Shown here: positions 1 through 64,000 of the stretch, piece after piece
How the letters are laid out: each line of letters begins with the position of its first letter
Position numbering within the stretch: position 1 is the first letter of the stretch
From: Mytilus edulis
Taxonomy: Eukaryota
Assembly: GCF_963676685.1 (NCBI RefSeq)
Contig: NC_092347.1
Coordinates: forward strand, 80,910,001 to 80,974,000
Length of the DNA: 64,000 bases
Direction: 5' to 3'
The notes under the pieces: model-generated
The model's database searches: none
The model's input: the letters and a program-made list of their open reading frames with translations, nothing else
Told to the model about the DNA's origin: nothing
Translations under genes and position numbers: made by a program

Positions 1-366
1 AAAAATATATACTATTTAACATCACTACACACAGGCAGACATATACTATTTAACATTACAAATACATATATTTATTTTTTGTTTTGAGCTGAAAGTTAAT
101 TGGTAATATAGATGCACTATAAGCCTTTGTTGCTCAACTTGATCTATGTGCCTTTCAACAATGACCACTCTCCAAAATTAAGACTAGAATATTATTCATG
201 ACATAACTCTCTTGATAATTTTTCTCTATTCAGTTTTTCTGTGTTATTTATTTTGCCAAAAATAAAAAAAAATAGGGGATAAAACCATCTATTGAGCTAA
301 ATAATTTAAACAAAAAGTCGACCCACTATTTTGCTAATGTTTGACTTATTCATAGATCTTGTCTTA

Positions 367-647
367 GGCAGCAACCATTTGATTTTCTGGGGGGGGCTAT
401 GGTTTTTTTTGGAAAAAAAAGTTTGTTTCCAGTTTTTGGAGAAAAAAATAATTTGTTTTTGATTCTGAGAAAAAAAAATTGTTTGTTTCACCCTCAACTG
501 CCACTATATGTAATGCTAAAATTGAAAGAAAAAAATTGTTTTCGACTTGTCGCGAAAAAAATAGATTGTTTTTCGCCGCAGGCGAAAAAAATAATTTGTC
601 CAGAAAAAAAAACCATAGCCCCCCCAGAAAATCAAATGGTTGCTGCC
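367..647. mobile_element. PIF/Harbinger-type MITE in a NAGK intron
   Basis: About 40-bp TIR GGCAGCAACCATTTGATTTTCTGGGGGGG... / ...CCCCCCCAGAAAATCAAATGGTTGCTGCC, flanked by TTA on both sides. Confidence 0.88.
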
Positions 648-731
648 TTATATTACTTTTGTAGCTTTTAAGTTTCAGGATAAATTCTAATGGTGGTATG
701 ATGCCTGAAAAGGTGAAAAATAAAATCTAAC

Positions 732-3700
732 CTGGTCTATCTTTGGTTCCAAGCCAACAATATGTCTGGCAAGAATATCTCCTGCATCACAGAATAACTG
801 TAAACATAATTTATCCTTCTCTTCTGAAGCACCTGAAAAATTACTGAAGGTTTAGAACGAACCTGTAATGACATTTATTTAATAGACACACAATATTATG
901 TCTTCTCTGCTTTTTACTTAAATGCCTACATATCTGTTGACAGTTAATAAAACTATAAAAGTTCACTTCTCTTCACAAAAATTTATACATTTATCATATA
1001 CATGTATGCCACTTTTTTCTCCAAATTTAATCATTTTTGCTCTGTGTTTTTTAGTTTTTTTGTGCTAACTCAGCCTTAGTGTAATTGACAAAGGAGAAGG
1101 TATGATTAGGCTGGTTTTTGATCCCTTGTAATGAAAAACAAATGTATTTTGTCCATCAATAATAAGAAACATGTAACAATTTAATATTCTTGATTTCTAT
1201 AAATGAGGTGCTTCAAGATGATGACAAATTATTGAGGAATTCACAATTACAATACATAGTTTCTTCTGACTATCAAATGGTAGTACTGTGAAAGTACTTT
1301 TATTCATGGGGAACCAATTTTCATGGTTTTCGTGGATTTCGTGGATGAATTTATCCTTGAATTTAAGTGTCCAACGAAATAAAACAACCATTGTCCAAAT
1401 CAAGGCATGGAAAGATCCCCATGTAGGTTTGACTACTGAAATGATCTAGAGAATATATTGAATATCGCCAAATCTGAGAGTACTATTCTAGTAGTGACAG
1501 GGCACACGCACTATGAACTACAACTGTAGACAGGATTATACCCATTTAATCTTAAATATCCTAAACTGTACAACTTTTGATCTTTTAATTCTCAGAAAAA
1601 CTGTTTGTGATCGATGAAAGTCAGTTTTCCGGTATTGATATGCTATGATAAAGTGTTCATTTCATATCCCATAGTTCTCAAACGTATGGGTAATAATAAT
1701 GTTATGCTGGGGTTGCTTTTGATAAGAATTAATTTGCAATTCAAATTACATTTATAGCATTTTTTTAAGTTACTGTTTTCTTTAGAAGACATGTTTATGG
1801 CCTAATTAACACCTTTGATGGTCTTTAATCTGTTGATCAATCTATCTCGGGTTGATTAGTGTGATTACTACGATTAACACGATTTACACGGGTCAATGTT
1901 TACTTTGCAATTTCCTTCAATCCAGACAATTTGTAACTTTCGTTTCTAATAGCTTTCATTTTTTTTTTTAGAAAACTAAAATCAATGAATTTAAAAACCC
2001 ACAAACATTTGAATGTTGCTCAAACCACGAAAATTGATACCCACAAATTAAAATACTTTCACAGTAACTTGGATGGCCTGGTAGATTATCATACAATACC
2101 CTGTTGCAGTTTGCTTACCAGAAAAGATTTACATGTACAATCCGAATTTGGTAACTTATAAATGAAAAAAAAAATTAAATTCTGACAAAAAGCTATTGGT
2201 AAATTTTGGTAAATTTTTAATTCAATTTGAGAAAATTTGAAATTCCATTTCTGTCATCTGTTTTTAAGTCTTTGATGATTGGTAAAAAGAAAATAGCATT
2301 TCCAGACCCTTGTTTCAAACTTATAACAAGTACATATTAAGGCAACACACACTACTTTTTTTATTTTATTGCCAGTATTTCATTAGCCATTTTATACATA
2401 CCACTGACCTCTTGCTAATTCTTTACACATCCCTGCGATGAATGACTTGTCAAAATTGGTGTAGAAACTTCCAAGTATTTGGTTCCTGTCTTGTATCTGT
2501 ATAATAATGAAATAAAAAAAAATCTCAGATCAAAATAATGTAAATTCATTACTTTTCAAGGTAACTAGAAGCCATTGAAGGGCATCATTTCAATTTTCTG
2601 AAGTTTACTAAAGCCATGAAATTTGCTTTACAAAAAAACACACATTTTCAGGTTTAAAACAAGAATGTGTCCTCAGTACACGAATGCCCCACTCGCACTA
2701 TCATTTTCCATGTTCAGTGGACCGTGAAATTGGGGTAAAAACTCTAATTTGGCATTAAAATTAGAAATATCATATCATAGGGGACATGTGTACTAAGTTT
2801 GAAGTAGATTGGACTTAAACTTCATCAAAAACTACCTTGACCAAAAACTTTAACCTGAAGCGGGACAGACGGACGGACGGACAGACCAGAAAACATAATG
2901 CCCCTCTACTATCGTAGGTGGGGCATAAAAATCACAAAATCAGAAACTAGAAGTATTATCACATTAGAACCAATGTAAATTAGAACATAATCTAAACCAT
3001 TTAATGGCATACAATAATGTACCCTAAAACAAAATTATTATGTACATGGTCTATATTTCAGTACAAATCTATGTTATCTCTAAATATATCTCAAACAATC
3101 AAAATTGTCCCTTGCCAGAACCTGGTTTGTTTACTGACCGTGCAAGGGTTGTATAGCCAGTCAGAGTCATTAAAAACTTCCATCGTCACATTATAATATG
3201 TGCTGAAAGTGGTGTTTAGCATCAACAATCAATCAAACGTGTGTTTACAAAAAGATATATGAATTTAAAATAAGTTTTTACCTTAAAATATGTCTTGATA
3301 GTATTCCATACAAATGTACAGTCAAATGGACAAACACAAAGATTGTCCTCATGGTCAAATATGGTTTTTATGGCTCTCTGTGCAATCCAGTAAGCTAAAT
3401 AATGGAAGAAAAAGATAAAAAGTCCTGATGTATTATGTATCATAATAAACGACAATCAAATAATCAATTTCTGAATAAAAAAAATAATTTGGTTGAATAA
3501 CTTTTGTTATATTAATAAACAACACAAGCCTCTTGTCAAGATTTTCTTGTATTCTAACTTGAACAAATTATGATTATTTGAGTAAAATTTTCTTAAGGGA
3601 GACTGCAAAATTAATCAAAGCTGACTCAGATCAAAATAAATAAGTTCAATTGATCAGAGATAAATGAATTTAAAAAACTTGGATTATACCTGCTGTGATA

Positions 3701-6700
3701 AACTATTGCATGTTATCAGAGATTTCAACAAAACACAGCTTGATAGATACATGTTAATCCATTTCCCTTGTTGGTTATATTATGGCATCCAACCTCATCC
3801 TCAATAATGGTGTCCTAAATTTTAAGTTTGCTCTGCCCCAACATATTCAACCATTATCATTATTACAGACAAACCATGAATATTTAGAAACATGTTACCA
3901 AATGTTGCAAGTACACACTCATGCAATTGTAAAATTATTTTGTACAACCTACCTGACCCTTCATCACCAAGGAGATGACCCCAACCACCACACCTATACA
4001 TGCTTCCATCTTCATTGTTTAACTGGCAATTAGACCCAGTCCCTGATATAAGCACTATGCCCCCTGTAAGAAAGAAGAGAGAACTATTTATTTTGTTCTG
4101 ATTACTGTTATATTTTTTACTTCTTCTGCCACTTTTACTTATATATGTAAAAATTCATATTTGTTTTGCATCATGTCGATAAGATATTTGATATATGATA
4201 TTGCATAGTTATTGCGTATTTGAAACTAACCATGTTTAAACAATTTGTTCACACAAAAGTGATGATACCTGGATTGTATATATTTTTGGAATCAGTATAA
4301 AGAAAATGATCAAATGACTCCAGAAGTGACATTATATAAACTGGAAATAGCTAATTATCTCGCTTATTTTAAATGAAAATACACATAAACTACAAAATGT
4401 ATATAGAATGAAATTCAAAACAGTGTGGCTGTGGCCATTGATTGACACATTAAATTCATTCATTGACTGGGACAATTAACGTGAACGTTTGTCTGTAACT
4501 ACCACTGTTCACGACGTACCTACGATAGACATTTAAACTGTGGGGTCACCAAAGGTTTCTTAACGCCTTTAATTATAAAATAATTCGAAAAATTAATCAG
4601 GAATAACCTTTATGTTTTGATTTATATAATTGATATAAATCAAAACATCGTGTTATTTCTGATTAATTTTTCGAATTACTTTATTAAGGTGTTGAGAACC
4701 TTTGGTGACCCCATAGTTTAAGTGTCTTTAAAAAGTACATAGTGAGCAGTGGTCGTTACATACAAACGTTCACCTAAATTGTCCCAGTCAATGGATGAAT
4801 TTAATGTGTCAATCAATGGCCACAGCCACACTGTTTTGAATTTCATTCTATTATTGAATTCAGTATTATATAAACAATCAGCCTCAGTGACCATGAAATA
4901 AAGATAATAACCTAATGCAGTAGCAGTTGCTATGGCACCTGTTGTATCACTAGATACAGACACATCTTGACTTGCATTGGGATATTTTGACTTCATTCCA
5001 TCTATCAACTGTTGTTGTGCCTCTTTCTGGTCAGCTCCACTCATACATAAACCCTTCAATAAAACAACTAAGCAAAATTAAAAATCTATTAATCAGTATC
5101 ACTTCTTTTCCATTTAATTAAAAGAGATTTTCTCTCCTACTGTTATTAAGCAGTAACAAATTTTTCCATGCTTGAGATGAATGTATAATTCTTTAACAGT
5201 TATGGCTATTTTATAATCTTCATTTTTGTTTTTTTCATTTTCTTGCTTTTGGCCAGTTTGTTTGTATGCAGTCTACCCAAATTATTTGCCTTTACATATT
5301 TTACATTTCTAACAAATGATCTAAAATACATGTATACCTTGATCAGGCCCATTGAATTTAGTTAGATTGTAAGGCAATTTATGACAGTAATTGTTTGATT
5401 TTTTTGCAATAGGTACAATAAATAATAAGTTGAATTTTACCCCACAACAGTTATCATAGTTATTGTGTACTTCAATGCATAGATATAGTTGGATCAACAG
5501 CTAGCAAACAAAATTGCACTGGTGCTAGAGAACTGCATCCTAATATGTGAGAAATGCTAAAAATAAAATTTATTTCTATACACACCAAAGATCTAATTGG
5601 TTTATCTGAATCTAAACCAGCAGATTTCTTAGCTTCCTGTGTCATATCATTGACTCTCTTCAGACATTCCTCTTGACCAATCAGCTGTAAAAAGATGTAA
5701 ACTTAAAATATTTTACTAATCAACATAATATAAAAGTATGCCACAATAGTGTGTAATGCTTTAAATCATATGTGGTCAACCAAAATCTTTCGTTAAGTCC
5801 ACTGTTGAAATAGAAAAAAATTTCATTCAGCAATATGAATGGACATATTATATAGCTTAAAATTGGGTATGGGTTTTGCTCATTGTTCAATGTTCAGCAG
5901 TGATATTGTTTGCCTTAAATAACTGGAGAATAAAGGCTTTTTCCCCTGGAGAAGAATCCCAATTTGAAGAAATAAATGGCTTAAAATTATTCCCAAAAAG
6001 ACCACTTTTTTCCCAAACAGTGCAGTCTCAGTAGTGATTGTGCATGAATTCAAACTGATAAACACTCATTTAAACATTGTTCATGCCTAAAATGACTATA
6101 TGTGCAGATTTGAGGGTCTATAAAATTGAGAATGGAAATGGGGAATGTGTCAAAGAGACAACAACCCGACCAAATAAAAAACAACAGCAGAGGGTCACCA
6201 ACAGGTCTTCAATGTAGCGAGAAATTCCCGCACCCGGAGGCGTCCTTCAGCTGGCCCCTAAACAAATATATACTTGTCCAGTGATAATGAATGCCATACT
6301 AATTTCCAAATTGAACACAAGAAACTAAAATTAAAATAATACAAGACTAACAAAGGCCAGAGGCTGTATCATCACTGACAATAAGGGGTCTTATTTCAAA
6401 TGAGGGTTTACCTCTTGAAATGGGGTCTGCAAATTAAAGTTCCAGTCAAACTCATGGTTTATTATAAATTTCCCAATTTGATTTAATATGACACATATTT
6501 TCCCAATTAAAAAGGGTAGAGGTAGTTTTGAAAAAAGCCAACAATATCACTGGTTCAATGTTCAAGGTGGCCTTTAATAACTAATTTCTGTGTCATTTGG
6601 ACTCTTGTGAAGAGTTAATTTTTGTCTCATTGGAAATCATACCCCATCTTCTTATTTTTCCAGTCAGGTAAAGGAAGGATTGAGAGCTCACAAACATGTT

Positions 6701-8474
6701 TGACCCCACCCACCACATGCTTTTTGTGTGTCTTCGAGCCAGAAGCCTGTAATTCAGAGACTGTTGTTAAATCAGGCTGTTAATTGTTTTGACATTTTCT
6801 AGTTTAAATAATAAATTTTCTGGGTGTTGCTCTATTCTTGGAGGCCATACAGTGACCAAAAGTTGTTGAAACTCTCATCCTTTGGTCTTTAGTGGATAGT
6901 CGACTCATTGGTCATTTGGTAAATCATACCACATCTTCATAGTTTTAAATCTGTTCCTTTAAACTTTCAAATACTGTATATATTTATAAAATATTTATGG
7001 AAGTCAAACTTATATGATTTTAATTAATTTCAAGCAATATACAATATTCAACTCTCACTAGTTTATATGAAACCTGTAGTTTTATCATGTTTATATACAT
7101 AAAATATATATACATACCTGCAATAATTATAAATTATAAGGTATACAATTCCATGAAATTATCTATAATCTTAAAAATATGTTTTTAAAATATATTTTCA
7201 ATAATTAAGAAGCTTAACTCATCTGCATTAAGTACAAGTAGGGACTCCCCTTTAAGCACCGACTCTTGGTGCTTTCTGCAAATAAGTCATATTAAATATC
7301 CTTTATTAAATAAACTTTGTTATTTGCAGTATACCTCATAATCAAATGTGGGAGTGCTTAATTGCTTTGTTTTTTATTGGGTTCTTTTTGTATTTTTTTG
7401 TATTTTTTTTTTTTTTTTTTTATATATTAACATTTCTCCGCACTAACTACTAATGCCTCATGTTTGTCTTCTCAAAGTAAAAATACACTTACCGGGTGCA
7501 CTTGATTCATTTTCAACATAGATTCATTGAATAATAATACATTGCTACTATTTTGTTGAGTGTATTTTCTGTATATATTATTTTATTTTATTATTTTTAT
7601 AACACTTGTTACATATCTTTACTGTGTGTGTATTGCATATGTTATTATTTATAATAATACTGTCTGTATCATATGCCCTCCTGGGGCCCTAATTTGGTAA
7701 ATAAAAATATTCTATTCTATTCTATTCTATTCTATTCATACCCACTGATTAGTACATGGTCCTTCACTCCATGCAACAATCTTTCCATCAGATCTGATCA
7801 AAACCATCTTAGACTTTGTGGCTCCTCTGAAAAAAATATTGTATCAATTTAAATGCATATCGGGGCTGAATAAACTCCATAAAAATAAGATGTTCCATTA
7901 GTGGTTCCCCTTAAACTGAACTAATCATGAAGTTTTTGATTAGGCATAGTAACTATTTGATGACCTCCAACAGGTAGGCAAATCTGAATCAGGGTGAACG
8001 TACCCAGATTCACGCCTTGTTAACCGTCCATAATTGGATTAGTTTTCATCATACATTACTTATAAATTATGAAGAGTTAAAAAATATTCCAGATTGAAAT
8101 ATTTCAAATAGTTCCTTGTTTTAATAAAATGTTACAAGTATTGACTTCTTCAAGTTGACAATGTATCAAAAATGGCTCTTTTTAACTGTTTAAGACCCAT
8201 GTACAAATAAAAGGTAAAGCATTGTCATAAAATAATGATGGCAACATGGATATGCAATGCTTTTATAAGTGAGAATCTTGCCAAAGACTGAGTGACAGCC
8301 TCAGGTTAAGCTCTTGGCTTAGGCCTTACCCAAAAATTGTTTGCAAGATATGTTGAAGAAAAATAAATATCTTTTTGGAAATTTTTGACTAAAATTTGTC
8401 TTATTCAAAAAGATATATTGGTGTTATGTGTTAATTTACCCTTCAACTCCTCCATAGTATTCATGTTCACTCAT
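732..8474 (-). CDS. NAGK: N-acetyl-D-glucosamine kinase, multi-exon, 3' end outside the window
   Basis: Exons with GT-AG boundaries and consistent phases: 8440-8474, 7742-7826, 5586-5684, 4912-5053, 3953-4063, 3282-3394, 2409-2496, 732-832 (258 codons). Translation: [43 protein letters not shown]...GLCMSGADQ...[24 protein letters not shown]...[17 protein letters not shown]...FDKSFIAG...[13 protein letters not shown]. These are the NAGK (BadF/BadG/BcrA/BcrD ATPase fold) motifs. Confidence 0.95.
1286..2064. mobile_element. Tc1/mariner-type non-autonomous TIR element
   Basis: TA|CTGTGAAAGTA... and ...TACTTTCACAG|TA, imperfect TIRs of about 40 bp with TA TSD. Confidence 0.75.
2658..2930 (-). mobile_element. 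Helentron/HINE (DINE-1-like) non-autonomous element
   Basis: AACAAG end, (GGAC)n microsatellite at about 2862-2887, terminal palindrome ATGCCCC..GGGGCAT next to an A run. Confidence 0.65.
4403..4851. mobile_element. 449-bp foldback (near fully palindromic) MITE, copy 1
   Basis: ATAGAATGAAATTCAAAACAGTG... / ...CACTGTTTTGAATTTCATTCTAT. The imperfect inverted repeat extends to the centre. Near-identical copy at 13539-13987. Confidence 0.9.
6120..6365 (+). repeat. Interspersed repeat family (unclassified)
   Basis: ATAAAATTGAGAATGGAAATGGGGAATGTGTCAAAGAGACAACAACCCGACC. Reverse-complement copies at about 58540-58828 and 63400-63575. Confidence 0.7.
7119..7736 (+). mobile_element. 5'-truncated non-LTR retrotransposon 3' fragment with (TATTC)n tail, antisense in NAGK intron 2
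   Basis: AATAAA followed by about six TATTC units at 7700-7737. Candidate 6-bp TSD CATACC at 7113-7118 and 7737-7742. The clade cannot be determined. Confidence 0.6.
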
Positions 8475-8645
8475 TTCTGGAGCTAGGTAATTGTAATTCA
8501 ACAGAAAATGGGCGTTTCCTTTCCGGACACGTTTCGTTGTTTATTTATTATTTTGACTTTTTAGTAAGTCTAGAGAATACCAAATGGATCCGCTTCAAAG
8601 AAAAACGTGAAAATTTGTTTTGGTCTAGAAAAAGAAGATTTCGAC
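8475..8645. promoter_or_regulatory. Probable bidirectional promoter shared by NAGK and NOA1
   Basis: Divergent start codons are separated by only 171 bp. Local CpG enrichment and an ETS-type TTCCGG core at 8521-8526. TSS positions are not known. Confidence 0.7.
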
Positions 8646-11600
8646 ATGTTTGGAAGATATGTCAGTCATTGCATTTCACTCCCTTGTAAACTGTCGGGTA
8701 CATTAAAGGAAATAAACAGATCATACTGTGTTACAAAGAAATTAGTACAAATATCACGAACATATTCCACAGAAACTAACAAATCAAGAAACCTGTCTGC
8801 AATTACAGAATTTATGTTAAAGGAAAGAGGATTTGAAGTGAAACAAAAGCAAACTTTTATTTCATCAAAGCAAAACGATCCTACAATTTACGAGCTGGAA
8901 GATGGATTAGAAGATGAGTATGATCTTGAAGAACAAAATCCGTTGATGTATGCTGAAGGAGCATTAGAAGATCATATAGAGGATGTCATAGCTAGTCAAC
9001 AAATACATGTAGATAAAACTGAAAATATTACTTTTACACAGAGTAATGAAGACATCAAAATGGGAAAGCCAGATCCTGCAGTTCCCATGAGCAATATCAC
9101 TTGTCAAGGCTGTGGAGCCTTTTATCATTGTAAAGATCCTTCCATTCCAGGATACTTACCAAGTGAAAGGTTTTTGTCTTTAACAAAACAGCAATTAAGA
9201 AGAAGTCTGTGTCAAAAATGTAGCCTAATGCATAATCACAATATATGTCTTAATGTAAGATCATCTGAGGAAGAATTTCATAAAATTATTGAAACAATAA
9301 ATGAAGAGATGGCTCTTTTAGTGTTAGTTGTTGATGTTACTGATGTCAGAAATAGTTTAATGCCAAACTTATTTAAACTATTAAAAAAACAGAGTCGTCC
9401 AATATTTATAATTGGAAACAAAGTTGATCCAATTCCAATGGATGCATCTGGCTATTTGAAACGAATAAAAAGTTATTTATTTCAAGAATGTAAAGAGGCT
9501 GGTCTCAATCCTAATGGTAACAATATAAAGTACTGTGGACTAATAAGTGCTAAAACAGGGTATGGAATAGAAGACCTAATATCAAACTTAATGGTTCAGT
9601 GGAAACACAATGGTAATGGTCTTTAACATGTTTATAATGTTCTTTACATGTACATACTTTAATTTTGCAATTAATATTGTTTTTAACAATATTATAACAA
9701 CTAATAAAGTAAGAATCAATGAAAAATAACTTCAGAAATTTGCTCTATTTTTCATATAATATAATAAGGAGATGTCACATGTGGTAGGAATATGAACATG
9801 CATGATTGCCAATGAGACACTATCGATTTATGTTATTAATGATAGGATTAGATATATACAAGGAGATACATTTGTACAAAAATCTAGATCTTAACCTATG
9901 GAGGAGACTCTTGCAAATACATGTATTTACTTCTATCATTTACAATTGTCTTAAGATGCGATAAATACTAAAATATTGCATTTTTTATTCATTTAAAGAT
10001 TATTATTTCTTTCAGGGAATGTTTATTTACTTGGAAATACAAATGCTGGGAAATCTACCTTGTTTAATGCACTCCTACAGTCAGATTATTGTAAATCTAG
10101 AGCCAGGGAAATAGTCCATAGAGCTACAGTTTCAGTATGGCCAGGTAAGAACACATTTTTGGTAAAGAATAAATAGCTGCAATGGTTGATCTGGTTAGGG
10201 GTGATAAGTTGATACCTATAAAAATTTCTGTTTAAATCAGTATTTAGTTTGTAATATTCGGTTCCATCAATGCTTTTAAGCAAATATATCATGTATATCA
10301 AACAGAATTAAAATGATCTATAAAAAAAAATTGAAAATATTTTATCTATCATACATGTCATAACGTCCTTTGATCAATGTTGATTAACAATGATTAACCT
10401 AGGTTTCTTAGATATTACTGGTACATGTACATACATGTATGTAGCATGAATGAGCGATACATATATAAGGATTTGAGAATTTAAATGTCCTCAAAGGAGT
10501 ATATTAAAATGCCTGTTAAATGTCTAAACAACACACCAAAAATTCAAGGCTTTAAATATATTATATATTGATAGAAATTAAAGTTTGTGATGGTAAAATG
10601 TATATATGGGTTAGAAAAGTAAAAAAATAAATTAGAATATGCCCTAGATCATGTAGATAGAGTAATTATATATACACACATGTATCACGTATATAGACTT
10701 TTTCCATATTAAAAAAATGCTTTATGGCATATGATTTTTTGTGCAAAAGGAGATATTAAGCCAAAATTTTATAAGATTTTTAAAGTTTAAAGTTTTATTT
10801 TTCTCCCTCTCATCAGGATATCTAATGTGTGTACAATTATATTCACTTTTTTGTGTAGTGCAATGTTATGTTATCATGCTTGAATTGACTTGTACTATGG
10901 TCAATAACAATGTAATTATATTGATAAACACATTTATTTGCTTAATTTTTTTTAATTATTAAATGACTGTCAATAAAAATTTGATAAGTCTTTTAAATAA
11001 TTTTAAATGTCATTTGTGTCACAAGTAATTCAACAATATGATTTTTTTTTTAAATTTTGATATATATTGTATTTAGGAACAACAATCAGTACATTGAAAT
11101 TTCCAATATTGAATCCAAAAACTTGGAGAATGCAAATGCGTGAAGCAAGGTTAAAACAAGACAAACAGATTTTAGTTGAAGAAAGAAATCTCCAGAAATC
11201 TATAGTGCAAGAAAAAGAAAACTTAAGAAATCAATGGAAATCTTCAACTTTGTCAGGTATTTAATGTTATGTAATAAACTTTGTCAGATATTTAATGTTA
11301 TGTAATAAACTTTGTCAGGTATTTACCGAAAATGTTATGTAATAAACTTTGTCAGGTATTTAATATGATAAAAAGATCACAATTTCATGTGTTTTAAAAT
11401 TTGTATTACCATGTTATACTGTAAATTCAGAAGTTTTTTATCATTGTGATTTCTGGAAATGTTGCAAACAAATACAAATGTATAGCAAATAATTCTATCA
11501 AAATTTTCAATGTTATTGTGAGTTTTTATCATCAATAAATAGTTTGATTTCATAATCAATATATATTTATTATTGAAGTGTTCATTCTAACTGTTTGATG

Positions 11601-14600
11601 CATGCAATTAATACATGTATCTTCATAGATATTTTTTCTTCTAAATCTAAAGTAAATCAACAATATTTTATTTGTTTTGTAGATGTATACCACAAACAAA
11701 ATGACAAAGAAGTCAATAGTTTTGGTTCATAAAGATTTATTATCTTTAAAAATGAATTGAACTCCACAATACATTATTAAATTTCCTCACTGTTTATATT
11801 TAATTGAAGGCTATTTAGGTGTAACAGACTTTGGAGAAGACTACCAAGAGCCTCCTCGATATGACATGTCTACTTTTGAAATGAAGCATGACTCTCTGGT
11901 TTCTAAGAGTGGACGTGACCATCTCTTAGATCTACCTACTAGTATAAACTTTGATGATGTTGAATATCAGCAACAAAACCGTTGGCTTTTAGATTCACCT
12001 GGTGTTATATGTGAACAGCAGGTAAGTCTGAGACACCATTCTAATTACTGTTAATGCCACATTTATTTTGATCGGTACCAATTTTCATGGATTAAGAAAC
12101 AATTTTATTTTTGTATATACTTGATTTCATGGTTTTGGCAAATTCTATGTACAAGCTTACAGATAATTTGTATTTGTTTGACATTTAAATTTGTGGTCAT
12201 TCTGTATTTGTACTGAAATGTCTTATTATTTAATTTTTTTTATTTTGATTGATGTTTGTTTGCCTTTTGCTTTTAATGTAGAGAAATTTTTAGCCTGTAG
12301 ACAATAAATACATTTATTTTCGTATTATTAGAATTTTGTTACATAAAACTTTTAAAACTTGAATACTGTAATTGTTATTAAAATTAACAGTTGAGTTTGA
12401 TAAAGTTTTTTTGTAAAGATCCAAAACTTAGCATATCAGGTGCACACTTTTAACATGCTTAGAGTTGTCATTTCTGAATTTGAAAAATGTTATATGTTTT
12501 ACAGATAATCAACTTATTGACACCTACTGAGCTTATAAAACTGCTGCCAACTGATGTGGTGCCACCTAGGGTGTATTTGTTAAAACCTGGTCAGTCTATG
12601 TTTATTACAGCCTTGGGGAGAATAGATTTTATTGAGGTAAAAATGTTTGTTTAAAAATTTCATTCTGTGTCTTACATAAATAAAATATTTCTCTTCTCTT
12701 AGTGACTCTTACATTTCATCATTTTGTAAATTTAGTAAAACAGTGACATCAAACAACCTGTTGTAAAGGGACATATAAATTTCAAATGCCTGTAATAATT
12801 ATTACATATTTCTTGATATTTAAATCCTGTTTATATGTACACGGTCATTGTTTTTATAGGGAAACAAGCCAGTGTTCATGACAGTCCATGTAACTTCCAA
12901 TATAAAGGTTCACATTAAAGATAAAGAAGAGGCTGATGAATTCTATGACAAAGCTTATGGAACAAGTGTTTTACAGGTAAGTTCGAATTATAATTTGTAT
13001 TGCTGTTTTTCACAGGAACAAAAAACTAGAGTGTCCTGAATTTTGGTAGCAGGATACATGTGACCATGCATATATGTAATGCTGTGGTTTTATTTTTCTC
13101 ACATGTATTGTGCCTCAACTTCATGTTTACCCAATACTTGTATCTGGATATAAATGACGCATAATGTCCATGTATAAAAATTTTCTCTGCATTTTTCTCA
13201 GAAAATACAATTAGATCTTCCTGGAATAATATTGGCAACTCTATGTGAGCATTCATAGCTCATCAACTTACTATTTATTGAATAGTTTATAGTATTGCAC
13301 ATAATAGACATTTATGAAATCTCTTGTCCCATTGCTCTCAAGAACTGCAAATCAGATCTCTTTCAAATTTAATACCAAGTTTCATGACATCATACTATAC
13401 TGTATGATGCTTTTTCATATCTGTTAGTCACCAACTTCCTCTTCACAGAATACTGATATCAGGGGTATTATTAACTTTTGTAATGAAAAAGTGCAAATAA
13501 TTTGCTTGTTATCCGTACCTATTAATTTAAAATGATATATAGAATGAAATTCAAAACAGTGTAGCTGTGGCCATTGATTGACACATTAAAATCATCCATT
13601 GACTGGGACAATTTACGTGAACGTTTGTCTGTAACGACCACTGTTCACGACGTACCTACGATAGACATTTAAACTGTGGGGTCACCAAAGGTTTCTTAAC
13701 GCCTTTAATTATAAAATAATTCGAAAAATTAATCAGGAATAACCTTTGTGTTTTGATTTATATAATTGATATAAATCAAAATATCGTGTTATTTCTGATT
13801 AATTTTTCGAATCACTTTATTTAGGTGTTGAGAACCTTTGGTGACCCCATAGTTTAAGTGTCTTTAAAAAGTACATAGTGAGCATTGGTCGTTACATACA
13901 AACGTTCACCTAAATTGTCCCAGTCAATGGATGATTTTAATGTGTCAATCAATGGCCACAGCTACACTGTTTTGAATTTCATTCTATTTTTGTTTGTCCT
14001 ATTTTACAGCATAAAGTAAACCTAAAATTTATGTTTTTTCCTTTTTATACGACCGCAAAAAAATTGTGGTAGTATATTAGTATCACCTCAGTGTTGAGGT
14101 CGGCGTCATCATCATCCAAAGACATTTGGTTTCCGGACAATAACTTTAGTATAAGAAAAAAAATAATCTATAAAATTTAAACATAAGGTTTATTTATAAC
14201 CACAAAAGGAAGGTTGGGATGAATTTTGGGGGTTATGGTCCAATCAGTTTAGGAATAACGGGTCAAAAGGAGCCCAAATAAGCACTTTTCTAGTTTCTAG
14301 ACAATAACTTGTGGAATGGTGTATGGATCTCTCTGAAATTATACCACAAGTTTCCATACCACAAAGGAATGGTTAGGATTGGCTTTGGTGGGTTAGGGCA
14401 CAAACTGTTTAGGAATTAGGGACAAAAAGGGGGAAAACAAGGGTTTTCTGGTTAATGAACAATTACTTTATACAATGCTATGTTTGAATTACCTCCCTTG
14501 CACTGCTTTAAATGACATGTATGAATAAAGAAATGTTGTATTGTCTTAATGTGATTAGCTGTCAATTTATTTTAAGAAGTTACTATTAAAAATGCTGATT

Positions 14601-17600
14601 GAGGTATTTTAAATTTAGCCATGATTATATATGTCATTTTCTATTTTAATATTTTTATGATGTATTTAAGTGGGTAATAATTATGGTTGCAAACTCCATT
14701 GGAAATTTGAAGTGAGATTATGACCATATCTTGAGGGAAAGAATTATTATTTATTTTGGAAAATAGGGTGGGGTAAAAAAGAAATTGTGGGGGACAATTT
14801 TTTCTCCTGAAGATTTCAGAAATTTAAAAGAAAATGTCTAAAATCATTATTGAAAAATCATTTTAAAAAACAGGGGGGGGGAGGGGGGCACTTCTCAACA
14901 CCATAGTGTATTGCACAAAAGCTAACAATAAATATAAATTCAAATCATATAACCAATTCTAAGTTCTTTTACTACAGTTATTCTGTGTCAGAAACCTATT
15001 ATGTGTCAAATATTTAATTACAATCCAAATTCAGACCTGTATTAAGCACGAATATTGTGTCTTTTTTTGCCACAACTATTCAGGGTTGAACTTCTGCGAT
15101 CGTATCCAACTGGGCTCGGCAAAGCAATTTATTAAAATATCTTATATGACTAACAAGAAGCCTCTCTTATCTTATATTTAATCAATAAGCCAAAACATAC
15201 TGATATTTTTATTTACTTTATGATAAATATTTTCAGTAGTTTAGAAACCAAGTAATGTTCAACCTTTTTTTCAAGACCTTGGTGTTTTTAAACACAAGTA
15301 TAGATTTAACAACTTCAAATAGTTAGGACAAACTAACATCAGCTGTGTCAAATTAAGATCAAAATGGTTCGAGGAATAATTTTCCTATTCTTCATGATAA
15401 GTTGTCATGGATTTCTAATGCAATCCACACCAGCTTTACAAATTACTGATAAACATTATAATTTTTTGCTGGACATGTTGATAGAGGAACGTCAATCCCG
15501 TCGTAATTTAGAGGCCTACATTACCAAGTTACAATCTGATGTGAGCCATTTACAACTGTGTGGATGTACCGGTACCAGTATTACATCTCCCGTTAACAAC
15601 ACTGCTGCTTTGGAAACCAAGTTGAACACACTTAATAGTAAATTTGAGAAACTTGAGAATAAACATTCAGCGGTTTTAAACAGGTCAATTCAGTTGGAAA
15701 ATGAACTGTTTGACCTTAAGAATCTAGAGTTAAATTCACTGCAAAAAGATTTAGAAACAGTGAAAGTACAGTCAACGCAACTGAATAGTGATTATTCATT
15801 GGTTGTTAATAAATCGGATCAGTTAGAAAGGGAATTACAGGAAGTTAAACGACTGAAAAGTGTCTCCAACTTGCAGATTGTTAAATTGCAAAAACAGGCC
15901 AATGATTTATCTCAGGAAATAGTACAGACAAACAATAGGCAGAGAGCAATCATTTCTGACAATAATGCTAGAAAACAGGATTTTCTAGCACTTCTCCAAA
16001 AAGTAATAACCTCGCAAGGACAAATTGGAACACTGAATAATGAAACTTTAAGCATTAAAGATGGTGTGCAGAAAGAAGAAAGACAAATTCTAACACTAAT
16101 TAATAAAACTGTAAGCATTACAAATGATTTGCACACAGTAGAGGCAGCTATTTCAGCAATGAACAGAACCATTCAGCAAAAGATTAATGCTATGATCAAC
16201 AAAGGTAATTAAAGTTAATAAAGATTCATTTGGTTGTATTGGCCAATTTCAAAATTCTTTTATTCTAAAACTACAAGATGAAATGCTCTGTGTCTAAATT
16301 AAACTTCTAATTGGATAATCCTCTACAGATTGTTTTCATTTGATATTGATATGGACTTTTTTATGGTGTATTTAGAATTTTGATTTTGGGTCCCACATCA
16401 GTGTTCAAAGAGTCCAAAACTAGAATCTGTTTGGTTTTACCAAAAATTAAATGGCAGTGGTTTTTGCTAGGCTGAATTACTAAGCTCAACATAGGGATAG
16501 TGATCCAGTGGCGGTGTAAGCTAACTTCTTAAAAGCTTTATATTTTAGAAGGTGGAAGATCTGGATGCTTCATACTTTGTCTATAGATACCTCATGTTAT
16601 GAAGTTTCTGTCAGTCACATGTCCAATGTCCTTGACCTCATTTTCATGGTTCAGTGACTACTTGAAAAAAAAGTTAAGATTTTTTTGTAATGTTAAATTC
16701 TCTCTTATTATAAGTAATAGGATAACTATATTTGATATGTGCGTACCTTGCAAGGTCCTCATGACTGTCAGACAGTTTTCACTTGACCTCAACCTCATTT
16801 CATGGATCAGTGAACAAGGTTAAGTTTTGGTGGTCAAGTCCATATCTCAGATACTATAAGCAATAGGGCTAGTATAAGGTGTACATGTCCAACTGACAGG
16901 TGTCATCTGACCTTGACCTCATTTTCATGGTTCAGTGGTTATAGTTAAATTTTTGTGTTTTGGTCTGTTGTTCTCATACTATATGCAATAGGTCTACTAT
17001 ATTTGGTGTATGGAATGATTGTAAGGTGTACATGTCTAGCGGGCAGATGTCATGTGACCTTGACCTCATTTTCATGGTTCAGTGGTCAAAGTTAAGTTTT
17101 TGAGTTTTGGTCTTTTTATCTAATACTATATGCCATAGGTCAACTATATTTGGTGTATGGAAATATTTAATGATCTTTATGTCAGTCGTGCAGGTTTTAT
17201 TTGACCCTGACCTCATTTTCACGGTTCAGTGCACAGTGTTAAGTTTTTGTGTTTTGGTCTATTTTTCTTAAACTATAAGTAATAGGTCAACTATATATGT
17301 TGTATAGAAGCATTGTTAGCTGTACATGTCTGCCTGGCATGGTTCATCTGACCTTGACCTCATTTTCAAGGTTCATTGGTCTTTGTTTAGTTATCTTGGT
17401 TAATGTTAAGTTTATGGTACAGTTGTTATAAAGCTTAGCTTTTTACTTAGGACTATCAACATAATATCAATGATTAGTATAGAAGGCGAGACATTTCAGC
17501 GTGTGCACTCTTGTTAAAAAAAGTCTAAAAAAAAACTTCAGTTCATTATAATTAAATTCTATAATCCTTTTTACTTAGATTTTTTTTTTCTGAATTTTAT

Positions 17601-20600
17601 TTCCACTTCATCATTCATTCCTAAAATTGCTTAATTATCAATATTAATTTCTAAATGCTAACAGTTGAACAGCATCAAGAAAAAATATTTCCACCCCTTT
17701 GCCATCACCCCAAATCACAATATGTTTAAAACTGTAATCATAACCTGATGACAAATAAACCTATAAAAATACTATCATGCACATCCATCTGTACCAACAT
17801 TTGTAGAAATATTGAAACACCAAAAATTATTAGATTAGTAGTAAAAGTTGTCCTACCAATTACAGCACAAACCCTATAAAACTATTATTGTCAATTAATT
17901 TTTAAAGTTATTGAATTCTAGTTGAACATGGTGTACTTTGAATATGCTAAATCTAACTATGTATTTAGATTTGGGATCTATGTATTGGACAATAATAGAT
18001 TAAGTAAAATTTCAAATTTTATATTTCAGACAATCTTCATATATTGTTTTTATCCTGCAATTTACACGCAAAATATGAACTTTAGTTGCTAAAATCTAAA
18101 TCATTGTCTCTAATTCTTTCAATGAAATCAACATTATTTAAATGCTGACCGTGAAGAGGACCCCAAAAAGAAATATCCACATTACCACTTAACCAACAAA
18201 AAAATGGGGTAACAGGTGACTATATTTGTACAAGTAAAAAATAAAGCAAAAATTTATTTGTGTACCTGTTAATTGTACAATGTGCAGTTAGGCTGCATTA
18301 GTTGGTGAACAAGTCAAACGTGCATTACCTTTATTATTTTTTATTATTTTGTCTTTTTCAGTAAAACCAGCCTTTTCTGCTTCTCTTACTAGATCAAAAT
18401 CACTCTCAGCAGGTGAAATTGTGAAATTTGATAAAGTATGGATAAATATTGGCAGTGGTTATGATCCAAACACAGGTGTTTTTACTGCCCCTGAACCAGG
18501 TGTTTACCAGTTTGCATACACAATTACTAAGGTTAATAGTAACAACATTCTAGCTCACCTCTATAAGAATGAGATGAAAACTGTTGCAATATATCCTTCC
18601 ACCACTGACAGTGGCCTTGAAATGGGTACAATGAATATGGTCTTACAGCTTCAGAAGGCAGACAGAGTATACATCAAGCTAACTTCTGGTGGACTAGTGT
18701 ATTCAGAATCTAACAGCAACTTTGATGCGTTTTCTGGTTTCAAGATTTCTGATTGAACTTATGATTTTGCCAAAAAAGATTTCAAACTTTAAAGTAGTAA
18801 TTGATATTGATTTCTTTGAATCACTTGAATATGACTGTTTTTATCAGTGATGTATGATCAGACAACAGATGAATATATGCACAAAGAAAAAAGTTATACA
18901 CCCCAAAGTTTTTCTAAATGACAAATGTATGATTATTGTTTTAGTGATAACAGACCAAATAATCACAAAAATACAAATATGCCCTAGACATAACATTAGT
19001 TTTAAGAAAAACACAACAAATGATCAACAGAAAAGATAGTTTAATAAACAGTTTTTATCACAAAATCACAAACCCAGTTATTAAAACATGTTCATTCTTA
19101 AGTACCGGTACTGACATTACAGAGCCTCTAACATGAGGGACAGTTGGTTTGATGTTCAATGAGGTAATAACTATTGATGTAAGCTCCCTTATGATTTTCA
19201 TAAATTTCAAATGTGACATTGAGAAGTAATTGAACTTTATTCTTTGAAAATGTGACAAGCTCATGGTGCAGCTGTTTATTATTACATATTTGAATTGACC
19301 AGGTAAAAAATATCTTGTATGCACATTTTTGTAAAAAAATCACTGTAGGGAAAATTTTGCTTGATTATATAGGGAATCTGAATCTGAAGCTTGTTCAGAG
19401 TGGGCCCCCACTGATGAAAAATTCTGGATCCCCCAGTGTGCTGATAGGTGAAAGTTATATCTCACAGTGGGACAGTTCTAAGTCTGTGTATTGTCTTCCT
19501 CTTCTGCCAAATGAAAGGAATTCTAATAAAGTTGGGAGTTGCTTTAATTCTGAAGGACCATCACTTCACCCTGCAACTATTTATTTTTTTTACTTTTATC
19601 AAGAAATATAAACCTGTCCTCTAATTATCCTCTTTAAAGTTTTATCTAAATTAACAGAGATTGTTCTGACATAATGGACTGACCATTTTTTTGTAAAAGT
19701 ACAAGTTGTTCTATATTATAATAAATAGCCAGAAATTAACAAGATAGGTTGTAACCAAGAAAGGTCATTTCTTAAATATTTGATGGGTTAAAATATTTTA
19801 AACAAAGTTTGTGACATTGTGCTGGAAACAGTATATCTATATGTTCCTGCATTGTGTTATTCTTTCTTGTGTGTGCAAATGAATAAGTTTAAGTAAAGGC
19901 CAGTTGCCTTACTATGAAAACAGCTTAGTTGTTACCACTGTAGGTGGGATGTCTTTGGCATTGACAATACAGAAGAACAAAGGTTTCTAAATTATTGCTC
20001 TCTATGATCTGTGCACTTTGGATCTGTAGTCTATCATGTCTATAATGATTGTAATTGTGTTTAATGGGTATGAAATAAAGTAAAAGAAGAAGTGATCAAA
20101 TGTTGTGTTTTTTTTAATATAAATACCTGGACTGTTGTTATATAAAGATAAGAAAATAAGTTATACTGTGGATTCATTTATTTTGGTGAATACTAATGTT
20201 TGTGGATTAAATAAAAAAATTGTTATTTTGAGGATATTTTTAATCTTGGATTTGCCCAAACCTGCATTGTCTACAGATAATATTTACGTATTTGAATACA
20301 TTATATATGTGCTTATATATATATATAGTTAAACCTAAACCTACAAAATCCACAAAAATTGTTATACCATGAAAATAAAAAAAAATCACTGTTTATGATT
20401 TCACAAGTTCCCACAGAAACCAAATGATGTAGAATTCTAAGCAACAGAAGGTCACCAGATGGCCTTCAACTTTGAGCGAAACCCATACTGCATAGTAAGC
20501 TATAGAATTTAGGTCTGACATGACAAATGTAAAACAATTCACTAAACATTGAATCTAAAAGCCTGCTTTATCCAAAAAACAATAAATAAATATAATACAT

Positions 20601-23303
20601 AGTATACAGCAATAAATGACAACCACTGAATTACTGGCTCCTTATTTGGGACAAACAAAACCTGAAGGAGGTGGGGCTTAACATGTATGTGGACACCTAA
20701 CCTCCAGCATGCATGGGATAGAGGTGTTTAGCAAAACATATGAATGGTACTTTAATTTTTGTCATTCTTGTATGTTTTTGATTTCTTGTACATGCATGCA
20801 GGTATAATATAATGTTTGAAGGTATTTGTTTCATTATAAAATAATACACCATTGTTTCTTAATTTGGAATAAAATACAAGTACATTTGTCACCTTTCCAG
20901 TAAAAATATGAATCTTTAGAATGATATTGATGATGAAATACAAAAAGACTCATACCAGATTTACAGAGAAAAACATGTGTCAAATGATTTCTGCTGTGTT
21001 TGTTTTCAATAAACATCCCATGCCTGAAGATTATAAAAGCTGGTAACTCCAAAAAGCTTTTAAAATTCATAGCCTATTTTTCTGTTGTAAGAATTTTAGT
21101 TCCTTTTTTCACATCAGCTTTTTCATTTAGAATTAGTAAAATAAAAGTTATATTCTATATTCTGATCATATTTTGACCTACATTATTGTTGATCCTATTT
21201 AGCAGTTTGAATGTAAATTTCCCTGTAAAAATGTATACTTTTTTACTTATTACTTATATTAAATATACCATTTAGCTATTTTTTTAAGGTACCTATTGAT
21301 GAAGAAAGACTTGACAGTATACCATCATTAGTTGGAAGAGAGTACCATTTGACAAACTTTGTGTCTAATGACCATGCCATTGCAGACATTCAGCTTTCAT
21401 CACTAGGTAAGTCTTTTTTCTTCAACCAATCACAGTAAGTCTGACTGCTTTAAACATGATCCAAACAGGTTTTCTATATTTTTGCTGTACTTGCAAATAA
21501 TGAATTTTTGAAATGTGTTTAGGGTGAATCTAGTTCATACCAGTTTCTTGTCATTTTGTGTTCAAAAACTGAAACCAGACACATGTGATTTTGTTTCAGT
21601 TGATATCAAGATTTTTTCATACTTTTAAAAGGAGGGTCTCCCATTCAGATTTTTTTTTCAAGAGATATATTTTAATGGCAGAAATTTTTTGGTCATGGTG
21701 TTTTGTTTTGAAAATCGCCACAGGACAGATTTTACAAAAATAGATATTCTATTTGAAATCTGTAAAATCTTTACCGGGTATTACAATTATTAAAAAGCAC
21801 CTGCTAACTACCACAAAGTAAATTGTTTAGTGTACTTGACACGTTTGGCCAATAAGAGAATGTTGAAGAAACGTTACTTTGTAATATTAATGAATAAGGA
21901 ATTTATCATGCAAACTACATCAATTTTTGTTTTGCTTGACGGAGTCAAAAAGAGAGACATAGGTATGCTGTTTCCGGCGGCGGGGGCGGGAACGAAGGCG
22001 TCAACAATGTAATAGTTTGTGATTAGGTCTAGTTTATGGTGAACCACTAGTGGTAGGTCAAAGATATTTGGTATGCAGTTGTATTAGTTTTGGCACATAT
22101 CATTGCCTTGGAGATAATTTGGCCCCGCCCCCTCAGTTATGGTCTATTGACTTTGAAATTTTTGCTTAGTTTTCATGTATTAGTTTGTGATTAGGTCAGT
22201 TTATGGGGAACCACTATTGGTAGGTCAATGATATTTGGTATGCTGTTGTATAAGCATTGGCACATCTAATTTTTTTCATGGAGATTATTTGGCCTGCCCC
22301 TCTGTCATGGTCTATTGACTTTGAAACTTTGATTAGTTTACATGTATTAGTTTGTGATTAGGTTTGTTGAAAGGGAACTACTTATGATATTATACAATGG
22401 TATTTAGTATGCAGTTGTATTAGCATTTGCACATCTTATTTCCATTGAGAATGTTCAGCCATGTACCTTCAGTCATGGTTCATTGACCTCTTTTATTTCA
22501 ACATTTGCATTATCGAATTTACAAAAAAGCGAGACATATCTCTGTGATAACAGTTTATTATTCATCAATTACTTGACCTATGGTTTTCTGTATTCTTTAC
22601 CCTATACTAAACCTTTTTGTTGGTTTTTTATTTGGAAGTTAGATATCTATAATGTCAGTATATTTCTAGTGATATTTCTAAGGATATCTTTATATAAGAA
22701 TAAGAAGTTTGGAAGAATTGCCAATGAGACAACTATCCACTAGAGTCAAGTTTGCTGTTGTGCAAAGGTCTAATAGAATAAAGGTTACATCACAATTGTT
22801 TTTCTTTGTAAAAATGCAACATGTAAGCTATTTTTTAATTTTCCCATTATGAAATGGCCTTTTTATCTCAAGTTCATCTGTGCACATACATAGAAAAATA
22901 ATGTGAACATAAATTGTCCTGAATATATAAAAGTTGGGATCATGCCTTATTCACATACATCAAGAAAATGTGAAAAACGCTAAAACATTAATCGCCCAAA
23001 GTGAGCTTGAAACACCGAAACGCAAAATAAAGTATCCATGAAAATAAGTTTGTTTACAGTACTCCCTTTAACCACTCTCTAGAAATATAACATGAAATTT
23101 CACCTTGTTTATTATTTCTATTTACAGGCTGGGTTTCTGTTACTAAAAGTGAAAACAGTGATGTAAGATTAAGAGCCTACACACCAGGAGCTAAAGGACT
23201 ATATTTAAGAGAACCAGCATTGTTGCCTAATATAAAGGCTTTCAGAGGAAAGAGAATTGGGGGAAAACAAGAATACAGAATTCAACCACCAAAAATGCTT
23301 TAG
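8646..23303 (+). CDS. NOA1: Nitric oxide-associated protein 1 (mitochondrial circularly permuted GTPase, YqeH family), 676 aa
   Basis: Exons 8646-9612, 10016-10144, 11077-11256, 11810-12021, 12505-12636, 12860-12976, 21289-21406, 23128-23303 sum to 2031 nt in frame and end in TAG. Zn motif CQGCG...CQKC, then permuted G4 NKVD, G5 ISAKTG, G1 GNTNAGKS, G2 PGTT, G3 DSPG. C-terminal [20 protein letters not shown] and LREPALLP. Start ATG taken at 8646; the ORF track starts at an upstream GTG. Confidence 0.93.
11246..11364 (+). repeat. 31-bp tandem repeat spanning the NOA1 exon 3 donor
   Basis: AACTTTGTCAG(G/A)TATTTAATGTTATGTAATA, about 3.6 copies. Confidence 0.85.
13539..13987. mobile_element. 449-bp foldback MITE, copy 2
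   Basis: Same sequence, length and orientation as 4403-4851. Confidence 0.9.
14041..15130 (+). mobile_element. Helentron/HINE-like element upstream of the C1q gene
   Basis: TTTTTATACGACCGCA start, degenerate (GTC/ATC)n tract, internal repeats, complementary TGCGATCGTAT near the 3' end. Related fragment at about 25115-25310. Confidence 0.6.
15364..18756 (+). CDS. Secreted C1q-domain-containing protein (signal peptide + long coiled coil + globular C1q), 411 aa, nested in NOA1 intron 6
   Basis: Exon 1 15364-16204 ([16 protein letters not shown] signal-like, heptad-rich; donor G|gtaatt). Exon 2 18362-18756 (acceptor tttttcag; VKPAFSASL...[31 protein letters not shown]...[11 protein letters not shown]...FSGFKI, a C1q domain). 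The phase-1 junction is in frame. AATAAA at 19043-19048. Confidence 0.93.
16460..17515 (+). mobile_element. HINE-like element with about 155-bp internal tandem repeats, in the C1q intron
   Basis: Repeated (CATC)TGACCTTGACCTCATTTTCATGGTTCAGTG. Ends GACATTTCAGCGTGTGCACTCTTGTT. Confidence 0.75.
21924..22560 (+). mobile_element. HINE-like element with about 150-bp internal repeats
   Basis: T-run start, (GGC)n-like tract, three copies of TAGTTTGTGATTAGGT...GGTATGCAGTTGTAT...CATGGTCTATTGAC, GCGAGACA near the 3' end. Confidence 0.6.
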
Positions 23304-25359
23304 ATAATAAATATTTCATCAGTCTGTTAATTGTCACTATTATGCCTTCTACTAATTATCAATACAAAATGCATGCATTTTTCAACACTGTGTGGAAAAA
23401 AAGACACAAAACAATTGATGTTTAGGCGAAAATGCAAAGAAAATAATAATATTGAAAGTGTGTCTTTCTGTCTATTTATCAGTCCTGTTCTTGTCATCCA
23501 ACCCCTCTGAAATCATACCAAAATTAAACTTTATAGATAATAAGGACATACTAAATAGATGTGTATATCGATTAATGACAGGAAATTATGATTCAATTTT
23601 ATTCTTCTATAGTTATGCCCCTTTGAACTTAGAATTTTGGTCGAAATATACTACTGCAACAGTTAGTTATAGCAACTCATCAGAAACTACATAACAGAAT
23701 TTCATGAAACTTTATAGTTAAATAGGACATAATATGTGGTGCATAACCACAAGGAACTTTTATAACACATCTTTTGTAGGAGTTATGAGTCCTTGAATTT
23801 TGGATTCTGGTGAGTTTTTGTTTGCCCAGTGACAATGTGGGGCCATGGGGTATGTGAGCATGCTCACTACGATTCTTTCAGTTTCGAAATTGAAATAACA
23901 GCTTAAATGAATAAATTAAAAAAGAGATGTAGAATATATGACAATGAGACACATCATAACAACACAAAAACATTGTTAAGAGATATTGATATGATCTTCA
24001 ACAGATGTCCAAGTTATAAATATGATTATAAGAACAAGAAATTTCAAATTGAGTTCAACTGTGCCTGTTGCTCAAGTATTAATGAGGCTCTAAAATAAGC
24101 TACATTTTGAAATTTATATCTGAATGTATGTCTATGGTTATCCTTGTCGGAGAAGGATTTTATAAGAAATTTTGCCCAAATTTTGAAATAAAAAGTATGA
24201 TTTGGTATCTTAAAATTGGTGACATTCCAAAATTATTACAAAAAGCCTATATCCAAGACCGCAATGGACATGTTAGTCAGTGTGAGTCACAGAGTCTGAA
24301 TCTTAAATTTTCGCTTTACACTATTTATGGATGAAAATAAAATTTTGTTTTAACAAGAAACTTAGGTAATAAGAATAAATTATCTCTATAACACATGCCA
24401 AACATCTTCTTTTCTTCTAAATAAGAAATTCTAAACTGCAGGATGAATTAGAAATCGACCAACGTCATCATGAGGTGCATCAAGTTTATATAAGATTATT
24501 TTATTGCATGGAACCAATTACAACTTTGTTCCAATAATGGAAATAACTACATGTATTCAAAGAACTCTGATAATGGTCCCACACAACAGTCACATATTTG
24601 GAGGATATTATAATGGATCATATTGTCTCTACTGTACAGCTTACATGTACCTAATATAGTTATATGTGTAAGTCTGACTGTGTCAGACGCATTACTTTTG
24701 TACTGTATTACATGACAAAATTAGTGTAAGATTGATGTTATATGCATACACTTCTAAAGAAATGTCATAAAGTTGATCTCAAAAAGTATTGAAAGTCATT
24801 TGAGCCAAATGACAGTGGTTTGGGTACAGACATAATAATACGGCCCATGTAGGTAAGTGTTAACATGAACAAAATCTTTAATCAACTACTTATTGAAGAA
24901 ATGCTTTTTAATGATAAATTTTCACAATTTTAGGGGCATTTTTGCCTATTATCTTTAAAATTGTTACAAGGAATAGAACTTTAGAATCAAATATGATTGG
25001 CAAGACTAGATCTATTAATAAGTAATTATGACCAAAATTGTTATGGTAGTCAACTTCTTCAAAGTTACTGCTCTTTATGGTGATTTTCCCCAAAATTTAA
25101 GGCCTTTAAATGTCATCTTTGTTGTCCGAAGACATTTGGTTTCCAGATGATTACTTCAGTATTTATAAGTCTTTGGCATTTAGTACTGCAAGGTTCCATT
25201 CCAAAAATGGAAGGTTGGGATTGATTTTGAGGGTTATGTCCTAACTGTTTTGGAATTAGGGGCCAAAAGTCAAAGATTTGCTGGTTTCCAGACAATAACT
25301 AGAGTATAAGGCAATGACAGTAATCCTGTTTATATTTAAAACCTCTAATAATTGACAAA

Positions 25360-26014
25360 TTATAAGTAATAGGATAACTATATTTGGAATGTTCGTACCT
25401 TGCAAGGTCCTCATGCCCGTCAGAGACAGTTTTCACTTGACCTGATTTCATGAATCAGTGAACAAGGTTAAGTTTTGGTGGTCAAGTCCATATCTCTGAT
25501 ACTATAAGCAATAAATCTAGTATATTTGGTGTATGGAAGGATTGTAAGGTGTACATGTCCCAACTGGCAGGTGTCATCTGACCTTGACCTCATTTTCATG
25601 GTTTAGTGGTTATGGTTATTTTTTGTGTGTTTTGGTCTGATTTTCTTATACTGTATGCAAAATGTCTTCTATATTTGGTGTATGGAAATATTTTGATATG
25701 TTTGTGTCAGTCTCACAGGTTTTGTTTGAACTTTACCTCATTTTCACGGTTCATAGCCCAGTGTTAAGTGTTTGTGTATGTGTTGTATGGAAGGATTTTA
25801 AGCTCTACATGACTGCCTGGCATGGTTCATCTGACCTTGATCTTATTTTCATGGTTCATTGGTCAATATTCTTGGTGATGTCTGTTTCTTAGAAGCTAGA
25901 AGCAATAGGTCGACTATATTTAGTGTATTGAACGATTGTAAGGTGTACGTGTATTTCTTCTTTGGGTTTATATGACCTTGGCCTCATTTTCTTGAAACAT
26001 GTATAGTTGTAGTA
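25360..26014 (+). mobile_element. Left part of a HINE-like element (same family as 16460-17515), split by the Gypsy insertion; right part 34688-34754
   Basis: Collinear with about 16709-17430. The sequence resumes after the 3' LTR with GCTTTATATTTAGGACTATCAAC...GTGTGCACTCTTGTT. Confidence 0.8.
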
Positions 26015-26860
26015 ATATCACCAAGGAAAAATGAGGTATTTTTCCTTGGCAATAATTTTGAATAGTTTTATATAAATAAATCTATATTTTCTTTTATTAC
26101 TTTAAGGTTAAATCAAAGTGTTAGAATATCAACATGTCAAAACTGAGTAAGGGCTTATTGCAAATATTTCACATCTTAATTTAAAGATAATATAATTAGA
26201 CTGTCTTTCTTAATTCTGGATTAGGGATTAAGGTAAACTTGAAGTAAAGCTATTAGCACCTTCAAAATATTACAATAAGACTGTGATTAGCTATTTCCTA
26301 TTTAAGATAAGATACAATAGAAGTGTTATATTTTAGTTACATAATTTTATACTTTAACTAAGATTGTAATTGATAAAAAGGTATCTAAGGGACCATATCT
26401 TAAATAGTAAGGTTTAAAATAATTACCCTCCCCTTTTTGAGGAGTTATGTATTTTGATTGGTCAAGTAACTTTGATATACATTAAATGATTATAGAGATT
26501 TAGGGGAGATGCGTTTTAGAAAGGGACTTGGATATATTAATTTGATGTAATTTAGAAGAATGGATAATTATAGGCTTTGTCACATCATGGTGACTTAGTT
26601 GCATATTCGTATACCTGTATTACTTGTGTTGTAAATATGAATGCTTTATCTATTCGAGAATAATTAATATACCATCATTGAATTTAGTGTTTTATTGACT
26701 TCTTGTGCGTTATACAAAGAAAACCAGACAATGCGTTACCTATGCTCTACCATCATTATTCAGAGTTAGTTCCCCTACAAAATAATATGATCAGAACTGG
26801 GTCGCAGAATGTCAGCTAGTTCCCCCACTTATTGACATGCGATCCACTCCGGCCATAGAG
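26015..26860 (+). repeat. 5' LTR
   Basis: 846-bp direct repeat of 33841-34685, followed by TGGTTCGAGGACCCGG. Confidence 0.93.
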
Positions 26861-27148
26861 TGGTTCGAGGACCCGGCTTCGTTTACCGTGAAGAAAATGT
26901 TTTCTGAACTTTAAGGACTAGTGCCATAATACAGAAGATCTCCAGGACAGGAAACCGTAAAGGAATTTAGCTATTTACTTATTCCTTGGTAACTGCAGAG
27001 GGTGAGTACAGCTTACTATTTAAATCACCTGTGACACTTTTATATATAATAATTATTTATTTTATTCAAAATATAATTAGGTCAAATAAGTGATAAGGCT
27101 TATATTTCTCATCCCTCCTGAAGTCTAATATAATATTATATTATTAAA

Positions 27149-30100
27149 ATGGCAAAGTCTTTTGAGTTCAAAAACAACTTCATGGCTAATGTAGAAACAG
27201 CCATTGTAAATAGTAATAAAATAAGGGTTAAGTTAGGTAATATTTATATTAATGCTCTTGTAGACTCTGGTGCTACAATTTCTGTTATTAATGAGCAACT
27301 GCTTAGAAGGGCATTTTATAAGAAAGAATTACCAGTCATAAGTAATACAGATTTACATGAAATTCGTGGAGTATGCAATACTGTACATAATGTTCAAGGG
27401 AAAATTGATTTGGACATAGATGTCAATGAATTAGTTATGCCCTTTTCTTTTTATATTTTAAGAGATGTTGGATTTCACTTAATCCTTGGTCAAGATTTTT
27501 TGACTACTCATAAGGCAAACATTAATTTTTCAAATGGTTGTGTATCATTTCATAATGATTTTATTATTGCTGCCTTAGAGTCTGGAAAGAATTTAGAAAG
27601 ATATTTCATAGCAAACACAAACAAAACGCTTACTTTAAAAGCATATACAGAGAATGATATACAACTTTCTATCAATAAATTCCCAACAAATACAACGGTG
27701 CTGTTAGAGCCACACGATAATTTGATAAACAGACAAATATTAGGTTCAAATTGTCTCAGTGTAGTTAAAAATGCAAAAGTTTACTACAGAGTGCTAAATC
27801 CAACAAACGAAGACATTGTTATAAAGGCAAATTCACCAATTTCAAAAGTTTGGAAATCACCCACAAAACCAATCTGTGCCTTAGATAACAATTCAAAATC
27901 TGATGTTCAATTTCAAGACCCCATTAAAGAGGCATTAAATCTTAATGTTACAATTGATTCTGATAACATTACAAAAGAACAACACCAAACACTTCTGATG
28001 TTAATAGGAACAAATAGGAATGTTTTCGCAAAAGATGCATCTGAATTAGGCAAAACAGACTTGCATTATCACAATATTGAAACGACAAATGAAGCACCAG
28101 TAAGGTCTAAACGGTTTCAATATTCACCGAAAATGCAAGAAGTTATAGAGACACAAATCAAAAATCTCAAAGAAAATGACATCATAGAAGAATCAATGTC
28201 TCCTTACCATAGTAGTGTAATCTTAGTGAAAAAACCAAACAATACATACAGATTCGTTTTAGACTTTCGAAAATTGAATGAGGTCACTAAAAAAGTTTCT
28301 TTCTCAATTCCTAAAATAGAAGAGGTTGTTGATACAGTTGGCTATTCAAGAGCTAAAATTTTCAGTTCGCTTGATCTTGCTAGTGGATTTCATCAGGTGC
28401 CACTTGATGAACAGTCAAAACACAAAACAGCATTCATGACACCACAAGGTCAATACCAATTTAAAAGATTGTGTTTTGGTTTAACAAATGCACCTGCAAC
28501 ATTTCAAATGTTAATGACTAAAGTCTTACAAGAACTAAATTGGAAGGTTGCACTTATATACATAGATGACATATTAGTTTTTTCCAAAAACTTTGATGAA
28601 CATCTTGAACATTTAAATCTGGTATTTCAAAAATTAAAACAAGCAAAATTAACTTTACAACCCTCCAAATGTCATTTTGCGGCAAAACAAGTAAAATATT
28701 TAGGACACATTATCTCTGAACATGGCATACAGGTTGACAAATCTAAAACAGTTGCAGTTTCTGAATATCCCATACCAAAATCAGTCAAACAATTACGTAG
28801 CTTTCTGGGTATGTGCAACTATTACAGAAAATTTATTCAAAACTACAGTAAAATTTGTTCCTCACTTACAACACTATTAAAGAAAGATGTAAAATTTGAT
28901 TGGACAACAAAACAAGATGATGCATTTAATACATTAAAACAAAAACTGACAACTGCACCAATTCTTGCATTTCCTGACTTTGAAAAAGAATTTTTCCTGT
29001 CAATAGATGCGTCAGATTCAGCAATTGGTTATGTATTAGGTCAAAAAGATCATGAAGGACTAGAAAAAACTATTGCATATGGAGGTAGAGGTTTAAGGGA
29101 TCAGGAAAAACGTTGGCATATCAATCACAAAGAAGGGTTAGCTCTGATTGAGGCTATAAAAACTTTCAAATCGTATATAGCAAACAATCAGTTTACAGTT
29201 TACACTGATAGTATAACCGTGCGATGGCTAAATAATTCAAAAGACGCTACTGGACGACTTGGGAGGTGGTCATTGTTTCTACAGCAGTACACTTTTGACA
29301 TTGTTCATAGACCAGGTACCCAGAACCAAAATGCTGATGCATTGTCACGAAGAGATTATCCGGTAGATAGCCAAGACAAGGAATATCAATCTGATGATGA
29401 CCTTCCAGAGATTGGTTCATTACATGCTGAAAGAAAGGACCATATAGCAGTCACCTTTGAATTTGGCTGGGAAAACAGCATCCGGATTCCTGAAGTTCTA
29501 GCTATTGATGAGGCCCAAGTAAGAGATCCTGATGAGATGTTACCAACACGCCAAACCTTGTACCAGCTGCAAAGAAACTGTCAAGACTTCAAACCAATTT
29601 TTGACCACAAACTTAAAGGACTTGTTCCGGATGAGGTTCAGAAGGCAAGATCTCTTGTTGCAAAGGCATATCATTATGAGATTATTGATGGCATTTTGTA
29701 CCATATGGTTTCTGAGAATTCAAGAAAACTTCCTCCAGGCCACAATTTCGTAAAACAACTTTGTGTTCCAGCTGTCCTGCGCCGTGATGTGATGTTATGT
29801 TACCATGATAGTAAAATGGCAGCTCATCCAGGTGTTGAAAGAAACCATGCATCCTTACGGTTAAAGTACTATTGGCCAAATATGTATTCCGACATAGACA
29901 AGTACGTAAGAACATGTGAACAGTGCCAGAAATCAAAGAACTCTAAACATCAGAGACCAGTACCCCTTACTCCTTTGCCAATTGAAAATGTGTTTGAAAG
30001 AATGCATATGGATTTTTTAGAACTATCAACTACACCTGACAAACACAGATACTTGCTACTAGTGGTTGACAGTTACTCGAAATGGTGTGAGGCGTTTCCT

Positions 30101-30703
30101 TTAAAATCAATGGAAGCTAAGGTGGTTGCTAAAGTATTATTCAATGAGATAATATGCCGCTGGGGAAGTCCTCGTTGTATCATATCTGACCGTGGTGCCA
30201 ATTTCATGTCCAAGCTTGTTCAAGCTCTTTGCGAGCTATGTGATGTTACTAGACATTATACCAGTAGTTACCATCCGCAAACCAATGCTGCCTGTGAAAG
30301 AATGAATTCTTATATCATTCAATCCCTTCGTTCATATTGTAACAAAGAACAGACGGATTGGCCAGATTTTATACCTCCAATCATGATGGCTTACAGGTCC
30401 ACACCTGCAACACAGTCAACTCAATTCTCACCATTTGAAATACTGTTTGGACAACCAATGAGGCTGCCTATTGATGTGTCTTTAATACCAAAACAAACCA
30501 TGACAAGGGAAACTAAACAACATGTAAATGAATTGGTAAACAGATTAAAACTCTACCGTGAAGTTGCAGCTAAAAACCAGAAAGAAAAACAGGACAAATA
30601 TACCTTTCAACACGACAAAAAAGCAGTTCAACCAACTTTCGTTGCTGGGGCAAAAGTTTGGCTATATTGTAGCAGACACCAAAAGGCAAGAATCACAAAT
30701 TAG
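27149..30703 (+). CDS. pol: Gypsy Pol polyprotein (aspartic protease, reverse transcriptase, RNase H, integrase), C-terminus cut by a frameshift
   Basis: Protease ALVDSGA. RT motifs DLASGFHQV, FGLTNAPATFQ, YIDDIL. RNase H motifs DASDSAIG, KEGLALI, VYTDS, NADALSR. Integrase HHCC (H-x6-H...CEQC) and D-D-E (MDFL, ISDRG, CERMN). Confidence 0.95.
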   Translation: MAKSFEFKNNFMANVETAIVNSNKIRVKLGNIYINALVDSGATISVINEQLLRRAFYKKELPVISNTDLHEIRGVCNTVHNVQGKIDLDIDVNELVMPFSFYILRDVGFHLILGQDFLTTHKANINFSNGCVSFHNDFIIAALESGKNLERYFIANTNKTLTLKAYTENDIQLSINKFPTNTTVLLEPHDNLINRQILGSNCLSVVKNAKVYYRVLNPTNEDIVIKANSPISKVWKSPTKPICALDNNSKSDVQFQDPIKEALNLNVTIDSDNITKEQHQTLLMLIGTNRNVFAKDASELGKTDLHYHNIETTNEAPVRSKRFQYSPKMQEVIETQIKNLKENDIIEESMSPYHSSVILVKKPNNTYRFVLDFRKLNEVTKKVSFSIPKIEEVVDTVGYSRAKIFSSLDLASGFHQVPLDEQSKHKTAFMTPQGQYQFKRLCFGLTNAPATFQMLMTKVLQELNWKVALIYIDDILVFSKNFDEHLEHLNLVFQKLKQAKLTLQPSKCHFAAKQVKYLGHIISEHGIQVDKSKTVAVSEYPIPKSVKQLRSFLGMCNYYRKFIQNYSKICSSLTTLLKKDVKFDWTTKQDDAFNTLKQKLTTAPILAFPDFEKEFFLSIDASDSAIGYVLGQKDHEGLEKTIAYGGRGLRDQEKRWHINHKEGLALIEAIKTFKSYIANNQFTVYTDSITVRWLNNSKDATGRLGRWSLFLQQYTFDIVHRPGTQNQNADALSRRDYPVDSQDKEYQSDDDLPEIGSLHAERKDHIAVTFEFGWENSIRIPEVLAIDEAQVRDPDEMLPTRQTLYQLQRNCQDFKPIFDHKLKGLVPDEVQKARSLVAKAYHYEIIDGILYHMVSENSRKLPPGHNFVKQLCVPAVLRRDVMLCYHDSKMAAHPGVERNHASLRLKYYWPNMYSDIDKYVRTCEQCQKSKNSKHQRPVPLTPLPIENVFERMHMDFLELSTTPDKHRYLLLVVDSYSKWCEAFPLKSMEAKVVAKVLFNEIICRWGSPRCIISDRGANFMSKLVQALCELCDVTRHYTSSYHPQTNAACERMNSYIIQSLRSYCNKEQTDWPDFIPPIMMAYRSTPATQSTQFSPFEILFGQPMRLPIDVSLIPKQTMTRETKQHVNELVNRLKLYREVAAKNQKEKQDKYTFQHDKKAVQPTFVAGAKVWLYCSRHQKARITN

Positions 30704-31833
30704 TTCAACGATGGACAGGTCCTTATCGAATTCTGTACAAAGGGCCAAATAATACCTTTAAGATTAAAAATACTGAAACACAAAAAGAGGTTAAGGCATT
30801 AGTACATGCTAAGAGACTGAAAGACTATCATAATCCGCTAGACCGGCCAAATTATTTGCTGCCTGAATATGAAGACATTTTACTTGATGCAGAGGAGCAA
30901 GATGATGACGAAGCCACACATGTTGAGCGTAATAATGACCTTACTGATTCACAAAACATGCAAAATGAAAACGATAATCAGACACAAAATGAAGTTCAGA
31001 CTCAAAGTTCAGTTCAAAATGATACAAGTATTCCTGACAAACATAATTCACAGGTCAAAATTTCACAAAAATCAAACCAAGGGACATCACAAAATCAAAC
31101 AAGATTACAGAACCCTCAAAATATTGCATTTCAGTCCAATGATATTGAAAAACTTGTTGAGTATAGTCTTTATCAGGGTAAACCTATATACAAAGTAAAA
31201 TTCACTAGTAAGCCAGGAACTAGTTGGCAAGATGGTTCACGTATTCCAGAAAATTTAAAACAAGATTACCATAGACAATACAATGCAAAAGGACGAAAAC
31301 GAAAACGTCCAGGAAAACACAAGTTTTTTGAGTCAACTAAAAGTCCTTCAGTTCAAGTCATACAAACTTATAAGGCATTTCCAAAAACAAAACCAAATTC
31401 ATTTCAAAACAAGGGAAATTGTCAACAATTCAGTCCAGTACCTAATTAAAGAATTGTAAGCGTTCGATTAGACAAAGATCAAAAGGAGTCCAGATATTTA
31501 GTAAAGTATTCAAATGATAATGTCTGTCAAGGTCCAAGAAGTACTCTATTTATGAGTGATGATTTAAGACCTGATGTGTTCAGGCAGTTCTTAAAAGTTC
31601 TCAAACAAGAAGAAAATATGTGTGCAAATTCTCAAAATCCAGAACAACCAAATGATTTTGTGCCAGTATCCCAGTTTGATATTGAAACAATGAAGTTTTT
31701 GCATCACTTTACACCTACAACACGAAGAGCAATACCCACTCAATATTCATCTTGTCATGGCATTAACAGGTTCAGATTAAAACTAATTGAACATTATGCA
31801 AGGGTTAATGGCAATGATCCAAGTCTGTACTAG
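30676..31833 (+). pseudogene. Disrupted C-terminal continuation of Pol: GPY/F motif, Q/N-rich linker, chromodomain-like modules
   Basis: Adding 1 nt near 30675 gives ...PKGKNHKLVQRWTGPYRI...VHAKRLKDY, which joins ORF 30856-31449. After one TAA (31447-31449) the same frame stays open (RIVSVRLDKDQKESRYLVKYSN...) into ORF 31552-31833. Confidence 0.8.
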
Positions 31834-32894
31834 TCCCTTACCAAAACTGGATAGGTTATAGGTTCTGCTTTAATCGAGCTTTTGTTCTGGTAAAGACATG
31901 CTCGTATAAGTTTTTAAGAATCTATTTACTTATCTCAGCATTGTTCATGCTCTTGTCCTAGACAAAGACCATGAAATTCATTTTTTTTTTCAATAGTATT
32001 GCAATTTTGTTGTTGTTGTTCATATCATTCAACACTAAAATACAAGTAATAAGAGATAAATTAGAAATAACAATGATTGTTAGAAGTGATAACAAATATT
32101 TAGGAACAGTTATATACTGTAGAGTAAGGGTTGGTCTCGTCAACCAAACCTTACTTTTTACAGGAAGTTCAGTATGGAAGTGACGACTCCATGCTGAATT
32201 CATATCAAATTCAGAAAATTCATTTCCATTTGATTTTTTTTAAGATTATGATACATCATTGTTATTTTTGGTTTTAGAGTATTATTATAGATATCTACTC
32301 AGGCAGTTATTAAAGTTGAAAAAATTATTTTTACCCTCTATTACTTAAGTAAGGTGTTAGTTACCCTTAAGGGTTGTACTTTATAGTGTTCAATTAATTC
32401 AAGTCTTAACTCAAGAATAATATTAATGCTATGTACATGTAGATACTAAACGTTACTCCATTAATGAAGACTCTGCTCATCGCTTTTAAAAGGGATAAGA
32501 ATTTAAATAGTAATTCCAGTTAGGATATTAATATTTCAAGTATTAAGGCCAAAATATATTGTCACAAGGTGATTTAAGTAAGCTGTGTCTCATAATACTC
32601 AGTAGTATGGAAGAAGATTCAATAACATTTGTGAACTAATACAGTTTAGACTATTTCAGAGGATTCTAGTACAGAAAAGAACCAGAATATACAAGACATT
32701 TTCTAAGTTAATTGCAGTTCAGCAATCAAGTTTCTGTGCTTTGCTCGTGGGAAAAAGAGATTATATTGAAACTCATTCTAGTGTCGGTTCATCATGCTTG
32801 TCAAAATATTATATAAAAAAAGAAAATCCATTAGGTTATGGGTTTCATGTTACATTTCGGAATATGTAACATTTCATTGTGTGTCTTTTTTTGA

Positions 32895-33290
32895 AACTTC
32901 CATGTGGATATGGATTTTTTTAAGATTTGCATTCGTTGATGTAAAACATCAGTGGATCAGGTGAATCTCCATGTGGATATGGAATTCACAGTTTACATCC
33001 GTCATATGTAAACTTCTTCAGTTTCATGCAGATTGAAACTTCGAAGGTCAGGAAAACCATTTATCAGCTATGAATCGCCATGCATATATGGGATTCACAA
33101 TTTACATAGATCTAGCATATGTAAATTCAGAAGTTTCATGCGGATTGAAACTTCACCAGGCGACTGGGAAGTATGAAAAAAAAATTTGGGTATGAATCGC
33201 CATGCAGAAATGGGATTCAGAATTTACATCCAGCATATGTAAATTCAGAAGTATCATGTGGATTGAGACTTCAAACCAGGCGACTGGTTT
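32895..33290 (+). repeat. Degenerate tandem repeats in the Gypsy 3' non-coding region
   Basis: Four units of CCATG..ATATGG.ATT...TTTACAT...ATGTAAA, spaced about 70-120 bp, followed by CAAAAGATTC-type short repeats to about 33590. Confidence 0.7.
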
Positions 33291-33825
33291 AGTCCGATAA
33301 AACACCCTTCAGGTACCACTCTCTTCTGAGATGAAGGTTTGTTTATGTTTCCAGAAGATTTTTCGTGTTTCGCGCAACAGAATAGATATATGTTCCAGAA
33401 GAAATCAAACCAATAGACAATTATCAAAAGATTCGTATCAAAAGATTCATTTCAAAAGAAGCAAATCATAAGACTGTGTTAAAATAACTATTCATTACGT
33501 CATAATGAGATTTTATGTCAAAGGATTCGTATCAATAGAAGCAACCAAAAGATTCTTATCAATAGAAGCAAAACCAAAAGACTGTGTTCGAATGACTATA
33601 CATTTTTTGTACAATGACGTTAATAATGATATTCATGTGCTTAATTCAGGATGTGTTTACTTTCAATAATGATATTTCAACTATTGTAGAATAATTTGCT
33701 TTGCCATGCAATGATATAATGTTAAGTTAAATAATGTGTGTTGCCATGTAGTCTATATATTATGTACATATATGAAAAGTTTTTTTTTATTATTACTTCT
33801 CTTCTTTAAAAAAAAAATCTTTTTT

Positions 33826-33839
33826 GGAAGAAGGAAGAG
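33826..33839 (+). other. Polypurine tract of the Gypsy element
   Basis: GGAAGAAGGAAGAG immediately upstream of the 3' LTR. Confidence 0.8.
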
Positions 33840-33840
33840 T

Positions 33841-34685
33841 ATATCACCAAGGAAAAATGAGGTATTTTTCCTTGGCAATAATTTTGAATAGTTTTATATA
33901 AATAAATCTATATTTTCTTTATTACTTTAAGGTTAAATTAAAGTGTTAGAATATCAACATGTCAAAACTGAGTAAGGGCTTATTGCAAATATTTCACATC
34001 TTAATTTAAAGATAATATAATTAGACTGTCTTTCTTAATTCTGGATTAGGGATTAAGGTAAACTTGAAGTAAAGCTATTAGCACCTTCAAAATATTACAA
34101 TAAGACTGTGATTAGCTATTTCCTATTTAAGATAAGATACAATAGAAGTGTTATATTTTAGTTTCATAATTTTATACTTTAACTAAGATTGTAATTGATA
34201 AAAAGGTATCTAAGGGACCATATCTTAAATAGTAAGGTTTAAAATAATTACCCTCCCCTTTTTGAGGAGTTATGTATTTTGATTGGTCAAGTAACTTTGA
34301 TATACATTAAATGATTATAGAGATTTAGGGGAGATGCGTTTTAGAAAGGGACTTGGATATATTAATTTGATGTAATTTAGAAGAATGGATAATTATAGGC
34401 TTTGTCACATCATGGTGACTTAGTTGCATATTCGTATACCTGTATTACTTGTGTTGTAAATATGAATGCTTTATCTATTCGAGAATAATTAATATACCAT
34501 CATTGAATTTAGTGTTTTATTGACTTCTTGTGCGTTATACAAAGAAAACCAGACAATGCGTTACCTATGCTCTACCATCATTATTCAGAGTTAGTTCCCC
34601 TACAAAATAATATGATCAGAACTGGGTCGCAGAATGTCAGCTAGTTCCCCCACTTATTGACATGCGATCCACTCCGGTCATAGAG
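33841..34685 (+). repeat. 3' LTR
   Basis: 845-bp direct repeat of 26015-26860, preceded by the purine run GGAAGAAGGAAGAG. Confidence 0.93.
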
Positions 34686-35203
34686 ACGCTTTATATTTAG
34701 GACTATCAACAAAATAGTAAAATAGCAAGACATTTCAGCGTGTGCACTCTTGTTGGGTTTTGGTCTCTCTTTTTTTTTTATACTGTATGCAATAGGTCTA
34801 CAATAGTTGGGTGTATGGGATGACGGTAAGGTGTACATACATGTCCAACTGACAGGTTTCATCTGACTTTGACATTGTTCAGTGGTAAAAGTTAAGTTTT
34901 TGTGTGTTTGTCTGATTTTCTAATACTTTATGCATTAGGTCTACTATTCTTGGTGTGTGGAAATATTTTATGATGTACATGTCAGTCTCGCAGGTTTTAT
35001 TTGACCTTGACCTCTTTTCACTTCTCATTGCTCAGTGTTGAGTTTTGGTCTGTTTTTCTTAAACTATAAGCAACGAGTTTAGTTTAAACAGATTTTATTT
35101 GCTGAATTAAATCAAAATGGATTAGATACAAGTAAACCATACTTAAGAAGTCTAAAATACTCCTTGAAAGCTTCAAGGGTACAGGGGAATCCATGTTATT
35201 ATA

Positions 35204-36416
35204 ATTACAGCAGATTCCAACGAGTATGAAGCTACAGGTAGATTCTTTGGTTAGCTTCCTTGCTAGCTCAACCATGAAATCATTATTACTTAAAATTGGG
35301 AGGAGTATAGCAACAATTCATCATCCAATGAAAACACTCATATCAATGGCCTGTTTATAATATGTATGTTTCATACAAACAGGTTTACCTAAACAAATTA
35401 GCAAATCAAATTTCATTTCCTATAGTCTGATTGAATTAAAATAATCTTTGTTTTACAAAAAATTAGAAATCGAGTTACGGTTTATGTTTTGTTCAAGGAG
35501 GATGTAACCATGTGTTGATTCAATGCTAAACAAATGGAACTTTTATAGAAAATTCCCCTTGTACTCTCATAGTTGGCAATTTGGTGCTTGATAGATGGAT
35601 GATATTGCAAGCAGTGCTAGCAATGATTTCGTTAAAACAAGTTTATAAATTTAAATATTGGTTAAAACAAATATGAATATGGACCAATTCAAGTACACCT
35701 TCTAGGGTGCGCTCGACTTTCGTGACTTTTTTTTAAATTTTAAGGTTGTTTAGTATAGGACTTTATGTAAACAATAAACGCTAGAACATCATAGAAAATC
35801 AAGTGAGTAATCTATGTCTAAAATTTTATAACAAAAATATCTGTGGTTTGTCTACAAAACTCTTGGTTTATTTGCCACAAAATCCCGTTTAATTTTTAAA
35901 TGCAATGAAACTTTAAATAATAATGCTTGCTTGAAGTTTCCCCATTGTATATGTACAAAATAGCCCATCTCTATTATTCATTATCTTTGCTCTTTTTATA
36001 CTATTGCAGTTTGAACAATTCGTAACTCAAAGGCTACAGAAGGGATCATAAACCTTATATTTACGCCGTGATTGTACCATTGTAAAGTACATACCCATAA
36101 CAGGATTTATAAATGAACTGAGTAATTGATTGAAATAAAATTGTCAAATCAAATACACCTACAACATGCTTGTGGATTAGCTTAGAATTATCAATAAATT
36201 TTAAATTTAGATTGAAAATTTATTTTTAAAATAACTTGTAAAACTAGTTTTACATGTTTATATTCTGTCACTAGTTCACATTGGTTCTCTGTTTAACTAT
36301 TGACTCCTCCCAAAGGCTTGTGTACCTTACCTAATAATGACTTCATGGTTGAGCTAGCAAGGAAGCTAACCAAAGAATCTACATGTAGCTTCATACTCGT
36401 TGGAATCTGCTGTAAT
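35204..36416. repeat. 85-bp inverted repeat pair (35204-35288 / 36332-36416)
   Basis: ATTACAGCAGATTCCAACGAGTATGAAGCTACA...CAACCATGAAATCATTATTA and its reverse complement, 2 mismatches. Confidence 0.85.
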
Positions 36417-36959
36417 GGATTATTTATATTTAGTTTGTAGCTTACGTATCTTGAGTTGTACCGTATATGCAACTTTAATTTTTGTGATTTAGCTACTTCA
36501 GTTTGCAAATAATTTGAAATTTAACCACTCTATAAACTGGAAATATTTTTGGTCTATTTTTTCATGATTTCTATGCGAAGGAATGATTTTATATTTGTCC
36601 TTGAGCTTCATATATGTGTAAGCAAATTTAAGTTATAATGTGCTGCCACTTCCTATCTGGAAGTTTTATTCCCGGGGAATTAAAGCACTGTCGCGACTGT
36701 GGTGTAAATATAATAGTAAGAGCTAGTTCTACATTGTTGTTAAAAGTTTTTTTCACTTCTCAAATTATAAGGTGTTTATTTAGGGGAATATAAGACTGAA
36801 CAAACTTGTATTTGTATAAGTATGTAGATGTCATCTCATTAAAACATTATGAAACAGAAAAAGCTTAATATGCGTTATTTCGTCTTTACTCTAAGGTTTC
36901 TAATTCTAAGTCAGAGTCTCAATCAATAACAACCCAAACCAGACGAGTCATTATTCATC

Positions 36960-39179
36960 TCAATAAATTTTAAGCTCACGACTAATTTGTTCAAAGACGG
37001 CCAGAATATGCATAAGCATTATACATATGTGGTAAGTTGCTGCATTTTGTACTCTATTGTCCGCTAAAGAAATTGACTCCTGAAAGCAACTTAAAGCCTG
37101 TTGATATTTTCCATTCAAATAATAACAGTTCCCAAGAAGATTAAGAGCACGATACCTTTGATATCCGCCCTTAATGCTTTCAATAGTTGATTGTAATTGT
37201 TCTAATGTATTTTCTAATTCCTTTCGCTTTCCAATTTTAAAGTATCCAAAACAAAGTAAAAATTGTGCGTAAACGCATGGATGAAATAAAATGGAATCAT
37301 TATATTTGTTTTCTTGGTTCAATTGTGTGACACAGCATTCGTATCCAACAGGTATTGGAACACAATGAATATCATTTGGCGAAAATACAACATCAAAAGC
37401 ATGAGGCATCTCTTTTCCCTTGTTTCTGATATTTTGTTGTTGTTCTGGAATTCCTTCTATTGTCAGCTGTATACATCTTTTCTCAGAACAACGTCCAGCA
37501 TACACTAAGACGTTGTCGACTTTCAGGATTTCCAGAACCATTTTGTTTGCAATGGCAACTTGACCTTCGTTTAGGAGAACCGAGGCAATATAAAGCATTC
37601 CGGACATATGATCAATGGGACTTCCACGTCCAATACTATCAATAGCTGCCTCTACCGTGAAAAAACTTTCATCGATACACTCCCGATATCTATCGTAATT
37701 TATTGGACTTTTGACATATCTATAATAAAGCATTCCAACTCTGATACTATAAAAATACCATGCCGATATGAACATCTTCTCCTCTGATTTAATTCCTTGA
37801 AATGACAGTTTGTCATCCAATGTAAAGAAATCCTTTACTATCAGTCCTGCAATTTCTTTTTCATCGTATTTAAAACTACTCAAACATATTTTGAATTCAA
37901 ACACGTGCGAATGGATGTCTCGATATGTCTCTTCGGTTGCAGAATACAATTCATTCAGATGAGGAAGAAGTTTACTGCGTTGCAAAAAAACAGTTTTATT
38001 TTTTTCACTAGTTTCCCATATGTCTGCAAGTTCTTTTATATCATTCAAACATTCAAGCACACTGGTTTCTATATTGTTCATTATTTCTCCTATTTTAGTT
38101 AGAGCAAATATTTTGTATGTTTCGTTTTTCAGTTTATTTGCAAACAAGTTTCTACTTCTATGGAAATAATGCTCTAACGCCTCGTTTTCTATGCACACTA
38201 AAAGTCTTCCAAAACAGTTGATCATACACGGCAAAAGATTATCGTGTTTCCACATAGATATGCCTCGTTCTTCTGATAACCAAAACATGTTAGTTTTCAA
38301 GTGATAAGAACTCAGCTCATCAGAGATAGTCGGTTCAACGTATTTTTTCAACAATTTCTTCATTAATACATAGCAATGGAGTTGTGTGTCGTTAAAGTTC
38401 CACACCAATTCTCTTTCTTGTAGTAAAAAAGATATTCGCCACTCCCGTGAAAAATTAGAAGAAATCCTATCTCCCACAGGAACCGCGTGACAACTTTGCT
38501 TCTTGATTGTATCTATTGTTTCGGTTTTCGGCCAATCATGCAAACGTTTTCTTCTAAACCACTCATTGGCCTCATAAGGCCACTCTTCACATTCGAGACC
38601 ATAAGCATGGTCCTTCTCACCTTTAACCTTTCCTATGTGTCTTCCTAATGAAGAATTTATCTCGGACATTGCGCATGGACCATGTCGTTCCTGCGGCGGC
38701 ACACAAAAACCAAGACGTTTCGGTAAATTTACAAAAAAATTAACAAACTTGTCGCTAGAAAGAAATATTCCATCGTTTTGTTCCTCAAGTAAATTTTTAA
38801 TACTGCCTTGACAGGCTTGTAAAAAAACGCATTCTTCATCACCCAAGTGGTTAACTTGAAGTCTGCAATATCCAGGTTGGCTAACATTCGCATTCAACTC
38901 GAAAACATGGCCATGAACAAGTGCTGCTTTTTCTTTCGACATACAAACAGTTATATCGTGTACTACCGTCATTTGATCAAAGTCACTCTCTTTTGTTTCA
39001 GTGCCTTCTGCCTGACTGCCAGCATATATAGTATCAATCCTGTGTTTGTGTATGAATTCAATTACTTGTGTTGACGACTTCGAAAGGCGTGTTAACTTCT
39101 CACTAATGCCATTAATGCCATTAATGCGCAGTGCTTTGCTTACAAGTTTTGATATTTCTTTCGAGTCGTCGTTTGACAT
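36960..39179 (-). CDS. cGAS-like receptor (Mab-21/MB21D nucleotidyltransferase) with C-terminal TPR-like helices, 739 aa, single coding exon
   Basis: NTase signature YAGSQAEG...ESDFDQM, then PGYCRL, HGPC, third acid in EKDHAYGL, WPYEANEWFRRKRLHDWP, CHAVPVG, EWRISFLLQERELV, LSSYHLKTNMFW, HYFHRSRNLF. TPR-like ALNLLGNCYYLNGKYQQALSCFQESI. Splice acceptor tatttcag lies 8 nt before ATG 39179. Confidence 0.9.
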   Translation of the reverse strand: MSNDDSKEISKLVSKALRINGINGISEKLTRLSKSSTQVIEFIHKHRIDTIYAGSQAEGTETKESDFDQMTVVHDITVCMSKEKAALVHGHVFELNANVSQPGYCRLQVNHLGDEECVFLQACQGSIKNLLEEQNDGIFLSSDKFVNFFVNLPKRLGFCVPPQERHGPCAMSEINSSLGRHIGKVKGEKDHAYGLECEEWPYEANEWFRRKRLHDWPKTETIDTIKKQSCHAVPVGDRISSNFSREWRISFLLQERELVWNFNDTQLHCYVLMKKLLKKYVEPTISDELSSYHLKTNMFWLSEERGISMWKHDNLLPCMINCFGRLLVCIENEALEHYFHRSRNLFANKLKNETYKIFALTKIGEIMNNIETSVLECLNDIKELADIWETSEKNKTVFLQRSKLLPHLNELYSATEETYRDIHSHVFEFKICLSSFKYDEKEIAGLIVKDFFTLDDKLSFQGIKSEEKMFISAWYFYSIRVGMLYYRYVKSPINYDRYRECIDESFFTVEAAIDSIGRGSPIDHMSGMLYIASVLLNEGQVAIANKMVLEILKVDNVLVYAGRCSEKRCIQLTIEGIPEQQQNIRNKGKEMPHAFDVVFSPNDIHCVPIPVGYECCVTQLNQENKYNDSILFHPCVYAQFLLCFGYFKIGKRKELENTLEQLQSTIESIKGGYQRYRALNLLGNCYYLNGKYQQALSCFQESISLADNRVQNAATYHICIMLMHILAVFEQISRELKIY

Positions 39180-41120
39180 GGCTACATCTGAAATAGAAGG
39201 CAAAATGAAATAATAAACACTACGGTCAAGACGTAAATTTCATTGCTTTAAGCGCTTTCCGGGATTTTCATTCTCATCAGCAACGGTCAGATTCAAAAAT
39301 TTCTATAATGTTTGAGTATTACCAAAATTTAAGATTAATAAAAAGTATATTAAAAGCTTGCTTCAAGAATAACGGTTCATTTTCATGCGGTGCTTTATAT
39401 AGGTATAAGTTTTAATTTCATCAACAAAAGTTTAAGAATGGCGGGTATTATTGACACCATTTTTTTTAATCGATACAAGCAACTAGTATAGGTAATCATA
39501 CGGTCTTCAATGCACTTCAAAAGCTCGTTTCTGTCATAACAAGGTATAGAGAAAAACAGGAGATACATGTACCATAAATACCGAACTCCGGGGAAAATTT
39601 AAAAATAGGGGAAAGTCCATAAACAACTGGCAAAACCAAATGCTCGAACACATAAATTAACAGAACGACTGGAAAACAACCGTCATATTCATGGCTTGGT
39701 GGGTTAATTCTGGTTTCATAGCTAGCTAAACCTCAAACTTGTATGACAGTTGCGTTAAATTCAAACAAATTAAGTGTGAGCAACAAAAAAGACACAATAA
39801 GTAAATGTGACAATGATTGGGATATATTATCACAGTGATGAATGTGAAATATTTCAAACTAGAAACACTGATCTATTAACATAACTATGAACCATTGTTT
39901 TTATTAAATAAAGCATAAAGCGACCATCACTAAATAACAGGCTCCATGACATATGATATATATAGATTAACATGACATTTTTTTATATCAGACCCCTTAG
40001 CAGCCCTAGGTAGGTCATGATATCAGCCCTAGAGCCGACAGTTTTTTTTAGGGGCGCTGTGATTGGTTGTAAGGGTACAATAAAAAAAAAATTATCCATG
40101 AATAACCGGTCTGTTTATTTACAATATAAATTTTGAAACCTCTTGAAATATTTTCTAGAGAATTATTCGAAAAGACTTCCAAATTTTAATAAATTTGGTG
40201 TAAAATTACGGTGGGCATGGATAACATAAACAAGCTCCGTTGGAAGTTTGTCATGATACTATTTGGCTTCAATTTTTAAAACAGCACACATAACTGTTTT
40301 ATCCAGGTTATTATTATAAAAAGTGGTAAATTTAGAAAATGTTAGAATTGTCGCCTTTGGCAGAATAAATAGTACCGTTTTCCCTTATATTTTCTATTCG
40401 TATGTAAAAAAAAACGATAATTAATCACCCAGATGTATGATTTTAGTTTAAAGCAACTATGTGCACAGTATTTATTTGGTTTATACTGTTTGATTTTGAA
40501 GAAATGCCGATAAAGGTAGCTGAACTATTCCTTATACTATTCTATATTGATATTCTTGTAATTATTATCATAAAATGCATCAAATAACATAATTAGAAAC
40601 CTAATCTTGATTTATATCCAAATTTATTTGTTTACCTGTGACATTACTTTTTGTGGCGTTAATCCATTCGTGTTACAGACACACAGTTCGTAATTCTATT
40701 ATAAGCTGTTTTTATGTACTGTCCTAAATTATTTTAGTTACTCGTTTATTTGTACTTTGTTCCCGTCATGTAGTGTTGTCATTTTAGTGGTATATTCAAC
40801 ATTGCCATTTAGCGCGGAGGTTTGGCTAGCCATAAAACCAGGTTCTATTTTCTAGAAAATTTGATTTCCAAGAGACATATCTCTTTAAGTATTCGGACTC
40901 GAGTCGGATTCATAATGTATTGTAAAACCTGTACCTCATGATAATTTCTTTTCATTCGCTTTCACAACAAAACACAAGCTAGCTGCGTTGTTCAATCATC
41001 CCCCGAATATCAAATGTTCGTTCCCTTCACTAGTATATGTTATCTAGTGAATGAATAGTTTCATCGAAAATTGTATCAAAATAAAATAAAATTGAGCATT
41101 ATAATTCTATTTCGATACTT

Positions 41121-41170
41121 ACCAAAGTTCACAGTATAATTTCAGCTTTTAAAAACTGTTGTGTAAGAAG
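41121..41170 (-). other. Candidate non-coding first exon of the cGLR gene
   Basis: Strong donor TTG|GTAAGT at 41121/41120 on the minus strand with a TATAAGA-like box near 41176-41182. Nearest good donor upstream of the 39187 acceptor. No transcript evidence. Confidence 0.4.
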
Positions 41171-42234
41171 CTATTTCTTATAAACAAAATGGCAGAACAA
41201 GTCTGTTCGGGTTTTTTTCACAGTTTTCGTGGAAGTCACATGAATGGGAGTTTAATATGACAATGCATAACAAGAAATGTCATGCTCGAAAGGGCAGCTG
41301 TTTCGATATCAGTTACCAAAAAAAACCTGATAAAATCTGATCTGTCTGAACTATTTTAAGATTTAAATGGTGTAAAATACGAATGATCACAATTATGACA
41401 TCCGAGTGTAGATATATCTAAGTATAGAATGAACCACTAAAGGTTAATATTTGTTTATTGTTAAAATGGAAATTATAGTTAAATAGTTTTTTTATTAGCA
41501 GCAAATCTGTGTAAACTTAAATCGAACCAGGAAACGCTGTCGTGAAATAAGAGGTAACACATATGCTCTGTTGGAATGTTGCTACAAACCTGAAATCATT
41601 TTCTTTGTCTGAAGGTTATTCTAAACTATCATTACTGAAAGCGATATTGGACTGTTGGATGAAAAGTACAAATCTAATGCAGGTGATATTTATGTGAATT
41701 AGCATCTTAAAACTTGTTTCGGATATTTTTGAAAAAACACGGTCAAAATATCCATAGACTATATAAAAGTGTTGACAATTGAATGAGCGATAAACAGTCT
41801 ATTCGGATCGGAAAATGTATAAATCCAATTCAATGAAAAACAAACATGCATGATCAATGTTGATGTGAATTTGTTGCTGTCAAAGAAACCAGTAGATTAC
41901 GAATGACGCGATCTATCAAAAAAGTAGACTTTCTTTTAACCTCCAATGTTTAACTAGTATAGTTCTGACACAAACTCGTAGAATGTGGAAATCTTATTTA
42001 GAGTTGTCGTTGGAGAAAAACCATTACATATTGAGTCAAAAGAATTCGTTAGAAATGTATACATAGTAAATTTGAGATCTGATTTACATCATGAGTAATA
42101 GATAAAATAGAAATAGATAAAACATTTTCAAATTTAAGCTTATTTTCAGATTTTTTTTTTTACATTTTTCATTTCTGGGCTTTTCATACATTCAATTCAA
42201 CTAGTGGTCCATAGTAATTCAAAATTCATTTTAA

Positions 42235-42950
42235 AGTACCTGGAATAGACAATATCAGACCATGATTGCAGAAAGAATTATCAATAGAAATAGCTCAAAT
42301 TATTACAATCATTTTTTTTTAAATATCGATTGAAACCGGGGACCTGACTGTAGCAATGCCAACATTAGTCAAGTATTCGTGTAAGAAGAGCGGTATCACG
42401 TATTCATGAAAGAAGAGAGGTATAGAGTGGAGAACTATCGATCAATATATTTGACCTGCATCTACTGCAAACTTCTAAACACATAATTACAAGCCACAGC
42501 ATAAACCATGCAGAAAGCTACCAAATTCTCAACCCATAACAACCGTGACGACTTTCGTTCTAAACGTTTACGCGAAACACAATTTATTGAATTTGTGGAA
42601 GAAAACACCACCAACATGAATTTAGGGGAACAAACAGACATTTATTAGAGATGGCCCAGAACGAATGTGATGAATAAATAAACACTATGATTAAGTGTAA
42701 GCAAGTATAACTTATAATTAGCAAGATGCTCAATTACTTATAATAGAAATCGTTGGAACAAAGGCGAAGAAGATGCAAGACCTACCCTGCACTTTGAAAT
42801 TACAAACAATAAAATTGTCGCAACAAAGAAATGTCGTCTGATATCACCAAAACGACAATCCAAAAACATGAATGACAGAAGCTTTTTAATTACGTATATA
42901 TTCTTTTTTCCCAACGAACCAACAGAGATTGGAACTTTCAAAGCCTACGT
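42235..42950 (+). mobile_element. Highly degraded LINE (CR1/L2/Crack-like) ORF2 remnant
   Basis: Broken frames read KELSIEIAQIITIIF, ANISQVF, ENYRSIYLTCIYCKLL (NYRPISLT-like), GEQTDI, and a C-terminal FFP-RT-DWN-like motif. Confidence 0.7.
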
Positions 42951-43155
42951 AACAAAGCTGAACCAAATTCAAAACATTATCGGAGGAGGTTGTCCGTATG
43001 CGTATTAAAGTCATAGTAGATTAGTCAGTTCGTTGAATGTAAGCATTATCTGGTCGAGGCAGACGGTGCAGATCAGTGAACGTGCACAAAGTTTAATGTA
43101 GTGTTCAAAACCAGATTCTAGTCGATTCTCGGTCGAAAGTTAGTCTCTATTTTAA

Positions 43156-45789
43156 GGGGTGTTGCTAAACGGTGGAAACGGAAAACGGAACGGAAACGGA
43201 AAACGGAAAAAGAAAGAATTAGCATAATTTTTTTTGGTTATTTTATCTACATAGGCCTATGTTGTCTTTTTTATATGCTAATTTTTTATTAGAAATGATT
43301 TTTTAGCAAACTAGGCGGTACTATGGAAAGCGGCATAACTCTTTGTCCTTATTCGGGAGAAACGCAAATACCAAGTTATTCCTTCCCCTGATCATGTTTA
43401 TGATCTCAGAAGGCGCTTCAGTTGCAGTTAGGAGTGGCAGGAAAATTTTGGAACTAAAAATTATACCCACCATCCCTCCCTGGATAGCTAATTCGGATTT
43501 TTCATTATTTTTGAACCAATTTAAATTTAAATATTTTAATTTTGTTTAATAATGGGTATTGAGTATTCATGTTTTATTTGGTTAAACAATATGTCAATGT
43601 TTATATTCGAATGTAACACCATCTCTGATGGGCGAATGTAACCCCATCTTTGATGGGGTGGGTCAATAAGGTAACTCAGGCGCGTAGCTACGTTTACGTC
43701 AAAACGCCCGGGCGTACACTTGAATTTTGATAAAAATCATATTTTTATCTAAATAAAATACAAATTACTTATAAATAGTACATCAGCCCTGTAAATCTTT
43801 TTCAAATGCGAATAAAAGTGACGAATTTTACTTTTCAAACAAAAGGTATCATATATTATAGATTTGTTTATTGTCTTTCAAAGTCTGAATCTACTAGTTG
43901 TGAATCTTCAGAGAATTTTACTAACTTTTCTTCTATTTAAATGAATTCATTATCTTCTGTGAATCGATATGTGGTTTGCACTTTTGTCGAGGCTGTGATA
44001 TTTCTATATGTCGCAAAAGCAATACATATATGATTCTAAATTTCGTCGGGAGTGTCAGTAGGATAAGTGTGTTTGTTGAAAGCTGTTTATTTTAAATATC
44101 AATACCTTAAGCAAACCTTTGTATGGAAGTTGGACAGAAACTATTCATGACAAAAAAGAGTATCTAGAGTATAACGATGAAATTATATGTTTAATCTTGC
44201 CATATTTAGAATAAATAAAAAAATCTTTGTTGCACAAGAAGATACAGTCTGGGATAAAAGTTTGTTATATATCAATTATTTTGTCAAACCTTTATTGGAT
44301 TTTATGATGGAAGAAGCTTTTTTTCTGAATAATGTCTGAATCAAAATTTTGAAAGCATTTTTTTCTTCTTCCATTGTTTCAGTTTTAAAAAGGTCTTATC
44401 TTTACGCAATTTAACAATCTGGAACTTGTTCACATGATAAATTCATAAACCTTAATAGATTTTCGTTAAAATTGGGTGGAGTCGATATTCCAAGAAAAGT
44501 AAAAATATCTAAAAAAAAAAAAAAAAGTTTTTTTTTTGTAAATCCCGTAAAAGATAGATAATTAAATGCATTTATTTTTGGCGGGGAGCAATACCAGCCG
44601 AGAACCAGTATTCAACAGAAACCTTCCGAACATTAATTATTTCATGTTCATTAACGACAATTATCCCATGGCTCCTTTTAAACATATTATAAAGAAACTG
44701 GTTTAGACTTTTCTATATATCCAATGACCATTAGATTCCAAATTAACACGATGAATAAACTAAAAAAAACAATAAAAATAAACCATTTAAATTCTTTGAG
44801 TATGTTGCTATTGATGAGAATTTTCAATAAAGGGAACGGTATCTCATTCTTGATAACCTGTTAGCTTACGGGGACTTGAGCCTTCGCCCCGTTGAGCCAA
44901 CTACCAACAGGTGCTATGGCTAAGGCCCTCAGACCCCTCGCCTAGGTTCGGGCGTACACGTTAAAATGACCTAGCTACGCCACTGTGGACCTGTTTGATG
45001 TTGTCCAATTTACCACGACTCTTTGCTTGCGGAAGCATAAGAATGAATAAACCCAACATTGAGTTTTATCTGGTTTCCTGTAACTGTTTAATTTCAGTTT
45101 ATATGGGGCTTTTTCAAAACATAACATTAATATGTCTGTAACGTGTCCTTATCGATGTTTTGGCGCAATCATTAATGACGCCACATAATTGCAACTGGGA
45201 TATTTAAGAAAAGCATTAATAATAATCTATCTGATTACGCATTATGTTGGATCCTACTTTATGATCACCTTTCAGGTAATGCATGTTTGAGATAATTAGC
45301 GCAAATGCACAAATATCTGCTCGGGTATTACGCCGGTGTTGATGACTGGTGTTTGTGCCAATTATCTTGAAAACCGTATTTAAAAGATTGCTAAAACCTT
45401 TCAAAACAAAAATGATCAACAAGATAAGATCTACATACTAGTCAAAGTTTTGTTACAGTAAAGTAGACTTTTTCAAGTACTGAGTGCCCTTAAATGTCGA
45501 CGTTTTTAATCATCTCTTGTGTTTTGGGTTAAAAAGTAAAGATAGAGTGATTTTTGTCATGGTTTATTCAAGTCTATAATGTTGGAGAGTTCCCATTGTT
45601 TAGATGCACACAGACCTAGATGAAATGTCAACATATTTGTTGCGTGATTTTGTTAATCCAGTCGTTATTGATTTTCGTAGTTCTTTCCATTTCCCCCCTT
45701 ATATTCCGTCCATAGAAATATTTCTTTCCGTTTTCCTTTCCGTTTCTCTTTCCGTTCCGTTTTCCGTTTCCGCCGTTTAGCAACACCCC
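43156..45789. mobile_element. 2.6-kb non-autonomous TIR element (MULE/hAT-like TSD)
   Basis: TIR GGGGTGTTGCTAAACGG plus (AAACGG)n subterminal repeats. Perfect TSD TATTTTAA at 43148-43155 and 45790-45797, extendable to 10 bp CTATTTTAAG. No transposase ORF. Confidence 0.88.
43677..44985. mobile_element. Nested short-TIR element
   Basis: CAGGCGCGTAGCTA ... TAGCTACGCCACTG, with GGGCGTACAC near both ends. No TSD seen. Confidence 0.6.
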
Positions 45790-45856
45790 TATTTTAAGAG
45801 GGTCGGACAAACGAGTTTACTTAGAACAGGTATTTTAAAGTCAGACATGCAGGATT

Positions 45857-48270
45857 TGTCTCTGTTTCAGATCTAATATATGTACAAAATCATTACTAAA
45901 ACTTACTAAATACTAGATCAAAGAGGGACGAAAGATACCAAAGGGACAGTCAAACTCATAAATCTAAAACAAACTGACAACGCCATGGCTAAAAATAAAA
46001 AAGACAAACAGAAAAACAATAGTACACACGACACAACATAGAAAACTAAAGAATAAACAACACGAACCCCACCAAAAACTAGGGGTGATCTCAGGTGCTC
46101 CGGAAGGGTAAGCAGATCCTGCTCCACATGTGGCACCCGTCGTGTTGCTTAAGTGATTACAAATCCGGTAAATAGTCTAATTCGGTAGGTCATATTCATG
46201 AAAGGGAAGGGGATTGTAGTTACGACGTAAGGAACATATCCGATATCATTTGTGAAACGGTTATTCCATAACGGTCAACCAACTCGTGATGGCGTCCGTA
46301 AAATTTACGAAGGGATGATTTCAACTTCACCATTTGGAACTCTTGGTTTAATAGCTTCCTTGTGAGCAGCAAACCTCTATCAAGAAAATCATGATAGGAA
46401 ATGCAAGCACGGGAATATCGTATCAATTGGGAGATATATACCCCGTAGATCAACTGTGCTGGTGTGAATTGCCTCTGTTTCAGATCTAATATATGTACAA
46501 AATCATTACTTAAACTTACCAAATACCAGATCTAATATATGTTCAAAATCATTACTCAAAATTACTAAATACCAGATCTAATATATGTACAAAATCATTA
46601 CTCAAACTTACTAAATACCAGATCAACTGTACTGGTGTGAATTGTCTCGGTTTCAGAGCTGATATAATTTTTATGTACAAAAACATTACTAAAACTTACT
46701 AAATACCAGATCAACTGTACAGGAATTGTCTCTGTTTCAGATCTAATATATGTACAAAATCATTACTTAAACTTACCAAATACCAGATCTAATATATGTT
46801 CAAAATCATTACTCAAAATTACTAAATACCAGATCTAATATATGTACAAAATCATTACTCAAACTTACTAAATACCAGATCAACTGTACTGGTGTGAATT
46901 GTCTCGGTTTCAGAGCTAATATAATTTTTATGTACAAAATCATTACTAAAACTTACTAAATACCAGATCAACTGTACAGGAATTGTCTCTGTTTCAGATC
47001 TAATATATGTACAAAATCATTACTTAAACTTACCAAATACCAGATCTAATATATGTTCAAAATCATTACTCAAAATTACTAAATACCAGATCTAATATAT
47101 GTACAAAATCATTACTCAAACTTACTAAATACCAGATCAACTGTACTGGTGTGAATTGTCTCGGTTTCAGAGCTAATATAATTTTTATGTACAAAATCAT
47201 TACTAAAACTTACTAAATACCAGATCAACTGTACAGGAATTGTCTCTGTTTCAGATCTAATATATGTACAAAATCTTTACTAAAACTTACTAAATACCAG
47301 ATCAACTGTACTGGTGTGAATTGTCTCTGTTTCAGATGTAATATATATGTACAAAATCATTACTAAAACTTATTAAATACCAGATCAACTGTACTGGTGT
47401 GAATTGTCTCTATTTCAGATCTAATATATGTACAAAATCTTTACTAAAACTTACTAAATACCAGATCAACTGTACTGGTGTGAATTGTCTCTGTTTCAGA
47501 TGTAATATATATGTACAAAATCATTACTAAAACTTATTAAATACCAGATCAACTGTACTGGTGTGAATTGTCTCTGTTTCAGATTTAATATATGTACAAA
47601 ATCATTACTAAAACTTACTAAATACCAGATCAACTGTACTGGTGTGAATTGTCTCGGTTTCAGAGCTAATATAATTTTTATGTACAAAATCATTACTAAA
47701 ACTTACTAAATACCAGATCAACTGTACAGGAATTGTCTCTGTTTCAGATCTAATATATGTACAAAATCATTACTTAAACTTACCAATACCAGATCTAATA
47801 TATGTTCAAAATCATTACTCAAAATTACTAAATACCAGATCTAATATATGTACAAAATCATTACTAAAACTTACTAAATACCAGATCTAATATATGTACA
47901 AAATCATTACTAAAACTTACTAAATACCAGATCTAATATATGTACAAAATCATTACTCAAAATTACTAAATACCAGATCTAATATATGTACAAAATCATT
48001 ACTAAAACTTACTAAATACCAGATCAACTGTACTGGTGTGAATATTCTCTGTTTCAGATCTAATATATGTACAAAATCATTACTAAAACTTACTAAATAC
48101 CAGATCAACTGTACAGGAATTGTCTCTGTTTCAGATCTAAAATATGTTCAAAATCATTACTAAAACTTACTAAATACCAGATCAACTGTACAGGAATTGT
48201 CTCTGTTTCAGATCTTATATATTTACAAAATCATTACTAGAACTTACTTAATACCTGATCAACTGTACTG
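45857..48270. repeat. Modular minisatellite with a higher-order 257-bp period
   Basis: About 46-bp module (CAGATCTAATATATGTACAAAATCATTACTAAAACTTACTAAATAC) alternating irregularly with a 31-35-bp module (CAGATCAACTGTAC[TGGTGT]GAATTGTCTCTGTTT). Variant CAGAGCT at 46654, 46911, 47168, 47661. Confidence 0.92.
45922..46445 (-). mobile_element. 5'-truncated Penelope-like retroelement fragment inserted in the satellite
   Basis: Encodes YGVYISQLIRYSRACISYHDFLDRGLLLTRKLLNQ...LKSSLRKFYGRH (Penelope-like RT C-terminal region) plus 3' UTR. 8-bp TSD TAGATCAA at 45914-45921 and 46446-46453. Confidence 0.8.
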
Positions 48271-49044
48271 ATTTGTACATTTAGACACCGTGATAGTAAT
48301 TACCATTTAGTAAGATACGATCTTCTTCTTCTTCATAATATTTTCAAAATTATACAAGAGCATACCAATGATTATATTGTTTACATATGAAACCAAAAGT
48401 GATCCGTGAATTTTGTTTAAATATTTGGATTAAGTTAGTAATAACCAAATTAAAGACAAAATTCCAACGGCAATAAATATTTACATTTAAAGTATGTACA
48501 TTTTATTTTCCAGTAGTTGTTGTTTGTCAAAATGATCTTGAAAATGTGTAACACTTATCAATTCAAAGTTTTAAAAAGTTTTCAAATTTTAGATTTTTTA
48601 AATTTTGATCAAAGATTTAAAATATCAAATTTCCGAATTGTGTAAAAGTTTTGAAATTTTGAAATCTTAACCAAATATTTTAAATATTTTAAAAAAATTC
48701 TAAATATCGTTTTTAGATCTGATAGTTTAGCAATTTGATCAAACTTTTAAAATACTAAACCTAACGTACAATTTTGATTATTTCACTCTTTGAAAGTTTG
48801 ATATTTTAAATTTTAAACGAAATAAAAGGGTACTCGCAAAAATATTGTTTTAAAACACCATGAAGACAAAGAATAGGCAATTGAGTTGGCTGCTGGCAAT
48901 GGGGTGGACATATTCGCATTCTTGATATATTTTATATAAAAAATATATTGAAATGGTATGAAATTATTTTAAACCATAACGTGCAAATAATTGATATTGT
49001 GTTGAAGAAATTTTGTGTGGTGATAACGTTATAATGGTGCATAA

Positions 49045-49175
49045 CAGAGGCGGATTTAGAGGGTTTTTCAGGGGGCCCGGGCCCCCCTTATCTGGGAAAA
49101 ATGGTTGATTAAATAGGGAATCACTGAAGCATGACAGGAGCGGGTCCCTCTTAGGAAGTCAGAGGGCCGCCACTG
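49045..49175. mobile_element. Short MITE
   Basis: CAGAGGCGG ... CCGCCACTG termini, internal GGGGGCCCGGGCCCCC palindrome, CATAA on both flanks. Confidence 0.65.
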
Positions 49176-50040
49176 CATAATAAAAATATCTAACAACGTT
49201 ATAAATATTTACTATAAGGGAGCGCCGGTTTTTTTTTATTTTTCAATTTTACGGCTTGTTTTCGTTATATAGAAGAAAAAACACTTCAACAGTGAATGTA
49301 TTGATACCTCAAGTTTGTCACTAATCAATGATTTTACAAGACAGAAAACTTATTTTCGAAAGTATATATAAACAAGAACAATCTGTGAAAATATAGCTGC
49401 TTTTTACAAGAATTTTAGGCTCCTTTAAACAAAAACTCGGTTAATGTCCAAACAATAAATTGACGGCGTGCATAAATCTGAGTCCACAAACGCAACATCT
49501 TCAAATAACTGAAATCATTTACAATTCCAAAACCCTTCCTGTTTAAAAAAGATATTTTAAACAAGGTTGCATATGATAAATTTAAACATCTTTTAAAAGC
49601 GCATTTTACAGTTGCCGTCAATTTTGTACACGCCATCGTAGCTACATGCGATATAACGCTTTTAAAATATTTTAAACTTTAATCTCTCTTAAAAAATAGT
49701 TTGTATTGTCGTTTTGTTTTGGTTTCAAAAGTATCACGGAATAATGGTTTATTTTTATGAACAAAATATTCAGTCACCTGCAATTTTTCAAATTATACAT
49801 GATTGTATAGAATGGCATTGATCATTATCATATCTATTTCAATACATTGATTTAACGTTGTTCCTAAACAGTGCTCCCAGTCGAAGTTATCTATACATAT
49901 TTTATTACGTTTTCTTTTTCCCTTAGATATGTAAATCACAATATGAATTTAATGGTGATATTCATCAAGTGTGTCAGTTTCATCGTTCTTTATTTGATTG
50001 AAAAATTTCGGGTAAAAAATCGGTGCAAAAAGTTCAAACT

Positions 50041-51075
50041 CTACGATTCCTTCTCAAAAAGGTGGCCATTCTTGCTCAACAACAGCATGTGTTTTTCATC
50101 TTTCAAATATCCAACACCACGAGAATGAGGTCCCATGTCCTTGTCAAAAATAAAATCCCACAAGACTTTTAACCATGATGTATGATAAGGTTGGTCGTAA
50201 TATTCCGCGGCAATTCTTTTCACTTCCGGTAATTTATGGTATGGAATATATGGAAAGTCGTGGTGTTCGATATGGTATCCAACATTAAACAGAATAAAAT
50301 TCAAAGGCCCATAATATGAATGTGTTGCTTGTCCTTTATTGAACAGATAGTGTTCGGAAATAAAATGCCCAGCAAGCGGATGGAGGCCCAGTCCAAAAAA
50401 GGTCCCACTCACGAGATAAACAATTGATTTAACGCCTAAAAATTTCAAGATTATTAAGTTGCAGGTAATTTGTATTGCGCTATTGATCATTTCCCATACA
50501 GTCAAAGGTTTTGGACTTTTATAGAATGGACGAATTCCGTGAATTGCAGGATGAATAAGTAGCCATAACATTTTTGTTATGGGATTGCGAAAAAGATATC
50601 CTTCTAAGCGCGTAGGAATATCAACATCTTGGTTCTCCTCGCCAAGGTATCTATGGTGATCTGCGTGATATTTCTTATAACTTATAGCCATTGGTACGAT
50701 TATGGGAATATTACACCAAATACTAAGCAATCTATTAGCCCAGGGTCTTGCATGGCCAAAGGCTAAGTTATGTCCTATTTCGTGTATTGCACTACCGAGT
50801 GAATGATTCAAAACTCCGCCAAAGCAGTAGGCTAGAATAAAAATTGAACTCCAATTAGCCTCTTGTAACAACCAACACATTAACAGTTGAGCACTGACTT
50901 CTGCTGTTACAATATAAGCAATTGATGGATCATATCCCATTAGTTTCTTAATTTCTGGGTATTTTCTTAAAATCTCTTTCCTGCGAGCAGTGTGTGGCTC
51001 TTCTTCGTAAATCCAGTCTTCGTTAGATGAGTTTATCCGAAAGTCTAAGCTCGCACAACTTCGGAAGAATTCCAT
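50041..51075 (-). CDS. DEGS1: Sphingolipid delta(4)-desaturase / C4-hydroxylase family (DES1-like), 344 aa, intronless CDS
   Basis: N-terminal Lipid_DES motif WIYEEEPHTARRKEILRKYPEIKKLMG. His boxes HEIGH, HADHH, HIEHH. LHPLAGHFISEHY, SYYGPLN, SWLKVLWDFIFD. Acceptor tatttcag 5 nt before the ATG. DEGS1 versus DEGS2/paralog is unresolved. Confidence 0.9.
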   Translation of the reverse strand: MEFFRSCASLDFRINSSNEDWIYEEEPHTARRKEILRKYPEIKKLMGYDPSIAYIVTAEVSAQLLMCWLLQEANWSSIFILAYCFGGVLNHSLGSAIHEIGHNLAFGHARPWANRLLSIWCNIPIIVPMAISYKKYHADHHRYLGEENQDVDIPTRLEGYLFRNPITKMLWLLIHPAIHGIRPFYKSPKPLTVWEMINSAIQITCNLIILKFLGVKSIVYLVSGTFFGLGLHPLAGHFISEHYLFNKGQATHSYYGPLNFILFNVGYHIEHHDFPYIPYHKLPEVKRIAAEYYDQPYHTSWLKVLWDFIFDKDMGPHSRGVGYLKDEKHMLLLSKNGHLFEKES

Positions 51076-51199
51076 TTTGCCTGAAATAAATATATTTATA
51101 GATAAATATTATATTCAACCAATGACATATTATATGTATATATTGTAATACTGTTCATCTGATGAGTTTTTTTAAATGATTTATATATATATATATATA

Positions 51200-51578
51200 A
51201 TAGTTCGTTCTTATGGTTACTGTTATACCACTGTCGCAGGTTAGGGGAGGGTTGGGATCCCGCTAACATGTTTAACCCCGCCACATTATGTATGTATGTA
51301 TGTGCCTGTCCCAAGTTAGGAGCCTGTAATTCAGTGGTTGTCGTTTGTTTATATGTCACATATTTTTTTTTCGTTCATTCTTTGTACAGAAATAAGGCCA
51401 TTAGTTTTCTCGTTTGAATTGTTTTACATTGTCATTTCGGGGCTATAAGGTATGGGCGGCTTTGTTGATTGTTAAAGGCCGTATACGGTGACCTATAATA
51501 GTTGTTGATTTCTGTGTCATTTTGGTCTCTTGTGGAGAGTTGTCTCATTGGCAATCATACCACATCTTTTTATATAAA
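51200..51578 (+). repeat. Interspersed repeat ending GTGGAGAGTTGTCTCATTGGCAATCATACCACATCT
   Basis: Degenerate copies at about 6590-6660, 6845-6940, 20430-20740 (reverse), 22700-22750 (reverse), 53635-53685 and 57835-57880 (reverse). Confidence 0.7.
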
Positions 51579-51847
51579 TATATGTCTCTGATTCAACTGA
51601 GGAACTATTAATTATTTATATTGGACATGGTTTAAATGTATCAATTTTAATTTTTACAACAGAATGTGTGCTTGTATCGATTAAGCAGACCCACAGCATG
51701 TACTTATATTTTATCAACTTTATAATATAGAAAATTGCGAGCTCAGGACATGTTTGTCATGTGTTGCAACAATCACACGGCAATTTTCAAAATCTACAAC
51801 AATATATCAATAGGTCAGTGAAAATTTAACTTGAATGGTATTGCTAA

Positions 51848-52571
51848 TGCGGGGTTCACACATTGCCGATTATTGCTCCCGTTTGAGATCAGACAGCGAT
51901 ACGACACGAACAGTGAAAAAGTCGGATTAGTATCCTCAATTATCTGGAATGTCCTATTATTGTCTGAACGCAGTCGTTTTAGTTCGTAACAGATTCCTAC
52001 TGGTCGGGAAGGGTCCGAATAGTTCGGCAAAGCACCCCGACAGTTGGGTGCGTCCCGTAACATTCGGGGAAACTCAGCCGATTTTGTCTAGTCGGATTAC
52101 AATCGTGCCTATGTCGTGACAGATTCTGCTGTATCGGATCGAATTCCTAACAATGTTATGTGTATTCGGGAAGGTGTCCTGTGGAACGGGAATGATCTGG
52201 AGAAGTCCCGACAATAACAGAATACAATACGACTGAGACCAGACAAAGCCGTTTGCAATGCGATAGAGCGGACCGTGATAGGATTACGTTCCGACAGTAC
52301 CTGATCATCCCGATTATGCCGACAGTTTTCGACCGGATAACTTCCGTCATCGTCGGTTCACTGTCTTGTCACTATCTGATCTCTGTCGGATTACATTCGG
52401 TAGAATCGGGACGCATTCGTGACAGACTCGGTCGAATTTTACCTTGCGAAAGATACAAATCGAATTTCCATCCACGATTCACAGGATCTTGATCAGACTT
52501 TTGACAAATTTTAATCGGGAATGGTCCTGTCAAGGACGGCAGTACAAAATCGTGAATGTGTGACCCCAGCT
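51848..52571. mobile_element. PIF/Harbinger-type non-autonomous element, CpG-rich
   Basis: TAA|TGCGGGGTTCACACATT ... AATGTGTGACCCCAGCT|TAA. Confidence 0.78.
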
Positions 52572-52874
52572 TAACCCAGCAATATACATGTAACTACATA
52601 CATGTGATGACAATACCTATCCGATTCGTTGTTTGATTATGTCATTGGCTCTATTCAGGTACTGTAAACAATTAATAGAGCTTTCTAACATTTTGACGAA
52701 AGGTACGAACGAACGGAACGGAAGCATGTATTATATTTCCACGATAACACATAGAGTGCTGGTTTTATATCTCGTTAAACAGCATTGATCAGCATTGTTT
52801 TAGAAATCAGACGTATATCTTTAAAAAATTAAGCATACACAAATAAAACACGCTTTTAATATATCATTTTATTT

Positions 52875-54316
52875 TACACGTCGTGTGTTGTCCCCCGCCT
52901 ACCGCGGCCTTGCGGGGACAAAATTGGAAATACCTGGCGTCCATCCATCCGGCTGTCCCTCCTTCTGTCCGTTCTGTCTTGTTAGAGCTTTCACGGGTAC
53001 AATGCTTGCCAGATTTTATACGACTTATACTCTAGCTTCATAACAGCAATATCTCGAACAAGTTTCAAAATATTGGACGATCGACTTGAAAAAAAGAGTC
53101 ATTCCCCTAAGAAATATTAAATTCATGATGAAAAAAGGCATCGTTAGCGCCTTCACGGGGGCGTATGACATTTGCGCCGATTTTTTAAATTTTCATTCTT
53201 TCATTTGCGCCGATTTCATTTTTTCATTTGCGCCAATTTTATCTTTGCTCCTAATTGGATTTACAGGTAAGAGAATACTTGTACATGTACTATACCGTGA
53301 AGGTATATACATGTAGGTAAAATCTGGTTATAAACATAGGTTTTAGTAAATTTTGATTTATATTGTTCTGAACTTTGCTGTAAATTGATGGACATACATG
53401 TATTGCACACTGCAACGAGCCGAGGAGTCAATTCTTTAACCATCGACGGCCATACACATAAGTACGTAATCCAGACAAAGAAAAGAAAAAGAAATGCTGT
53501 AAATAGGTTTTCAATTCGTCATTTTAGTATAAACCAGAGTGCTTTTATCTAAGGTTTTTACTTTTTAAAGTATGTGAATATAGTGTACAACTGGATGACG
53601 GAAGAGGTCTATATGATAAATGAAAAATAACATGACTTGGATGGAGAGTTGTCTCATTTGCACTCATACAACATCTTCTTATATCTATTCACATGTAATT
53701 AACCTGTAAATTACCTGTAAAAAATCGGCGCAAATGAAAACAAAAATCGGCGCAAATGAAAGAACAAATCGGCGCAAATGAAATGCAGATCGGCGCAAAT
53801 GCAAAACGCCGCTTCACGGGTTTAATTCTTGTCAGATTTTTAAAAACAACTTATATTATAGGTTAACATAAGCAATATCTCGGACATGTTCTAAAATGGT
53901 GGAAGATCGACTTTTTTTTATGTTATGTCCATTGGAAATATTGAATTTATGGAAAATGGCCTCGTTAGCGCTCTCACGGGTAGAATTCCTGCCAGATTTT
54001 TATAAAACATAAACTATAGGTTAATACCAGCAATATCTCGGGCATGTTCTAAAATGGTGGACGATCGACTTTATTTAAATGATTTATGGCCTTTGGTAAT
54101 ATTAAATTTATGGAAAATGGCCTCGTTTTAGCTCTCACGGGTACAATTTTTGTTAGATTTTTATAAAACTTATACATTAAAATCAGCAATATCTCGGACA
54201 AGTTCTAAAATGGTGGACAATCGACTTTATTTAAATGAGTTTATATGTCCTTTTGAAATATTGAATAAGTGCAACGCAGGGGACATTGGAACTCTGTTCA
54301 ATGATTTTAACCTTGT
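52875..54316 (+). mobile_element. HINE-like element with about 155-bp repeats, interrupted by a nested TIR element
   Basis: 5' palindrome TGTCCCCCGC..GCGGGGACA, (CCAT/GTCC)n tract, repeated CAGCAATATCTCG...AAAATGGTGGACGATCGACTT, GGGGACA near the 3' end. Confidence 0.7.
53160..53810. mobile_element. MULE-like non-autonomous TIR element
   Basis: GGCGT..CATTTGCGCCGAT arrays (3 left, 4 right, inverted). CTTCACGGG duplicated at 53151-53159 and 53812-53820. Confidence 0.8.
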
Positions 54317-56080
54317 AAGTACTTTATTTCCGTAAGCAAATACAGCTTATTGGTCATTGGTCATTCCAATATTATTCGGTTCACTGACTAACGTGTATTG
54401 ATTTAAACTTGAAAACTATATATTTGATACACATCGTTAATTTGTGTTATTGTGGACCAATCAGTGGTGCATTGAGCATTTACAGATGTTAACCATATGA
54501 TCATCAACATCTATACAAATAAAATTTAATATGAACGTTTTATAGTTTACACTGTAAAACAAGCATTAATAGGTAGAACAGACGATAAAAACCAAGTAAC
54601 AATCAAAGGAAAAACGGAACTTGGGAGCTTTGAAAAATTAAACGTATATTTCTCTGACTTAGTTGAGTATATAATAGACATAGGCGAAGATCTATACTAG
54701 GAAGCTATATCAGTGTGGCTGCTGAGTGGAGGCAGTCGGGCACGTCCAGGACTCCCACTCCTAAATCCGCCATTAAGCACTACATTTGTAATTAGGCCTT
54801 TCCACTTTTGAATGGAAAAACCAATTTGCTTTCGTTCCGATTATTTTGTTCTTGCGTAGTATTGACATTAAATGTTTTTTTTCCGCCTTTAATATTTAAT
54901 ATTACGCGTATGAGGATATAGGTCATTAACCATATATAATAAGACCTAGGGTATTTTGATTTTAGGTCCTTGGTTCATGATCTTGATATTGAGGTCAAGG
55001 TCATATTTAAAGTTGACGTTCTTGATTTTGACCTTTGCTTTTACTTCATATACATGACAAAACTATGGAATTTTGCTTTCAGCTGCAAGCCATAAGATGT
55101 TGAAAAAGCCAACCGGAAGTGGCCTTATGTAAACCGGAAGTAGCTATTTATTGTACTAATCTTATGTAACAGTAAATAGAACCATATATTTTTGGAATAA
55201 GGGTCAAGTGAACTTTCAAATAATTATACGGAAATGACATTTTTAACACCGGAAGTAACTAATTATCTCCCTTATTTCAAATAAGGAAGTACACCACTAA
55301 TTAATGGCCCCATTGCTTTCTATGTTAAATTCCTCAGTTTCGAGTGGTCACAGCTCTTTTATCTTAAGTTCAAATAAAGTGACAATCATTGCATGTCAAA
55401 GCAACACCTTCTGGTGTCCTGTACTGAAAAAAATCAACATACCTTACATTGCATATAAGAAAGAACTGGTTCCCGGAATTTCGGATGTACCAAAACAGGT
55501 ACTTCCGATCTGACAAAAAGGCAAAATGTACCCTCCTTTTTAAATTTCATGCCATTTTTTTATTATTCAAATTTATCAGTCAAAAATTATTCTGCAATGA
55601 TCACCAGTCATGCAGCTTTCATTTGATACCAAAATTAATAAAATATTCTAAATATTTTGAAAGTTATGTCCATGCGTAGGAACTATTTTGTGTTAAATAT
55701 GTACTACTTTCTGGTATGTGCTTTCTGGCGGGCCTGAATTAGTGGTGTTACACCATAATAATGTATATCAAGGACGTATATTTATACGTCCTTGTGTATA
55801 TAAACCATATATTTTTGGAATCAGTATAAAAGATTCTATCATTTGACACTAGAAATGACATTTTAAACTGGGTTTTAAGATTTTCATATCAACTATAATG
55901 TTTTGGGTAGAAAACATTCACTTGTTCTTTGAACAATTGGTTTTTAATTATATATATTGTTTTGTTCATTTACATACATTTTAATGTACAAAATGTCATT
56001 ACAATTCAGGACGAAGACACAATTATGCGCTGAAACAACGGTTCCAAATTGAAGCGTCATGCAACGACACGTATATATAT

Positions 56081-56262
56081 ATTTCGCCTTTTCAGAATCT
56101 AAAGGGCTATGGGTAATCTCATTGTTCGTACACCAAAATGAAAATAACGTTACGTCATTGAATGGATTTCCATTGTTTAGAACGTTTTAAACCAATCACA
56201 AAGTTTTGGTGTACGCTTTTGAAAATATTATCCAGGATGCATTAGATTCTGGAACGGCGAAT
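56081..56262. mobile_element. Small palindromic MITE
   Basis: TTCGCCTTTTCAGAATCTAA...CGTACACCAAAA / TTTTGGTGTACG...TTAGATTCTGGAACGGCGAA. Confidence 0.6.
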
Positions 56263-58874
56263 TGTCCAGCTTAAATGGCAAACATCAAGGTGAATTGCAA
56301 TCGAAGTTCCATGACGCTTCAATTAATTCAGACATAAATATTTCAAAATAGAGTATCCCTTAAACGATCTTAAACGAGTCTTACGTATGATTCGTCAAGC
56401 GTACGTACCTTTGGTCAAATTATAAGAAAGCTCTAATATAATGTTTTCACATTATTATTGCTAAAGTGAACTATAACTAAATAAATATTGTTGTTTGCGT
56501 TTAAAGCTTTTAAAATGTCAATCTTGAATGGTAAATAAATGGTCGACACCAGATATTCACGTAGTAGTTTTAACACGTTGACGAGTCTTCTTCATATACT
56601 ACCAACTATATTTCAGAAATAAGCAGGTACCCCTTTTTAAACTCGAAAACCGCAGGAATTTACCCAGCTTGAAAGGATGTCATTAAATTTGCTGAAAAGC
56701 TCCTAGTCTATATGACTTCTTAAAGTTACTGAAGAGCTCCTAGTACATATGACGTTTCTAACTTTTAACAGCGTTTTAATTGAAAATGTGTTCAAAGTAA
56801 CCTGACCTGTCCTACGAAGATATGTATCTGATAAAGATATAAAAAAGGGTAGAATATACACCATATGTATCTATATAACTGTCTGGTCAAAACCGCTGTT
56901 TCAATCTCCTGTCAGTCTGGGATCCCCCCCTTTTTTAAACCTTAAAAGATCGACATATAAAGTCTAAGAACCATTATAAGTAGAAAAAAGAAAAGGTAAA
57001 TTTAGTATTCAAATGTAATCAAATTTAAGGAAGTTATGAATATGAAAAAAAAACATATTTGAAAAGGCTATGTACTTTACTTTTTTACTTTTATAAGGCA
57101 TATTTATTCATGTCTGTGTTCTACTGGCGAAACTGAATTAATCGTAAATAGTGTACATATCATGTTTTCTTTAAATTTATATCTGTGTTTTTTCTTACAT
57201 GTAGCGTCTGTATACCATTGTATTTGAAAAAATAACCATATCAGAATACAGATATATTATAAAAACCTCTTTAGTACAAAACAGTCTTGATCGGCGCATG
57301 AAAGTATTCAGAAGTAAATGGATATAAGAGTAAGAACACATTAAATACGTAAAAAAATAAGCAATAATATAATAGACTATTTACAAACAAAAATACATAC
57401 AAAAAAAAAGAAAAAAATGGTCTGTTCTCTAAGCGCCTGTGGAACTTTATGTTAACTCTTAAACCAAACACTTTTTTCTTTCAAAAATGATTAAATAAGT
57501 GTATTTTTTTATGTAATTTTTTAGTAATTACTCTTTCCCTAAATTTTCAATTTTATAAATTTATACTTAAATCTTACCTTCTGATAAATTCCGTTTTTAG
57601 AAATTAACGAAGTCACACACCAACTAATAATTGTAAATATGACTCAAAGACGTTGATTTCAGATGTGTTATGACAACTCCCTATTAAAGGTAAAGTAATG
57701 GTTACAATGATGAAATGTTCCATTAAACCCTACTAGTTATTGAACTGCTATTGCGAAACTCTCATTATTATCAGCAAAAACCTATCATGTTAAAACTAGC
57801 CTGTGTTTTATGGCGTATTGAAGTCCATAATAGATTAAAGATGATGTGGTATGAGTGCCAATGAGACAACTCTCGATCCAAGTCACAATTAGTCTAATCT
57901 ACAACACAACTTTCCAACCAAAAGTATTTATTATCTTAAAGTTTTTACAGAAATATCTACGGTACCTTTTGATTAAATACTGTAAAAAAAATTTGAAGAG
58001 TAGGAAAATGTCAAAACTATCCGAGACGGTCGAAACTTTAAAGATTCCATTTAGAAAAAAAATTCGAGTAAACTGAACTTGAATTTGAAAATTCAAAAAC
58101 CAAAAAAATGAAAGTAAAAAAGGCATGATAGTAAAATAATACTATCGATTATATGTTGTTTAATAAATAATGTATTAAGTTATTTATTAAAGGATTGCAT
58201 TTGCAATGAAAGCTTGCTCTACATTTTCAACTGGACGTTAAGCAAACAAAATCATCAATCGTGTAAGAATGGCTGGGAGTTTAAACAGTGATTAATTACA
58301 CTTAATATTGCATATTCATTCAAAATCAAACTCTCAGTAGACACTAAATTATCGGTGTTCTATCCGGCTGAAAAAATAATCGATTAACAGACCAATCACT
58401 AGTCAATATTTTAATCGGTTGAATAACATAAACAAACAAGTTTGAGAAAATAATTATGTTCGAAAATCCAAATAAATAGGACAAGGCAGTTAGAGAAACA
58501 ATAAAGAGATAGGCATATATACACACGTATTTCTATTCAAACATGTTTAACCCTGCCACATTTTCGCGCCTGTCCCAAGTCAGGAGTCTCCGCTGTTCTT
58601 TGTCAGTCTTGTATTTTTTCTTAGTGAGGTTTATTTAATATATGGTTTTATGGCGTCCATTTTCACTAAACTAGTACACATTTTTATTTTAGAGGCAGCT
58701 GAGACCAACCTCCGGTTGCGGGATTTTCTCGTAAGGTTGAAGACCCATTGGTTGCCTTCAGCTGTTATCTGGTCATTGGTCGGGTTGTTGTCTCTTTGAC
58801 ATATTCCCTATTTCCAACCTCAATTTTATGGTAAACGATATTATTTTACACTTAATTCTTCTTGTTCATTTTCA

Positions 58875-59071
58875 ATTTTTAATTTTTCGAACTATTTTAA
58901 TATTAAAGGCGTTAAGAACCTTTGGTGACCCCACAGTTTAAATTCTATAATAAGTAAGTAGTGAGCAGTTGTCGTTGCAGACACACGTTCACCTAATCTG
59001 CCCCAGTCAATGGGATACTTTAAGGTTGTCAATCAATGGCCACAGCTACACTGTTTTGAATATGATTCTAA
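58875..59071. mobile_element. Degraded half copy of the foldback MITE
   Basis: GGCGTTAAGAACCTTTGGTGACCCCACAGTTTAA...GTCAATCAATGGCCACAGCTACACTGTTTTGAA matches one arm. Confidence 0.7.
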
Positions 59072-59511
59072 ATAAGATCATCATCTTTGTGTCCTTCCGA
59101 CATACACTATATTCATTGCCAAAATGGGGGTCTGTTTTGCTGTGTGTGATGTTTGAATTCGCAACCTCGTCCGGTTAGAATGAGGACGTACTATATGAGG
59201 CTTCGTGAAAAAAAAGAGTCTCTTTGCACTTTAAGAAGCCTTACACAAGAGACCAAATTTCCTCGCCCTTCATTCCGATGTTACATGTCTCTGTATTTAC
59301 TAGAGAATTACTTGGAATTGGAATAGTTCAAACATTAAATTACAACATGGTGTTCTTCATATTATTGCTTCTGTAGCTCATATAGACAATAACTTTGATC
59401 TCCCATAGCTGAAGTCTTCTATCATTCAATGTTCTCTTTATTTTTTGCTTTTATTTCAACTATTAGATAAAGCTTTTGTTTCTGTTCCAGTTTAAGCAAA
59501 ATTTATTTTCT

Positions 59512-61928
59512 TTTTAGCTCACCTGTCCCGAAGGGACAAGTGAGCTTATGCCATCACTTGGCGTCCGTCGTCGTCCGTCGTCTGTCGTCTGTCGTCGTCT
59601 GTCGTCTGTCGTCGTCTGTCGTCGTAAACTATTTCAAGAATCTTCTCCTCTGAAACTACTGGGCCAAATACTTTCAAACTTTAACTGAATGTTCCTTAGG
59701 GTATCTAATTTATAAATTGTATCCGAAGTTTTCATCTATCAACAAACATGGTCGCCATTGCTAAAAATAGAACATAGGGGTCAAATGCAGTTTTTGGCTT
59801 ATAATTCAAAAACCAAAGCATTAAGAGCAAATCTGACAGGGGGTAATATTGTTTATCAGATCAAGATCTATCTGCCCTGAAATTTTCAGATGAATCAGAC
59901 AACCCGTTGTTGGGTTGCTGCCCCTGAATTGGAAATTTTAAGGAAATTTTGCTGTTTTTGGTTATTATCTTGAATATTATTATAGATAGAGATAAACTGT
60001 AGACAGGAATAATGTTCAGCAAAGTAAGATTTACAAATAAGTCAACATGACGGAAATGGTCAGTTGACCCCTTTAGGAGTTATTGCCCTTTATAGTCAAT
60101 TTTTAACCATTTTTCGTAAATCTTAGTAATCTTTTACCAAAATCTTCTCCTCTGAAACTACTGGGCCAAATACTTCCAAACTTTAATTGAATGTTCCTTA
60201 GGGTATCTAGTTTGTAAATTGTATCCGAAGTTTTGATCTATCAACAAACATGGTCGCCATTGCTAAAAATAGAACATAGGGGTCAAATGCAGTTTTTGGC
60301 TTATAATTCAAAAACCAAAGCATTAAGAGCAAATCTGACATGGGGTAATATTGTTTATCAGGTCAAGATCTATCTGCCCTGAAATTTTCAGATGAATCAG
60401 ACAACCCGTTGTTGGGTTGCTGCCCCTGAATTGGAAATTTTAAGGAAATTTTGCTGTTTTTGGTTATTATCTTGAATATTATTATAGATAGAGATAAACT
60501 GTAAACAGGAATAATGTTCAGCAAAGTAAGATTTACAAATAAGTCAACATGACGGAAATGGTCAGTTGACCCCTTTAGGAGTTATTGCCCTTTATAGTCA
60601 ATTTTTTACCATTTTTCGTAAATCTTAGTAATCTTTTACCAAAATCTTCTCCTCTGAAACTACTGGGCCAAATACTTCCAAACTTTAATTGAATGTTCCT
60701 TAGGGTATCTAGTTTGTAAATTGTATCCGAAGTTATGATCTATCAACAAACATAGTCGCCATTGCTAAAAATAGAACATAGGGGTCAAATGCAGTTTTTG
60801 GCTTATAACTCAAAAACCAAAGCATTAAGAGCAAATCTGACAGGGGTAATATTGTTTATCAGGTCAAGATCTATCTGCCCTGAAATTTTCAGATGAATCA
60901 GACAACCTGTTGTTGGGTTGCTGCCCCTGAATTGGTAATTTTAAGGAAATTTTGCTGTTTTTGGTTATTATCTTGAATATTATTATAGATAGAGATAAAC
61001 TGTAAACAGGAATAATGTTCAGCAAAGTAAGATTTACAAATAAGTCAACATGACGGAAATGGTCAGTTGACCCCTTTAGGAGTTATTGCCCTTTATAGTC
61101 AATTTTTAACCATTTTTCGTAAATCTTAGTAATCTTTTACAAAAATCTTCTCCTCTGAAACTACTGGGCCAAATACTTCCAAACTTTAATTGAATGTTCC
61201 TTAGTGTATCTAGTTTGTAAATTGTATCCGAAGTTATGATCTATCAACAAACATGGTCGCCATTGCTAAAAATAGAACATAGGGGTCAAATGCAGTTTTT
61301 GGCTTATAACTCAAAAACCAAAGCATTTAGAGCAAATCTGACGTGGGTAATATTGTTTATCAGGTCAAGATCTATCTGCCCTGAAATTTTCAGATGAATC
61401 AGACAACCTGTTGTTGGGTTGCTGCCCCTGAATTGATAATTTTAAGGCAATTTTGCTGTTTTTGTTTATTATCTTGAATATAATTATAGATAGAAATAAA
61501 CTGTAAACAGCAATAATGTTCAGCAAAGTAAGATCTTCAATTAAGTCAATTTGACCAAAATTGTCAATTGACCCCTTAAGGAGTTATTGCCCTTTAAAGA
61601 CTTTTTTCACAATTTGTTCATCATGTTGACTTACTTTAAAAAATCTTCTCCTTTGAAACTGCTGTATCAATTTCAGCCAAACTTAGGCTAAATGAGTTTC
61701 AGAGTATCTAGTATAAATTTTATATTTTATTTCCTTGTATGTCAAGAAACATAGCTCCTATGGCTAAAATAGAACATAGGAGAAAATGATTATTTTTTTT
61801 TGGCTTTTGAAGAAAATAGGACGATCCAAAAAACATTTAAATAAATTGAAAAGCCAAAATAATCATTGATGAGAGATTTAACCAAAAGAATTAAGGTGAG
61901 CGATTCAGGCTCTTGAGAGCCTCTTGTT
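59512..61928 (+). mobile_element. Helentron/HINE-like element carrying four ~502-bp tandem units
   Basis: TTTTAGCTCACCT start with a hairpin, (GTC/GTCT)n microsatellite 59562-59624, unit starts at 59641, 60143, 60645, 61146 (partial 61644), subterminal inverted AGGTGAGC, 3' hairpin AGGCTCTTGAGAGCCT. Confidence 0.88.
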
Positions 61929-62704
61929 TATTTTAGCTTGCCTGCTTTGATTTATGCATGTTGCTTACCTATTATATTATGCATGTGTTTTGTTTATATG
62001 TGTATTCTGTCAAATGTGCTTATAATTTTTTATTTGTTTTCTAAATATCAAGTAGGTTAAGAGCTCTTCAGAGCTCGTGTACTGTCTTAATTTGTACATA
62101 TCATGCCCGACTCTAAATAAAATGTATCATCTTAATTACTAATATAAACTTAGTTTACAGCTTAGTATTATTTTTATGACTTGATTTATACTAGAAAAAC
62201 GTGCCTGTCTTATTCACTGGAGCAATATATTTCCCTTTGCCCTGTATATGAGAGAAAATGTATCCTGAGATATCTAATTAATTAGACATCACTTTACAAA
62301 GTCGGTTGTGTTTTTAACTACGCTGGTGATGAACTTCTGCTGTTTTAGCACTACTATACCAAATATTTCATAAATTGCACCGCCTGTTCGCACGAAGGAC
62401 AAGATCCTATTGCAGGAACTTTTTATTTGGCTTTTTAATGTTAATAAATACTCTTTTTTTTAAATATTCCCTTGTCGAACTATCAGTAAATTACCAGTTG
62501 GTAAGCCGTCCACCAAAATCGTATCAATAGTTATAATATCACTGTCTTATCAGCAAAACTCGGATTGGCTGAACTAGCCTGTATATCCAGATGTAAATAA
62601 AAAGACAAATTTAACAATTCTAGCATGAAATCGACTTCTGCTACATCTACACCGCCATCAAACCCATCGATTTCATGAATATTTACAGGATGAAATTATG
62701 AGAT

Positions 62705-63155
62705 GGTCCGAGACCACCATTGTCGTCCCTTGATTTTCGTTGTTCACAAATATAGTCCCTAGTGTTGACAGTGGGTTACTTGCCATTAATTTTTATACCC
62801 CTTCCAAATTTATTTCTCCATGTTCACTGCCTCAAATTGCAAGAAGGGGGTTGAAATTACACTGTAAAAAAATTTGGGTCCAGAATTTTAAAGGAAAGTA
62901 GTGATTTGGTCCAGCTGAAAAAGGTTGAAAATGAGCACTTCGGAAGCTGTCAAAAGATTTCAAGACGCCCTAAACATAAAATTGGCCATATTTTGAGTTA
63001 GAGGCGATGAAGTTTTCTATAAATTTGATATAATTTGTCCCAAAAGTAGTACAACACACTGTAAAAGTTTCTTTGAGAAAGCGCAGGTGGGATTTTTTTT
63101 ATTTTCATTTATGTTCTAAAAGAAATGCACTACGAATTAATTGTGTTCTCGGACC
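62705..63155. mobile_element. Non-autonomous TIR element with 4-bp TSD (Sola-like)
   Basis: AGAT|GGTCCGAGACCAC ... GTGTTCTCGGACC|AGAT. Confidence 0.72.
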
Positions 63156-63859
63156 AGATAATGCGTTACTTGGCAACATTCAGTAAATGGTATGATCAAG
63201 ACAAATTTTGCAATATTGACATTTTATTGTACCTGGGTATACATATCTTTTTGCAGTAAATAATGCAATTATCATAGTAATAATTTGTTGATGCCAGTTC
63301 TTTGATATTACAGAATTCATTTACATTTTTTTTTTATTTGGAAACTTTTTTAAAGCATCACCATGCAGAATTGTACCCAATGTCTTATAGTATATTGTTT
63401 CGGAGTTTAATATGACGTCCATTTCCACTGAACTAGTACACTTTTGTGTTTAAGTGTCCAGCTGATGCCCGATTCCAGGTGCGGGATAGTTCTAGCTGTT
63501 TTGAAGACCCATTGGTGTCCTTGGGGTGTTGTGTGCTCTTTCGTCGGGTTGTTGTCTCTTTGACACATTCTCATTACTTTCCAACATGAAGGACCCTTTA
63601 ATCCTCGGGTTGTTATTTGTTATCGTTTGCCATAACACTTTTTCATAACATAAATCAGGCCATTTTTTTATTATTGAATTGTGCCCCGTTCGCTATTTTA
63701 TCTTGGGGCCTTTTACAGCTTACACTATGGAAGTCGTTTATATGTTTTTTTAAAGGTAACCTATAATAGTTTACATTTTTGTCGTTTGTTCTCCATGGAA
63801 AGTTCTCATTTAAGTCATTCCATATTTTCTCATTCTTTCAATACAATTCTTTTCAAATT

Positions 63860-64000
63860 TAGCCTAACAATGTTAGATCGGCAAATCTGCGTTAGCAAAT
63901 TATTGGTCTTCCCTCAGCGGGATTCGAACCATTGCTTCTGGGACATCGTGACAACACCGCCTGTACTGTGTCGAGCACCCTAGACCACTCTATCACCTAG
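63860..64000 (-). mobile_element. tRNA-derived SINE (head reaches the window edge)
   Basis: Minus strand: A-box-like TGATAGAGTGGTCTA and B box GGTTCGAATCCCG. No proper cloverleaf; followed by a non-tRNA body. Confidence 0.65.

What the first reader, a model, noticed from the sequence alone, without database searches (positions are those of the whole stretch)
26015..34687. Young Gypsy copy with TA..TA termini, retained end spacer and no TSD: looks like integrase-independent capture of unprocessed cDNA
Seen: the LTRs are ~99.5% identical but do not start TG or end CA. The best inverted ends are TATCACC (26016 / 33842) and GG(C/T)CATA (ending 26857 / 34682). The 3-nt spacer GAG between the 5' LTR and the TGG PBS is also present after the 3' LTR, followed by 2 unexplained nt (AC). 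The element sits in a repeat whose uninterrupted relative (about 17421-17460) shows the empty site should read roughly AGTTGT.GTAAAGCTT; the flanks rejoin with no 4-6-bp duplication. Established: LTR integrases trim the terminal spacer at a conserved CA and leave a TSD. Inference: either unprocessed linear cDNA was patched into a break by end joining, or this lineage has a different end chemistry.
Basis: partly seen in the sequence, partly recalled or inferred. Interest (0 to 1): 0.72.

Follow-up and report, generated by a model that had tools for sequence, protein, structure and literature searches.

The report
Retrotransposon ends overwrite target-site duplications
This jumping gene sits in an ordinary four-base insertion footprint whose right-hand copy carries three bases of the element's own tail instead, a swap seen in about one in four insertions of its lineage, likely because host repair sealed the element's loose end in rather than trimming it off.

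Summary
TA..TA ends are the family norm: 7 of 8 full-length sisters have perfect 4-bp target-site duplications (TSDs). The focal copy also keeps the 4-bp register: uninterrupted relatives of the host repeat read GTAA|AGCTT, the filled site GTAA[element]GAGA|CGCTT. The right-hand TSD copy has been overwritten by the element's 3-nt end spacer GAG. This recurs. Of 109 junction pairs from five related Gypsy families, 75 are perfect and 34 imperfect. In 26 of the 34 the differing bases are the family's own end spacer, contiguous with the LTR, at either end (22 of 30, null mean 5.4; a largely held-out family 4 of 4, null 1.0). All 8 with uninterrupted relatives keep the 4-bp register. Best explanation: normal integrase insertion, then ligation instead of trimming of the cDNA 5' overhang. 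The one precedent found is a single XMRV site. Also, the family and three relatives carry pol but no gag. Reads could not check the junctions.

The parts
26012..26015 (+). left copy of the 4-bp target (GTAA), host-repeat sequence
   Evidence: relatives read GTAGTAAAGCTT
26016..26857 (+). 5' LTR, 842 bp, TATCACC...GGCCATA
   Evidence: same termini in sister copies
26858..26860 (+). U5-side spacer GAG (inferred cDNA end overhang)
   Evidence: identical in all 9 PBS-bearing copies
26861..26878 (+). PBS-like segment starting TGG; primer not identified
   Evidence: no matching tRNA found, no self-priming match above shuffles
27149..30703 (+). pol: protease, RT, RNase H, integrase (HHCC, DDE core); no gag upstream
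30673..31833 (+). rest of pol in another frame (integrase C-terminus, chromodomain-like tail); frame change near 30616-30691 and a stop at 31447-31449
33826..33841 (+). polypurine tract and U3-side spacer (GTA at 33839-33841)
   Evidence: same in sisters
33842..34682 (+). 3' LTR, 841 bp, TATCACC...GGTCATA
34683..34686 (+). right copy of the target, read as overwritten: GAG (spacer) + A (4th target base)
34687..34687 (+). C where most relatives of the host repeat have A; unexplained, possibly an older host substitution
25359..26015 (+). host repeat (147-bp internal units), left part
34687..34755 (+). host repeat, right part, collinear with the left part

Best explanation
This is a TA..TA Gypsy-type copy in an exact four-base insertion register whose right-hand duplication carries the element's own end spacer, likely because integrase inserted it normally and host repair then ligated the cDNA's 5' overhang instead of trimming it. 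Shown: termini, family TSD length, register, and the identity and length of the replaced bases. Inferred from established integrase chemistry: integrase removes the spacer from the 3' strand only, joins both TA-3' ends 4 bp apart, and leaves a 4-nt gap facing a 2-4-nt 5' overhang at each end. Inferred and new here: fill-in can stop at the overhang and be ligated to it (here 1 nt filled plus a 3-nt overhang), leaving a short heteroduplex that replication or mismatch repair fixes as the element's sequence. GTAA thus became GAG+A.
For: Family: 7 of 8 full-length sisters have perfect 4-bp TSDs; 11 of 18 family pairs overall. Register: relatives of the host repeat give GTAA|AGCTT. Recurrence: 84 pairs in families A-D, 54 perfect, 30 imperfect, 22 explained as an LTR-adjacent run of the family's own spacer. 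Null of random substitutions on family TSDs: mean 5.4, max 14 in 20,000. Pairs with 2 or more mismatches: 12 of 16 (null mean 1.5). Controls: spacers swapped between ends 3, between families 10, 11 and 4. Family E: 25 pairs, 21 perfect, 4 of 4 imperfect explained, null mean 1.0, P 0.001. Empty-site relatives exist for 8 of the 30; all 8 keep the 4-bp register, with one side equal to the target and the other changed towards the spacer. The longest right-end overwrite equals the LTR-to-TGG distance of each family: 3, 2, 4 and 4 nt for A-D. Both ends are affected, twice in the same insertion (CTGG/CGAG, TATA/GATG). Imperfect pairs flank copies with 100% identical LTRs (L093, L099, L181, L182), so age does not explain them.
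Against: The C at 34687 is not explained, and a second verified case (L123/L124) also differs at the 5th base (2 of 8). The focal target GTAA breaks the family pattern (T at position 3 in 11 of 11 perfect TSDs). 8 of 30 imperfect pairs are not explained. 5 of the 22 are AATA/GATA pairs in family C, where target preference and spacers resemble each other. The true empty allele was not seen; empty sites come from paralogous repeats. Neither junction was checked in reads. One assembly only. Sequence alone cannot separate flap ligation from joining of an untrimmed end at a shortened stagger.
Confidence: 0.8

Rival explanations
1. Integrase joined a U5 end that had escaped 3' trimming, closer to the other end (1-bp stagger plus GAG), or joined only the U3 end and host repair attached the untrimmed U5 end.
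For: Gives the same focal sequence. Uncoordinated joining is known for retroviruses (a 273-bp duplication with a damaged end in PMC2857682, passages read).
Against: The total would have to come to exactly 4 bases for spacers of 2, 3 and 4 nt and at both ends: 8 of 8 verified cases. A fixed stagger with an untrimmed end predicts spacer plus full TSD, which L093 contradicts (TAAC replaced by GATA in register). L096 and L099 have no empty-site relative and could be read that way.
Confidence: 0.1
2. Integrase-independent capture of unprocessed linear cDNA into a break by end joining.
For: GAG is retained, there is no literal TSD, the target is atypical for the family, and one base is unexplained.
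Against: The left end lacks the U3 spacer. The register is exactly +4. The same pattern stands in 26 of 109 pairs. TA..TA is the family norm with TSDs. The integrase core is open in this copy and the whole pol in 7 of 8 sisters.
Confidence: 0.04
3. Later gene conversion or template switching between the two LTR junctions copied a few PBS-side or PPT-side bases over the TSD.
For: The donor sequence is present at the other LTR.
Against: Tracts stop at or before the family's spacer length and do not run into the PBS (two D cases continue with one T that fits either reading). LTR differences close by are not homogenised in the focal copy (mismatch at 26853, 4 bases from the end).
Confidence: 0.04
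4. Assembly error, or recombination between two insertions, or chance mutation of the TSD.
For: The flanks are a high-copy repeat; junctions are not read-checked.
Against: Flanks are collinear to the base. Errors or mutation would not reproduce family-specific spacers.
Confidence: 0.02

Closest known systems
Retroviral/Ty3-Gypsy integration with gap repair (PMC5408687 passages and Fig. 4 legend; PMC11054761 passages)
   Same: 3' processing, staggered joining, 4-bp duplication, 5' overhangs left for host repair.
   Different: The textbook step 'remove the unpaired 5' nucleotides' appears to be skipped in about a quarter of insertions; TA rather than CA ends; overhangs of 2-4 nt.
XMRV clone C-8 junction (Kim et al. 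2010, PMC2857682, passages read)
   Same: [quoted passage not shown]
   Different: One base in 1 of 15 sites, mechanism left open. Here 26 of 109 pairs, 1-4 bases, both ends, with lengths set by the family spacer.
Non-canonical LTR termini: AtRE1 TA..TA, TARE1 TA..CA, Tos17 TG..GA (bioRxiv 10.1101/137141, passages); errantivirus AGT..AnT (PMC5408687); Troyka CG..CG with 3-bp TSD (PMC12440569, part 1 of 5)
   Same: Lineage-specific terminal dinucleotides with a regular TSD.
   Different: The plant survey found mostly Copia elements; here animal Gypsy-type families with TA..TA and 4-bp TSDs.
piggyBac at non-TTAA sites (recalled; paper not held)
   Same: An element-borne 4-nt overhang is sealed into the target gap and can replace target bases.
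   Different: A DNA transposon with hairpin chemistry and a fixed target; a resemblance from memory, not tested.
BARE-2, a gag-defective element dependent on BARE-1 (recalled, from no call)
   Same: pol kept, gag function lost.
   Different: Here four families about 53-62% identical in RT/RNase H lack any gag trace and form one moderately supported clade.

Membership tests
Ty3/Gypsy LTR retrotransposon | pol order protease-RT-RNase H-integrase | tested here: met
   Pfam
Ty3/Gypsy LTR retrotransposon | two direct LTRs and a polypurine tract | tested here: met
Ty3/Gypsy LTR retrotransposon | PBS complementary to a tRNA (or self-priming) | tested here: inconclusive
   no match; only four tRNA types were sampled
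Ty3/Gypsy LTR retrotransposon | 4-6-bp TSD made by integrase | tested here: met
   family 11 of 18 perfect; focal copy in 4-bp register but overwritten
Ty3/Gypsy LTR retrotransposon | RT placed among named Gypsy clades | not testable with these tools
   no reference set on hand; tree of 19 copies from this genome only
autonomous (gag-pol) Gypsy element | gag gene | tested here: not met
   protease starts about 30 aa into the ORF; longest other frame 71 aa in sister L033; no hit better than E 0.36 with three relatives' Gag regions
canonical TG..CA LTR element | TG..CA termini | tested here: not met
   TA..TA in all family copies with located ends
integrase-independent (end-joining) capture | both cDNA ends untrimmed | tested here: not met
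   left end joins host GTAGTAA directly to TATCACC; at most 1 ambiguous base
integrase-independent (end-joining) capture | junction register unrelated to the integrase stagger | tested here: not met
   exactly +4
Troyka | CG..CG termini and 3-bp TSD | tested here: not met
chromodomain-bearing animal Gypsy clade (PMC13524379, passages) | chromodomain after integrase | tested here: inconclusive
   Pfam Chromo in relatives E and G but not in A-D; the A-D tails align to that region; placement in the published tree not tested

The most novel reading that the evidence does not exclude
In this Gypsy lineage ligation of the cDNA 5' overhang into the target gap is a regular finishing route: a piggyBac-like sticky-end integration in which 3-4-nt overhangs match the preferred target (N-A-T-N in families A, C and D, whose spacers carry those bases; weak preference in B and E with 2-nt spacers). 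Repair then often needs little fill-in and rewrites the target when the match is imperfect. Four of these families have also shed gag altogether and must borrow a capsid or do without one.
Probability: 0.3. Interest if true: 0.8.

Novelty: new variant of a known kind. Interest (0 to 1): 0.58.

Why it matters
How host cells finish the integration intermediate of retroviruses and LTR retrotransposons, and what happens to the 5' flap, is still argued mostly from cell extracts and knockouts. These junctions are a germline record showing that the flap is often sealed in. They give a countable readout and a sharp prediction: one insertion event can leave two junction alleles. They also read the cDNA overhang length of each family straight from the genome. 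In practice, tools that demand a perfect TSD and TG..CA would miss these elements, and 'no TSD' should not be taken as a sign of integrase-independent insertion. A pol-only clade with young intact copies raises the separate question of where its capsid comes from.

Tried and rejected
Exact empty allele in the assembly: no match. Public runs: 24 listed, all contigs; laying four on the left flank and 5' LTR was swamped by the host repeat and showed neither the junction nor the empty allele, so both junctions stay unchecked in reads. Primer: no tRNA gene matched a pattern built from the PBS; only Gly, Thr, Lys and Met tRNAs were sampled and none fits; no LTR-PBS pairing clearly above shuffles for A-D. 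Gag-only partner: the 11 short two-LTR elements of B-D examined hold no gag-like frame, and the 9 exact matches to the family's PBS all belong to pol copies, while one 1-mismatch hit was not examined. Gag hidden in the pol tail: the tail aligns to chromodomain regions; no Atlas hit. 'Spacer plus full TSD': rejected for L093, open for L096 and L099. The first null (mean 16.4) kept one observed side and so was inflated; it was replaced. Rows dropped before the count of 84: one PBS variant, two halves of a tandem (replaced by its outer pair), one copy with an inverted interior, two duplicates; three rows were added by hand (L043, the tandem's outer pair, L086). Unpaired ends were not counted (14 in family E, plus one duplicate). 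One family E case (L115) had been seen, so E is largely, not wholly, held out. Literature: nine searches that ran found no paper describing spacer-overwritten TSDs as a pattern or a gag-less Gypsy clade. Repbase entries, subscription papers and all supplements were not seen and may already record the TA..TA ends or the missing gag.

Full report
Observation. The window lies on contig C4 of a 1.37-Gb animal assembly (a mollusc by the run labels and by unchecked notes). The element spans 26016-34682. Its LTRs differ by 3 substitutions and 1 indel, start TATCACC and end GG(C/T)CATA. GAG follows both. Left of the element stands GTAA, right of it GAGA-C. Pfam gives protease, RT, RNase H and integrase in Gypsy order. 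The pol is broken by a frame change near 30616-30691 and a stop at 31447-31449.

The termini are a family trait. A search with the LTR gave 65 matches (40 of 46 candidates scored), and two patterns gave 32 starts and 26 ends. Every copy with a located end uses the same boundaries. Seven of eight full-length sisters have perfect 4-bp TSDs (TATA, CTTG, AATA, CTTC, AATG, CATG, GATG); the eighth reads TATT/ATTG. Related families found with RT/RNase H (96 of 2958 candidates scored) include B, E and F with TA..TA ends and C, D and H with CA right ends. TA..TA is thus ordinary integrase chemistry in this lineage. Precedents for odd termini: AtRE1 TA..TA (10.1101/137141, passages), errantiviruses (PMC5408687, passages), Troyka (PMC12440569, part 1 of 5).

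The focal site keeps the 4-bp register. The host is a high-copy repeat. Its uninterrupted copies read TAGTTGTAGTAAAGCTTTATATTTAGG; GTAA is followed by A in 19 of 26 parsed relatives and by T in one. A normal insertion would give GTAA[element]GTAA-AGCTT. The window has GTAA[element]GAGA-CGCTT, the same length. The second target copy has the element's spacer GAG in its first three places and keeps the fourth base. The left end carries none of the GTA that precedes the 3' LTR, so it was trimmed. The C at 34687 is unexplained; this repeat copy is about 12-18% diverged from its relatives, so an older substitution is plausible but not shown.

The pattern recurs. I tabulated every pairable left and right junction for families A (focal), B, C and D. 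After the exclusions listed under Tried and rejected there are 84 pairs: 54 perfect, 30 imperfect. In 22 of the 30, all mismatches lie in a run, contiguous with the LTR, that equals the bases next to the internal side of the other LTR. Random substitution on each family's own TSDs explains 5.4 on average and never more than 14 in 20,000 trials. Swapping the two spacers explains 3; using another family's spacers explains 10, 11 or 4. Family E, examined last, gave 25 pairs, 21 perfect and 4 of 4 imperfect explained (null mean 1.0, P 0.001). In all, 26 of 109.

Empty-site relatives confirm direction and register. For 8 of the 30 an uninterrupted paralogue lay among the fetched loci; 21 had none and one was uninformative. 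All 8 show four bases at the site, one junction equal to them and the other changed towards the spacer: TAAC to GATA, GATA to GATT, TAGT to CGGT, ATTC to CTTC, CATG to GATG (after a one-base alignment offset) and the focal GTAA to GAGA on the right; TTAT to TGTA and TAAC to TATA on the left. The longest right-end overwrite is 3, 2, 4 and 4 nt in A-D, equal to the distance from the LTR to the TGG. Two other family A copies end in GAG plus the 4th target base (L003 TTTA/GAGA, L043 TCAA/GAGA). Several cases flank copies with identical LTRs.

Mechanism. From established chemistry (PMC5408687 Fig. 4 legend; PMC11054761 passages), strand transfer leaves a 4-nt gap facing an unpaired 5' overhang at each end, which is normally cut away. 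If fill-in stops at the overhang and ligase seals it, the overhang occupies the gap, the register stays 4, and the mismatch is fixed one way or the other at replication or by mismatch repair. This accounts for register, contiguity, family-specific length, either end and both ends. Partial overwrites would be partly trimmed flaps. These steps are inferred. An untrimmed end joined at a shorter stagger gives the same letters at one site but has no reason to total four for every spacer length. End-joining capture predicts two untrimmed ends and a loose register. Against my reading: 8 of 30 pairs unexplained, five ambiguous AATA/GATA pairs, a changed 5th base in 2 of 8 verified cases, an atypical focal target, and no read check.

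What is known. The nearest report found is one XMRV junction among 15, with the same speculation (PMC2857682, passages). Nine literature searches found no description as a regular pattern; subscription papers, Repbase and supplements were not seen. PMC6238403, PMC13524379 (passages) and PMC10886601 (passages and part 3 of 6) gave context only. Three look-ups in this scan's notes that ran showed nothing on it.

A second feature. Families A-D have one ORF that begins 30-70 residues before the protease motif. Outside pol the longest open frame in one copy of each is 71-87 aa, and Gag regions of E, F and G find nothing better than E 0.36 in them. They group together with moderate support (85/87). 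No gag-only partner was found. A capsid is probably borrowed (E shares the GGTCATA end with A, and F shares both terminal heptamers with B), but this is untested.

Verdict. Observation confirmed, headline interpretation replaced. A new variant of a known process: integrase insertion whose TSD is overwritten by the cDNA overhang. Confidence 0.8, interest 0.58.

Noticed in passing
window 26861-27148; L031-L037, L081-L099: Families A-D carry a long pol (intact in many young copies) and no gag; moderately supported clade; tail of 150-180 aa beyond the chromodomain-like region that gag-bearing relatives lack.
   Followed up: partly
L033, L086, L093, L099 just after the 5' LTR; L186-L191: PBS-like segments of A-D share TGG...GACCC/GGCCC but vary within a family and matched no sampled tRNA; primer unknown.
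   Followed up: partly
family A junction table: T at target position 3 in 11 of 11 perfect TSDs but A in 3 of the 4 overwritten targets; poorly matched targets may be overwritten more often (post hoc).
   Followed up: no
L038 (C4:3757800-3767600): A family B element with a perfect TAAC TSD is nested in the 3' LTR of a family A copy.
   Followed up: partly
L192 (C7:73826274-73826951), L190, L088, L254: Odd layouts: two 5' LTRs in tandem joined by a 14-nt PBS/PPT remnant; a three-LTR tandem; an interior inverted against its LTRs; head-to-head LTR starts on a small contig.
   Followed up: no
L100:660-2753 (opposite strand to pol): A related Gypsy copy has a 698-aa ORF with an RSKR-GLF motif that recalls an envelope cleavage site and fusion peptide (label from memory).
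   Followed up: no
window 16600-17515, 25359-26015, 34687-35075: Abundant host repeat with 147-bp internal units and a fixed end; resembles Helentron/HINE-type elements (recalled label).
   Followed up: partly
window 4403-4851 and 13539-13987; 35204-36416; 43155-45790: Elements with long terminal inverted repeats (155, 90 and 48 nt), MITE-like.
   Followed up: no
window 45800-48300 and 59600-61650: Tandem arrays: mixed 46/77/81/165/257-bp units, and four 501-bp units.
   Followed up: no
L261-L290 (C7:89.82 Mb, C10:19.28 Mb): Long tandem tRNA gene arrays: Thr-Gly and Lys-Lys-Met units.
   Followed up: no
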